Numbered from the stretch's first letter, positions 1 through 64,000 are shown. The stretch: 64,000 nt of DNA from an uncultured Verrucomicrobiae bacterium (GCA_963788655.1 CAWBHS010000003.1:1-64000), one strand, 5' to 3'. Numbers and translations are program-made. The notes: generated by a model from the letters alone, not told the origin.

Positions 1-259
1 CGCCCAGAATCATGACCTTGCGACGGTCGGAGGGTTGCACTTCGTCGTCGCCACGGTCGTACGTCGAATAATAATAAGGCGTGTAGGCCTCAAATTCGGC
101 GGCACAGGTATCCACCAACCGGTAACTGGGAATCAGGCCGAGTTGCTTGCGTTCGGCCCGTACCTGGTCTTCGGTTCGCCCGGTCAAATGGGCGATTTGG
201 CGATCTGAGAATCCCAGCGATTTGGCTTTGGCCAAGAGATCTGCGTTCAAATGTGGCAT
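1..259 (-). CDS. carB: Carbamoyl-phosphate synthase large subunit, C-terminal-half gene (split carB); 5' part only, runs off the window edge
   Basis: Manual translation from ATG at 259: MPHLNADLLAKAKSLGFSDRQIAHL...RLVDTCAAEFEAYTPYYYSTY...RKVMILG, the CarB oligomerisation-domain/second ATP-grasp junction. Not in the ORF track because there is no stop in the window. Confidence 0.9.
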   Translation of the reverse strand, partial: MPHLNADLLAKAKSLGFSDRQIAHLTGRTEDQVRAERKQLGLIPSYRLVDTCAAEFEAYTPYYYSTYDRGDDEVQPSDRRKVMILG

Positions 260-377
260 CGTGTTTTTGGCGAACCACCGCGGGCAGATGGGGCCGGCGA
301 AGGTCCGGTAAATTGGGGCGATACCATGCCAACCGCCGGACACGGTGTCAAAGCGAAAGGGGAACGTAAAAAGTCCG

Positions 378-630
378 AGGACCGAAGGCCGAAATCCGAA
401 GGAAATCCGTTAGCGTATTTCTGAAACAGATCGCTCCACACAGAATTTGGAGAGCTGCCTTTCACCGCCAAGGCACGAAGAGCGCAAAGGTCTTGCGTTC
501 ACGCCTTTGCGCTCTTCGTGCCTTGGCGGTGAAAAGAAGCCTGCCATGTGCAGTGACCAGCGCGACAGTCTTGAACCTTCGGTCTTCGGTCTTCGGGCCT
601 CTTTCGGTCTTCGGTCTTCGGAATTCGGAT
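378..630. repeat. Composite repeat: inverted heptamer arms (GACCGAA/TCGGTCT-type) around a perfect 31-bp hairpin
   Basis: 460-490 TTTCACCGCCAAGGCACGAAGAGCGCAAAGG is the exact reverse complement of 504-534. TCGGTCT/TCGGAAT heptamers at ~579-630 mirror GACCGAA/ATCCGAA at ~380-410. Confidence 0.85.
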
Positions 631-671
631 CTGGGCGGGAATGCTGCGAACGAAGCACCGAAATCAAACCG

Positions 672-747
672 TGGTGGAGCCATGGGGAGTCGAACCCCAG
701 ACCTTCTCATTGCGAACGAGACGCTCTACCAACTGAGCTATGACCCC
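672..747 (-). tRNA. tRNA-Ala (anticodon CGC)
   Basis: Reverse complement reads GGGGTCATAGCTCAGTTGGTAGAGCG-TCTCG-TT-CGC-AA-TGAGA-AGGTC-TGGGG-TTCGACT-CCCCA-TGGCTCC-ACCA: 76 nt, D and T loops, encoded CCA. Confidence 0.97.
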
Positions 748-879
748 AAACCAATGCCGGTTAAGTTAATGTCTGGCCAACAGCGTCACAAGAAAAAATT
801 CGTTGACTTTGGCATGGGAGGCGACGTAAATACATTGTAACGACAATGCATGGCCTTTGGATATACGAGCGGTGCGGTT

Positions 880-1170
880 ATGGACTTTGATTGGAACAAC
901 CCTCCATTCAACTTGAGCAGCTCTTTGAGTATTAAAGACATCGAAGAATCGTTTGAAGATCCGTTTGCTGTTCGGCTCCTGCCGGATTCACCGCGTTTCT
1001 CCGTTCAAGCCCGCTATTTCAATCTGGGAATGTCGGCGGCGGGGACCGGGGTTTTCAGCGTTTATCGAACCAACGGCAAAGTGTTTCGGATCATTTTTGC
1101 TCGCCCCTTCGAGTCGGAGGAGCGGCTGTTTTACGAGCGGAAAGTCAATCGCCTGCTCAACAACTACTAG
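880..1170 (+). CDS. BrnT-like (RelE-fold) toxin-family protein, atypical
   Basis: MDFDW start, IEESFEDP, RYFNLG, RIIFAR...EERLFYE match the BrnT/DUF497 pattern; paired with a downstream RHH protein. Confidence 0.7.
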   Translation: MDFDWNNPPFNLSSSLSIKDIEESFEDPFAVRLLPDSPRFSVQARYFNLGMSAAGTGVFSVYRTNGKVFRIIFARPFESEERLFYERKVNRLLNNY

Positions 1171-1191
1171 AAGAACTCTACTTTCAACCAC

Positions 1192-1491
1192 GTGAACGCC
1201 ATCGCCAATTGGGAAGAAGTGCCGCTCTTCGACATCGAAGAGGCCGAAGCCGCTTTTTGGGCGGAGAACCGGCTGGAACTGCGGCTGATGGACTCGTCCG
1301 TCGCGGACGGCTCGGAATTGTCCGAGTCGGTGACCATTACCTTGCGCATGGACCCGCGAATGCTGGCTCGGATCAAGCGCCTGGCCCGGTCGCGGTATCT
1401 GAATTATCAAAGCATGATCAAGCAATGGCTGAGCGAACGGATGGAAACGGAACTCCGCGACCGCGAAATGGCCGGCCGGCAGAAACTTTGA
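1192..1491 (+). CDS. BrnA/CopG-like antitoxin with C-terminal ribbon-helix-helix
   Basis: VPLF..EEAEAAFW N-terminus; C-terminal VTITLRMDPRMLARIKRLARSRYLNYQSMIKQWLSE. Confidence 0.75.
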   Translation: MNAIANWEEVPLFDIEEAEAAFWAENRLELRLMDSSVADGSELSESVTITLRMDPRMLARIKRLARSRYLNYQSMIKQWLSERMETELRDREMAGRQKL

Positions 1492-1507
1492 GCCTGGAAA
1501 ACTCTGG

Positions 1508-2434
1508 ATGAAATCATCGCTACCCACAATTTTGAAGCGCGCCGCCAAGCATGAAACCGCGGTCAGGACTGCGCTTTGCCGTAGCGCACATTTTCCATCG
1601 GCTGGATTCTTGAACCGGAAACCGGTAGGGCGAGACTCCGTCGAGCCCAAACTGCACCGGCTCGGCTGCGTTGAACAGAAAACGGCATCGTCGGGAAGGC
1701 TTTGGTGTTCGCCAGTCAGGCATATCCCTTTGGTCGTTTCGAGATTCACGAATGCGCTTCGGGGAAGTCAGGGCTCGACGGAGTCTCGCCCTACCGGGAG
1801 CTTTCGGAAAACAATTCGTCATCGCGCCTTCACGTTGATCGAGTTGCTGGTGGTGATTTCGATCATCGCGGCGCTGGCGGCTTTGACGCTCACGGTGCTG
1901 CCGGGCACCAAAACCTGGCGCGTCCGCCGGGCGGTGGAAGCACAGATGCAGCAGTTGGAATTGGCGATCCAGAATTACAAAGACACGCGCGGGTATTATC
2001 CGCCTTCCAACCCGCGATCCTCTTCCACGAACGTGCTGTTCTATGAACTGGTTGGCGCGCAGGAAGAACAATCTGGCAAGTTCGTTGTGATGGGCCGGAC
2101 CAACACGATTTTCAACGGCCAGATTGCCCAGTTGTATGGCGATCTCAACCGCCGTCGTATCTTGAACTCTGCTTCGCCGGATGCGCCCCCCAATTACAAC
2201 GATCCGGATGCCAACACCGGCTCGCGCAGTTTCCACGCGGAAATCAAAGACAACCAAACCAAAACCACCGCCGACGGCATCACCCTGCTGGCCGTGCCGG
2301 CCCCGGGGACGAACGGGGACTTCAATGTGTGGAATTATGTCGCTCCGGGAATTCACAACCCGGAACGCTTCGATCTCTGGACCGTAGTCAAACTCGGCAA
2401 GAAAACGAACCTCATTGCCAACTGGAAGGAATGA
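1508..2434 (+). CDS. Prepilin-type (GspG-like) pseudopilin with a 107-aa REP-containing leader
   Basis: RA|FTLIELLVVISIIAALAAL N-methylation motif (F+1 at 1829); LELAIQNYKDTRGYYP helix; HNPERFDLW C-terminus. Confidence 0.85.
   Translation: MKSSLPTILKRAAKHETAVRTALCRSAHFPSAGFLNRKPVGRDSVEPKLHRLGCVEQKTASSGRLWCSPVRHIPLVVSRFTNALRGSQGSTESRPTGSFRKTIRHRAFTLIELLVVISIIAALAALTLTVLPGTKTWRVRRAVEAQMQQLELAIQNYKDTRGYYPPSNPRSSSTNVLFYELVGAQEEQSGKFVVMGRTNTIFNGQIAQLYGDLNRRRILNSASPDAPPNYNDPDANTGSRSFHAEIKDNQTKTTADGITLLAVPAPGTNGDFNVWNYVAPGIHNPERFDLWTVVKLGKKTNLIANWKE
1622..1797. repeat. Inverted pair of GTAG-type REPs (GTAGGGCGAGACTCCGTCGAGCCC); further copy at 5671-5695
   Basis: 1624-1648 and 1771-1795 are exact reverse complements; GTAG foot followed by an imperfect hairpin. 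Confidence 0.9.
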
Positions 2435-3711
2435 AAATGAAACGCTCAATTCCCATGGGCCGGGCCGCTCAGCAATGGCGAGCGGGTTTCGCCAGCGACC
2501 GAAACCAGTCTTCGGCGGGCGTTCGCCGAATCATCCGGCTGCCGGAAAACGCCGCGTCATTTCTGGAATTGCGGAAGTCCGCCTCGTTACCTCGGCGGCT
2601 ACGGGGGCAGGGGGTGCTGAGGAGTCTTCAAGCTCCGCAGACCACTGGAATTTTCGGACAGTTCCTTTCCCCTCACCCTGACCCTCTCCCCAGGGAGAGG
2701 GAACAGCAGCGAACCTGCGTTGGTAGGTACCAGCCGGTAGCCAACTTTGACGCGCGGTCGTCGATTCTCCCTCTCCCCGTGAGAGAGGGCCGGGGTGAGG
2801 GGGAACCGGGCGGCCCCTGGGTTCTCGGCGCAACGTGTTCGCCTGACCGTCCAGAGCCGTCAGCGCTGCCAAATGCCGGTGGACGTCGCCATCGGCTCAT
2901 CGTGAGCTGGACGGAAACCTCCTGGCAGCCGCGTTGGCGTCACCGCGATCCGGCTGGCGACACCACCGTCATTCCCGAAGTCCGCCGTCCACGGGTTCCT
3001 TGTCTGCCCGAGCCGCGTCGGCGTATCTCTTTACCTATGAAATCCAATATCCATTCTCCCAAAACTCCGCCGCCCCGTTCTTCGTTGGGAGCGTTTACCT
3101 TGATCGAACTGCTGGTGGTCATTTCCATCATCGCCATCCTCGCCGGCCTGCTGTTGCCCGTGCTGGCGGGCGTGCGCGAGAAGGCAAAGATCAAGCGGGC
3201 CGTGGTCGAGATCAACGCCGTCATAAATGGCATTGCGCAATACGAAAGTGCCTACAGCCGCCTGCCAGCGCCCAAGGCAGAAAGTGAAGCCATGCAGGAT
3301 TATACTTTTAGCTATCCGGACCCGGCCACGGTTCCTGCGATGCCGCAGCCGCCCGCTAACGCCAAGTTGCCCAATTCTGTAATCATGGGGATTCTGTTGC
3401 TGGATAAAAGGAACCCGAACTATGCCGAAGACTTGAAGCGAAATCCACGGCAAGTGGTGGCGCTCAATGTCAAAGAAGCCGCCAGCCCTAGTGCTCCAGG
3501 TGTGTATCCCCCAGATCCTGTCTATCGTGATCCGTGGGGCAATCCCTATGTGATCACCTTGGATTTGAATTACGATCAGAACTGCGAAGATGCTTACTAC
3601 TTCAAGAAAACAGGAGTCATCCGAGGAAAAGTAGCCATCTGGTCCATGGGGCCCGACAGTGCGGCCGGAAACGCGGACACCGACCGCGACAACGTGCTAA
3701 GCTGGAAGTAA
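2431..3711 (+). CDS. Prepilin-type (GspG-like) pseudopilin; start either 2431 (221-aa repeat-filled leader) or 3037 (19-aa leader)
   Basis: GA|FTLIELLVVISIIAILAGLLLP (F+1 at 3094), DPWGNPY and IWSMGPD GspG-type motifs. ATG 2431 overlaps the previous stop as ATGA and the frame is open throughout. Confidence 0.85.
   Translation: MKMKRSIPMGRAAQQWRAGFASDRNQSSAGVRRIIRLPENAASFLELRKSASLPRRLRGQGVLRSLQAPQTTGIFGQFLSPHPDPLPREREQQRTCVGRYQPVANFDARSSILPLPVREGRGEGEPGGPWVLGATCSPDRPEPSALPNAGGRRHRLIVSWTETSWQPRWRHRDPAGDTTVIPEVRRPRVPCLPEPRRRISLPMKSNIHSPKTPPPRSSLGAFTLIELLVVISIIAILAGLLLPVLAGVREKAKIKRAVVEINAVINGIAQYESAYSRLPAPKAESEAMQDYTFSYPDPATVPAMPQPPANAKLPNSVIMGILLLDKRNPNYAEDLKRNPRQVVALNVKEAASPSAPGVYPPDPVYRDPWGNPYVITLDLNYDQNCEDAYYFKKTGVIRGKVAIWSMGPDSAAGNADTDRDNVLSWK
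2576..2802. repeat. REP block: GTAG-type copy (2576-2602, reverse) plus inverted CCCTCACCC/GGGAGAGGG pair (2669-2701, 2769-2802)
   Basis: AGTCCGCCTCGTTACCTCGGCGGCTAC; CCCCTCACCCTGACCCTCTCCCCAGGGAGAGGG; the second family recurs at 31960-32580 and 35625-35814. Confidence 0.8.
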
Positions 3712-3715
3712 CCCC

Positions 3716-4586
3716 ATGAAATCCACACGCCACCCCACCCTGCCGGGCACCGGAAGACTGGCCAGGACTTTGCCGTCCACGGGGGCGACGACGGCGGGAC
3801 GTGCGCACCAGCGGCGGTCGGGATTCACCTTGCTCGAGCTGCTCATCGTGATCGGCATCATGGCCATGATTGGCGCGCTGGTGGCGCCGTCACTCAAGCG
3901 CATGAAACGCGTGGATATCATGAGTTCGGCCAACCGTCAGATGTTGGACGACTTGGCCGAGGCGCGACGAAAGGCCATCGCCAACCGGGCGACCGTCTAT
4001 GTGGTGTTCATGCCTCCGGCAACCGACTTGCCCAAGAATTATTCGCAATTGGACCCCAGCAGCACGACCATGGTTCTGGCCAACCAGCAGACCGCTTATG
4101 CCATGTTCACCCGGCACAGCGCCGGCGACCAGCCAGGAACCGAGTATCCGCGGTATTTGCGCGGTTGGAAGACGCTGCCCGAGGGGGTGTTCATTCCTGC
4201 TTGGAAGTTCGGTTCGACCGATGTCGCTGTCGGCGCCAATACAGTGAAGCATTTCAGCTACACCGTCGCCAATGCTCCAGGCAACAATCGTCCGTTTCCG
4301 GTTCCTACCGTTGAGAGCCCGGTTCGGGAGTGGGAGATGCCATATATCGCCTTCGATTACCAGGGACGGTTATGCCGCGCCAGGAGGGCGGCAGTGTCCG
4401 GAAGACCAGTTCATCCCGTTGGCCATGGGCACGGTGGAGCCCGATATCGACGCCAATCAAAATCTGGTTTGGGGACCAGCCACGGAGCGGGAAGATCCCC
4501 AGGGCAATTCGACGAACAACTACAATCTCATCCACATCGACTGGCTCACCGGGCGAGCCACGCTGGAACGACCTGAAATCCAATGA
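3716..4586 (+). CDS. GspH/FimT-like minor pseudopilin (Verru_Chthon D-like); one frameshift near 4380
   Basis: SG|FTLLELLIVIGIMAMI, DDLAEARRKAIANRATVYVVF; after a +1 shift the C-terminus reads NYNLIHIDWLTGRA. Confidence 0.8.
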
Positions 4587-5212
4587 AGCTGCCACTGCCT
4601 CCATCTCTTCAGCGCCAGCGGGCCTTCACGATGGTTGAGATCGCGCTGTGCCTGGCGATCATCGGCTTTGCCATCGTGGCCATCATGGGCGTGCTGCCCT
4701 CGGGGATGACGGTGCAGCGGGACAACCGCTGGAACTCGATCGTCAATGAGGACGGCCAATTCTGGCTCAACGCCATTCGGGAAGGCGCCCGCGTGGTGCC
4801 TGAACTTGAGCAGCGCGTTCAGCGCATTTGGATTAACACCAACGAGGTGAGCAGCGCAGACCGGCAGAATAGCGAGCAAATCATCGGCCTGCTCAGCCAA
4901 CCCGGCACCACGAACAAAGCCTTGGTGCGCGCCTTGAGCGGTTCGGCCGCCGAACTATCATCCGCCGCCGAGGTTGGTCTCGACTACGTGCTGTTCACCA
5001 TGATCCAGCCGTTTGAGGGTGGTGGCCCGAACCTGGCTTCCAATTTGTACGACGTGCGCCTGGTCTTCCGTTGGCCAGCCTACCCGAACGGCTCGTTTGG
5101 CCGGTCCAAGAAAGTCTTCCGCTCCCTGGTCCGGGGGCAATTGGTGGAAACCAACAACCTGTTCTTTTTTGACAACCAGCAACTCAAACTGACGCTGCCC
5201 CCGTCCCCGTAA
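4583..5212 (+). CDS. GspI/PilV-like minor pseudopilin (Verru_Chthon B-like)
   Basis: RA|FTMVEIALCLAIIGFAIVAIMGVLPSGM; LYDVRLVFRWP; ATGA overlap with the upstream gene. Confidence 0.85.
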   Translation: MKLPLPPSLQRQRAFTMVEIALCLAIIGFAIVAIMGVLPSGMTVQRDNRWNSIVNEDGQFWLNAIREGARVVPELEQRVQRIWINTNEVSSADRQNSEQIIGLLSQPGTTNKALVRALSGSAAELSSAAEVGLDYVLFTMIQPFEGGGPNLASNLYDVRLVFRWPAYPNGSFGRSKKVFRSLVRGQLVETNNLFFFDNQQLKLTLPPSP

Positions 5213-5215
5213 GCT

Positions 5216-6530
5216 ATGCGCCCGCTCCGATCCCATGCCCTATTGCTCCCGCCGCGTTGCTCTTCCCCGGTAGGGCGTTCCCGTAGCGCAGAGTTATACT
5301 CTGTTGTATCGCCGAATTGCATTCGGCAGGGTGTCCGAAAATTCGAGGCCGCCCCGGCTGGGAGTAGCTCTCGGCAGTTTGCAAACCTGCGATCCAGCGC
5401 AGCGCGGCCCGGCCGCAACCCAATCGGAGCGCGGACATTCCTGTCCGCTTGGAGTGGCTCGAATCGGCAAGCGGACAAGAATGTCCGCGCTCCAACGCCT
5501 CCGACAGAATCGTCGCGGCCGGTGCGGCTTCAGAACGATAAGGATAGAGTGCGACTCGGCGCTACAAGTTTGGCAACTGCAAAGTCTCTGGATCGTGAAC
5601 CCACCGGTTTTTCGCAAGTGGTTGGCGAGGCGCCAACCACGGCGCCCGAGGCGGGCGCGCTCCCCGGTCAGGGCTCGACGGAGTCTCGCCCTACCGGAGG
5701 TCGGGGGGAACGAGATCGCGCCGGCTTTTCCCTGTTGGAAATCATGGTGGCGGTGTCGCTGCTCACCTTCATCATGATTGCCCTGACGGTGATGTTTGCG
5801 CAAACCAAGAACGCCGTCCGCGCCGGCTTGAATCAGGTGGGCGTGCTGGACAGCGCCCGGGCCACCATGAGCTTCCTCTCGCAAACCATCCAGGAAGCGG
5901 CCCCTTCCCAGCAACCGGACATCGTGAATCTCCATGTGGGCTGGACCGGCGGTTACACCGAGCAAGAACTGCCCGGCGATCCCAATCCGCGCTACAATCT
6001 GCTCCAGGATTTCTTTGTGCTTTCGCGTTCGAATGATTATCTGGTGCGCCAGCCAGTTCGCCTTCCTGCCCAATGAAGCGGCTCGGGGTGTGGCCACCCT
6101 CTATTACTCCACCACCAACGCCCCGTACAAGGAACCGTATCTCATTGCGACCACCAATTTGGCCGAGCGTTCCGCCTGGACCAACGGGCCTTCGCCCTAC
6201 CACCGGCTCGTCGATGGGGTGGTGAGTTTGAGCGTGTTGGCATACGATCGGGACGGAGAGTTGTTGCCCGGGACCAATGCCGTGACTGAAGATTACTTGT
6301 TCAGCCAGGATCAACTCTCGTATACCTTTTTGAACTCGAATCTCCCCGCCGCCGTCGAGTTGGAACTCGGCATACTCGAGCAAGAGACGCTGGACCAACT
6401 GCGCGCCGTGGCGGGCCCCGACCTGGCCAACCACACCGCGCTGACCAACTACCTGGCCACCCGGCCGGAGACGGTCCACATTTTCCGCCAGCGCATCGCC
6501 CTGCGCGCGCAAAACCGAATTGTCCCCTGA
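5216..6530 (+). CDS. GspJ/PilW-like minor pseudopilin (Verru_Chthon C-like) with a 170-aa REP-filled leader; frameshift near 6041
   Basis: AG|FSLLEIMVAVSLLTFIMIAL (F+1 at 5726); after a +1 shift: LVDGVVSL...LPAAVELELGILE...FRQRIAL. Confidence 0.8.
5283..5695. repeat. Cluster of four REP-like families inside the pilin leader
   Basis: GTAGCGCAGAGTTATACTCTG (5283); inverted pair GGAGCGCGGACATTCCTGTCCGC 5426-5448 / 5471-5493; TTGGCGAGGCGCCAACCACGGCGCCCGAGGCGGGCGCGCTCCC ~5622-5664 (also ~10510); GGGCTCGACGGAGTCTCGCCCTACC 5671-5695. Confidence 0.85.
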
Positions 6531-6534
6531 TGCC

Positions 6535-9500
6535 ATGAACCGTCGTCGCTCCCAACAAGCCGTTGCCCTGGTCATCACCCTCATCATGCTGGCGGTCATC
6601 ACCGTGGTAGCCGTGGCGTTCCTGGCGCTGGCCATGCGCGACCGTTCGGCGGCCTCCACCGCCGACAAGCTCACCCGCGCCCAAGTCATGGCCGGAGCCG
6701 CCCAGGCGCGCCCCATTGCCGAAATCGGCGCCCAGATCTTGGAAGGCCGCACGAACGGCGGCACCAGTTTGATGGGCTTTGACTTGCTCGTTTCCCACAC
6801 GAACGACACCGGCGATTTCGGAGCACCGGTATTCGTTGATCCAGCGACGCTCGCCGTAAACCGGCCGCTGGTCGAAGCCGATACCAACCGCACGTTCCTG
6901 GATTTGAATCGCAACGGCGTTTACGATCCACCCACCAACGGCTTGCCGGGCGATCCGCAATGGCTCGCGGTAAGGGACCAAGCGGGGCCGCTTTCCGATA
7001 AAAACCATTACATCGGCCGGATCTGTTATTTTGTCTTGCCGTCCGGCAAATCGCTTGACTTGGGCGTCATTCACAACCAGGCCAAACCCGCAATTATCGA
7101 GGCACAAACGCAAAGCTTGACGCCTAATCCGAACTCGGAAGGCTACATTCGTGAATTCGGGCTGGGTTCTTGGGAGTTGAATCTGGCGTCGTTCCTGGTG
7201 GATCTGAACACCAACGCCTGGCATTCGCCCTTCGATCAGGTGTATGGCTCGGATTACGTCTATTACGACGATCCCACGACTCCCAACATGGGCGCCGCCT
7301 TTGCCGATGCGTTCGATTTACTGCGCTATCGGTACGCTTCAAACTTCACCACATTGAGCAATGCGTCGCCGGTCCTGGCCGAGGTCGGGGAACAAGGCAC
7401 CAACAATTGGGCTGGCTCCGACTCACCCCGTCACTATTTCGATTTCGACGCGTTGTTCGATGCCCAGCGTCCTTACTCCAACTTTGTGAAGGCGCTGAAA
7501 TGGGTGCAAACGCCTGCTCCCGATGGTGCCGGCACCAATGACTACAACCGCCAAACCTTCTACCGCCTGTTATCGCAAATGAGCATGGATTCAGTGCCCG
7601 AAACTCCGAAGATCAACCTGGATTTCATCAATGTGGACCCGGACACGTTGACGCCCACCAACTTGGTGGAAAATGGCTACTACGATTCGTGGACGAACGA
7701 TCCGAGCCTCTTCTTCCGGGCCGTGGCGCGCCGGTTGTTTGCGGCCTACAACCTGCCCGGCGTCATCGTCACGCCGACCAATTTCGCCATCCCCATCGCG
7801 CCGACCAACTATTACACGCCAGCCGTGCAGCGGGTGCTGCAACTCACCGCCAACCTTTACGATGCCACTCAGGACGGCCCGGTGTCCGGATTGAGCGAGT
7901 CGCTCTACTTCCCCACCGTGTTTCGTCCGTTATTCGAAGACACGGGCAGTGACCGTGACCATCACCAATTATTTTGAATCCAACGGTGAAGAGGCCAAGT
8001 CCGGCGCCGTCGCGGGACGCATTTTGATCAACGAACTCCTGGCCAAGAACAAGTGGCACGACTTGGATGATCCGACCTACAATGCCACACCCATTCGTCC
8101 CGACGACTTTGTGTTTGGCATCCCGCTGATCATCGGCGCCAAGAAGGGTTATCCCAATTTCAACGAATACACGATGGACACCGCCGTGACGGTGACCCGC
8201 AAGCTGGAATTGGTAAGGCCGGACACCGACGTTCGAACCCAACCAGACCAATCAGATGTATGTGTTGGCCATTACCAACCGCATCGGCCTGGAAGTCTGG
8301 AATCCCTACGGACAGGCGTTTCCTTATCCCTTGCGCATCCGGGTGGAGAACGACACTCGGACGACCCTTTCGGATTCCGCCGGCAATCCGATTGCGCTGA
8401 CCAATTCGTTTGTCAGCACGAACACCACCGTGGACACCAACTGGCTGCCAGGAGCATTCGCCACCATTGCCTACACCAACCTGACGATCCTGCCCAGCTT
8501 CCCGCGCCAGGAATACAGTTTTACCTTGAACGGTTTCAAATCCGACGGCGAAACCGAGAAGAATGGCTTCCCGATCCCGGATTGGCAACTGGGCGTCACC
8601 AACCGATTGTTGTTTCTGATGTATGATCCGGTGACGTACCGATTGGTGGACTGCGTTGATCTGTCGAACTTGGGGCACAGCACCAACATCATGAGCGCGT
8701 TGCAGGCGGATAAGACCTCCGCTGGGGACGTGTGGAATACCAACCGCGCCGGTGCTTCCGTGTTCATCCCCACGGAAGGGATTAGAAACCAGATGAGGAT
8801 CAGTCTTGGCTTGTATACCCACAAAGAGGACAACCTATGGGCCAAGTACTACGAAGGGGTTACGACGTTTAGAGACGATCTCGTCGCGAATCTGAATGGC
8901 TTTGTGTATGCCACCAACGCCGGCCTGGGATTGGTCATCGAGACCGGTTTCAATCCCATCACCCGGCTCTATCTTACCACCACCTGGCAGGCCAACGATC
9001 CGCTGCTGCACTCCATGATTTGGGACCTGGAAGATGCTCGTCCGCCCACTGAAACCACCTACCAGGGCTATTCATACCCGCAGGATTTCCCTGGCGGCGA
9101 TTACAACCTCAGCATCACCAACCGCCGCTATTGGCCGTGGCCTTACAGCAAAGGCGATGATCGTAAGCATCCCATTCCCTTCGATCTCGCGGTGCAGGAT
9201 CCGATGGTGCGTGGCCCGGATGATTGGGATTTCCCGGAAGGTAAATTGCCCAACCTCGGTTGGCTCGGCCGCATTCACCGCGGCACGCCCTGGCAATCGG
9301 TTTACTTGAAGGCCGAACCCGCCGCCCGCGAGGACTGGGCGAAGCAAACCACGGGCGCGGCCGCCTACATGGATCGTTGGGCGGACAAATATGTGAATAA
9401 TCTTTTGACCAATCCGGCTCCGTCCTTGGTAGAAACCAACCGGGTGGATGCCGAAGACCTTGGTTGGTTGCCAACTCATCCCACCAGTGACTGGCGGTTG

Positions 9501-10199
9501 GCGGACCTTTTCACCGTGGCCCCCAATGCCAACGCCACGCGCGGCACGCTGTCCGTCAACCAGCCCAATCTGGCGGCCTGGTCGGCAGTGTTTGGGGGTA
9601 TCCCCGTGATGACCAATGTGGGCACGCCAAAGATCGAGCCCTCTCCCGCCACACCGGCTACCGTCTTGAACGCCGATGCCAATTTTATGGTCACGAAACA
9701 ATTCCTGCCCGGCTCACCGGAACTGGAGCAGATCGTGGACGGCATCAACCGGGTGCGCGACAACCTGCCGGGCAAACAATTCAATCGCCTGAGCGACGTG
9801 TTGGCCGTGCCGGAATTGAGTGTCAACCGTCTGGAGACTCTTCCCAATGGTACGCCGCGGCGTTCGCCGTTCTTGTTCATGCAGACACCGAATCCGATGG
9901 CAGACGACCAACAGCGGGCCGGCCTGACCGATGCCGCCTACGAAGCCTTGCCGGCGCAAGTTCTGTCCCTGCTGCGCGTGGGGGAACCGCGAGTGGTGAT
10001 TTACGCCTACGGCCAATCCCTCGAACCCGCCGGCGCGGGCTCGGTCAATAATTTTGGTGTGCCGGACAACTACCGGGTGACCGCCGAATACGCCACCCGC
10101 AGCGTGGTGCGTTTCGAGTTTGATAGCGACCGATCGGACACCAACGCCGTCGTCATCCGCCCCATCGTGGAAAGCTTTAACGTCCTGTCGCCGCACTGA
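6535..10199 (+). CDS. Large GspK/PilX-like pilin-cassette protein (Verru_Chthon A-like), ~1,220 aa; two frameshifts (~7945, ~8245)
   Basis: RRRSQQA|VALVITLIMLAVITVVAVAFL (PilX-type, no E+5); three consecutive ORFs in +1-shifted frames; C-terminal VVIYAYGQSL...YRVTAEYATRSVVRF. Confidence 0.8.
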
Positions 10200-10247
10200 A
10201 TGATGTTTCACCGCTTCCCCAATGCGAACCCAGCCCCCCCTGCCCCG

Positions 10248-10553
10248 GTAGGACAGGCGTCCCGCCTGTCCCGGGCTGCCAAAGGTGCCCCGCCGGTCGC
10301 AGAACGCTCTCTCCCCCAAGAACGCCCGCCGACCTTCGAGACAGCCGGGACGGCAGTCCTACGATGGCCGCGCTGTCGCGCCAGCGTTTTGGAGTGCGGC
10401 AGTCCTCTGCCGCTGTCGAACGCACCGCAGCCCATCGAAAGCGGCAGAGGACTGCCGCACTCCAAAACCTGGCGGCTGTTCGGACGCACTTCCCACAATC
10501 GAGATATGGTTGGCGTGGCGCCAACCACCGCGCCCGAGGCGGTCGCGCTCTCC
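10248..10553. repeat. Intergenic REP cluster (three families)
   Basis: GTAGGACAGGCGTCCCGCCTGTCC 10248-10271 with partner 10338-10362; TTTTGGAGTGCGGCAGTCCTCTGCCGCT inverted pair ~10387-10414 / 10440-10467; GGCGCCAACCACCGCGCCCGAGGCGG ~10517. Confidence 0.85.
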
Positions 10554-10649
10554 AATTTTCTATTTCCAATTCAGAAGCGCCGCGGGCGGTGCCGCCCGAT
10601 TGCGGTTACCCGTCGCGGATACCCGAACCTTGTGATTATCAGGTAAGTC

Positions 10650-13600
10650 ATGCATTTGAGTACTAGAACGTGGTACAGCATCAGTGTGCTGTGCCTGCTT
10701 GGAGCCATCTATTTTTGGTGGCTGGGTAATCAGCATCCACCCCAACCGAAACCCGCGCCCGGCCCGGCAGCCGTTTCGACGAATCCACCGGCCCCCACCA
10801 ATCATTCTCCCGGCGGCACTGGCAATTTGCTCCCATCGACCACTCCCACCCGTCCGCCGCCGCTCCTCTCTGTCCTGGCGGCTTCAAACGCGCCCACGGT
10901 CCAGGCCAGTGCGCCGCTGACGCCGCGTCCCGGCAAGTATCCGTACCGCCGGCGCAACACCACCGAGTCGATCCCGGAATTGATCCATCGTGAAACCTCG
11001 CTCCTGTTGCAGAACGCCCTGCTGGACACCGCCCACCCCGTGGCGTTGAACCTCCCGGCCTCGCTCCGGGCGACAGAAGATCCGGGCAGTTACGTGATCC
11101 AATCCCGTGGCCCGATGACCGACGCGTTCCGCATGTATCTCCAGGCCGCCGGCGCGCAGATCATTGCTTACATTCCCAACAACGCCTACCTGGTGCGCGT
11201 CTCCGCCGACGGCGCCAGCAAGATGGCTTCGCTGGGTCTGACCCAGGCAGTGCTACCCTGGGAACCGTATTACAAGCTCGAGGCGCCGTTGCTGACGTTG
11301 GCCGTCGAGCAAAAGCCGTTGCCCGCCGACACGTGGTTGAACGTGTTGTTGTTCCCGACCGAGCAGATGCCCGACCTGGGATTGGAAGTCATCAGCCAGG
11401 ATCGCACGCCCTTTGGACCGTTGTTTGTGGTGCGCGCCCAACCGGACAGCCTCGTAACCCTCGCGCAACGGCCCGAAGTGCAGGACATCGCGCGGTATCG
11501 TCACCGCGTGCCGGCCAATGACCTGACCCGCAAGCGCCTGAACATTTCCAGCAACACCACCGCCACCGTCAACTACCTCGGCCTGACCGGTAACGGCGTG
11601 CTGGTGAACGTCAACGACACCGGTGCGGACACGAATCATCCGGACCTGTACCCGCGCATTTACACGGATCCGGTGACCAGCCCGTTTCTCACGAACGAAC
11701 CGGCGCACGGCACGCACGTTTTGGGCACACTCCTGAGCAGCGGCGCCCATGGCCCTACGGCGAATGGCACGAATGTCTTTGGCTCAACCAACGGCGCCAA
11801 CTTCCGCGGCATGGCCAGTTCCGCCTCGGCCTATTTGCTGCCCATCCAACTCCAAATCGGCACCAACCACGTCAAGGTGCCGGATTGGTATCTCCAGGAA
11901 CGCGCCGCCCTGAGCAACGCCTTCATTTCCCTGAACAGTTGGAACTACGAATACAATCCGCTGTACGATAATGACATTTTCTACGATATTTCGGCCGCCA
12001 GTTACGACATGGCGGTGCGCGACGCGCTGCCCAGCGAGACCGGTTCCCAGCCCTTGTGTTATGTGTTTCCAGCCGGCAACGAAGGCTTCGGGACCACCGA
12101 TGGCCGGGGCGGTTCGCCGGGCAGCATCCTGTCGCCGGGCACGGCCAAAAATGTCATCACCGTCGGTGCCGTCGAGAACCTGCGCGAGATGACTTTCTCC
12201 GGAAGCGATACCAACGATGACCTGGCCTATTACGAGGAGATCACCGACAGCGACAACGAAGTGGCGGACTTTTCGAGCCGGGGCAACGTGGGCTTTTACG
12301 AGGGCGAACGCCTCTATGGCCGGTTCAAACCGGACGTGGTGGCGCCGGGCGTGATGGTGGTTTCCACCCGGCCCCAGAACTGGACCAACCCGGACACCAA
12401 CATCGCCGCGCTGGATGCCCAGCTCGGGACCGCCGCCAGCAGTCCCTACGGCTACGAATCCGGCACCAGCATGGCGGCCGCCTCCGTGTCCGGTTTACTG
12501 GCCCTGATGCAGGAATATTTCGAGCAACGGATGGGGCTGACGAACAGTCCGGCGTTGATGAAGGCGCTGCTCATCAACGGCGCGCGCTCGCTCAGTTCCT
12601 CGTACGATTACCGCGCGGAAAGCTTCCTGAACTACCAGGGTTGGGGCCTGCCTAATCTCACCAACAGCCTCCCCTTGGGAACCAACGCGGCCACATCGGG
12701 TTCGCTGTTCATGATCGATCAAATCACCACCAACGCACTGGCCACCGACCAGGTTCACACGCGCCGGGTGACGTTGAACAACACCAACGCCCGCAATGCG
12801 CCGTTGCGCATCACGCTGGTGTGGACCGATCCGCCGGGCCATCCCAACGCCAGCCTGGTCAAGCTGGTCAACGACCTCGATTTGGTGGTGACAGAAGCCG
12901 GCACCAACAGCAGTGGGGTGACCAGTTCGAACAGTTTTCTCGGCAACCATTTCCCGCTCGGTTCGACCTTCTCCGCACCGGTCGATCTCAATGGCACCAA
13001 TGCCACAGTCAATCTCGACCTCGCCCGGGATCGGCTCAACAACGTGGAACAAATCGTTCTCGAACCACCGCTCGCCAGCGCCTACGACATCGCGGTGGTC
13101 GGCCGCCGGGTGAACGTGAACGCCGTCACCGCCCACACCAACGGCATCGTGCAGGATTACGCGCTGGTGGTTTCGAGCGACGACCGCACCAACGCCAACT
13201 CGCTGACGCTGACCGACGTGAGCTTTGCCAGCACCAACGGCCCGCACGTGGTCGCGTTGACCACGCTCACCAACGGCACACCTTTCTTCAACCAGAAGCA
13301 GCGCGTCGGGGCCAACTCACCGTTGCTCGTCTCGACCAACGGCGCCACCAACCAGTGGAACTTCTACCAGTTCACCACTCCCACCAATGCGTCCAACGCG
13401 CTCTTCGTGCTGTTCTACACGCCCTTTGCGCTGAACCTCTCACGCCCGCGTTATTCCGAGGCGGACATTGACCTGTACGTGACCACGGACAGCAACCTGT
13501 TGACCTTGGATGACACGCTGTTCGCCAGCTCCAACCTCTTGCGATCCGTGCAACGAAAGGCTTACGAATTTGTGGCCATCACCAACGCCCAACCCAACCA

Positions 13601-16600
13601 GACCTTTTATGTGGGGGTTAAGTCGGAAGACCAAATGGCCGCCGAATACGGCATCTTTGCCGGATCCTTCAGCGAGCCGCCGTATGACCAGCGCACCAAT
13701 GGACCGGTCGTGATCCAAGGCTTTCCCGCGGACATCCCAGACGGCACGCCCTCGGTGCCGGTTGGCGCGGTGCCCATCATTGCATTCTGCCCGTATCACA
13801 TCACCGTCCGCAACGTGGTGGTCACCAACACGCTGTTCCACGAGTTTGGCGGTGATCTGTTTGGCCAACTGGAACATGAGAGCCAGGTAGCGGTGTTGAA
13901 CAACCACCGGGCCTTCAGCGGAGAAGTCACGTACATTTACGATGACAGTGGTTCCGGGAAAATTCCAGACAGCCAACCCTCCGACGGCCCGCCCAATTTG
14001 CGAAATTTTGCCGGGACGGACGGCTATGGGCCATGGACATTAACCATGGTGGACAACGCGCTGTTCCACACCGGGCGCGTCGAGCAGCTCAGCATCGAAT
14101 TGGAGCCGGAACCGCCACGGCAGCAAAATGACTTTGGTTACAGCTACACCTACACCGGCACCGTGCTCGGGGGCTTTTGGGACCGCTTCACGGCGGACGT
14201 GCCCTTCGAAGCCACCAACCTCACTGTCTGCGTCTATCCGCAGAACGGGCCGTTGGACGTGTACATCCGCTATGGCCAGGATCCGGACCAGACCAACTAC
14301 GACCATCACGTCCTGATCCAGCCGCCGGGCGATTGCATCACCATCACCAAGTTCGACTCGCCGCCGCTGCGGGATGGGCGGTATTACATCGGCGTTTACA
14401 ATCCCAACAGTATTGACGTGCAATACACCATCGTGGTGTCGGTCGGCTGGGATTTGCGGCCCGGTTTTCCGCTGAGTTACCGGGCCAGCGGGATCACGCA
14501 GCTCCCCGACGATGCGGTCACTAACTCGGTCATCCATGTGCCGGACAACCAATATGTCGCCAGCGTGGACGTGGGGGTGCGCATCGTACATCCGCGGGCA
14601 TCTGATCTCTCGTTGCACTTAATCAGCCCCCAGGGCACGCGTCTGCTGTTAACCGAGAATCGCGGGGGTTACAATCCGGATGGGTACGGGGCGAGCACGC
14701 AGACCACCAACTTTTTCCAGGCGACTGCCAATGGGGGGCCAAATCCGGATACCAACACGATTGGCACAACGTTCAACGAAGGCGTGATCACGATTGATTA
14801 CAAGTTTTACAATGTTCCAGATCGGATGACCGTCTATTACGACGGTAACTTGATTTTTGATACGGGAACCATTTCCGGTTCAGGAACGATTGACATCCCG
14901 TACGGACCGGGCGTCTCGACCGATGTGGTGATCGTCATGAACGAAACGGGCGGACCACCTGGGACGGCTTGGGATTACACCGCCACGATTGTCAGCGGCC
15001 AATACATTTACACCACGTTTACCGAGAACACCAACCTGACCACCACGCCCATCAAATTCGGCATTCCGCCATACACGAACAACCTGGGACTGACCAACCT
15101 GGGCATTCCCGTTCCGGTCAGTGATTTCGATACCGTCGCCGCCACCAACTACCTCATGGGCGACACCTTCGAAGGCTGGCAGGTGGACTCCGGCGAGGTC
15201 GAGGTGATCAACGACCCAACCCTGGCTCACACCGGCAGCAACTTCCTTGCGCTGGCCAACGGGCGAATCGTCCGCACACTTTCGACCATCCCCGGCACGG
15301 ACTACCGGCTAACGTATGCGGTGCGTGATCCGGGGATTGTCGGCTGGTGGCCCGGGGAAACCAATGCCAACGACATTGTCAACGGCAATGATGGGGTCCT
15401 TGTGGGGCCAGTTACCTACGACGTGGGATACATAACCAATACGTTCCAGTATGCATTCCAGTTCAACGGGAGCGATAACGTCGAAATCCCGGATGCGCCC
15501 GATCTGAATCCAACGAATGGAGTGACCCTGGAATGCTGGGTCAAAATGGACCCCAATCCACCACGGACGTTCATGGACATTTTTGGCAAGGATGGGGAAA
15601 TTGCCAACCGTCAATACGACTTGGGGCTCTCGGCACGTCGCAAGTTTCGCGCCCATATCGGGGCTCCCCCCGGCGCGCCGGCGGATTACCTATACCTGGA
15701 CGGCACCACCGCCGCCCAAGCGGACCAGTGGTACCACATCGCCATGACCTATGATTTAAATCGACTGGTGCTTTATGTGGATGGTGTTTTGGAAGTTAGC
15801 GTGCTGACCAACCGGCCGATGGCGATTACGACTGAACCCCTTCGGATCGGTGGCGGCCCCCCGGTGTCGGGGCGCAGTTATTACTTCCCCGGGCTGGTCG
15901 ATGAACCGTCGCTCTACAGTCGGGCGCTCTCACCGACCGAAATCAGCGCCATCTACGACGCCGGTCTGGTTCGGGTGGGCAAGTGCAGCATCCCCTCCTG
16001 CAAACCCAACGGCCTGGTCACCGTGCAAGGCCTGTCGCGAACCGTCATTGGCGGACCCACCTGGCAAACCAATTCGGTCGTCTTCACCGCCAACAGCACG
16101 AACACTTACATGGAGATTGACGGTAATCCGTTGTCACTGTTGTTGGACAGTTTTGCGCTGACGCCGGTACGTGCGCCGGCCTACTACCTGCCAGAGGAAC
16201 CGCTGACCCCGTTGCGCGGCCAGTTGGCGGCCGGAGATTGGACCCTGGAAATCTGGGACAACCGGGTGGGCGCCGTCGCCACCAATGTTCTCCTGAGCTG
16301 GAAGTTGGACATCAGGTATATCAACACCAACCCGCCGGCCATCACGCTGCCCCATGGCGAGTGCTTGACGAACACCGTGGCGGGCGGTGGCACCGTCTAT
16401 TACATTGTCAACGTGCCGCCGGCCGCCAGTTTCGCCACCAACAGATTGCTCTCTCTTTCCGGTGGCGACTTGGATTTATATTTCAACCAAAACGCTCTGC
16501 CCGTTGGCAACATCAGCGGCGACACCAACACCGGCCCGAACGTCCCGGTCGGCGGCGGGGACGTTCTGCTCCTGGACAACATCACAGGGGGGGAAGCGGT

Positions 16601-19600
16601 CATTTCGACCACCGGCCTCTTTACGACGAATTACAGCACCGGGGTGACCAACCAGGACACCGCGCCGGTCCTGCTGCGCAGCCGGACCTACTATCTGGCA
16701 GTCCAGAATCCCGATCCCACCAATGCAACCGACTTCCAAATCTGCCTGCAATTTGACCGCATCGGCTCAGCGCTCCCGGCTTTGGTGGGCCTAACGAACG
16801 GACTGGGTTATACGAACTGCCTGCCCGCCGGCGCCATGGACTACTACGTGTTCAACGCTTCCAGCAACGCCGAGGCGGTGACTTTCGAACTCACGAACCT
16901 TACCGGCAACGCCGACCTGTACGTCCAACACGGCCCGCCGCTGCCGACGAACTGTTGATTTTCTGACCAACAGCGTCAACCTCGGCACGGCTGATGACTC
17001 GATCTCGATCACCAATTCCACCAACGCCACCGTCGCCGGCCTTTGGTATTTGGGTGTCTATAATGCCGATGCCAACGACGTGTGTTACGAAATCGTTGCC
17101 TCCGAACGGGTGGGGCCCGTGCCGATTCCGCTCACCAACGGTGTGGCGTATTCCAATACCGTCGTCTGCGTTTCCAATGCGGTGCCCGACGGCATTGACT
17201 ATTTTACCTATGAAGTCAGCCCCAACGCCGCGCGCGTGACATTCGACGTGTTTGACCTGAGTGATGACGTGGACCTGGTCGTCACCACAAATCTCCCCCT
17301 GCCCACCTTGACCGCTTATGACGACGGCAGCTTCAATTTAAACTTGGAGCCCGAGGAAGTGATGCTCACCACCAATGCCGGCTTCCTCCCGCCCACCGCG
17401 GGGACATATTACATCGGTGTTACGCACTATGGGCTGACCAATTGTCCGCTGACCTATACCGTCATCGCCACGGAATACACGAATGACGTGATCATTACCC
17501 CGCTCCCCAGCGGCGTGCCGCAAGCCGGTGTGCTCGCCGGTCCATCGGTCGTGGCAAGCGGCTTCAGCGCCAACTTGACCATGTCCCTGCTGTCGGCCGC
17601 GCCGCCCAGCCAGACGGTCAGCAACAGTCCGGCCTATTACAGTTTCAACGTGGCCACCAACGCCCTCCAGGCGAACTTCGAAATCCTCGACGCTGACGGC
17701 GACGTCGATTTGTACATCAAACCCGGCCTGCCGCTGCCGGCCACCAATTTGTTTGCCTACGCCAGCACCAATACCGGCTCGGCCGATGAGTTCATCGCCG
17801 TGGCCACCAACTCGACGCCCACTGCATTGCGCCCGGGACCGTGGTACCTGACGGTCATCAATCCGAACACCAACGTGGTGCATTTCAATGTGAAGGTCAC
17901 CCAGTTCATCGAGGGCACCAACGTGACGCGCCTGTCCAATAGCGTGCCCTACACGAACCTCATCGCTTCGACCAACGGCCCCATTCCCGATGGCAGCGAT
18001 TATTACATCTTCACCGTCACGACGAACGCCACCTGGGTTTCCTTCGACCTGCTCGAACCCAGCGACAACGTGGAACTGGCCGTCCATCGGGCCACGTTGT
18101 TGCCCCGGTTGGATTACTACGATTACCTGAGCGCCAATCCCGGCACCAACGAAGAACAAGTGCTGGTCTTCACCAATTCTATTCCGGCGCCGCTCGCTGC
18201 CGGCGACTGGTTCTTGAGCGTGATTCGGTCCGGGTTGACCAATCAAACCAACCTCACCTACACGGTGGTGGCGACGGAGTTCACCAACGAACCGCCGGGG
18301 TTCACCACCCTGACCAACGCGCAACCGTACGAAACCACAGTGGCGGGATTATCCAACCAGTTCTACCGGTTCACCGTTTCCAGTAATGCGGTGCAGGCCA
18401 ACTTCGAATTGTTGAACCCGGCCGGCAACGTGGACCTGTTCATCCGGCCCATCCTGCCGTTCACCAATCCGCACAGTTACGTCTATGCCAGCACCAATGC
18501 CGGGGTGGCGAACGAGTTTATTGCCGTGGCCACCAACTCCGTGCCAGTTCCGCTGGGTTTCGGCGAGTGGTATCTGCTGGTGCAAAACCGCGAAACCAAC
18601 GCCGTGACCTACACCGTGCGCGTGACGGAATTTGTACCGGACACTCCCGGCCTCGTGGTGCTGACCAACGCCGTGCCGTACACCCGTTCGCACACCAACG
18701 ACGCCGGGCCGATCTCGGCGGGCACGGACTACTATTTGTTCAACGTGCCCACCGGTGCGATTTGGGCGGTGTTTGATCTCTTCGACGCCAGCGCTGATGT
18801 CAGTCTGCTGGTGCGCAAAGAACTGCCGTTGCCCACGCCAGCCAATTACGATTATCGCAGTGCCAACCCGTCGCCGGCCGACGAGCAAGTCCTGGTGATT
18901 ACCAATTCGGTGCCCGTGCCGCTGGCGCCCGGCGCCTGGCATTTGGGCGTGAGGCATGGCGATTTGGCTGAATCCAATCTGACGTACACCGTCCGCGCCA
19001 CGGTGTATTCCAACGCGCCACCGGTCGTCATCGGATTGACCAATGCCATCGAATACGCCGCCACGATTCCCGTGGGGAGCACGCACTACTATCAATTCAC
19101 CGTCTCCACCAACGCCGTGCAGGCCAATTTTGAATTGCTCGGGCTCACCGGCGATGCCGACCTGTTTGTCCGGCCCGGTTCGTCGTTGCCCGGCACAAAC
19201 AACTTCACCTACGCCAGCACGAATCTCGGCACCAACGCCGAGTTCATTGCGGTGGCCACCAACTCACTGCCGGTGCCACTGACGCCCGGCGATTGGTTCA
19301 TTGCCGTGGTGAACCAGGACACCAACAGCGTCGATTACCGGCTCCAGGCCACCGGGTTCGTGCCGGACACCCCGCTGCTGGTGAACCTGACCAACGGCGT
19401 GCCGGTTTTCCACACGGTCGCGGCCGGGACCGGCGAGTTCAACCATCGCACCGACTATTACCTGTTCATTGTGCCGTCGAACGCCACCTGGGCACAGTTT
19501 GAATTCCTGATCGCGCAGTTGCCGGTGGACCTCGTGGTCCGGCGGGAACTGCTGTTGCCCACGCTGGCCAACTTCGATTACCAGAGCATCAACCCCGACG

Positions 19601-22600
19601 GGACCAATCAACAGGTGCTGGTGATCACCAACTCGACGCCGGTGCCGCTGGCGCCCGGCGCGTGGTTCATCGGGGTGCCCCATCGCGACGTGGTGACGAA
19701 TGACGCCAGTTACGTGTTGTTCGCCCGGGCCTTCACGACCCCACCACCGCTCATCACGCCATTGACCAACACCGTCGCTTTGGCCACCAACGTGCCGGGC
19801 AACGGCACGCGCTATTTCCAGTTCACCGTTTCGACGAACGCCGTCGAAGCCCATTTCGAACTGCGCGATTTGACGGGCAACGTGGACCTTTATCTCCGGC
19901 CCGGTTCTTCGACGCCGGGGACGAACAACTTCGTCTATGCCAGCACCAACCTGGACACCAACGCCGAATTCATCGCCGTGGCCACCAACTCGGCGCCGGT
20001 GCCGCTGACGCCGGGCGGTTGGTTTATGGCGGTGGTGAACCAGGAAAGCACAAACGTCGATTTCACGATCCAGGCGACCGAATATGTCCCCGAGACGCCA
20101 ACGCTGGTGCAACTAACCAACAACCTGCCGTTCACCCAAGTGATGACACCGGACGCGGCGGAATTCAATCGGCGCACGGATTACTTCCGGTTCAACGTCG
20201 AGTCCAATCACAACTGGGCGCGGTTCGAGGTGTTGGGCGCCGACACGCCGGTCGATCTGGTGCTGCGGTCCCAAGTGCCGTTGCCCACCTTGGCGACCTA
20301 CGATTACCTCAGCGCCAACCTGGGCACGAACAACGAACAGATTGTCGTGATCACCAATTCGTCGCCAGTACCGCTGGCTCCTGGCGCCTGGTATCTCGGC
20401 GTGGTCCGGTTGGAGCCGATCACGAACGACATCACTTACACGGTGCTGGCCTCCGCCGCCGCGGAACCGCCCGTCATCACCGCACTCAGCAACACGGTCG
20501 TGGTGGTCACGAATGTCCCGGCCAACGAAGCGCAATACTATCAATTCACGGTGTCGAGCAACGCCGTCGAAGCGCACTTCGAACTGGCCGAATTATCCGG
20601 CAACGCCGACCTCTTCATCCGGCCCGGCTCGTCCCTGCCCAGTGAAGTCAACTTCGCCTACGCGAGCATGAACCTCGGCACGAACGCCGAGTTCATCGCC
20701 GTGGCCACCAATTCGACGCCGTTCCCATTGACGCCGGGCGATTGGTCCATCGCCGTGGTGAACCTGGAAACGAACCTCGTGAATTACACCATTCAGGTGA
20801 CCGAATACGTGCCCGAAACGCCGACGCTATTGGCGCTGACCAATGGCGTGGATTACACGAACACCGTGCTGTCCGGCACGGGCGAGTTCAACCACCGCAC
20901 GGATTTCTATCTGTTCAACGTCGAGTCGAACCATTCATGGGCGACGTTCGAGGTGCTGGCGCCCGAGGCGCCGGTGGACCTGGTGGTGCGCCGCGAACTG
21001 CCGCTGCCGTCGCTCGCCGACTACGACTATCGCAGCATCAATCCCGGCCTGCTGGATGAGCAGGTGCTGGTGGTCACCAACTCGACCCCGGTGCCGCTCG
21101 AGGCGGGCGCCTGGTATCTGGGCGTCGTCCGCTTGACGCCGGCGACCACCAATCAGACATACACGGTCCGCGCCACCGCCTTCACCAACGAACCGCCCGC
21201 GGTCACCGTCCTCAGCAACGCCGTGGCCATAGCCACTAACGCGCCGGACTTCGGTCCGCAGTATTATCGCTTCAACGTCCCCACCAATGCCGTCGAAGCG
21301 CACTTTGAACTGCTGGGCTTGACCGGCAATGTCGATTTGTTCGTCCGCCCCGGCTCGTCGTTGCCCAGTCCGGCGAACTACGCGTATGCCAGCACCAACG
21401 CCGGTACCAATGCCGAGTTCATCGCCACGGCCACCAATTCGCTGCCGGTGCCGCTGAGCGCCGGAGATTGGTTCCTCACCGTGTGGAACCAGGAATCCAA
21501 TCACGTGGATTATATCGTCCAAGCCACGGCGTTTGTGCCGGATACCCCGACTTTGCCGACGCTGACCAACGCCGAGCCGCGCCCGAATGTTGTCCAGGCT
21601 GGCGACGGTGAATTCAACCAGCGCACGGACTACTACGTCTTCAACGTGGAGTCCAACGCCAACTGGGTGCTGTTCGAAGTGTTGAATCCCGATGCGCCGG
21701 TGGACCTTGTTGTCCGCCGCGAAGTGCCGCTGCCCACGCTGGCGGATTACGATTATCGCAGCATCAATCTCAGCACGAACGAAGAACAGGTGCTGGTGCT
21801 CACCAACTCGACTCCGGTGCCGTTGAGTCCGGGCCCATGGTATGTCGGGGTGGTCCGGTTGACGGCTGCCGTGTCGAACAACGTCTCCTACGTGGTGCAG
21901 GCGACGGCGTTTACCAACGAGACACCGATCATTACCGAACTGACCAACGCCGTCGCCCTGAGCACCAACGCGCCGGCGGAGGGCGTGCAGTTTTACCAGT
22001 TCAACGTGTCCGCCGACGCGGTCCAGGCCAATTTTGAAATCCAGGGCCTGACCGGTGACGTGGACCTGTACGTGCGCCCCGGCTCGTCGCTGCCAGGCAC
22101 CAACAACTTCGTTTACGCCAGCACCAACCTTGGTTTCAGCCCTGAGTTCATTGCAGTGGCCACCAACTCATTGCCCGTGCCGTTGACGCCGGGCGGTTGG
22201 TTTCTCGCGGTGGTCAACCGTGAGGCCGATGCCGTGGATTACACGATCCAGGTTACCGAATTTGTCCCTGACACGCCTACGCTGCTGACTCTGACGAATA
22301 CCGTGCCGTTCACCAACACGGTGACCGCCGGCACCGGCGAGTTCAACCAGCGGACGGATTACTACTTGTTCAACGTCGCGTCCAACGACGTGTGGGCCAC
22401 CTTCGAAGTCTTCGGCGCCGATGCGCCCGTGGACCTGGTCCTTCGCCGGGAAGTGCCGTTGCCCACGCTGGCTGAATACGATTACCTCAGCGCCAACGAA
22501 GGCACCAACGACGAACAAGTGCTGTTGCTCACCAACACGCTTCCCGTGCCGCTGGCGTCCGGACCCTGGTATCTGGGCGTGGTCCGGCTCACTCCGGCCA

Positions 22601-25600
22601 CCAACGACATCACGTACGTCGTGCGAGCGTCGGCGTCCGCTGCCGGGGCGCCGGCAATTACGGTGCTGACTAACGCTGTGCCGCTGACCAACAACGTCAG
22701 CAGTCCGGGCACGAATTACTACCAATTTTCCGTCTCCTCGAACACGGTGCAGGCAAACTTCGAACTGCTGGCGCTGACTGGCAACGTCGATTTGTATCTC
22801 CGCTCCATCTCCTCCTTGCCCGGACCAAAAAACTACACGTACGCCAGTACCAACACCGGCACCAACGGCGAATTCATCGCCGTGGCCACCAACTCATTGC
22901 CAGTGCCGCTGACCGCCGGCGAATGGTTCCTCGCGGTGGTGAACCAGGATACGGGCGCCGTGGATTACGCCATTCAGGCGACGGAATTTGTGCCCGGTAC
23001 GCCGACTTTGGTCGAACTGACCAATGGGGTTCTGTACACAACCAACATTCTCGCAGGCACCGGCGAGTTCAATCATCGGACCGATTACTATCTGTTCAAC
23101 GTGGAGTCCAACGCGACTTGGGTTTCCTTTGACATGCTCTTTGCCTCGCAGCCCGTGGACATGTCGCTCAGCCGGAACGTGCCGCTGCCCACGCTGACCG
23201 ATTCCGATTATCTCAGCGACAATCCGGGTCTGGCCGCCGAGCAGTTACTCGTCATCACCAACTCTCGACCGGTGCCGCTGGCGCCCGGTCCCTGGTACGT
23301 GGGCGTGACGCGGCTCGAATACGCGACGAACGACCTGTTTTATCTCTTGAGCGTCACCGCGTTCACCAGCGCCCCGCCCGCGCTCACCGTGTTGAGCAAT
23401 GCCGTCGCGCTGGCTGCGAACATTTCCGTCGGCGCCACGCAGTACTATCAGTTCGCCGTTTCCCGCGGCGCGGTGCAGGCCAACTTCGAAATCCTCGATC
23501 CGTCGGGTGACGTGGACCTGTTCCTCAAGCGCGGTTTCCCGCTGCCGGGCACCAGTGTGTACGATTACGCTGGAACCAACGCCGGCCCGGCGAGCGAGTT
23601 CATTCGCGTGACGAACAATTTCGACTCGACCACCCTGAAACCGGGCAACTGGTTCCTGGCGGTGGTGAACCGGGAAACCGCGCCGGTGGATTACTGGGTG
23701 CGCGCCACTGAGTTCGTACCGGGAACGCCCACGCTCCGACGACTTGCCGACGGCGAGCCGTATCACTTCCGCCGCGTCAACACCGGATTGCCGACCGGCG
23801 GAGGCGTTGAGTATTACGTCTTTGAAGTCTCCAGCAACGCAACCTGGGTCACGTTTGACGTGCGCAATCCCTCCGCCAACGTGGACTTGGTGCTGCGCCG
23901 CGAACTGCCGCTGCCCACACCGACCGAATACGATCAGCACAGTGTCAATCCGGGCACGAATGACGAGCAGGTGCTGCTGATCACCAATGACGTGCGGTTT
24001 GCGCTGGAGCCCGGCGATTGGTACCTGGGCGTGACTCATGCCGAGCTGACTGGCGGTTTGCTCCAATACACCGTGCAAGCCACGGAATTCACCAACGCGC
24101 CGCCGGTCATCACCACGCTTACTAATGCCGTCCAATTGACTAGTCAGGTAGATGTTGGCGACCCCAAATATTATCTGTTTATCGTTTCCTCCAACGCGGT
24201 GCAGGCGAATTTCGAAGTGCGGAATTACTTTGGAAACGCGGATTTGTTCATCAAACCGGGTCTGCCCTTGCCCGATCAACTGACCTACGCTTATGCCAGC
24301 ACAAATGCGGGAACCAATTCCGAATTCATTGCCGTGGCTACCAACTCGATGCCCATCGCCTTGACGCCAGGCCCCTGGACTTTGGCGGTGGTTGACGCGG
24401 ACCCAGCGTTGCCGGCAATCAGCAGTGTGCGGGTGACCGAATTTGTGCCCGGCGCCACCAACCTGTTCGTACTTACCAACGCAATGCCGTTCACCAAAAC
24501 CGTTGCGCCTGGCCCCGGGGTGTTTGACGACCGGATCGAGTATTTCGCCTTCGACGTGCCAACCAATGCCAGCTACGTGAGCTTCGATCTGTTGCAACCT
24601 ACGGACAACGTGGACCTGATGGTGAGCCATAGTGTGCCGTTGCCGCGGCCGTACGAATTCGATTATCGCAACGCCAATCCCGGCACCAACGACGAACAGG
24701 TGCTGGTGGCCACCAATTCCACACCAGTACCGTTGACCCCAGGTCTGTGGTTCCTCGGCGTTATTCACGACACTGCGCCCACGAACACGGAGACCTACAC
24801 GGTGCTGGCCACGGTGTTTACCAACGAGCCGCCGACCATCGTCACCCTGACCAATGGACGGCCTTTCTCCGGCACGTTCGAGGTGGCAGGCACGAATTAT
24901 TACAAGTTTGTGATGCCGTCCAACGCCATCCAGGCGGACTTCGAAGTGACTGGCATGTCGAGCAACCTGGACCTGTTCATACGTCCATGGCTGCCCTTGC
25001 CCAGCCTGACCAACCACGCGTACGCCAGCACCAACGCCGGCCAGGCCGATGAGGCAATTCATGTCACCACCAACTCGACCCCCGTCCCGCTGGCGCCAGG
25101 TGACTGGTATCTGGCGGTGCTGAACACCAACGCAGCCTCGGTCATCTACTCAGTGAAAGTTTCCGCCTACCCGCCGTTGATACCGCTGACCAACGGAGTG
25201 CCCGTAACGAATACGATTGCCGAGGGAACCAATGCGGTACCGGACGGTTTCGATTATTACGTGTTTCAGGTGAGCAGTAATTCGACCTGGGCCACGTTCG
25301 AGGTGCTGCAACCTTCGGCCAATGTCGATCTGCTGGTGACGCGTGGCCTGCCGTTCCCGGAACGGGATCACTTTGATTACCGAAGCATCAATCCGGGCAC
25401 CAATGACGAACAGGTGTTGGTGATCACCAATTCCGTTCCGGTTCCGCTCGCGCCGGGCAACTGGTATCTCGGCGTCACTCACTTTGGCCTGACGGAAACC
25501 AATCTCAGTTACACCGTGCGCGCCACCGAGTTCACGTCCGCGCCACCGGTGATCGTCACCGTCACTAACGACTTCCCGGTGACGAATATCACCATCGCGG

Positions 25601-28195
25601 CGCTGGAAACCAATTACTACAAATTCGAGGTGTCCGCCGACGCGGTGCAGGCCAATTTCGAACTACTGGGCCTGACCGGCGATGTCGATCTGTTTATCCG
25701 TCCCGGCTCCTCGCTGCCCAGCCCGAACAACTTTGCTTACGCCAGCACGAATCTCGGCACCAACGAGGAGTTCGTTGCCGTGGCCATCAACTCGCTGCCC
25801 GTGCCGCTCAGTTCGGGCGAATGGTTCGTGGCAGTGATCAACCAGCAAACCAACGTGGCGGTCGATTACCATCTACAGATGACCGAATTCGTCCCCGGCA
25901 CGCCGGAGTTGTTGGAGTTGACTAACGCTGTGCCCGTTCGTGAAAACCGTGCCGGTCGGCACCGGCGAATTCAATCACCGCCTGGACTATTACTGGTTCA
26001 ACGTCGAGTCCAACGCCACCTGGACCGTGTTTGATGTCATCGCTCCCAGCGCGCCGGTGGACCTCGTGGTGCGCCGCGAGTTGCCGTTGCCAATGGCGGC
26101 CGACTACGATTATCGCAGTATCAATCCGAGCACAAATGACGAGCAGGTGCTGCTGCTGCCGACTTCGACACCGGTTCCGTTGACGCCCGGCCCATGGTAT
26201 CTCGGCGTGGCCCGGCTCGACGTGGCCACCAATGACCTCACGTACGCCATTCGCGCCACCTCGTTTACCAGCGTACCGCCGTCAATCATGGAGCTAACCA
26301 ATGCGCTACCGTTCACCAACGACCTCACCGTGGCGGCCACACAGTATTACCAGTTCCGCGTTTCCACGAACGCGGTCCAGGCCAACTTCGAATTGCTGGG
26401 CCTGACTGGCGATGCCGACTTGTTCATTCGCCCCGGATCGTCCCTGCCGGGCACCAACAATTTCGCCTACGCCAGCACCAACGCCGGCACGAATGCGGAG
26501 TTCATCGCTGTGGCCACCAACTCATTGCCCGTGGCTCTGACGGCCGGCGATTGGTTCATCGGCGTTGTCAACCGCGACTCTACGCCGCTATCTTATTCCA
26601 TCCAGGCGACCGAATTCATTCCGGCTACACCGCTGCTGGTGGAACTGACCAATGGTGTGCCGTTCACGAACACGGTGCTGGCCGGTACCGGCGAATACAA
26701 TCAGCGCGCCGATCACTATCTATTTAACGTGCAGTCCAACGACACGTGGGCGGCGTTCGAAGTCTGGGATGCCGATGTGCCACTGGACCTGTTCGTACGC
26801 CGCGAAACGCCGCTGGCGACGGCTGACACTTACGACTATCTAAGCGTCAATCCCGGCACCAATTACGAGCAGGTGCTCGTGATCACCAACTCGACCCCCG
26901 TGCCGCTCGAAGCCGGCGCCTGGTCGGTCGGCGTCGTGCGTCTCGACGCCGCCACGCAGGACGTTCATTACGTGGTCCAGGCCCTGGCGTTCAACACCGC
27001 ACCGCCGGCCATCACAACATTGAGCAATGCCGTGGCCGTGACGGCCCACGTGCCCGGCGACGGGACACAGTACTATCAGTTCAACGTTTCCAGCAACGCG
27101 GTCCAGGCGAACTTCGAACTCACCGGTCTCACTGGCAACGTCGATCTCTATGTGCGTCCCGGCTCATCGATGCCGGGCCCGGACAACTACGTCTATGCCA
27201 GCACCAACTCTGGCGCCGGCGATGAATGGGTGATCGTTACCACGAATTCCGTCCCGGTGCCGATCATGCCGGGCGGTTGGTTCCTGGCGGTGGTCAACAA
27301 GGACGCATTGCCGGTGGATTATACGGTCCGCGTCACTGAGTTCGTGGCCGGCACCGATGTCGTGCAGCTTACCAACGGCGTGCCGTTCACCAATGACGTG
27401 GCCAGCGTCACCAATCGCCTGGACAGCAGCGTGGACTATTATGTATTCACCGTCTCCACCAACGCGGTCCGCGCCCAATTCGAAGTGTTGGATCTGGATT
27501 CCGATGTCACCATGGTCCTTCGCCACGAACTGCCATTGCCCACTCTGACACAGTATGACTACCAGAGCGCCAATCCCTCCACGAACAACGAAGAAATCGT
27601 GATCTATGACTTTTCGTCTCCAGTGCCGCTTGGTGCCGGCGACTGGTACTTGGGCGTCGTTAAACTTGAAACCAACCAGGTGAATTACATCGTTCGCTTC
27701 AACGAGTTCAGTCAATACAGCGCCAACCTGCTGATCACCGGCATCCAGCCGGCGGCGGACGAATTGTGTCTCACGTGGACCAACACCGTGCCGGGAGTGC
27801 CGTATTATCTTCAAGGGGCCATGGCCTTGGGCACGTCCAACTGGTTTGCCGCCTCCCCGACGCTCACCGCCGACGATACCAGCATCACGTGGTGCCTGCC
27901 GCAGCCGACACCGTTCCGGTTTTTCCGGGTGGCGGAAGGACCGGCCGTAGCGAATGCCGAGCTGGCGGTCCGGATCAGCGACTACGGGATGAACACGAAC
28001 GGCATGGCGTTGGAATGGATTTCCTCGCCGGTGTTGACTTTCCAGGTGGAATGGGCGCCAACAGTGACGGGACCGTGGCAATCCTTCAACGACAGCGTGA
28101 CCTCGACTAACGGCCTGTTCCGGTTCACCGACGACGGCTCCCAAACCGGTGGTCCCGACCCAATCCGCTTCTACCGGCTCAAGTCGCAACCATAA
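10650..28195 (+). CDS. Giant S8 subtilisin-family serine protease (~5,850 aa): N-terminal TM/Pro-rich linker, S8 domain, P-proprotein, LamG and ~30 PPC-like repeats; two +1 frameshifts (~16953, ~25935)
   Basis: Catalytic motifs VNDTG, HGTHV, PAGNEG, KPDVVAPG, SGTSMA; P-domain motifs (HPRASDLSLHLISPQG, GDWTLEIWD); LamG (WYHIAMTYD...LYVDG...DEPSLYSRALSPTEI); the repeats continue across both frameshifts. Confidence 0.9.
17600..27715 (+). repeat. Intragenic tandem array of 14 two-domain (A+B) PPC-like units, period ~725-730 bp
   Basis: A motif YYQF.VS.NAVQANFEL...YASTN.GTNAEFIAVATNS recurs at ~17635, 18360, 19085, 19810, 20535, 21260, 21990, 22715, 23440, 24165, 24895, 25610, 26345 and 27070, each followed by a B motif DYY.FNV.SNATW..F...RRE.PLP...EQVL. 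Confidence 0.9.
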
Positions 28196-28392
28196 GCGAA
28201 CGTCCAACATGTTGCCGGCCCCAACGTGCTGCCGGCCTCCTGCCGGCAGAGCGAACGTAGCAAACCCGATCGAATCGAGAAGGTATCCGAGCGCATCATT
28301 CACCCACCGCATAGCGAGCAAAGAAGCTGTTATTTTCCCTCCGCTCATTTTGTTGCTTTGCTCGTTTCCGTTTGGCCCGCTAAAACAGGGGC

Positions 28393-31300
28393 GTGCAAGC
28401 AATGTTTCTCCTTGGCCCGGCTGGCAGCGGCAAAACCTGGCGCTGCCTGACGGAAATCCGCGAGGCGCTGGTCCAATCGCCGGACGGCCCGCCGCTGGTG
28501 CTGCTCGCCCCCAAACAGGCCACCTTCCAACTCGAACGCCAGTTGCTGGCCGACGCGGCGTTGAGCGGATACACGCGGTTGCACATTCTTTCCTTCGAAC
28601 GGCTCGCCCAGTTTATTTTCCAACGGCTCCACCAAACCCCGCCGCCCTTGCTGAACGAGGAAGGCCGGATCATGGTCTTGCGGGCATTGCTGGCTCGCCA
28701 CCGGAAGGAACTGGAAGTGTTTCACGCCAGCGCGCGGTGGCCGGGATTTGCGCAGCATCTCAGCCAGTTGTTGCGCGAATTGCAGCACCACCACCTCTCC
28801 CCCACCCGGTTGACCAACCTGGCCCATCGCACCGGCGAGAAGACCCCCTTGGGACGCAAGCTGCGCGACTTCGCCTTGCTGCTGAACGCCTATTCGCGCT
28901 GGCTCCAGGAGCATCAGTTGCAGGACGCCGACAGTTTGCTGGACCTGGCCACCGAGGCGCTTCAGGGCTTGGGCGCATCCAGCGATTCGGCGGCGGCGGT
29001 GTTTTCCGTGGAAGGATTGTGGCTCGATGGATTTGCCGAAATGACGCCACAGGAAATCGCCTTGCTCGCGGCGCTCGTGCTGCGTTGCCAGCGGGCCACC
29101 TTGGCCTTTTGCCTGGATCATCAGCCCGCCGCTGACACCTCTTGGCTCAGCCCGTGGACGCTGGTGGGGCAGACCTATCGCCGTTGTCACGCTGCGCTGG
29201 CTGCTTTGTCGGAGTGCAAGGTGTCTGTCGCCATGCTGGAACGTAGTGCGGACTGCTCCCGTTTTGCCGGGCAACCGGTCTTGCGGCATTTGGAGCACCA
29301 TTGGAACTCTCCCACACCTTTGGTCGCCGGTCCGGGAGCGAGCGACGCGGGCGTCCAATCCGTTGTTGAAACGCTCCGACTGGTGCAATGCCCGACGCCC
29401 GAGGACGAAGCCATCGTGGCGGCCCGGGAAGTGTTGCGTCACGTCCGCGAACGCGGGGCGCGCTTTCGCGGTTGCGCCGTCTTGCTGCGCCAACTCGAGA
29501 AGCACCACGACGTGTTGCGGCGCGTGTTTACGCAATATGGCATTCCGTTCTTCCTGGATCGCCGCGAACCGATCACGCATCACCCGCTGGCCGAGCTGAC
29601 CCGATACGCCCTGCGCACCGCCGCGTATGGCTGGCAACAGGAGGATTGGTTCGGCGCTTTGAAAACCGGGCTGGTGCCGATTGCGGAACGTGACCTGGAC
29701 CTGTTGGAAAACGAGGCCCTGGCCCGAGGTTGGTTTGGTGCAACCTGGTCAAATCCACTACCGGTTCCCGCTGCGGCCAATCCGCCCCATCCGCTTGAAG
29801 TGGTCCGGCAACAGATCGTTCCGTCGTTTCAGCAACTCTGCGCCCGCTTGGCCCAGTTGGACAATGGCCCAACCGGCGTACAATTGGCGGATGCGCTGCG
29901 CCGTTTGTGGGGTGACTTGAACGTCGAAACGCAGCTCGCCACTTGGACGGAAACCGCGCCTGCCGCCGGTCCTCACCATCCGGCCATGCACGCCACGGTG
30001 TGGGAACAGATGAACGAGTGGGCGACCAATCTCGCGCGCGCCTTCCCCTCCGAACGACTGCCCCTCCGCGATTGGTTGCCCATCGTCGAAGCCGGACTGG
30101 CCGGATTGACCGTCGGGGTAATCCCGCCCGCGCTCGATCAAGTGCTCATTGGCGCGATTGACCGATCGCGCAATCCGGAACTGCAATTGGCCGTGATCCT
30201 CGGCGTCAATGAATCACTGTTCCCCGCACCACCAACCACTGACGGCTTGCTTACGGAGGTTGAACGTTTGGCGCTGGAGCGGGAAGATGTCTGGCTTGGC
30301 CCCACCACCAAACAACGCCTCGGGCACGAACGTTATTTCGGTTACATCGCCTGTACCCGCGCCCGGCAACGTCTGGTGCTCACCTGCGCCACGCGCGATG
30401 CGCAGGATCGCGCGTTGAATCCGTCGCGCTTCGTTCAACATCTCCAGCAACTCTTTCCGGGCTTGGCCCTGGAGACATTTTCGCCGGCGATCGACTGGCG
30501 CGAATGCGAGCACGTCACAGAACTGTTGCCCTGGCTCGTCGCCCCGCAAGCGGATGCATCGTCCCCTGCCATTCCCGCCGAAGTCGGCGCCTGGCCGTGT
30601 GTCGCCCCGATGCTCGAACGGTTGCGCCTTCTGCACGAACCTTCGCCGGAGGAACGGCTTTCCGCGCCGATGGTGGACCGTCTTTATGGCCAGGCACTGC
30701 AAACGAGCGTCACGCATTTGGAACGGTTTGCGGAATGTCCGTTCCGGTTCTTCGTTCATACTGGGCTGCGCGCGCAAGAACGGGAACGGTTCGAAGCGGA
30801 CGTGCGGCAAATGGGCAGTTATCAGCACGCGGTGCTCAAAGAATACCACGACCGCGCCGTTCAGGAAGGTCGCCAGTGGCGCGATTTCACATCGGCCGAA
30901 GCGCGCACTCGCCTGCGGAAAATGGCCCAGGAACTGGCGAAGACTTTCGCCGACGGAGTCATGTTGGCCACCGAGCAGAGCCGCTTCCTGACGCAAACCC
31001 TCACGGCCAACCTCGAGGACTTTATCGAAACCACCACCACCTGGCTGCGCGCGCAATACGCGTTCAATCCCACCGCGGCCGAACTGGAATTTGGCCCAAA
31101 AGGACCGCTGCCGCCGTGGGAATTACCTTTGGCCAATGACCGCCAACTAAAGTTCATTGGCGTGATTGACCGCGTGGATCTTTGGACTTCGCCCGAAGAC
31201 GACGCAGCGCTTTGCGTGGTGATGGATTACAAATCGAGCGCCCGCCGAGTTGACCCTCGCCTGCTGGCCAACGGCGTGCAACTCCAACTGCCCGCCTACC

Positions 31301-31857
31301 TGAGCGTGTTGCGTCACCTGAAGGATCCGCAATCCGCATTTGGCGTGCAGCGCCTGATTCCCGCCGGGGTGTTTTATGTGAACCTGCGCGGTCAATACGA
31401 CAGCGGCAAGCATCGCAACGAAGTGCTGGCGGACGTTCAGGCGCGGCCCCTCGCGTTTCAGCACAGCGGCCGCTTCAACCAGGACGCGTTGGAATACCTC
31501 GACACCCGGCCGCGCCCGCCGGATCAGGAAAAGTTCGGCGACCAGTTCCATTTCAGAATTACCAAGAAGGGCAAAGTCCACGGTGCCTACAAAGACGCGA
31601 TGAACCCAAACCAGTTCGGCGGCATGCTGGATCAAGTGGAAACGCTGCTGCGCGACATGGGCGAGCGCATTTTCCAAGGTGAAGCCGGGGTGTCGCCGTA
31701 TCGTCAAAGCGCCAGCACGCCCTGCCAGCGTTGCGACTACCGGGCGATCTGCCGGTTTGATCCGTGGACGCAATCCTACCGGGCGCTGAATGAGCCGCAA
31801 CCGTTCGCTGAGGAAGAGCCGGAAATGTCCGGCAACGGGAGAAACGTGAAACAATGA
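28393..31857 (+). CDS. addB: ATP-dependent helicase/nuclease subunit B (AddB/RexB)
   Basis: GPAGSGKT P-loop, LWLDGF, YIACTRA, C-terminal PD-(D/E)xK nuclease (GVIDRVD...VMDYKS...QLPAY) with Fe-S cysteines CPF...CQRCDYRAIC. Confidence 0.92.
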   Translation: MQAMFLLGPAGSGKTWRCLTEIREALVQSPDGPPLVLLAPKQATFQLERQLLADAALSGYTRLHILSFERLAQFIFQRLHQTPPPLLNEEGRIMVLRALLARHRKELEVFHASARWPGFAQHLSQLLRELQHHHLSPTRLTNLAHRTGEKTPLGRKLRDFALLLNAYSRWLQEHQLQDADSLLDLATEALQGLGASSDSAAAVFSVEGLWLDGFAEMTPQEIALLAALVLRCQRATLAFCLDHQPAADTSWLSPWTLVGQTYRRCHAALAALSECKVSVAMLERSADCSRFAGQPVLRHLEHHWNSPTPLVAGPGASDAGVQSVVETLRLVQCPTPEDEAIVAAREVLRHVRERGARFRGCAVLLRQLEKHHDVLRRVFTQYGIPFFLDRREPITHHPLAELTRYALRTAAYGWQQEDWFGALKTGLVPIAERDLDLLENEALARGWFGATWSNPLPVPAAANPPHPLEVVRQQIVPSFQQLCARLAQLDNGPTGVQLADALRRLWGDLNVETQLATWTETAPAAGPHHPAMHATVWEQMNEWATNLARAFPSERLPLRDWLPIVEAGLAGLTVGVIPPALDQVLIGAIDRSRNPELQLAVILGVNESLFPAPPTTDGLLTEVERLALEREDVWLGPTTKQRLGHERYFGYIACTRARQRLVLTCATRDAQDRALNPSRFVQHLQQLFPGLALETFSPAIDWRECEHVTELLPWLVAPQADASSPAIPAEVGAWPCVAPMLERLRLLHEPSPEERLSAPMVDRLYGQALQTSVTHLERFAECPFRFFVHTGLRAQERERFEADVRQMGSYQHAVLKEYHDRAVQEGRQWRDFTSAEARTRLRKMAQELAKTFADGVMLATEQSRFLTQTLTANLEDFIETTTTWLRAQYAFNPTAAELEFGPKGPLPPWELPLANDRQLKFIGVIDRVDLWTSPEDDAALCVVMDYKSSARRVDPRLLANGVQLQLPAYLSVLRHLKDPQSAFGVQRLIPAGVFYVNLRGQYDSGKHRNEVLADVQARPLAFQHSGRFNQDALEYLDTRPRPPDQEKFGDQFHFRITKKGKVHGAYKDAMNPNQFGGMLDQVETLLRDMGERIFQGEAGVSPYRQSASTPCQRCDYRAICRFDPWTQSYRALNEPQPFAEEEPEMSGNGRNVKQ

Positions 31858-31879
31858 GTGGCTTCTTGAGAACACTCGG

Positions 31880-32580
31880 ACTTTCGAGTCTGGTCCGGGC
31901 TGACGTTGATTTGGTGGTGACTGCCCAGGGAATGTTCGTGCTAAGCGGTGGCACCTCCATCTGTTCCCTCTCCCCGAGGGAGAGGGTCAGGGTGAGGGGA
32001 AACGCGACATTCGAACCGCGCACCCGCTGCGGAATTGTGGCCGGCAGCGAAGAAGCATTTTGGGACGGCGCGGGTAACCGGACGGTTCCTTCCCCCTCAC
32101 CCCTGCCCTCTCCCTTGGGGAGAGGGAGCACTTTCGGCTCCGAGGTACAGAACAAGAGGCCACTTCGACCTTCGAAAGCAATCCGGACGAGGGTCGATTT
32201 GACGGTGAATGCTCGGGGAAGGTTCGTATTAATCGGCGGCACCTCCCGCTGTTCCCTCTCCCCAAGGGAGAGGGTCAGGGTGAGGGGAAACGCGATATTC
32301 GAACCGGAGGAACCGCTGCGGAATTGTGGCCGGCAGCGAAGAAGCGTTTTGGGACGGCGCGGGTAACCGGACGGTTCCTTCCCCCTCACCCCTGCCCTCT
32401 CCCTTGGGGAGAGGGAGCACTTTCGGCTCCGAGGCACAGAACAAGAGGCCACTTCGACCTTCGAAAGCAATCCGGACGAGGGTCGATTTGACGGTGAATG
32501 CTCGGGGAAGGTTCGTATTAATCGGCGGCATCTCGGGCTGTTCCCTCTCCCTGAGGGAGAGGGTCAGGGTGAGGGGAAAG
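31880..32580. repeat. Tandem ~288-bp units (about 2.4 copies) each carrying inverted CCCTCACCC/GGGAGAGGG REPs (BIME/REPIN-like)
   Basis: CTGTTCCCTCTCCC recurs at 31961, 32249 and 32538; intervening sequence near-identical. Confidence 0.92.
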
Positions 32581-32651
32581 GAACCGCACCGAGACTCCAT
32601 GCATTGCCGGTTTCAAGGACTCCTTATCACAAAAGTTTCGCCCACCCATCC

Positions 32652-35600
32652 ATGAACACCTTCACCCCCAGCCAACAGCAGGCGATTACCGCTCGCGGCA
32701 ATGTGCTTGTAATCGCCGGGGCCGGGGCCGGCAAAACCAGCACGCTGGTGGAACGCTGTTTGGCGGCCCTTCTCGATCCGGCCCATCCCGTCAGCCTCGA
32801 TGAAATTCTGATGGTCACGTTCACCGAAGCCGCGGCCGCGGAGATGAAACACCGCATCCGCGAGCGATTGCTGCACGCTCAGGCCGGCCTACACGCAGAC
32901 TCCGCCAAGGCCCGCGAACGCCTCGAGGAACAACTGGCCTTGCTGGACACCGCCGCCATCGGCACGCTCCACGGCTTTTGTTTGCGGTTGGTGCGGGAGC
33001 ATTTTCATGAGCTGGCCCTCGATCCCCAACTGCTGGTCTTGCCCGAGGAACAGGTTCACTTACTGCGCGAGGAAACATTGGACGCCATCCTGCAGGCGCA
33101 CTTCGCCGGCGCCACTCCCCACGGCGCCGCCGTGCAGCAATTGATCGAGGTGCAAGGCCGCGGGCGGGAGGAAGTCATCCGCGCGCTGGTGCTCAAGTTG
33201 CACACCTATACCCAGACCCTGGCCGATCCGCGCGGCTGGATGGCCGAGCAATTGGCGCAGTATCGTCAGGCCAACCCTGCGGCATGGCGTGCCTGGCTGC
33301 TGGATGGATTCCATCATTGGCGCGAACTGTGGCTGCCGGAACTCGAAACCCAGCCCGTCGAAAATCAAAAAGCCCACACCCTCGCCCGGCAACTGCGTGA
33401 CCTCGATCCGGCCGCGGACCGTCCGGCGGTTGCCGCAGTGTTGGCCAAGATCGTTGCGGCCGACGGCGACTGGCCGCGCGGCACCAAGGGCAAGTTCCGC
33501 GGTCCCATTGAAAACTTTTACGACGAAGCGGCGTTCCTGCACTCCCTGACGACGGTGAACGACGGCCACGATCCGCTGGCGGAAGACTGGGACTGGACGC
33601 GCGGCCACATCGAAACGTTGCTCACGTTGACGCGCGAGTTCACCACCGTCTTTGCCGCCGCCAAACGCGAGCAGGCGGCGGTGGATTTCCAGGACCTGGA
33701 ACAATTCGCGCTCCAACTGCTCTGGGATCCTGCCGCCGGGCGACCGACACTCCTGGCCGAGGAACTCCGCGGCCGGTTCAAGCTCGTCTTCGTGGATGAA
33801 TACCAGGACATCAACGCGGCCCAGGACCAAATCATCACTGCCTTGGGCGGCGAAGGCGCGGCAGCGAACCGGTTTCTGGTCGGCGATGTCAAACAATGCA
33901 TTTACCGGTTCCGCTTGTCTGATCCGCGCATTTTTCAAAACTACCGGCGCGGGTGGTCCGCCGAGGAAGCCGCCGGGAAGGTGCTGGGATTGGCGGACAA
34001 TTTTCGCAGCCGCGAACTGCTGCTGCGGTTCATCAATCCGCTCTTTGCCGAACTGATGCGCGCGGGTCTGGGCGGCGTGGACTACACTGACGCCGAGCAT
34101 CTCCAATTCGGCGCGCCGGATCAACGGGGCGAACTGGCCGCCGGGGCTGATGCGACACCGTGCGTGGAAGTTCACCTGCGGCTAACCGGCAACGAATCGG
34201 AAGCAGAAAGCAACGGCGACGAACCGCCCGCGAACAGCCAAGCCCCCGACGTGGCCGAACTGACCCAGGCCGAACAGGAAGCCCGCATCATCGCCCAACG
34301 CCTGCGCGAACTTGTGACCACGGGCCACCGGGTCTGGGACAAAGACGAAGGCGCCTGGCGGGCGGTCCGTTACGGCGATATGGCGGTGCTGTTGCGGGCG
34401 CTATCGGCCAAAGCCGAAGTGTATGCCCGCGAATTCCACCGGCAAGGCGTGCCGCTGCAAGTAGCGCGCGGTGACTTTTACGAAAGCACCGAAATCACGG
34501 ATCTGCTCAGCCTGCTGCAACTGCTCGATAATCCACTGCAAGACTTTCCCCTGTTGACCGTGCTGCGCTCGCCATTGGTGGGATTGTCGCTCGACGATCT
34601 GGCCAGCATCCGCTTGGTGGTGCGCAAGGCCCCGCTTTGGACGGCGTTGAACCGGTGGCACCAGACAAACAATGGAGTCGCCGGAACCGAGGCGCACGAC
34701 TCCGTTGTCGGCGCTGAACCGGCAATCCGTACCGACACGTTCACCGCCTGGCAGAAAGTGGACACCTTCCTTGAACGGTTTGCCCGCTGGCGCCGATTGG
34801 GTCGCGACACTTCGCTCTCGCAACGATTGGAAACGGTGCTGGCCGAAACATTATACAGCGATTGGCTGCTTACCCAGCCACGCGGCCTGCAACGCGTTGC
34901 CAACGTGAAGCGGTTGCTGACGCTGGCGCAGCAGTTCGATCCGTTGCAGCGGCAGGGGCTCGCACGGTTCCTGCGATTTGTCGAGGCCCAGCAGGAAGCC
35001 ATCGTGACCAGCGAACCGGTGGTCACCGCGGGAACTGATGCCGTGCGGTTAACCACCATCCATAAAAGCAAGGGCTTGGAATACCCGGTCGTGGTGCTGG
35101 CCGACTTGGGCAAACGGTTCAACCTGCGCGACCTGTCCGGGCGCATTCTGTTGGACGAAGAATACGGTCTGTGCCCCCAGGTGCAACCGCCGCAAACCGG
35201 CCGTTACTATCCCAGCTTGCCGTATTGGCTGGCCAAACGCCGGCAGCGCAACGAAGCGTTGGGCGAGGAACTCCGATTGCTCTACGTCGCAGTCACTCGC
35301 GCGCGTGACCTATTGTTACTGACGGGCACGGTTTCCCAATCCGCAGCCGCCAAATGGTCCGCGCAAAGCAGCCGGCCTTGTGAGCGCGAACTGGTGGCTG
35401 CCGGCAGTTATCTGCACTGGCTCGGCCCGTGGTGGACGCGCCAGATTGGTGATTCCGAATGGACGGCCCACGCCGAAGGACAAACGGATTTGTTCCGCTG
35501 GAGAATCCACGGGGAAGAAGTTGGTGGAGCGGAGGATGTTGTCGTGAGTTCTGCACTGGCAACCAAGCCTGACAGTCGGGGCAAGGTGTTGGCCACTGAC

Positions 35601-36596
35601 GGGCAAGAGATCAGTCTTTTGCATCCCCCTCACCCGCCCTCCGGGCACCCTCCCCACGAATCGCGCAGCAGCGGACGTGAGTCCGCTTTATCTGAATACG
35701 AAAAGAGTCAGAGCGGACTCACGTCCGCTGCTACAAAGGTTCAGGGGTTCAAAGCACGGAGTTCTTCGGAGAATGCTCTTCCCCAAGGTGGGGGAGAGGG
35801 ATGCGGTGAGGGGGACTACGTCAATTCCACGTCATGCGAATCGCCAAGCCAGCAGACACGGAGTCTTGAGTCTCTGGAACGCCGAATCCAGTGGCAATAT
35901 CCCCATTCCGCAGCCACCGCCGAACCCGCCAAGCGCAGTGTCACCGCGCTCGTGCGCAGTCGCGTGGAAGCCGACGAAGAAGCGTTCCCCTGGGCGGGCT
36001 GGACTCGACCATCGAAACCAAGCCACCCGCCGGCGAAGGCCAGGAAACCGGCCAGCCAATTGTCGGCAGCGGAGATTGGCATTGCTCACCACACTTTTCT
36101 TCAAGGCGTTGGTTTGGGCCATGTCGGAAACGCGTCCAGCCTGCGCGCCGAAGCGGAGTCCATGCGAGCCACCGGTGTGTTGTCCATTGAACAAGTAGCG
36201 GCCTTGGATTTCGAGGCCCTGTCACAGTTCTGGCAGTCGGAAGTCGGGCAGCAGATTGTCACTGCGGCGGCGCACGTGCGGCGGGAGATACCGTTCACCG
36301 CGCGCATGACGGCTGCCGATTTGGCGACAGCCGGAGTGCGTTTGGCGGCCGAGTTGCCCCCGGACGATTTTGTGGTGGTGCAAGGCGTCGCCGACCTGGT
36401 GGTCTTTCAGCCGGAGGAGTTGTGGCTGCTGGATTTCAAAACGGACACCCTGGCCGCGGAAAGATTGGCGGACAAGGTCCGCTTCTATAGTCCGCAACTG
36501 CGGCTCTACGCGCTGGCCTTGGCACGAATTTATCATCGCCCGGTAACCCGACGCTGGCTGCATTTCCTGTCGCTGGACGCCACCGAAGTTGTTTAA
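32652..36596 (+). CDS. addA: ATP-dependent helicase/nuclease subunit A (AddA/RexA)
   Basis: AGAGAGKTST, TFTEAAA, VDEYQD, VGDVKQCIYRFR, TIHKSKGLE, YVAVTRA; C-terminal nuclease QGVADL...LDFKT...QLRLYA. Confidence 0.93.
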   Translation: MNTFTPSQQQAITARGNVLVIAGAGAGKTSTLVERCLAALLDPAHPVSLDEILMVTFTEAAAAEMKHRIRERLLHAQAGLHADSAKARERLEEQLALLDTAAIGTLHGFCLRLVREHFHELALDPQLLVLPEEQVHLLREETLDAILQAHFAGATPHGAAVQQLIEVQGRGREEVIRALVLKLHTYTQTLADPRGWMAEQLAQYRQANPAAWRAWLLDGFHHWRELWLPELETQPVENQKAHTLARQLRDLDPAADRPAVAAVLAKIVAADGDWPRGTKGKFRGPIENFYDEAAFLHSLTTVNDGHDPLAEDWDWTRGHIETLLTLTREFTTVFAAAKREQAAVDFQDLEQFALQLLWDPAAGRPTLLAEELRGRFKLVFVDEYQDINAAQDQIITALGGEGAAANRFLVGDVKQCIYRFRLSDPRIFQNYRRGWSAEEAAGKVLGLADNFRSRELLLRFINPLFAELMRAGLGGVDYTDAEHLQFGAPDQRGELAAGADATPCVEVHLRLTGNESEAESNGDEPPANSQAPDVAELTQAEQEARIIAQRLRELVTTGHRVWDKDEGAWRAVRYGDMAVLLRALSAKAEVYAREFHRQGVPLQVARGDFYESTEITDLLSLLQLLDNPLQDFPLLTVLRSPLVGLSLDDLASIRLVVRKAPLWTALNRWHQTNNGVAGTEAHDSVVGAEPAIRTDTFTAWQKVDTFLERFARWRRLGRDTSLSQRLETVLAETLYSDWLLTQPRGLQRVANVKRLLTLAQQFDPLQRQGLARFLRFVEAQQEAIVTSEPVVTAGTDAVRLTTIHKSKGLEYPVVVLADLGKRFNLRDLSGRILLDEEYGLCPQVQPPQTGRYYPSLPYWLAKRRQRNEALGEELRLLYVAVTRARDLLLLTGTVSQSAAAKWSAQSSRPCERELVAAGSYLHWLGPWWTRQIGDSEWTAHAEGQTDLFRWRIHGEEVGGAEDVVVSSALATKPDSRGKVLATDGQEISLLHPPHPPSGHPPHESRSSGRESALSEYEKSQSGLTSAATKVQGFKARSSSENALPQGGGEGCGEGDYVNSTSCESPSQQTRSLESLERRIQWQYPHSAATAEPAKRSVTALVRSRVEADEEAFPWAGWTRPSKPSHPPAKARKPASQLSAAEIGIAHHTFLQGVGLGHVGNASSLRAEAESMRATGVLSIEQVAALDFEALSQFWQSEVGQQIVTAAAHVRREIPFTARMTAADLATAGVRLAAELPPDDFVVVQGVADLVVFQPEELWLLDFKTDTLAAERLADKVRFYSPQLRLYALALARIYHRPVTRRWLHFLSLDATEVV
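35625..35814. repeat. Nested REP insertion inside addA (in frame)
   Basis: Outer CCCCCTCACCCG.../...CGGTGAGGGGG arms; inner inverted pair GCAGCAGCGGACGTGAGTCCGCT 35665-35687 / AGCGGACTCACGTCCGCTGCTAC 35712-35734 (same family at ~53098). Confidence 0.85.
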
Positions 36597-36621
36597 CTGT
36601 CCGCGCAATCCACTGAACGAA

Positions 36622-37542
36622 ATGGCACAGCTATTCCTGGGAATCGAGATTGGCGGCACCAAGCTGCAAATGGTCGGCGGCGAGGCCAACGGCACCATCG
36701 TCGAGCGACGCCGTTACGCCGTGGAACCGAAACAAGGCGGGGCGGGGATCCGTGCCTGCATTGAATTGGCTATCGAGAATCTGCTGGAGAACTTCAAGCT
36801 GGCTGCCATTTCCGTGGGCTTTGGCGGGCCAGTTGATCGGTGCGGCGGGCGTATCGCACGGTCCCACCAGATCGAAGGCTGGTCGGACTATCCCTTGCGC
36901 GACTGGTTGAGCCGGCTGACGAGTCTTCCCGTGCTCGTCGAGAACGATGCCAACATGGCCGCGCTGGGCGAAGCCACGTGCGGGGCGGGCCAGGGATCGA
37001 ATCCCGTTTTTTACACGACGCTCGGCAGTGGTGTCGGGGGCGGCGTGGTCGTTGATGGCCGGATTTACCACGGCGCGGCGCCGGGCGAAGTCGAGATCGG
37101 GCATGTGCGTTTGGACCGGCAGGGAACCACGGTCGAATCACGATGTTCCGGTTGGGCCGTGGACAAAAAGATTCGCCAACTCATCGCGTCCGGCGGCACG
37201 GGCAAACTGTGCGAACTGGCCGCGTCAGCCAACGGCGGCGAAGCCCGATTCCTCGGACAGGCGCTGGCGGCTAATGATCCCGCTGCACAACGTGTGCTCG
37301 AGGAAACTGCGGCCGACCTGGCTTTTGGCCTATCGCACGTCGTGCATCTCTTTCATCCGCAGGTCATCGTGTTAGGCGGCGGTTTGTCGCTGGTCGGCGA
37401 ACCGCTTCGTGCCGCGGTGGCCGCGGCGCTGCCCAGCCTGGTCATGGAGGTGTTTCAACCGGGGCCGGAAGTCCGGCTGGCCGGCTTGGGCGAGGACGCA
37501 GTGCCGGTGGGCTGCCTGGTGGCGGCGGGACACCCGGGATAA
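36622..37542 (+). CDS. ROK family sugar kinase (glucokinase-like)
   Basis: GIEIGGTK, VENDANMAALGE, TLGSGVGGG, GEVEIGH, VLGGG. Confidence 0.9.
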   Translation: MAQLFLGIEIGGTKLQMVGGEANGTIVERRRYAVEPKQGGAGIRACIELAIENLLENFKLAAISVGFGGPVDRCGGRIARSHQIEGWSDYPLRDWLSRLTSLPVLVENDANMAALGEATCGAGQGSNPVFYTTLGSGVGGGVVVDGRIYHGAAPGEVEIGHVRLDRQGTTVESRCSGWAVDKKIRQLIASGGTGKLCELAASANGGEARFLGQALAANDPAAQRVLEETAADLAFGLSHVVHLFHPQVIVLGGGLSLVGEPLRAAVAAALPSLVMEVFQPGPEVRLAGLGEDAVPVGCLVAAGHPG

Positions 37543-37774
37543 GGCTGAAATTCGATAGAAATCCCGTGCCGCCAAACGCACCGAGCGACCCCATAATCAT
37601 TTCGACCATCCGGAGGCAGAATTCGGAACCCACGTGGCGGTTGCTTCCGTCTGGCCTGCGCACTGCGGATTGCCGGGGGTCGGCTCTTCTGGCGATGGAA
37701 AAGCCTTCCCCACGCTGTGGGTCGCAAAGCCAACCCTCCAGTTGCGATTCAGTTCATCCGCGAAATGAGTCGAG

Positions 37775-38052
37775 TACTCCCCAGACCGTGGGATCGAATA
37801 CAGTTCGCGGAGAGCCGTTTTGCCCTGGGGCTAGGCGCGTGCGAGGGAGTGTATCCGCAGCGATACTCGACCGAGCGTGCAACGAAGCCCCAGCGCAAAA
37901 CAGCCTCGGCCCGGAGGGTTGCGGCGATTTTGGCTTGGGGCCTTGTTGCTCGTCGGGTCATAGAGCGCTGCGGCTATACTCCCCTTCTCGCGCCTAGCCC
38001 CAAGCCAAAATCGCCGCAACAAACTATGTTCTATCCCACGGTCTGGGGAGTA
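37775..38052. mobile_element. MITE-like non-autonomous element (~278 bp) with 31-bp terminal inverted repeats
   Basis: Left TACTCCCCAGACCGTGGGATCGAATACAGTT vs reverse complement of right end TACTCCCCAGACCGTGGGATAGAACATAGTT (3 mismatches); long internal imperfect inverted repeat; no transposase. Confidence 0.8.
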
Positions 38053-38125
38053 AATCCGCCTTGCCGTTTCGTCGGCGCATTTACGGACTTGCGTCATAAA
38101 GGACGGTTACCGAGGATGCGGGTCC

Positions 38126-39133
38126 ATGAACACGATATTACGCAGGAGCTTCATTGGAACCACGGCCGGAGCCATGAGCATTGGTTCGCTCGCCTCGCTC
38201 AGCGCGGCGGAACTGACCTCAACTGCCACTGCGGCTGAGACTTCGCCGGAGCCGAAGAAACCCAAGGACATCCGGGTCGGTATGTTGACGGCGCCGCTCC
38301 GCAACCTGCAATTGGAAGCAGTCCTCGATATGGCCAAGCACTGCCATGTTGCCGCGCTGGAGATCGTGACCGAGCCGGGGCACCCACACCTTGACCCAAT
38401 GACGCTGGGCCCGAAACAAGTCGAATCCATCAAGCAGATGCTCGGCGAACATGGCCTGGAAATCAGCAGCTTGTCCAGCTTCGCGAACATCACCGCTCCC
38501 GGAAAGTCCGGAGCAGTGCAACAGGTGATAATTAAGACCGTTGATGCAGCGGCCCGATTGGGGGTGCCGACAGTTTGCATGAACCTCGGGACTCCGGTTC
38601 AGGGGATGAGCAAGGTTGACACGATCAAGAATGTGATTCCCGGGCTCTTTCGCCCCATCATCGACCATGCCAAGGACCAAGGGATCAAGGTCGCCATCGA
38701 GAACTGGTTTGAAACCTGCCTTCAGGGGCTGGACACGTTTGACTGCCTGATGGAAACGATCCCCGACGCGAATTTCGGCCTGAATTACGATCCCTCTCAC
38801 TTGGTCTTTCAGCAGTGCGACTACACGGTGCCCATCACGAAGTTCGGCAAACGGATATTCCACACTCACGCAAAGGACTGTCTGGTGGACGAGCACCAGC
38901 GGGCCTACTATGGCGTGCTGGGAGGCAAGTGGTATGTGGGGGCTGAGGGAGGTGGTTGGTGGCGATATGTCATTCCCGGTTTTGGCGACATTAACTGGGG
39001 TACGTACATCGGCCACCTGCGTGAGGCCGGCTACAAGGGAGTGCTCAGCATCGAGCACGAAGATAGCACGTTTAGCCCGGAAGAAGGCTTCCGGCAGGGA
39101 GCACACTATCTGAATCAATTCTGCAACGCATAG
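38126..39133 (+). CDS. Sugar phosphate isomerase/epimerase (xylose-isomerase-like TIM barrel) with probable Tat signal
   Basis: LRRSFIG signal; AIEN, GLNYDPSHL, HTHAKD, PGFGDINW, LSIEHED metal-binding motifs. Confidence 0.88.
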   Translation: MNTILRRSFIGTTAGAMSIGSLASLSAAELTSTATAAETSPEPKKPKDIRVGMLTAPLRNLQLEAVLDMAKHCHVAALEIVTEPGHPHLDPMTLGPKQVESIKQMLGEHGLEISSLSSFANITAPGKSGAVQQVIIKTVDAAARLGVPTVCMNLGTPVQGMSKVDTIKNVIPGLFRPIIDHAKDQGIKVAIENWFETCLQGLDTFDCLMETIPDANFGLNYDPSHLVFQQCDYTVPITKFGKRIFHTHAKDCLVDEHQRAYYGVLGGKWYVGAEGGGWWRYVIPGFGDINWGTYIGHLREAGYKGVLSIEHEDSTFSPEEGFRQGAHYLNQFCNA

Positions 39134-39258
39134 ATTGGGCGCGGTGTTGGGCCAAGGTGAATGGGGCGCATCGCCATACTTCCTCGTCCGGGAATAAGCC
39201 GGAACTGCTAAGCCGTATCAATTCAGTGGCTGGTGCTGCGATGAGGCTGCTCGGCGTG

Positions 39259-39496
39259 GTAGGACAGGCGTCACGTCTGACTCGAATAGCCCAAGGCATC
39301 CTCACCGTTTGGTGACATAGAAATACTCGCGGCGCCGTGATACAAGTTTTTGGTTTGCACTCGTTCGGGACAGGCGGGACGCCGGTCCTACTGAATATAG
39401 TCACGGTTAAGAGGGGGAGTGTCCTTTACCGCAACACGAAGCCAAGGATGCAAAATCCGCGCAAACGATAGGGCAGCGCAGCAACGCTGCCCAACG
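39259..39496. repeat. REP pair and single REP between convergent genes
   Basis: GTAGGACAGGCGTCACGTCTGAC ~39259 / GGGACAGGCGGGACGCCGGTCCTAC ~39367-39391; GGGCAGCGCAGCAACGCTGCCC ~39471-39492. Confidence 0.75.
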
Positions 39497-39516
39497 ACGA
39501 AAGAAGCAGTTTCAAG

Positions 39517-40275
39517 TCAGCTCAAGTCCCGGAGCAATTGTTTCAAATCGAAGTAGCGGCCGGGACAGCGCGTTCCAATCGGATTGATTTGTTGATGCGT
39601 CTTGATGGCGCTGAGTCTCAAATTGCAGCGTTGACGCAGGGCCTGGATCAGGGCTTCCAAACTGGCCAGTTGCTTGCGCGTCGGACGCGTTTTGTCGAAA
39701 TGGCCGACCAGACAAATGCCAATGCTGACGCGGTTGAGCGAAACGCTCGCCAAATGACCGCCGTCCAACTGTTTGGTCCAGCGGGCGCCCACGGCGACCT
39801 CCCCGTCGCCCATGCCATCGCCATTGCCAATCACGAAATGGTAGGCGAGGCCGTTCTTCATGTGCCGGGTGTTGCGATGGTACTCGTCCATGCCTGAAAC
39901 CGTGCCACACGAAGTCGCGCTGTGATGGACGACGATGTATTTCCAGCGCCCGCGGCGCACCCGCGCTTTCTTGATGGCGGCGCGGACGGGGGCGCTCAAC
40001 GTAGGCGGACGGCCAGAGGATTTTTTCGCGGGAATGACCAGGCGTTGGCCGGGATAAATCGGCTCTTTCAGCGAAAGATCATTGCGCCGCGCCAATTCTC
40101 CGACACTGACGCCGTGTTCCCGAGCGATCAGCGACAGGTTGTCGTGCTTCTTGATCACATAGGTGCCAGCCGCGGCCATTCCGGTGACCGCCCAAACCAA
40201 ACCCACGGCCAAAACCGTCGCCGCCCACCACCGTGGACTCCGTCTGTTAGTCGAACTCAATAGTTTCACTACCAC
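39517..40275 (-). CDS. LysM-domain N-acetylmuramoyl-L-alanine amidase (Amidase_2)
   Basis: Signal peptide, LysM (YVIKKHDNLSLIAREHGVSV...IYPGQRLVIP), IVVHHS, AYHFVI, IGICLVG, H...CPG zinc ligands. Confidence 0.9.
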   Translation of the reverse strand: MVVKLLSSTNRRSPRWWAATVLAVGLVWAVTGMAAAGTYVIKKHDNLSLIAREHGVSVGELARRNDLSLKEPIYPGQRLVIPAKKSSGRPPTLSAPVRAAIKKARVRRGRWKYIVVHHSATSCGTVSGMDEYHRNTRHMKNGLAYHFVIGNGDGMGDGEVAVGARWTKQLDGGHLASVSLNRVSIGICLVGHFDKTRPTRKQLASLEALIQALRQRCNLRLSAIKTHQQINPIGTRCPGRYFDLKQLLRDLS

Positions 40276-40465
40276 CCACCCGTTAGAATACTTACCCCTT
40301 CACTGTCGAGAACTTTTGGGCGAATTCAAACCCCTCCTCACAAACTCACGCGTGGCGGCGCCTGGGAAACGGCGCCAATTTGAATAACAAAAGTTTGCGG
40401 CGCTCTGTTGAAGCGCCGCTACAGTTTAAGGGATAATGCCCGAGACCTTTTCGGGCAAGTTTTGC

Positions 40466-41242
40466 TCAACTCGCCCAACTGCCCAGCACTTCGCGGAGGT
40501 GCCGCATTTCGTCTTCAACCTCCTCGGGTCGTGCAACGGTCCGGGCAATCTCAGCGCGGATTTGCTCACCATAGCGCTGACGCAACCGGTGTACCGCCAC
40601 GGCGACGGCGCCCGTTTTCATGCCGAGTTCGGTGGCGGCGGCCGCGTAATCGCCGGAATCGGCTTGTTCGGACAGATAACCGGCCAGCCGGTCAAAGAGC
40701 GGTCCTTTGCCTTCGGCGACGTATTCCTCGCGCAATTGCGCCCGGCCTTGCTCAATCACCGTCGCCGCCCAGCGGGCCTCGTACACTTTCTCCGGGGTCA
40801 GATCGGACACCGGTTCCTGGAGGTACCGTTCCTCTTTCGATTCATCGTCGTCGAGGGAGAGCAGCGGACGGCCACCGCCGCGTTTGGCCGCGTTATTCCA
40901 GTCGCGTTCGTTGGCCAGAAAATGATTCAGCGCCGCCAGGAGGAAGGAACGGAATTTGCCTTTGCGACGGTCCACCGCGCCCAGATAATTCTTTTCCAGG
41001 ATTTGCAGGAAATAAGCCTGCACCAAATCCTCGGCATCCTGGGCGGAATAGCCGGAACGGCGCACGTAGGCGTACAGCGGGTACCAGTAAGTCTGACAGA
41101 GCCGTTCCAGCGCGGCGCTGGCTTCCGGGGAACCACCTTGGCGCGCCTTCATCAGGTCGGTCCAGCGCGTGGTGCCGAACCAATGCGCCGGCACCGACGA
41201 TCCTTCACGGTGTTTTCGAGGTTCAAGCATAACGTTGTTCAA
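40466..41242 (-). CDS. ECF-type sigma-70 factor (start uncertain, possibly 41230)
   Basis: FGTTRW N-terminal motif, YWYPLYAYVRR, DAEDLVQ, KFRSFL, VAVAVHRLRQRY region 4. Confidence 0.9.
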   Translation of the reverse strand: MNNVMLEPRKHREGSSVPAHWFGTTRWTDLMKARQGGSPEASAALERLCQTYWYPLYAYVRRSGYSAQDAEDLVQAYFLQILEKNYLGAVDRRKGKFRSFLLAALNHFLANERDWNNAAKRGGGRPLLSLDDDESKEERYLQEPVSDLTPEKVYEARWAATVIEQGRAQLREEYVAEGKGPLFDRLAGYLSEQADSGDYAAAATELGMKTGAVAVAVHRLRQRYGEQIRAEIARTVARPEEVEDEMRHLREVLGSWAS

Positions 41243-41292
41243 TTACCGTTATTAACGCACCGATTGGTCAATTCTGCCAGTCTTGATTCCTT

Positions 41293-43362
41293 TCACCGTG
41301 CCGCCAACAGCGCCTGCAACCGCTGCATCTCGGTGTGAATTTCCGCGGCGGAGCGGTAGCGGCGTTGCGGATCGGTCTGACAGGTCTTACCGATGATGCG
41401 GTTGAACTCCATGAGCAGGGCGTAATCGGCGTGTTGATCCAGACCGGTCGGCAGTTCCGGAAACAAATCCGGCTCCCAACCGAAGACGGCTTCGTACATG
41501 ACTTTGCCGAGACTGTACAGATCGGCTGCCGGCGTGCCCGGTCCTTCCGGCGCAATGTAGCCTTCGGTGCCCAGAAAGGTCACCGACTGGCCCGTCACCG
41601 CCATATCGGTCACCAGGCCAATGTCCGCCAACTTGGCAACTCCACTGGCAAAAATGATATTGGAAGGTTTGATGTCGCGATGGATCAACCGTTGTTGGTG
41701 CAGATACTCCAAGGCCGAGGTCAAGGCCAGCAGCGCGGACACACATTCCGCGGGCGAAAGGGTCCGCCGCTTCCTGAGCACGGTCGCCAGCGTTCGCGGC
41801 GAATAGCAGTCGGGGCGAATCTGCGTCCCGTGTTCTTCGTCATCCGCGGGTTCCATGATGCAATAGAAGCAGCCGGCGGCCTCGTTGCGGCCGACGTGCA
41901 ACAAGTGCAACAGGCCGGGATGCTGCAAGGTGATCGGCATGAACTTGCGGATACCATTGAACTCTCGTTCGTAGGGAGTGTCGCGGGCGAACTCGTCGCG
42001 CCGGACGATTTTAACCGCGCGATACAGTCCCACCGCGTTTTGGGCCAGCCACACTTCGCCGTAAGCGCCACGGCCAACCCGGCGCAGCAAAGCATGGTCG
42101 GGAATCGGGATCGCCGAGGAATCCGGCGCGGGGCGGGGAGTCACCGAGGGCGTATCGAGGGCAGTCCCCGGACTCGCGGCGTTGCGGCCGGCGCGGGCCG
42201 CGGTGAGGCTGGATTCGATGACTTTTTCCAAAACTTCTTTTTGCCGGTACAAGCGTTTGGTTTGGGCCAGCACGGACCAGCCCAAAGCCAACGGGATTTC
42301 TGCGCCGACCACGTACAGCCACGGCCACCAGACCCGCGTTTGCCAGAGCAACAGAATGCTCACAATGCTTATACTCACCATCCCCAAAACAGCCAGGCCC
42401 ACAGCGGGCAAAGGCCGAACGATGGCCAGCAAAAAACCGAACAGCGCCCCGCACCCGATGGCAAGCAGTCCAACCCATTCGTAGGACAATTGTGTCAGCC
42501 ATTCATGATGGATCAGGTTCAGAAACGCGGTGGCCATGATTTCCACGCCGGGAAACAAGTTGCCTCTCCAGCGGGAATAGGGCGTTGAATACATGTCAAT
42601 CGGCAAAGCCAGATCAGGCGTGGCCAACCGCCCGCCGACGAACACATATTTATCCCGGAAGAACGCGTGCGGTTGATTGGTGTAAGCCGCGTAGCTTAAA
42701 TTGGGAATCGTGTTTGCCGGGCCATAGTAATTGAGCCAATGACTGTCCAAATCTTGCGGCCTGACGTTGGGAGGTACCAGGCCGGCAATCCGGGCGGCCA
42801 CCAGCGGCAACCCGGGCGTCTGCTCGTTGCCGGGGTAATACTGGCGAATGATACTTTGTTGGTCGCCTTGGACCAATGCCGGGCCCCACGCCCGAGCCGC
42901 ATTCAGGAAATTCTTAGGCGGTAAGGTCGATTCGACGAGAATTCCAGGCGAGTGATTCTTCTGTCTCATGGCACCCAGAACCGCTTTGCCATATTCGCGC
43001 ATCGCTTGAGCAAATTCCTGATCGCCGGGCTGGGGCTGATTATCAAAATAGATATCGAAGACGACCAGCTTGGCCCCGTCGGCCTTCATGCGCTTCAACA
43101 ATTGGGCGTGCCAAGCGCGATCCCAATTGCTGGGTTTTCTACCGAAACGGGCAATTGCCGTTTCATCCATGTAAACAATAAAAACATCTGCCAAGGTTGT
43201 TTGTGGCTGAAAAATAAAGCCCAAATCATAGCTCCAATTCGCCAAGCCCGCGCCCAGCCGCGGGTAAAACCACAGCAAAAAGGCCAATCCCGCGCTCAGC
43301 AACGCACCCGTCACGCCGCTGCGCCAATTCTCGCTTATGGTGGTTTTGAGCTTCACTGCCAA
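41293..43362 (-). CDS. CHASE2-domain membrane Ser/Thr protein kinase
   Basis: CHASE2 (WDRAWHAQLL, VVFDIYF, WLNYYG, FPGVEIMA), three TM helices, kinase motifs GRGAYGEV, AVK, HRDIKPSN, DIG, GTEGYIAPE. Confidence 0.92.
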   Translation of the reverse strand: MAVKLKTTISENWRSGVTGALLSAGLAFLLWFYPRLGAGLANWSYDLGFIFQPQTTLADVFIVYMDETAIARFGRKPSNWDRAWHAQLLKRMKADGAKLVVFDIYFDNQPQPGDQEFAQAMREYGKAVLGAMRQKNHSPGILVESTLPPKNFLNAARAWGPALVQGDQQSIIRQYYPGNEQTPGLPLVAARIAGLVPPNVRPQDLDSHWLNYYGPANTIPNLSYAAYTNQPHAFFRDKYVFVGGRLATPDLALPIDMYSTPYSRWRGNLFPGVEIMATAFLNLIHHEWLTQLSYEWVGLLAIGCGALFGFLLAIVRPLPAVGLAVLGMVSISIVSILLLWQTRVWWPWLYVVGAEIPLALGWSVLAQTKRLYRQKEVLEKVIESSLTAARAGRNAASPGTALDTPSVTPRPAPDSSAIPIPDHALLRRVGRGAYGEVWLAQNAVGLYRAVKIVRRDEFARDTPYEREFNGIRKFMPITLQHPGLLHLLHVGRNEAAGCFYCIMEPADDEEHGTQIRPDCYSPRTLATVLRKRRTLSPAECVSALLALTSALEYLHQQRLIHRDIKPSNIIFASGVAKLADIGLVTDMAVTGQSVTFLGTEGYIAPEGPGTPAADLYSLGKVMYEAVFGWEPDLFPELPTGLDQHADYALLMEFNRIIGKTCQTDPQRRYRSAAEIHTEMQRLQALLAAR

Positions 43363-43569
43363 CTGACGGGAAAGGTAGAAGAATCATCCGCCGGGAGAAA
43401 GCCTGAAAGTGCTGGTCGGTCCAACGGCCGCGCCGCCCTGAATTGTTGGCGCGGGCGCGCGCCGAGGGTAATCGGAATCTGCATCAATCCATTGGGCGTA
43501 CCAAAAAGTTCCGCTGGCATTGCGCGTTCCGCTTTGCCTATGCTCCCCGCCCTGATTAGTATTGTCACG

Positions 43570-46343
<2,774 letters not shown>

Positions 46344-46359
46344 ATTGGCCATCGCGACC

Positions 46360-46773
46360 ATGGCCGCAATCACCTACCAACTCGGCAACGAACTGGACCT
46401 GGACGCGGTCATTGACCTGTATCGCGACTCAACCCTCGGCGAGCGTCGCCCCATTGACGACCGCGACCGGATGGCGCGCATGCTTCGCCAGGCGAACCTC
46501 GTGGTAACCGCATGGGATGGACCGCTGCTGGTGGGCATTGCGCGCAGCGTGAGTGATTTCACGTATTGCACGTATCTGTCCGACCTTGCCGTGCGTCTCG
46601 CGCACCAACACCAAGGCATTGGCCGCGAACTCGTGCGTCAAACCCAACAAGCCGGCGGCCAAGCCCGCATCATCCTCCTCGCCGCCCCGAAAGCGGAAGC
46701 TTACTACCCGCGCCTTGGTTTTACGCATCATCCACAGGCGTGGGTGCTGGACCCTGACGACATACTTCAGTAG
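46360..46773 (+). CDS. GNAT family N-acetyltransferase
   Basis: LVGIAR, YLSDLAV...QHQGIGREL, AYYPRLGF. Confidence 0.9.
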   Translation: MAAITYQLGNELDLDAVIDLYRDSTLGERRPIDDRDRMARMLRQANLVVTAWDGPLLVGIARSVSDFTYCTYLSDLAVRLAHQHQGIGRELVRQTQQAGGQARIILLAAPKAEAYYPRLGFTHHPQAWVLDPDDILQ

Positions 46774-47047
46774 GACAGTGCGTCCCGCCTGTCCCGAATG
46801 TCGAAATGGTGTCCGTCCACGCAGGGAACTACCCAAGATTAACAAGCGCCTTCTTTCCGTTCGGGACAGCCGAGACGGCTGTCCTACGTGATAGCGCGAC
46901 CGCACCAGATAGGACGCAGGTAATGTGACCAGTGCCCAATTCCCAATGACCAGAGAAGGTCCAATTTCCAAGCTCCATGCTCCGGTCGAACCGCCGTCCG
47001 CTGGCTGGCTGGTCATTGGTAATATTGGTCATTGGTCCTTGGCCATT
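46770..47047. repeat. REP pair (first copy supplies the GNAT stop codon) plus inverted heptamer (AATGACC/GGTCATT-type) element between convergent genes
   Basis: GTAGGACAGTGCGTCCCGCCTGTCC at 46770 / GGGACAGCCGAGACGGCTGTCCTAC 46863-46887; heptamers at ~46925-46980 mirrored at ~47008-47047. Confidence 0.8.
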
Positions 47048-47080
47048 CCTCCGCGCCCTCAACCGCGCCGTTCTTCTTAT

Positions 47081-48007
47081 TCACTGCGACCCCGCATCCA
47101 CTGCCACCGCTGTTGGGAAAACCCGCGCAATCGGTTTGCGCCGCAGTCCCACGGCCAAGCCCATCAGAATCACGGCGCTGCCCCACAATTGCCCCCAGTG
47201 CAGCGGTTCCTTGAGCCACAGAGCCGAAATGGCCAGTCCGGCGACCGGTTGCACGAAAATGGTCAAGCCGGTGACGTTCACCTCCGTCTCACGAATCACC
47301 ACGTACCAAAGACTGAAGCCGATCACCGTACACACCACCGCCAAATAAAGCAGCCACAGCCAGGCCGACAGCGGAAGTTCCCGCGCCGCCCGAATCGTGT
47401 GCGCGCCGCCGGGCAAAGAATCCAGGAACACATTCATCAGCGTGCCGGAGACTAAGGCGCTGCCAACCAGTTTGAGCGTACCCACGCGCGCCAGTAGCGG
47501 TTTCCCGATGACGGAATAAGTGGTTTCGCAAACGAACGACGAAATAAACAGCAAGTTCGGCAGCAATCCCTTCAGTGGTTCGTTTCCGTGCCAGACGCCG
47601 GACAACAACGCCACGCCGGTCATTCCCAGGGCAAACCCCCACCAACGTCGGGCGGCGATATGCTCGCGCAGAAACAGCGCGCCCGCCAGCGCAGTGATCA
47701 ACGGATCCAACGCCATCAACAGCGACGTATCTCCCGCCTGACCGCGATGGACGCCTTCGATTTGCAGGCGCGGCGCCACGCAAAACACCATGATGCCCAT
47801 GATCCCCACGCGCAGCAGTTCCCGTCCCCGCGGTCCGCGTCCCGGCAGCCAGGGCCAAACGGCCACTAGGCACAGCGACGCCATGGTGTAGCGCAGCGTG
47901 GCAATGGACCCGGAACTCAAATGCTGGCCCAGCACCTTGAAAATGGAATACGTCCCCGCCCAAAGCAGGTTCATTCCGATCAACAAGATGAGGTACAACG
48001 GCTTCAT
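47081..48007 (-). CDS. DMT/EamA family transporter
   Basis: About ten hydrophobic helices in two EamA repeats; LFLREHI and LWLKEPL motifs. Confidence 0.88.
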   Translation of the reverse strand: MKPLYLILLIGMNLLWAGTYSIFKVLGQHLSSGSIATLRYTMASLCLVAVWPWLPGRGPRGRELLRVGIMGIMVFCVAPRLQIEGVHRGQAGDTSLLMALDPLITALAGALFLREHIAARRWWGFALGMTGVALLSGVWHGNEPLKGLLPNLLFISSFVCETTYSVIGKPLLARVGTLKLVGSALVSGTLMNVFLDSLPGGAHTIRAARELPLSAWLWLLYLAVVCTVIGFSLWYVVIRETEVNVTGLTIFVQPVAGLAISALWLKEPLHWGQLWGSAVILMGLAVGLRRKPIARVFPTAVAVDAGSQ

Positions 48008-48240
48008 CGCGACAACCTCGAAGGATGTAGAGTAAAAACCAGGTTCCGCCAAGGAGAACATCTCCGTTGAATAGAACCGCCGCGAAACGCATCTCAAGGT
48101 ATTGCCTTTACGCGGGCAAAAGGTTTGCCAGCATGCCGGAATTCAGCGAAACTGGCGCGGTACATGGCGGTAGAACACCGTGTGATGGATTGGATTTTTG
48201 GTTACTGTTTAGTTCCTGCCTTTGAGCAGACAAGACGCGC

Positions 48241-49479
48241 ATGAAAACAGCTTTGACATTGATCGTGATCGCCGGACTGGCGGTGGGCGGTTGGTTCTTT
48301 TGGAAGCAACAACAAGCCAACGGCCTCGCGGCACAGGACGACAGCCGCCCAACCACCGCGCTGGTGGAATCCACCAACATCAGTTTTGCCGTGACGCTGG
48401 CCGGCGAGATTGCTCCCGCCGAGCAGGTATCCGTCCGCCCGGAAATTAACGGCAAGATCGCCATGCTCAACGTGGACGTGGGCGACAAGGTGAAGAAGGG
48501 AGACGTATTGTTCACCCTCGACGACCAGGAACTCCAGAATCAAAAACTGGCCAGCCAGGCGGACGTTGACCGGGCGAAATTGCAACTCGAACAGGCCGAG
48601 CGTGACTTCAAGCGCAACCAGCAACTCTTCGATGATAAGCTGGTTTCGCGCGAAGTATTCGACAACAGCAAAACCGTCGTCGCCCTCGCCAAAAACGCCC
48701 TCGAACGGGCGCACCGGGACATGTCCGTGGTCGAAGAGCGCCTGACCAAAACCGTCATTGCCGCGCCCTTTGACTGCACGGTACTGGTGCGGCCGGTTTC
48801 CGTCGGCCAGGCGGTGTCCGGCTCGGCCGGCGTGGGCGGCGGCACGGAAGTGCTGGTGATTGCCGACCTGAACCAGATGGTCATCAACGCCCACGTCAAC
48901 CAGGCGGATGTCACCCGGTTGAAGCACAACCAATCGGTCGAGGTGAACGTCGAGGCGGTTTCCGGCTTGCACGTCAACGGGGTGATTGAACGGATCGCGC
49001 CCCAGGCCACCATCAAGAACAACATCAAAGGCTTTGCCACCCGCATTGCCATCAAGAACATCGATCCCCGCATTCAACCCGGCATGACCGCCAACATCAC
49101 CATTCCGGTTGCTTCCGCGCAGAATGTGCTGGCGGTGCCCCTGGCGGCCGTGTTCACCGAACAGGGCGAGCGCTACGTTTATGTGAAAGAGGGCGAACAA
49201 TATGCCCGCCGCCCGGTGCAAATCGGCGTCGCCGATTATTTTTATGCGGAAGTGGTCAACGGTCTGCACAGCGGTGACGTGGTCGCGTTGGAGCAGCCTC
49301 CCGAAAAGACCATCAAACCCAGCGAACTGCCCTTGCAACCGGCGGGAGCCACCAACCGCAGCAGCATGGCCACGGGCAGTCCAGCCGAACAAACCGCCGG
49401 CAACGCCGAGCACAAGCCCGCCACCACCAATCGCATCACCAGTGGCACCGCCACCAAAACCGCCCGCAGTGACACCTGA
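48241..49479 (+). CDS. MacA-like periplasmic adaptor (membrane fusion protein)
   Basis: N-terminal TM, VRPEINGKI...VGDKVKKGDVL lipoyl motif, coiled coil, IAAPFD, PGMTA, GLHSGDVV. Confidence 0.9.
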   Translation: MKTALTLIVIAGLAVGGWFFWKQQQANGLAAQDDSRPTTALVESTNISFAVTLAGEIAPAEQVSVRPEINGKIAMLNVDVGDKVKKGDVLFTLDDQELQNQKLASQADVDRAKLQLEQAERDFKRNQQLFDDKLVSREVFDNSKTVVALAKNALERAHRDMSVVEERLTKTVIAAPFDCTVLVRPVSVGQAVSGSAGVGGGTEVLVIADLNQMVINAHVNQADVTRLKHNQSVEVNVEAVSGLHVNGVIERIAPQATIKNNIKGFATRIAIKNIDPRIQPGMTANITIPVASAQNVLAVPLAAVFTEQGERYVYVKEGEQYARRPVQIGVADYFYAEVVNGLHSGDVVALEQPPEKTIKPSELPLQPAGATNRSSMATGSPAEQTAGNAEHKPATTNRITSGTATKTARSDT

Positions 49480-49490
49480 CGGCCCGCTTT

Positions 49491-50234
49491 ATGGCTTTAG
49501 TCGAACTCCGGGACATTACTAAAATCTATCGCCTCGGCGGCGAGGAAATCCGCGCCCTGGACGATGTGACCCTGGACATCGAAAGCGGAGAATTCATTTC
49601 CATCATCGGCCCCTCGGGCAGCGGCAAGTCCACGTTGATGCACATCCTCGGCTGCCTGGATTCGCCGACCAGCGGTTCACTGTTGCTCGATGGCACGATG
49701 ATCCACAATGCCTCGCCCCGGCAATTGGCCGCCATCCGCAACCAGAAGATCGGGTTCGTGTTCCAGTTCTTCAATCTGTTGCCCAAGCTCAATGTGCTGC
49801 AGAACGTCGAGCTGCCGATGGTTTACAGCGGCCAATCCGCCCGCAAACGCCGCGAACGGGCGCTGGAAGCGCTGAAGCTGGTCGGCATGGAAAACCGCTC
49901 CAAACATCGGCCCGTCGCAATTTCCGGCGGCCAGCAGCAACGCGCCGCCATCGCCCGCGCGCTGGTCAACAATCCGCGAATCATTTTCGCCGATGAACCC
50001 ACGGGCAACCTCGACTCGCACACCGGCGAAGTGATCCTCGAGCTGTTCCGCAAGCTCAATGCCGAAGGCCGCACCATCGTGCTGGTCACCCACGATCCGG
50101 AAATTGCCGCCGTCACCCCGCGGCGCATTGAGATTCGCGACGGCAAGATTGCGCCGGAAGTCGATGTGACCCTGGCCGGCATGGACCGGGTCATCCCCGG
50201 GATTCGTCCGCAACCGGCGGCCACGCCGCCGTAA
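49491..50234 (+). CDS. ABC transporter ATP-binding protein (MacB/LolD-like)
   Basis: GPSGSGKST, IGFVFQFFNL, SGGQQQR, ADEPTGNLD, VTHD. Confidence 0.93.
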   Translation: MALVELRDITKIYRLGGEEIRALDDVTLDIESGEFISIIGPSGSGKSTLMHILGCLDSPTSGSLLLDGTMIHNASPRQLAAIRNQKIGFVFQFFNLLPKLNVLQNVELPMVYSGQSARKRRERALEALKLVGMENRSKHRPVAISGGQQQRAAIARALVNNPRIIFADEPTGNLDSHTGEVILELFRKLNAEGRTIVLVTHDPEIAAVTPRRIEIRDGKIAPEVDVTLAGMDRVIPGIRPQPAATPP

Positions 50235-50275
50235 GGGTTGTGGCGGAGCATTCCAGAACACGTCTCTTTCTTCGT

Positions 50276-51661
50276 ATGGACCTCGGGAACATTATCAGCA
50301 TTGGCTTCAAGGAAATCTGGGCGCACAAGTTCCGCTCAGTGCTGACAATGCTCGGCATCATTCTCGGCGTATCGAGTCTGGTCGCCATGTCCGCTCTGGT
50401 CAAAGGCATGGAAAACGGCATGAAGGAAGCCCTGGCCGCGATTGGCGGCTTGGAAAAAATCCGGGTGCAGCCCACGGACGAGCTGCCCGTGTACCAGCGC
50501 CATCTGGCCGACCAGGCGCCCGGCTTGACGCTGAAGGATGTGATCGCCCTCGAAAACAACGCGCCGCTGGTCCACAACATCACCCCGAACATCGAAATGT
50601 GGGGCTGGCACTCGCGCACCATGATTACCTACCGGGGCAAATCCACCCGGCCGTTCATCTTTGCCGGCACCTGGCCCAGTGCGCTCAAGATCGACGATCA
50701 CGTCGTCGAATATGGCCGCATGTTCAACGAACTGGACGACGAGGAAGCGCGCAACGTCTGCGTCATCGGCACCGGCATCCGGGACGAACTCTTTGGCGAC
50801 CCCGACATCATCGGCAAGGAAATCATTCCTCTCGGTGAAGTAATCAACATCAACGGCCAGCCGTTCACCATCATCGGGATGTTCAAGCTCTACGAAAGCG
50901 AGCAGGCCCGGCGCGAACGCGAATTGGCCAAGAACGACGATCGCAGTTCAGACCAACCAGACGGTCCCAGCCGCAGCCGGGGCCGGCATCGTCACGGAAA
51001 GGCGGGCACTTCGTCTTCCGGCTGAAGAACAACACGGTCTATATCCCGTTGAATACCATGCTGCTGAAGTTCCGCTCTGCCAGCGGCACCAACGGCGTGC
51101 CGGATCCGCGCCTCTCCACGATCAACATGGACATTCCTGACATCGCCGAACTGGGGCCGGCACTACAACAGGTGCGCAATGTCCTGATGATCACCCACAA
51201 CGGCATCGAGGATTTCAGCTTCATGACTCAGGAGGATTGGGCGGACGAAATTACGGCCCACATCCACAATGCCCGAGTCAACCGTGGGATCATTGCCGCC
51301 ATCTGCCTGGTGGTCGGCGGCATCGGCATCATGAACATCATGCTCGCCAGCATTTCCGAACGCGTCCGCGAGATTGGCATTCGCAAGGCCGTGGGCGCCA
51401 GCACCGGCGACATGTTCGTGCAAATCCTGATTGAAAGCCTCGTGATTGCGCTTATCGGCGGCTTGACGGGCCTGGCGGTTTCCTACGGATTGGTGCAAAC
51501 CATCGCGTCCATCACGCCCACGGACAACGTCCCGATCATCACCGTGGCGTCCATGATCGTGGCGTTCGCTTTCAGCGCCGGCACTGGCATCCTGGCGGGA
51601 TCTGGTGCCCGCCTTCAAAGCCGCACGCCTGGATCCCATTCAGGCCCTGAAATACGAATGA
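50276..51661 (+). CDS. ABC transporter permease (MacB/FtsX family); frameshifts near 51000 and 51600
   Basis: HKFRSVLTMLGIILGV, GGIGIMNIML..ISERVREIGIRKAVGA; final frame ends LDPIQALKYE. Confidence 0.88.
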
Positions 51662-51668
51662 GCCGGCC

Positions 51669-53060
51669 ATGAATCTGACCAACGCCCTCCTCATCGGCTT
51701 AAAACACATCTGGGCGCACAAAATCCGGTCGCTGTTGACCATGCTGGGCATCGTGCTCGGTGTGTCGAGCCTGGTGGCGATGGCGGCCATCGTCAAAGGC
51801 ATGGAAAACGGGATGAAAGAAGCCCTCATTGCCATGGGCGGACTGGACAAGGTATTGACCCGCGAGGAAGACGTGCCGCCCGAACAGGAACACCTCAAGG
51901 ACCAGGCGCCCGGCCGGACGATCCGGGATGTGTATGCCCTCAAAGCCAGTGCGCCGCTGTTGCGGGTGGTGTCGCCCGAGATGGCGCTCTACGGTGCCGT
52001 CATCAGCCGCGGGGGCAAAGACATTCGCCCCTCCGAATGCGTCGGCGTCTGGCCCGCCGTGCTCGACATGAACTTGTTCGAAGTCGAACATGGCCGGTTC
52101 TTCACCGACCTGGACGAGGAAAACGCCAACAGCGTGTGCGTCATCGGCACCGGCATTCGGGATGAGCTGTTTGGATCGCCGGACGAAATCGGCCGGGAAA
52201 TTATTCCCCTGGGCGAGATCATTCAAATCAACCATCAGCCGTTTACGATTGTTGGGTTGTTCAAAGAATATGAAAGCGAACAGACCCGCCGCGCGCGCGA
52301 GTACGCCAAGACCCATCCGCCGACCAAGGAAGAGCAAACCGGTCCGGCGCACCGCCGCGGATGGCGAAGCAAACATTGGGATGCCTTTTGGCGGAAGAAC
52401 AACACGGTTTACATCCCGCTCAACACCATGTGGGTCAAGTTTCGCGCCGCATCGAATAATGGCCTGCCCGATCCCAAGCTCACGGACATCGACCTGAAAG
52501 TCACCAGCCTCGATCAGTTGGAACCGGCGTTGCAGCAGGCCCGCAACGTGATGATGATCACTCACCGCGGCATCGAGGACTTCACGTTTCGCACCCAGGA
52601 AGACCGCATCGACGACATCAACCGACGCATCCGCAACGCCCGGTTGAGCGGCGGGATCATTGCGGGATTGGCGCTGCTGGTGGGGGGCATCGGCATCATG
52701 AACATCATGCTGGCCAGCATCAACGAACGCATCCGCGAGATCGGCATCTGCAAGGCGATCGGCGCCACCGGCATGGCCATCTTCGGACAAATCATGATCG
52801 AAAGCTTGGTGCTCGCCGGCTTGGGCGCCGTAGCCGGGCTGGCTGCCTCCTTCGGCCTGGTGGAGATTTTGACGGTGCTGACCGCCCAACCCAATGCTAC
52901 CTCCTACACGCGCGAAGCCGTGCAAAACGCGCCAGTCATCACCCTGGGAGCCATGCTGCTCGCCGTCGCGTTCAGCGCACTGGTTGGCGTCCTGGCCGGA
53001 CTGTTCCCCGCCTTCAAAGCCGCCCAACTCGATCCCATCCAGGCGCTGCGTTACGAGTGA
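51669..53060 (+). CDS. Second ABC transporter permease (MacB/FtsX family), paralog of the upstream gene
   Basis: HKIRSLLTMLGIVLGV, GGIGIMNIML..INERIREIG, LDPIQALRYE. Confidence 0.92.
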   Translation: MNLTNALLIGLKHIWAHKIRSLLTMLGIVLGVSSLVAMAAIVKGMENGMKEALIAMGGLDKVLTREEDVPPEQEHLKDQAPGRTIRDVYALKASAPLLRVVSPEMALYGAVISRGGKDIRPSECVGVWPAVLDMNLFEVEHGRFFTDLDEENANSVCVIGTGIRDELFGSPDEIGREIIPLGEIIQINHQPFTIVGLFKEYESEQTRRAREYAKTHPPTKEEQTGPAHRRGWRSKHWDAFWRKNNTVYIPLNTMWVKFRAASNNGLPDPKLTDIDLKVTSLDQLEPALQQARNVMMITHRGIEDFTFRTQEDRIDDINRRIRNARLSGGIIAGLALLVGGIGIMNIMLASINERIREIGICKAIGATGMAIFGQIMIESLVLAGLGAVAGLAASFGLVEILTVLTAQPNATSYTREAVQNAPVITLGAMLLAVAFSALVGVLAGLFPAFKAAQLDPIQALRYE

Positions 53061-53316
53061 ACCGGGCGACGATGTTTGTGCCATCTCCTGGCTTGTTGCA
53101 GCGGACGTGAGTCCGCTCACTTTTTTCCCCTTCGAGAAAGTCAGAACCGAGTCACATCGGCGCTACGGTGTGTTGGGGCTTCCCCGCCCTCCATCAGTCA
53201 GCATCAGGCATCTGGTATCCGGCATCCAGTCGATCTTCGATTTCTAGCGCCCTTCTGGCTACCAGCACGCCTACTTTGTTCCTTGAAGATTGCCTCCGGC
53301 CACCTATAAAGAAAGC

Positions 53317-53943
53317 ATGTTGCCAACCTTTCTGTTTCATGGCGGACCGATGATCTGGGTGATCCTGGTCGCCAGCGCGGTGGCGCTCGTGGTCTTCATC
53401 GAGCGCCTGCTGCACTATCATCGGGCACAAATCAACTCGATGGAATTCCTTAACGGCGTGCGCAACGTGTTGAAACGGGACAACGTGGTCGAAGCCATTT
53501 CAATTTGCGATGCCACCCCCGGTCCAGTCGCTCGCCTGGTCAAGATCGCCATCCTGAACCGGGAACGCGGCCGGGAAGGTGTGCGCGAGGCTCTGGAAGA
53601 AGCGGGATTGGTCGAAGTGCCGCCCCTCGAGGAGAAACTGAATCTGCTGGCCACCATCGCGCAGATCGCCCCGCTGTTGGGATTGCTGGGCACGGTGCTG
53701 GGGTTCATCAAGATTTTTGCCCAACTGCAAAGCCGCTCGACGATGGCGACCATGTTGGATCTTTCCGGCGGAGTCTGGCAGGCATTGATATGCACCGCTG
53801 CCGGGCTGGCGGTGGCGATCCCTTGTTACGCCGCCTACAATTATCTGGTCAGCCGGGTGAACTCGATCGTGCTCGACATGGAGAAAGCGGCGACGGAAAT
53901 CGTCAACATCGTGAATGAACCGCCCGCGCCGCGACCGTCATGA
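53317..53943 (+). CDS. MotA/TolQ/ExbB proton-channel family protein
   Basis: GGPMIW, APLLGLLGTVLG, ALICTAAGLAVAIP...YNY. Confidence 0.92.
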   Translation: MLPTFLFHGGPMIWVILVASAVALVVFIERLLHYHRAQINSMEFLNGVRNVLKRDNVVEAISICDATPGPVARLVKIAILNRERGREGVREALEEAGLVEVPPLEEKLNLLATIAQIAPLLGLLGTVLGFIKIFAQLQSRSTMATMLDLSGGVWQALICTAAGLAVAIPCYAAYNYLVSRVNSIVLDMEKAATEIVNIVNEPPAPRPS

Positions 53944-54374
53944 GATTTCCGCGTAACACGAAAATATTCCGCGGCCAATTGGATGCGGCGCCTTATGCCG
54001 GCGTGCTGTTTCTGCTGGTGATTTTTTTGATTCTGAATTCCAAATTCATCTTTGTGCCCGGGGTGCCCATCCACTTGCCGGAAGCGGCTGCGTTGCCCGG
54101 CACCGAACGGCCCACGGTGGCGGTGGTCGTGGACGCCAAAGGCCGCTTTTATTTCGACAATCAACTGGCTGACGACGCGCAGTTGGAAGCACGTTTGCGC
54201 AGTGCCGTGTCCCAGGTCCAAGAGCCCTTGACGCTGGTGGTCCAGGCCGATGAGGACGTGGAATACCGGGTCCTGACGCACTTGTGGCTGATCGCGCGCA
54301 ACGCCGGCATCAAGGATTTGCTCCAGGCTACGCGCCCGCCGCTGGTGCCGGGAGCGGTGGTGTCACCGCCCTAA
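53940..54374 (+). CDS. ExbD/TolR family protein (TM Asp replaced)
   Basis: Single TM, GVPIHLP, LVVQADEDVEY; ATGA overlap with the exbB-like gene. Confidence 0.85.
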   Translation: MRFPRNTKIFRGQLDAAPYAGVLFLLVIFLILNSKFIFVPGVPIHLPEAAALPGTERPTVAVVVDAKGRFYFDNQLADDAQLEARLRSAVSQVQEPLTLVVQADEDVEYRVLTHLWLIARNAGIKDLLQATRPPLVPGAVVSPP

Positions 54375-54378
54375 AGTC

Positions 54379-55221
54379 ATGCTGGCGGCCAAGTCCAACA
54401 ACCTCGGTAAGCCCGATCTGGCCGGCTCGGTGCGGGAACCGGTCCGGTGGTCGCGACGGCGTTGGGTGTTCACGTTCCTGGCCATCTTGCTGCTGCAAAC
54501 CGGCTTGATCTTCCTGCTGGTGGAACGGCCGCGACCGGTCAAGGTTCCGGACGGATTCCATACCGGCATTTACCCCGCCAACACTCCGCTGGCAGTGCAA
54601 CAAGTCGCCGGGATGCGGTTGTGGCAGGATCCAACGCTGTTTGTGTTGCCCCAGCCGCACACTTTTTCCGAACGGGCCTGGTTGGCCTACACTCCCGTGC
54701 AACACCAGTTCAGTGATTGGACCGAACCGCCACGCTGGCTGGAGTTCAATGAACAGCATCTCGGCGAAAGCTTTGCCTGGTATGCCCGAACGGTGACCAA
54801 TCCGCCGCGGCTGATCGCGGACCTGCCGTTGCCTCCACTCACCGCCGCCGATTTGCCCGTGCCCAATCAACCGATCGCCGGCCGCTCGCAAGTGAATGTG
54901 GATGGGGCCCTGGCGGCCCGTCCGCTGCGAACGCCCATACCCTTGTGCGCTTGGACGCAATCAGAAATCCTGTCCAATACCGTGATCCAACTGGTGGTGG
55001 ATGCCGAGGGCTACCCCCGGGAAACCACCCTGCTGGCGGAGAGTGGACTTCGCGCCGCCGACGTTTATGCCCTCCAACAAGCGGCGAACGCCCGCTTCGA
55101 ACCATTGCGCCGGCCGGAAGGGATGCCGAGCCCGGATGGGCGCTTGACCTGGGGCACTTTGGTGTTTCAGTGGCAAACGATCCCGCCCGCGGCCACCAAC
55201 GCCTCCGCTGTCCTGCCTTGA
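54379..55221 (+). CDS. TonB-like protein (N-terminal TM, Pro-rich linker, TonB C-terminal-like domain)
   Basis: TVIQLVVDAEG...LLAESG..AADVYALQQAANARF; position after exbBD-like genes. Confidence 0.65.
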   Translation: MLAAKSNNLGKPDLAGSVREPVRWSRRRWVFTFLAILLLQTGLIFLLVERPRPVKVPDGFHTGIYPANTPLAVQQVAGMRLWQDPTLFVLPQPHTFSERAWLAYTPVQHQFSDWTEPPRWLEFNEQHLGESFAWYARTVTNPPRLIADLPLPPLTAADLPVPNQPIAGRSQVNVDGALAARPLRTPIPLCAWTQSEILSNTVIQLVVDAEGYPRETTLLAESGLRAADVYALQQAANARFEPLRRPEGMPSPDGRLTWGTLVFQWQTIPPAATNASAVLP

Positions 55222-55222
55222 C

Positions 55223-55447
55223 ATGACCATTGACGAACTGCTGACCGCATACGTGATCATCTTGCTGGCCCTGCTTTCGGCCATTGCCTGGTATTACGCC
55301 CAACGCCAGAAACGCTTCGGCCCCATCCCCAGCGAAGACCGGATTTTCCGGTGCGAGAAATGCGGATTCGTCTATACCGACGACGCGGACGTCGATCGCT
55401 CTCGCTGCTCCCAGTGCGGCACGCTCAACGAAGCGATCGAGTTCTGA
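55223..55447 (+). CDS. Small membrane-anchored zinc-ribbon protein
   Basis: N-terminal TM then CEKC...CSQC; starts 1 nt after the previous stop. Confidence 0.8.
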   Translation: MTIDELLTAYVIILLALLSAIAWYYAQRQKRFGPIPSEDRIFRCEKCGFVYTDDADVDRSRCSQCGTLNEAIEF

Positions 55448-55479
55448 AATCATTGAGATTCAACCCGCCTTCCGATCGC

Positions 55480-57057
55480 TCAACTTCCCGTTCCGGTCTT
55501 GACTTCCACGACGTCGTGCGGCGTGGCTTCGCGCATCCCGGCGTGGCTGACACGGATGTACCGCGCTTTCTCGCGGAGTTGGGCCAGATTGGCGGCGCCC
55601 AAATAGCCCATGCCGGATTGAATGCCGCCGATGAGTTGCGCCAGCACGCGATCCACCGAGCCACAGACTTCCTTCAACGCTTCTACACCTTCGGGAGCGA
55701 CTTTTTGGTTTGGGGGGGCTTCGGGCGTATGTCCGTACCGGGCCGCCGATCCCGATTTCATGGCCGCCAGACTGCCCATGCCCCGGTATTGTTTGTAGAG
55801 TTTGCCGCCAATTTCAATGACTTCGCCCGGCGCTTCCAGGCAGCCGGCAAGAATCCCGCCGCACATCACGCCCTGCGCCAGCGTCAGGGCTTTGACAATA
55901 TCGCCGGACTTGGTGATTCCGCCGTCGGCAATGATGGTCACGCCCTTCTTGCGCGCCACTCGCGAACCGATAAACAGCGCCGTCAACTGAGGAATGCCCA
56001 CGCCGGCCACCACGCGTGTTGTGCAGATCGATCCCGGCCCTTGGCCGACCTTGATCACGTTGGCGCCGCAATCCGCCAGGAACTCGACGCCTGCCGCACT
56101 GGTGACGTTGCCGGCTATGATTGGCAGTTTCGGGAAGGCCTCGCGAATCATTCGGACCGCGTCGCCGACGCCCTGGCTGAAACCATGCGCGGTCGAAACC
56201 GCCACCACGTCTGCCCCCCGTTCCACGAGATTTCCCACGTGCTCCAGGATCCGGTCGCGGTCCAGTTCACCGAAAGCATTGCGCGTTGCCGAAATGGCCG
56301 CGCCGCACAGCAACCGGAATTGCGCGTCGCGCGCCGGCTTGAATTGCGCGTTGCGCTCCTGGGTGATCCGTTCCACGTCGCTCATGGTGAACAGCCCGTG
56401 CAACTTGTCGTTGTCATCCACGACCAGCAATTTGTGAATGCCCGGATGATCGGTGAAGAATTTGTCGGCGCGGGCAATGGGATTTCGGCCGAGTTCCTTG
56501 CGATTGATCACCTGGACCTGATCGCGCGGGGTCAAGGCTTCGGCCACGTTGCGTTTGGCGTACCGTTGTTTGACCACATGTCCCGAGAGCAGCCCGACCA
56601 GCTTGCCGCCGGCATCCACGACGGGGAAGGTGCTGAAGCTGAAGCGCCGTTTTTGAATCATCTCGAGCACGCTGCCAATCAACTGTTCGGGCGCCACCTT
56701 GATCGGATCCTGAATCAGCCCATGCACGTGGTTCTTTACCCGGCTGACCATCGAGAGTTGGTCCTTTTCGCCCATGTTGTAGTGAAGCAGGCCGAGTCCG
56801 CCGTTGAGCGCCATGGCGATGGCCATGCGGGCTTCGGTGACGGTGTCCATGTCCGCCGAGACGATCGGAATGCTCAATTGCAATCCGTCTGCCAGGGTGG
56901 TGTCGAGTTGGGTGTCGCGGGGCAAAATCTCGGAATATTGCGTCGCCAACGTGACGTCGTCGTAGGTCAAAGCCAAGTTGGGATGGGCCGGAAAAAAGTC
57001 ATCCGCCGATTGGTAGAATCGGGCGTCCAAGGAGTTTTGCGCTTTGATTGCAGCCAT
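55480..57057 (-). CDS. guaB: IMP dehydrogenase
   Basis: [18 protein letters not shown] pair, [32 protein letters not shown]. Confidence 0.95.
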
Positions 57058-57165
57058 GACGAATGATGAAGGGGCGGGCCGGTGCGTGCAAGGGGGAATT
57101 CCATCGGGCGAAGCCAACTCAATTGCTCGGTTGCCCTTCGGCGTTGCCGACGCTAACACTGTGCG

Positions 57166-58329
57166 GTGAACACGTTGATGAACACGATGCCAATCAACAA
57201 CCTTCCTCGAACCGGACTGGCAGCAATAATTTGGCTGCTGTTTGCGCTCGCGTCAGCCAACACCGGCGAAGCGGCAGCCCCAATGGATTCCTGGTCCCAA
57301 CTCGCGACTTTCTTTACGCCTCCACCTCGCTATGCCCACGATTTGGGGAACTTCAAATCGCCCTTGCGGTTCGACGACGGGCGCCCTGTGAAAACCCCGG
57401 CGGATTGGGCACAGCGCCGACGGGAGATCCGGGAAACGTGGAATCACCTGATGGGCCCCTGGCCGGAGCTGATTGCAAAACCGCGGATCGAGGAACTTGG
57501 TTCCAAGCGCCGCGACAATTTCACACAACATCGCGTGCGGGTTGAAATTGCTCCGGCGCAGACCACCGACGGTTATCTGCTGGTTCCGAAAGGATCGGGA
57601 CCATTCCCGGCGGTGCTGGTTCCATACTATGATCCGGAAACCAGCATTGGTTTGGGAAAAACGCCGCTGCGCGATTTTGCGTATCAGTTGGCCAAACGCG
57701 GCTTTGTGACGCTGGCCATAGGTTCTCCCGGTGGTGATGCGTGGCATCCGGATACGGGCACGGCGCAGTGCCAACCGCTCTCGTTCCTGGCTTACGTAGC
57801 CGCCAATTGTTGCAACGCCCTGGCGACCCGGCGGGATGTCAATCCCCAACGCATCGGGGTGGTGGGCCATTCCTATGGCGGCAAGTGGGCCATGTTCGCG
57901 GCGTGTTTGTATGACCGGTTTGCGTGCGGCGTTTGGTCGGACCCGGGCATTGTATTCGACGAGAGCCGGTCGAACGTGAACTATTGGGATGTTTGGTATT
58001 TAGGTAAGGATGCGGCGGACTCGCGGCAGCCGGGAGCACCGACAAAGGACAATCCCCGCACCGGCGCCTACAACCAACTGGTTGAGGGTGGCCACGATTT
58101 GCATGAACTCCAGGCGCTAATGGCACCTCGGCCTTTCTTGGTTTCTGGCGGAGCCGAAGACCCGCCGTCGCGCTGGCCGGCGCTGAACCATTGTGTGGCC
58201 GTTAATGCCCTGTTGGGTTTCACCAACCGGGTAGGCCTGACCTCCCGGCCCGCCCATTCCCCCACACCCGAGTCCAACGAGCAGATTTACCAGTTTTTCG
58301 AACATTTCTTGAAGGAGCCGGCAAAGTGA
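57166..58329 (+). CDS. Secreted alpha/beta-hydrolase (esterase-like); start may be 57178 or 57187
   Basis: Signal peptide, GPFPAVL, nucleophile elbow [14 protein letters not shown], late His. Confidence 0.8.
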
Positions 58330-58333
58330 TCCG

Positions 58334-58956
58334 GGCAACGTGCTGCCAGCGTCTCGCCGGCAGAAACGAATGCAGACGGGCGACCGAATGATGCCGCCGG
58401 CCAGAGAAAATGACCAACGCTCAAGGCCCAAGCTGCTTTCGCGTGTGTCATCTGTCCCATTGGACATTGGGCTTTGGTCATTCTCCGGTCATTGGGTCAT
58501 AGATGCTTGGTCATTACTCCCTGTCGGCAGGAACGAATGCAATAAGCGCGCTCGAATGATCGCCAACGTTCGTAGCGCCCGCTTCCGTTCGATCTGCCGG
58601 CAACGTGCTGTTGGCGTCCCGCTGGCAGAAACGAACGTCAACCGCGGGTCCGAAGGTCCGGTTCAATTCAGAGCGCATTCTTGTATCCGTCTGCCGGCAA
58701 GATGCCGGCAGCACGCTGGCAACGTGCTGTTGGCATCTCGCCGGCAGAAACGAACGTGAACCGCGGGTCCGAAGGTCCGGTTCAATTCGGAGCGCATTCT
58801 TGTATCCGTCTGCCGGCAAGATGCCGGCAGCACGCTGGCAACGTGCTGTTGGCGTCCCGCCGGCAGAAACGAACGTGAACCGCGGGTCCGAAGGTCCGGT
58901 TCAATTCGGAGCGCATTCCTGTATCCGTCTGCCGGCAAGATGCCGGCAGCACGCTG
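58334..58956. repeat. Intergenic repeat field: heptamer element (~58409-58515) and three tandem 119-bp REP-doublet units (58599-58956)
   Basis: CAACGTGCTG recurs at 58601, 58720 and 58839; each unit ends CTGCCGGCAAGATGCCGGCAGCACG; related copies at ~58337 and ~28223. Confidence 0.92.
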
Positions 58957-58961
58957 CGCCG

Positions 58962-60419
58962 TTACAGGAAGGGGGTAAACAGGCGTGCGATACCGTCCCG
59001 AAGCCGGATGGCGAATGGGCGCGCGTCCACTTCTTTCAAGGTCACGAGGCGAGCATGTTGCCGTTTATGTTTCACGATTTGCGCCAGGGTGTGCGCCAAA
59101 TCTTCATCGTAGCATTCGACATTGAACTCGAAGTTCAATCGCAGGCTCCGCGGATCCTGGTTGGCGGACCCAATGAATGACCAACAGTCATCAACCAGGA
59201 TGACCTTGGAATGATCGAACGGCGGCGGCGTGAGCCAAATGCGGCAACCCCATTCCAGTAACTGCCACCAGTGCGCCGCCGAGGCCCAGTGCATGAATGG
59301 CAGATTATTCTGGCTGGGCAGATAAATATCGACCCGCACCCCGCGCAGCGCAGCGGCATTGAGAGCCGAGATCATCGCCTGATTCGGCAGAAAGTATGGC
59401 GTGAGGATTTGGACTTGGAAATGGGCGCAACTCAACGCGCTGAGAATCGTCCAGGGTAGCTTTTCAAAATCTTCGTCGGGCCCGTCCGTAATGCCTCGCG
59501 CAATGACCGAACCAGCCGGTTCCAGCGGCGGAAACCAACGCGCGTCTCGCAGCGCCTCGCCGGTGCAATAGAGCCAGTCATCGACGAAGGCTTCCTGCAA
59601 CTGTGCCACGACCGGGCCTTGCAGGCGAAAGTGGAGATCCTGAACCGGCTTCCTGGGTTGGGCTTGCAGGCAATTGCCGTGACGAATGTTGATGCCACCG
59701 GTAAAACCGATCCGCCCGTCCACCACGAGTATTTTGCGATGGCTGCGCATGTTCAAGGCGGCCAGTCGCAGCAGAATGAAGCGCGGCATGAACCGGACGA
59801 CCCGCACGCCCCGCCGACGGAGAACGCGAAGAATCGACGGCCAGGAATAGCGCGCGCCCGCGTCGTCGATCAAAACCCGCACCTCCACCCCGCGACGGAC
59901 CGCCCGTTCGAGCGCATCCGCGAATTTCCGTCCCGCCGGATCATTGTCGAAAATATAGGTCGCCAAGGAAATGGAATGCGTGGCCCCGTCAATGGCTGCC
60001 AGCATGGCCGGATAGGTTTCATCACCGTTGAGGAGGGGTTCCACCCGGTTGCCGGGGAGCAAACGACGTTTGGCCACACGGCCAACGGCGCGGGCCAATC
60101 GTTCGAGATGAATCGCGTGGTTGGGAAGATGTTCCCGCAGGTCGTCGGCGTGGAACGGAGCCACCCAGGGACGGCTGTCGTACCGCTGGAGATCGCTGCG
60201 CAAGGATCGAGCGCGCCGTTTGATACGATTGACGCCCAGCAACAGATAGAGCGCCGGCCCGAACAGCGGCGAGAGCCAGATGCAACCGACCCAAAGCACC
60301 GTGGCGCGGCTGTCCCGCTTGTGCATCACCGCGTGCAGCGAGGCGGCCACGGACAGCAGTATGCTGCCGGTGGCTACCAGCAGATGCCATTCGCTCTCGA
60401 CTCGATCAAACCAGTCCAT
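58962..60419 (-). CDS. cls: Cardiolipin synthase (phospholipase D family)
   Basis: Two N-terminal TMs, two HKD motifs HRKILVVD and HSKVILVD, GSANQDPRSLRLNFE. Confidence 0.9.
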   Translation of the reverse strand: MDWFDRVESEWHLLVATGSILLSVAASLHAVMHKRDSRATVLWVGCIWLSPLFGPALYLLLGVNRIKRRARSLRSDLQRYDSRPWVAPFHADDLREHLPNHAIHLERLARAVGRVAKRRLLPGNRVEPLLNGDETYPAMLAAIDGATHSISLATYIFDNDPAGRKFADALERAVRRGVEVRVLIDDAGARYSWPSILRVLRRRGVRVVRFMPRFILLRLAALNMRSHRKILVVDGRIGFTGGINIRHGNCLQAQPRKPVQDLHFRLQGPVVAQLQEAFVDDWLYCTGEALRDARWFPPLEPAGSVIARGITDGPDEDFEKLPWTILSALSCAHFQVQILTPYFLPNQAMISALNAAALRGVRVDIYLPSQNNLPFMHWASAAHWWQLLEWGCRIWLTPPPFDHSKVILVDDCWSFIGSANQDPRSLRLNFEFNVECYDEDLAHTLAQIVKHKRQHARLVTLKEVDARPFAIRLRDGIARLFTPFL

Positions 60420-60527
60420 GACGCCATTATGGTTCGCAGTTGAATAACGGATTGTTCGGGTTCCGGGAAGTCCGAAGTCTGTCATGCTGGTTCGAAGTTA
60501 CTTGCCTGCATCCCCGCAGGTTTTAGA

Positions 60528-61655
60528 ATGCCCGTCATGAACCGTTGCCTGTTTGCCCTATGTGTCGGCTTGATGAGTTCCGCCCAACTTCTGTCGGCCG
60601 CTGCAAATCCACCCACCCTTCCGCTGGCTGCACCGGCGCCGGATTTCAATCTGCCGGGAGTTGACGGCCGTAACTACGCCCTGAAGGACTTTGCCGACGC
60701 CAAAGTGCTGGTGATCGTTTTCACCTGCAACCATTGCCCCACGGCGCAGTATTACCAGGAGCGCCTCAAGCAACTGGTGACGGACTACCGCGACAAAGGT
60801 GTTTCGCTCGTCGCCATTTCCCCCAACGACCCCAAGTCCGTCCGGCTTGATGAACTCGGCTGGACCGACCTGAGCGATTCCTTTGCCGAAATGAAGTTAC
60901 GGGCCAAGGAACGGCAGTTCAATTTTCCCTATTTGTATGACGGTGACACGGAGGCAGTGGCCCGGCAATACGGACCGGTGGCCACCCCGCACGCATTCGT
61001 CTTCGATGGGCAGCGCCGCTTGCGTTACGTGGGAGCCATAGACGACTCGGAACGGCCACAACACGTCAAGGTGCGTTACGTGCGGGACGCCATTGATGCC
61101 GTGCTCGCCGGCAAGAAACCGCCCGTAACCCAAACCAAAGTCATCGGGTGCTCGGTCAAATGGGCCGGGAAAGCCGAGAATGTCCGACAATTCATGGCCA
61201 AGTTGGCCGCCGAACCGGTTACGGTTCAGCCTGCTGACGCTCAGGTGCTCCGGGCGATGCGCCAAGGCAATCCCGACAAATTTCGGCTGGTGACCTTTTG
61301 GGCCACCTGGTGCGCGCCGTGCGTGGCGGAGTTCGACGAATTCGTCACCATCAATCGCATGTACCGGCACCGTGATTTTGAACTGGTCACCGTGGCGCTA
61401 AACCGTCCGGATGAGGAGCAACAAGTTCTTGGGTTTCTCAAGAAACAACAGGCCTCGAACCAAAATTACATTTTCGCCTCGGCTGAGCGTACTCCCTTGA
61501 TCAATGCGTTCGAACCAAACTGGCAGGGCGAAGTGCCGTACACCGTATTGCTCTCCCCCGACGGCAAGGTCATTTATCGCGAAGCCGGCAGCATCGATTC
61601 GCTCGCGCTCCGGCGGGCCATCGTCCATGCCTTGAATGCCCGGAAGCCTTGGTGA
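60528..61655 (+). CDS. Exported redoxin with two thioredoxin-fold domains
   Basis: Signal peptide, APDFNLPGVDG, FTCNHCP and FWATWCAPC. Confidence 0.88.
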   Translation: MPVMNRCLFALCVGLMSSAQLLSAAANPPTLPLAAPAPDFNLPGVDGRNYALKDFADAKVLVIVFTCNHCPTAQYYQERLKQLVTDYRDKGVSLVAISPNDPKSVRLDELGWTDLSDSFAEMKLRAKERQFNFPYLYDGDTEAVARQYGPVATPHAFVFDGQRRLRYVGAIDDSERPQHVKVRYVRDAIDAVLAGKKPPVTQTKVIGCSVKWAGKAENVRQFMAKLAAEPVTVQPADAQVLRAMRQGNPDKFRLVTFWATWCAPCVAEFDEFVTINRMYRHRDFELVTVALNRPDEEQQVLGFLKKQQASNQNYIFASAERTPLINAFEPNWQGEVPYTVLLSPDGKVIYREAGSIDSLALRRAIVHALNARKPW

Positions 61656-62270
61656 GGCTAAAGCAGTTCATTAGACATTCTTTATAACCTCTTCCGCCAC
61701 GCTGGTTTTAAGCCGACCGGAAGTGAGTGAGTTTGACGCGAAAAGCGTCAACCCCACACACAATCAAATCAGATTTACGCATAAATTATGCGTGTTATAG
61801 GTTTGAACGCTTATACAACACACCAACCCGGAAGCCGTGCAACTGATGGTTGATCAATAGGTTACGGGTCAAACATCTCAAGATTTGAGGTTCGCCACTG
61901 AGACTTCCACTCCCTCGGTATCTCGACTGCTGTTCGGACATCATGACCAACCATCGGTAAGGCTCAGTATTATTACGGCGCTTAAATTATTTGTCACTCC
62001 AGTTCGGGCTTCGATAAGTTGAGTCAACATTGCCACCTTTGCGCATAACATTTAGATAACGTGTTCTTATCATTATTATACCTGCGACTTTTTCAAAGCA
62101 CTAAAGTCCGCTGCTTGGAAACCAGCGCCCGGATTTGCGAACGGCCGTTGGACGACCGACGTTCACTGCTTACCACCCGCGGTTCTAGTCACTCTGGCGG
62201 CCTGCCGATAGGCCGTGAGTCGCTCCCCCTCCTCCCAAACACCAAATAAATCGTCTGACCAATCTTAGGC

Positions 62271-64000
62271 ATGGATCGCCAAACAACCCACCACCACCCG
62301 GACTCAAAAACCAACCCCAATTCCCTCCAATGGACTGCCCTGATACACGCCAGATTTCGGCTTGGCCGGCATGCTGGAAGTTTGTTGTTGTGGCTGCTCC
62401 TCGCCGTTGTTCCCACCGCTTTCGCTGATCAGAGCGTGACGCTGGCCTGGGATCCCAATCCCGAGCCGGATGTGTCCGGTTACCTTGTCTATTTTGGCAA
62501 CGCCAGCCGCGATTATCCCTGGCACACAAACGTGGGCAACGTTACCACGGCCACGGTTTACGGATTACAGGAGGGCCTCACTTATTATTTTGCGATCACC
62601 GCAACCAATACGGCGGGCTTGGAGAGCGACTATTCGAACGAAGTCACCAACTCGATTCCCAGCGACCTCACCAACAGCGTCCCGCAGATTTCGCCGCTGA
62701 CGGATCAAGTGATCGCGGAGAATGGCGCCACGCCGGCCATCGCTTTCCAAGTCAGCGATGCGGAAACTCCTGCCGCCAACCTGGTGGTATCCGCCTCCTC
62801 CACGAACACGGTATTGGTCCCGGTCTCTCAAATTGACTTGGGCGGGAATGGGGCCACCCGCCGTGTCACCGTGCGCCCGGCGAACGATCAATTGGGAACA
62901 ACGTTGATCACGTTAACGGTGAGTGACGGCAGCAAGGCCAGCAGCACCTCGTTCCTGGTGCAGGTGACCCCGGTGGACGGACCGCCAACGCTGGACCCTC
63001 TTGGGGATTTGGTGCTCAGCGAAGACGCGGGCATGCAGGAGGTTGTTTTGCACGGCATCTCCGGCAGCCCGGCCAAAAAGGCGGTGACCGTGACCGCTCA
63101 GTCGAGTGCCCCTGCCCTTATTCCCAATCCCACGGTCAGCGACACAAATCAGAACGGCTCACGGACCCTGCAATTCACGCCGCAGCCCAATGCCAGCGGT
63201 TCGGCAATCATCACCGTCACGGTCAGCGACAAAGACGTCCCGGCCAGAGTGGCAACCCAATTCTTTGCCGTTAAGGTCATCCCGGTCAACGATCCGCCCA
63301 CCCTCGACGCATTGAGCAACGTGACGCTCGACGAGAACGCGCCCATGCAGACGATCTCCTTGACGGGGATCACCAGCGGAGCCCCGGGCGAGACGCAAAC
63401 GTTGAGCGTCACTGCGACTTCCGACAACACCGGCTTGATTGTCAATCCAGCGGTCACCTATACCAGTCCCAACAAGGTCGGCATCTTGAGCTTTACCCCC
63501 AACCAGAACGCCTCGGGAAAGGCGTTCATCACTGTCGTGGTGAATGACCATGGCGGCCTCAACAACATCGTCACGCGCACCTTTCAAGTAACCGTCAATG
63601 CAGCCGATGAACCTCCCACACTGGATCCGCTCAACGATCTGGTGATCAATGAGGACGCACCCCAACAAACCGTTCCGCTGACCGGTATTGGCGCGGGCAA
63701 CGTCAGCGATCAACCGGCGCTGTCCGTTACCGCCACATCCAGCGATCCAACCCTCATTCCCAGCCCGACGATCAATTACGTCACTCCGGCCAACGCCGGC
63801 ACCTTAACATTCTCCCCCTTACCCAATGCCAACGGCAGTGCAACGATCATTGTAAAGGTCACCGGTGGTGCCAACGACACGGTCACGCAGACCTTCGTAG
63901 TGACGGTCAATCCGGTGAACGATCCGCCGACGTTAAATTCCATAAGCAATCTGATCCTTGAAACGGACGCGGGACCGCAGAGCATAACATTGACTGGCAT
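62271..64000 (+). CDS. Secreted surface protein: FN3 domain plus cadherin-like repeats; runs off the window edge
   Basis: Manual translation from ATG 62271: signal LLLWLLLAVVPTAFA, SVTLAWDPN...GLTYYFAITA.N.AGLESDYSNEV, then repeated VNDPPTLD.L....EDA..Q...LTGI units. Confidence 0.88.
   Translation, partial: MDRQTTHHHPDSKTNPNSLQWTALIHARFRLGRHAGSLLLWLLLAVVPTAFADQSVTLAWDPNPEPDVSGYLVYFGNASRDYPWHTNVGNVTTATVYGLQEGLTYYFAITATNTAGLESDYSNEVTNSIPSDLTNSVPQISPLTDQVIAENGATPAIAFQVSDAETPAANLVVSASSTNTVLVPVSQIDLGGNGATRRVTVRPANDQLGTTLITLTVSDGSKASSTSFLVQVTPVDGPPTLDPLGDLVLSEDAGMQEVVLHGISGSPAKKAVTVTAQSSAPALIPNPTVSDTNQNGSRTLQFTPQPNASGSAIITVTVSDKDVPARVATQFFAVKVIPVNDPPTLDALSNVTLDENAPMQTISLTGITSGAPGETQTLSVTATSDNTGLIVNPAVTYTSPNKVGILSFTPNQNASGKAFITVVVNDHGGLNNIVTRTFQVTVNAADEPPTLDPLNDLVINEDAPQQTVPLTGIGAGNVSDQPALSVTATSSDPTLIPSPTINYVTPANAGTLTFSPLPNANGSATIIVKVTGGANDTVTQTFVVTVNPVNDPPTLNSISNLILETDAGPQSITLTG

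Follow-up and report, generated by a model that had tools for sequence, protein, structure and literature searches.

Long open leaders bearing dispersed palindromic repeats in a verrucomicrobial cassette of prepilin-like genes

The window analyzed, a 64,000-nt stretch of DNA from an uncultured Verrucomicrobiae bacterium (GCA_963788655.1 CAWBHS010000003.1:1-64000), opens with a verrucomicrobial cassette of prepilin-like genes positioned directly after a CopG-like gene. Its source is a soil verrucomicrobial genome, and relatives of the cassette carry the label Limisphaerales-type. The features concerned are as follows, with a slash between residues denoting a predicted cleavage site.

1192..1491, + strand: CopG-antitoxin-like gene (PF12441, 39.1 bits; cut-off 28)
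1508..2434, + strand: pilin-like gene 1; leader of 107 codons at 1508-1828, A/F at 1826/1829
1620..1801, unstranded: REP-A doublet, two inverted GTAG-tagged REPs about 122 nt apart, inside the gene-1 leader
2431..3711, + strand: pilin-like gene 2, GspG-like; A/F at 3091/3094, second ATG at 3037
2577..2811, unstranded: gene-2 leader repeat block; family D at 2577-2603, inverted family-B pair at 2653-2724 and 2748-2811
2896..2937, + strand: W motif LIVSWTETSWQPRW, a conserved in-frame peptide in the gene-2 leader
3716..4586, + strand: pilin-like gene 3, Verru_Chthon D-like; 36-codon leader, frame shift at about 4370-4400
4583..5212, + strand: pilin-like gene 4, B-like; 14-codon leader, ATG overlapping the gene-3 stop
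5216..6530, + strand: pilin-like gene 5, C-like; leader of 170 codons at 5216-5725, G/F at 5723/5726
5281..5706, unstranded: gene-5 leader repeat blocks; E at 5281-5352, C palindrome pair at 5421-5496, F/F2 and a solo REP-A at 5588-5706
6535..10199, + strand: large A-like cassette gene read in three frames, shifting near 7940 and again near 8225

The N_methyl profile PF07963 exceeded its cut-off of 21.2 with genes 1 (26.5), 2 (23.0), 3 (28.2), and 5 (24.7), and scored 19.8, under the cut-off, with gene 4; TIGR02532 was over its cut-off of 16.3 with genes 1-3 (27.3 for gene 1). Gene 2 also surpassed the cut-off of T2SSG (22.0) and reached 47.1 bits with TIGR01710, under the cut-off of 88.85. 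Genes 3, 4, and 5 and the large gene best match the D, B, C, and A members, respectively, of the Verru_Chthon cassette (TIGR02596-TIGR02600), and in the same DNA order. However, their scores are far under the cut-offs (D, 32.6 against 70; B, 16.4 against 51.4; C, 16.7 against 256.5; A, 18.8 against 332.3), and two further GspG-like genes together with the CopG-like gene precede them here; the likeness to the Verru_Chthon family is one of gene order only. The CopG-like gene keeps its place directly upstream of gene 1 across the order. Its QWLSERME tail precedes gene 1 in 45 loci, with an in-frame fusion in 2/45, and gene 1 of the genomes G037 and G112 carries a CopG domain, joined in frame, N-terminal to its cleavage motif; large N-terminal extensions therefore do occur in the cassette. 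A Peptidase_A24 gene is present on contig C24 of the window's genome, and cleavage of the leaders by its product is predicted. An Rfam search of positions 1-7000 returned a tRNA at 675-747 and nothing else of relevance.

With genes 1, 2, and 5, the frame is open for 107, 221, and 170 codons, respectively, from an ATG beside the previous stop to the A/F or G/F site, and the positions (1508, 2431, 5216) and lengths given for these leaders in a preliminary description of the locus were found to be exact. Counted over the three leaders, stops number 0 in the gene's own frame and 1-7 in each of the five other frames, the individual values for the latter being 4, 3, 2, 2, 4 (gene 1), 6, 5, 6, 4, 3 (gene 2), and 1, 5, 2, 2, 2 (gene 5). 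The product of the Poisson probabilities of encountering no stop in the three leaders is 3.7e-5; their openness exceeds chance. An explanation by GC content alone was dismissed because the five remaining frames of this DNA do contain stops. The gene-2 ATG at 2431 overlaps the TGA of gene 1 (ATGA), and is followed by further ATGs at -219, -213, and -19 (nt 3037). That of gene 5 at 5216 lies 3 nt past the TAA of gene 4, its nearest alternative start being a GTG at -36, while the only other in-frame starts of gene 1 are TTG codons at -99, -73, and -33. Neither gene 1 nor gene 5 has another in-frame ATG and, as had also been claimed, the nearest alternative start of each still lies upstream of a repeat, one that encodes GSTESRPT. 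Among the 45 prepilin motifs in the genome, all of those with dispersed repeats within 300 nt upstream (5/5) are preceded by an open frame of at least 100 codons, compared to 5/40 of those without (Fisher p = 2e-4).

Six to seven repeat families were counted in the leaders, where about six REP-like families had been reported earlier. At up to three mismatches, the genome holds 156 copies of family A, 150 of B, 76 of C, 49 of D, 19 of E, 130 of F, and 128 of F2. The repeats of the gene-2 and gene-5 leaders were located by 14-mer counts (gene 2) and BLAST cover. When the latter was measured over the stop-to-motif spans of genes 1, 2, and 5, bases matching the genome at least five times amounted to 182/334, 163/656, and 267/510, respectively, such that dispersed repeats make up 25%-54% of each stretch. 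This cover is only partial, and hence the leaders are not repeats throughout, which corrects the preliminary description in this respect.

The best characterized of these repeats, REP-A (CCGGTAGGGCGAGAC..GTCGAGCCC), combines a GTAG tag with an imperfect 9-bp stem; it displays the GTAG end, stem-loop, high copy number, and inverted dimers by which GTAG-tagged REPs are recognized in the sections of PMC3733652 consulted. Its doublet in gene 1 encodes ..VGRDSVEP.. and ..GSTESRPT.., with a BLAST cover of up to 150 matches. Genome-wide, 51 full inverted doublets were found with lengths of 168-180 and a mode of 172, and they are stop-free in 65/306 frame-by-element combinations (21%). The modal length is not a multiple of 3. 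The same repeat provides the GSTESRPT peptide at 1760-1799 in gene 1 and 5666-5698 in gene 5, as originally noticed; the element had been presented as a shared 25-nt REP and the sequence is indeed shared, but family A exists mostly as the inverted doublet of about 172 nt and not as a lone 25-mer. The leader RNAs fold more strongly than shuffled sequences, with predicted stems formed by the REP-A arms in gene 1 (27 bp), by the paired B arms in gene 2, and by a long C stem in gene 5. Stable stems of this kind inside a presumed open reading frame, particularly the 27-bp one of gene 1, might impede translation or make the RNA a target of RNases. That the hairpins might tune pilin stoichiometry, as suggested in the preliminary description, is speculative, the stronger folding being the one related result.

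The conservation of the open frames was assessed across the order with 51 junctions of 121-620 nt from 28 contributing loci. The frame of the downstream gene was open in 47/51 junctions, whereas the control frames were open in 18/51 and 7/51, and total stops numbered 10 in the gene frame vs. 68 and 96 in the controls. By junction, the open counts were 21/25 for gene 2, and 10/10, 8/8, and 8/8 for genes 3-5 (26/26 together); long gene-1 junctions were open in 3/3 cases. Of the 47 open junctions, 40 have an ATG no more than 15 nt from the upstream stop. Differences in junction length between related pairs were multiples of 3 in 17/22 (p = 3e-5), although this and the other p-values overstate independence because the order-wide loci are kin. 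Total length differences were used since pairwise gaps are too noisy at 50-70% identity; the gaps in junctions aligned at this level (about 60%) gave residues 0, 1, and 2 in 14, 5, and 14 cases, with no multiple-of-3 signal. The orthologous junctions consequently do not break frame at the rate expected by chance, and the leader-length differences among orthologs tend to multiples of 3, both as anticipated in the preliminary description.

Repeat-built leaders also occur in relatives, as seen with three genomes of other bacterial families, G077, G031, and G075. These were chosen from among the longest junctions, and the long leaders of all three tested match other places in their own genomes (63, 82, and 99, respectively) and are thus built from the dispersed repeats of those genomes. 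In G077, the five genes of the cassette are all full length, their leaders measuring 152, 87, 187, 118, and 52 codons. The same-genus comparison was made with one genome, G001, which is without the repeats of the window and keeps the stop-adjacent ATGs; its leaders are of 24, 70-74, 34, 48-56, and 40 codons.

Given these observations, we propose that each gene of the cassette begins at an ATG overlapping or closely following the preceding stop, and that translation of the span from this ATG to the G/F or A/F site yields a class III leader, cytoplasmic in location, that prepilin peptidase would then cut off. Dispersed palindromic repeats, be they REP doublets of the GTAG type or MITE-like pairs in inverted orientation, would survive in the leader provided the frame stays open, and they would be tolerated there because the sequence of the leader matters little; their insertion would have led to the 107, 221, and 170 codons of genes 1, 2, and 5. 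The long leaders are probably translated and then removed, since relatives across the order keep these stretches in frame, and it is from such frame statistics that we infer use of the distal ATGs. That the translated and cleaved leader thereby serves as a safe harbor for in-frame repeats, as first put forward in the preliminary description, is the reading we favor with some, though by no means full, confidence. The frame kept in relatives and their repeat-built leaders uphold it; the near start of gene 2 and the ancestral coding origin of part of its leader do not.

An alternative that we regard as possible but doubtful is that translation starts near the cleavage site, at ATG 3037 (gene 2), TTG ~1730 at -33 (gene 1), GTG ~5618 at -36 (gene 5), or at non-canonical codons. 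The DNA upstream, laden with repeats, would then be a spacer within the operon that is not translated, or else would hold a reading frame of its own. REPs often sit in intra-operon spacers. ATG 3037 would give gene 2 a canonical 19-codon leader, an ATG at -13 is common among the orthologs, and all four closed junctions of the order-wide set are gene-2 junctions, so gene 2 is workable without a long leader. The W motif, in frame in 17/30 order-wide gene-2 loci, the window's own included (16 of the 17 were picked up by regular expression), is found in four more in the +1 frame, within a small open reading frame of its own that ends just ahead of gene 2's own ATG. Much of the gene-2 leader is an ancestral conserved coding stretch rather than repeat. 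Most of the 45 prepilin motifs in the genome have their nearest in-frame ATG 7-36 codons away, and the open stretch of one prepilin gene (C48:13320) is devoid of canonical starts, an indication that unusual ones are in use. A warning that many REPs at the N-termini of open reading frames may be extragenic, translation beginning downstream of them, was issued by Di Nocera (2013; PMC3733652, sections consulted). Starts near the cleavage site would, however, leave unexplained both the stop-free distal frame, found in the three leaders and in 47/51 orthologous junctions but not in the control frames, and the ATG beside the upstream stop in 40/47. Even the near starts proposed for genes 1 and 5 place REP-A, with its GSTESRPT, inside their leaders, and in gene 2 of G001, ATG, GTG, and TTG codons are all absent between codon -70 and the cleavage site.

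The state of the cassette in this genome bears on a second alternative. Genes 3, 5, and A together carry four frameshifts: that of gene 3 falls between ~4370 and 4400 in a tblastn comparison with its G001 ortholog, the 1270-aa G001 protein aligned by tblastn with gene A as three pieces, each in a different frame (1, 2, and 3), and a shift at ~6040-6050 in gene 5 was deduced from the split of its open reading frames (5216-6076 and 5934-6530) together with a reading of the gene-5 translations here and in G001. As read, gene 5 would be truncated 117 codons past the cleavage site. One DNA sequencing run containing 5% of the sampled words comprises, as contigs, short fragments free of joints and indels, which are silent on frameshifts and expression. 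With neighboring open reading frames of 2102 and 2994 aa intact, the cassette of this genome may be decaying. It could then be a pseudogene cluster in which relaxed selection let repeats pile up, its open frames being remnants or due to luck; other prepilin clusters, such as those on C38 and C60, could substitute for it, and the searches for closer relatives with insertion polymorphism, by which the insertions might be dated, found none in a metagenome scan (≤37% identity), three distant loci in a genome scan, and ≤52% identity in a protein search. We nevertheless judge this explanation to be very unlikely. Chance openness is improbable, both by the Poisson estimate and at 21% per REP-A doublet and frame, and three other loci of this genome show the pattern too, as does G077, where the five pilin-like genes reach full length. 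The decay may also be recent, leaving earlier selection on the frames intact.

Several known systems resemble the leaders as we interpret them, i.e., as translated and repeat-bearing. Class III leaders are typically of about 5-30 aa. They share with those of the cassette a hydrophilic leader ending in G or A, followed by hydrophobic residues of the FTLIELL type with Glu at +5; in the sections of PMC10191384 consulted, they are cytoplasmic, removed by prepilin peptidase, and variable in length, those of S. sanguinis being called 'very long.' In contrast, stop-free leaders from stop-adjacent ATGs extend here to 40-190 codons across the order; one leader bears a conserved motif, and a whole CopG domain is present in one lineage. 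Intragenic REPs and the palindromic elements of Rickettsia are likewise short mobile palindromes located within open reading frames, read in frame and adding peptide. The PVC group is among the bacteria with GTAG-tagged REPs, and there are reports of REP clusters that encode 43-82 aa (PMC3733652; PMC10969869; sections consulted). The frame is preserved here, and the leaders are probably translated to judge from the frame statistics, but most insertions fall within the class III leader, which is the segment that cleavage is expected to remove. They also differ in reaching 100-190 codons, in recurring at several genes of a single cassette, and in being present in several bacterial families, each with repeats of a different kind. 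In-frame insertion of REPs or MITEs is itself known; what is new is its occurrence in unusually long class III leaders, and a literature search for in-frame repeat insertion concentrated in such leaders found no paper describing it. REP-A also resembles the REPIN/REP-RAYT systems in being GTAG-tagged and mostly in inverted doublets of fixed spacing. Its 122-nt spacer is long for a REPIN, however, and the element is for this reason equally MITE-like; linkage to a RAYT was not established, as only the two weakest and partial of 12 Y1_Tnp (PF01797) matches in the genome (~25 bits) lie within 1.2 kb of REP-A.

Should the leaders indeed be translated, class III signal peptides would reach several times the length of those investigated to date, and the cassette would represent a natural case of selfish palindromic repeats being tolerated in genes because the invaded segment is discarded. 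The annotation of pilin-like genes in PVC bacteria, especially the choice of start codon, would be affected, and the system would be a clean one for the effect of REP hairpins in coding RNA on translation. Prepilin peptidase may also free peptides of interest in their own right, such as the W motif and the CopG fusions. By extension, and as an unlikely conjecture, the class III leader could be a general slot for cytoplasmic add-ons freed by this peptidase, be they a CopG-like protein, the W-motif peptide, REP/MITE-derived junk, or, in some lineages, heptanucleotide arrays that might turn the frame on and off, with the cassette forming a stop-to-start-coupled chain of precursors in which leader repeats set or phase-vary the dose of the pilin-like subunits.

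The genome assembly whose contig C3 holds the window (8.96 Mb in 115 contigs, 59.6% GC, 86% completeness, 5.6% contamination) has relatives labeled Verrucomicrobia or Limisphaerales, and the start of the window is organized as follows:

675-747, minus strand: tRNA gene, with the pilin-like cassette downstream of it
850-1170: weak BrnT-like ORF, before the CopG-antitoxin-like gene
1192-1491, plus strand: CopG-antitoxin-like gene (PF12441, 39 bits)
1826, plus strand: prepilin-type motif of gene 1, A|FTLIELL
3091, plus strand: prepilin-type motif of gene 2, A|FTLIELL
3821, plus strand: prepilin-type motif of gene 3, G|FTLLELL
4622, plus strand: prepilin-type motif of gene 4, A|FTMVEIA
5723, plus strand: prepilin-type motif of gene 5, G|FSLLEIM
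6535, plus strand: start of the large gene

In NCBIfam, gene 3 is named best by protein D of the Verru_Chthon cassette, gene 4 by protein B, gene 5 by protein C and the large gene by protein A. All four scores fall far under the curated cut-offs, so that the likeness appears to be one of resemblance and not of membership. The cassette is followed by two giant ORFs (10650-26034), a subtilase of 2102 aa with a P-domain and Laminin_G_3 and an ORF of 2994 aa with PPC domains, and then by AddB/AddA-like genes. By the tRNA gene lies a repeat cluster (380-630) comprising a long palindrome (459-534), whose 14-mers are present at ~23 genome copies, and arrays of the heptamer CTTCGGT; a search of the palindrome against Rfam returned only spurious sub-threshold miRNA matches.

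Counted from the ATG adjacent to the upstream stop to the cleavage site, the open leaders of genes 1, 2 and 5 span 107 (ATG 1508), 221 (ATG 2431) and 170 codons (ATG 5216), as the preliminary description had proposed; ATG 2431 overlaps the gene-1 stop as ATGA, and ATG 5216 lies 3 nt past the gene-4 stop. Its further observation that genes 1 and 5 have no second in-frame ATG in the leader was borne out. The nearest alternative starts, a TTG at codon -33 and a GTG at codon -36 from the site, both lie upstream, again as claimed, of a repeat common to the two leaders that encodes the peptide GSTESRPT. The dispersed repeats belong to families A-F, with 19-156 copies in the genome as judged by 14-mer counts and mismatch-tolerant searches. 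Members of family A are GTAG-tagged and for the most part paired in inverted orientation, with ~122 nt between the two arms; the genome holds 51 of these REP-A doublets (168-180 nt), one of them at 1620-1801. The arms are predicted to pair as a 27-bp stem in RNA, and predicted folding of the leaders is far stronger than that of shuffled sequences (z = -3.6, -4.2, and -4.9), which is compatible with the suggestion in the preliminary description that mRNA hairpins could tune pilin stoichiometry. When the stop-to-motif spans of leaders 1, 2 and 5 were compared with the genome by BLAST, 182/334, 163/656 and 267/510 bases matched at least five other places; the share made up by repeats is therefore about one half in leaders 1 and 5 and one quarter in leader 2.

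These long leaders, repeats included, are probably translated from the stop-adjacent ATGs, a reading that the distribution of stop codons favors. In each of the three leaders the gene's own frame contains no stop, compared with 1-7 in all five other frames, and the three Poisson zero terms multiply to 3.7e-5. The 51 REP-A doublets give 306 combinations of frame and element, of which only 65 are free of stops. The genome contains 45 prepilin motifs, and all five with repeats within 300 nt upstream are open in frame for at least 100 codons, as against 5 of the 40 without (Fisher p = 2e-4). In one of these five, C38:7406, three tandem 43-codon repeat units directly abut the cleavage site (..HAAG|F). 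This gene is one of three outside the cassette that have repeat-bearing open leaders (C38:~6930-7408, C110:~110080-110520, and C87:~90240-90535). Another prepilin-motif gene, at C48:13320, has only 15 open codons upstream, and these include no ATG, GTG or TTG.

In one genome of the same genus (G001; 50-60% protein identity), the gene order is the same without the window's repeats, and counting from the stop-adjacent ATGs gives leaders of 24, 70-74, 34, 48-56, and 40 codons. The cassette was then retrieved from a further 40 genomes in the order, and stops were counted in three frames from the upstream stop to the downstream cleavage motif of each consecutive pilin-like gene pair. With the window excluded, 51 junctions of 121-620 nt from 28 loci had the downstream gene's frame fully open in 47 cases, compared with 18 and 7 for the control frames; summed stops were 10 versus 68 and 96. 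Set against the rate in the control frames, this gives a binomial tail of 1.7e-24, a figure that overstates the evidence, since the genomes are related to one another. Split by junction, the frame was open in 21/25, 10/10, 8/8, and 8/8. Of the 47 open junctions, 40 have an ATG no more than 15 nt from the upstream stop, and long junctions from the CopG-like gene to gene 1 were open in 3 of 3. The expectation that leader lengths should differ by multiples of three held for 17 of 22 same-genus or same-family junction pairs (p = 3e-5), and for 9 of 13 differences of at least 21 nt. Between the window and G001 the differences are 231, 441, 7, -126, and 382 nt, two of which are not multiples of three because the stop-to-ATG spacers differ. 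In two loci (G037, L014:2255-3199; G112, L086) the CopG-antitoxin domain (PF12441, 36 bits) and the gene-1 prepilin motif share one ORF, stop-free between them; the two are separate in the other 43 loci.

That translation begins near the cleavage site, leaving the repeats untranslated, is unlikely. Gene 2 is a case of its own. ATG 3037 is a possible alternative start and could be the start of gene 2; all four closed junctions are those of gene 2, with an ATG at -13 in L075, L083 and L102 and the nearest at -40 in L066. In G001, the nearest ATG, GTG or TTG of gene 2 is no closer than -70. The gene-2 leader also holds, in frame at 2896-2937, a conserved peptide, L-x-V-x-W-x-[E/D]-x-x-W-x-P (W motif), which falls under no Pfam family. 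Of 30 gene-2 loci, the window's included, 17 have it in frame, usually 13-22 residues past the stop-adjacent ATG; in four more it lies in the +1 frame, in a separate small ORF ending at gene 2's own ATG, and it is absent from nine, all with short leaders. Part of the 221-aa leader is therefore ancestral coding sequence, which may be fused or separate, and in this genome the old start and the motif are held apart by the repeat block (2577-2811). In the window, as in the gene-2 leaders of L034-L061, the motif is located between genes 1 and 2.

A decaying cassette whose frames stayed open by luck is a much less probable explanation. Alignment with G001 proteins (tblastn) revealed that the frame changes once in gene 3 (~4370-4400) and twice in the large gene (~7940 and ~8225), and gene 5 is divided into two overlapping ORFs (~6040-6050). 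By eye, none of the four coincides with a homopolymer run, and the intact 2102- and 2994-aa ORFs just downstream make the shifts look real rather than assembly noise. The window cassette may thus be newly inactivated, which weakens the claim of present-day function in this genome; recent inactivation would have no power to explain the open frames. Three long leaders checked in other families, those of gene 3 in G077 (568 nt), gene 2 in G031 (467 nt) and gene 5 in G075 (389 nt), have 63, 82 and 99 further matches, respectively, within the genome that each comes from. Five pilin-like genes of G077 are full-length, their leaders measuring 152, 87, 187, 118, and 52 codons; repeat-laden leaders are therefore not limited to a decaying cassette.

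In-frame insertion of REPs or MITEs as such is already known. REPs of the GTAG and CGTC types inside genes are reported in PMC3733652, as are clusters that encode 43-82 aa, with the warning that those at N-termini may in fact be extragenic; palindromic elements of Rickettsia are treated in PMC10969869, and class III leaders are described in PMC10191384 as cytoplasmic and variable in length. Searches of the literature on the Verru_Chthon cassette, long pilin leaders, and MITEs in signal peptides found no account of repeats in prepilin leaders.

Tandem heptanucleotide arrays (GAATGCA, ATCACGC/TCACGCA; 4-8 copies) occur in four pilin-like leaders of a distant metagenomic cassette (L021:4269-4353, 5970-6104, 6935-6997, and 7887-7933; also L023, L025, and L027). 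Some of these genes have no start codon from the array to the cleavage site, and gain or loss of copies would alter the reading frame.
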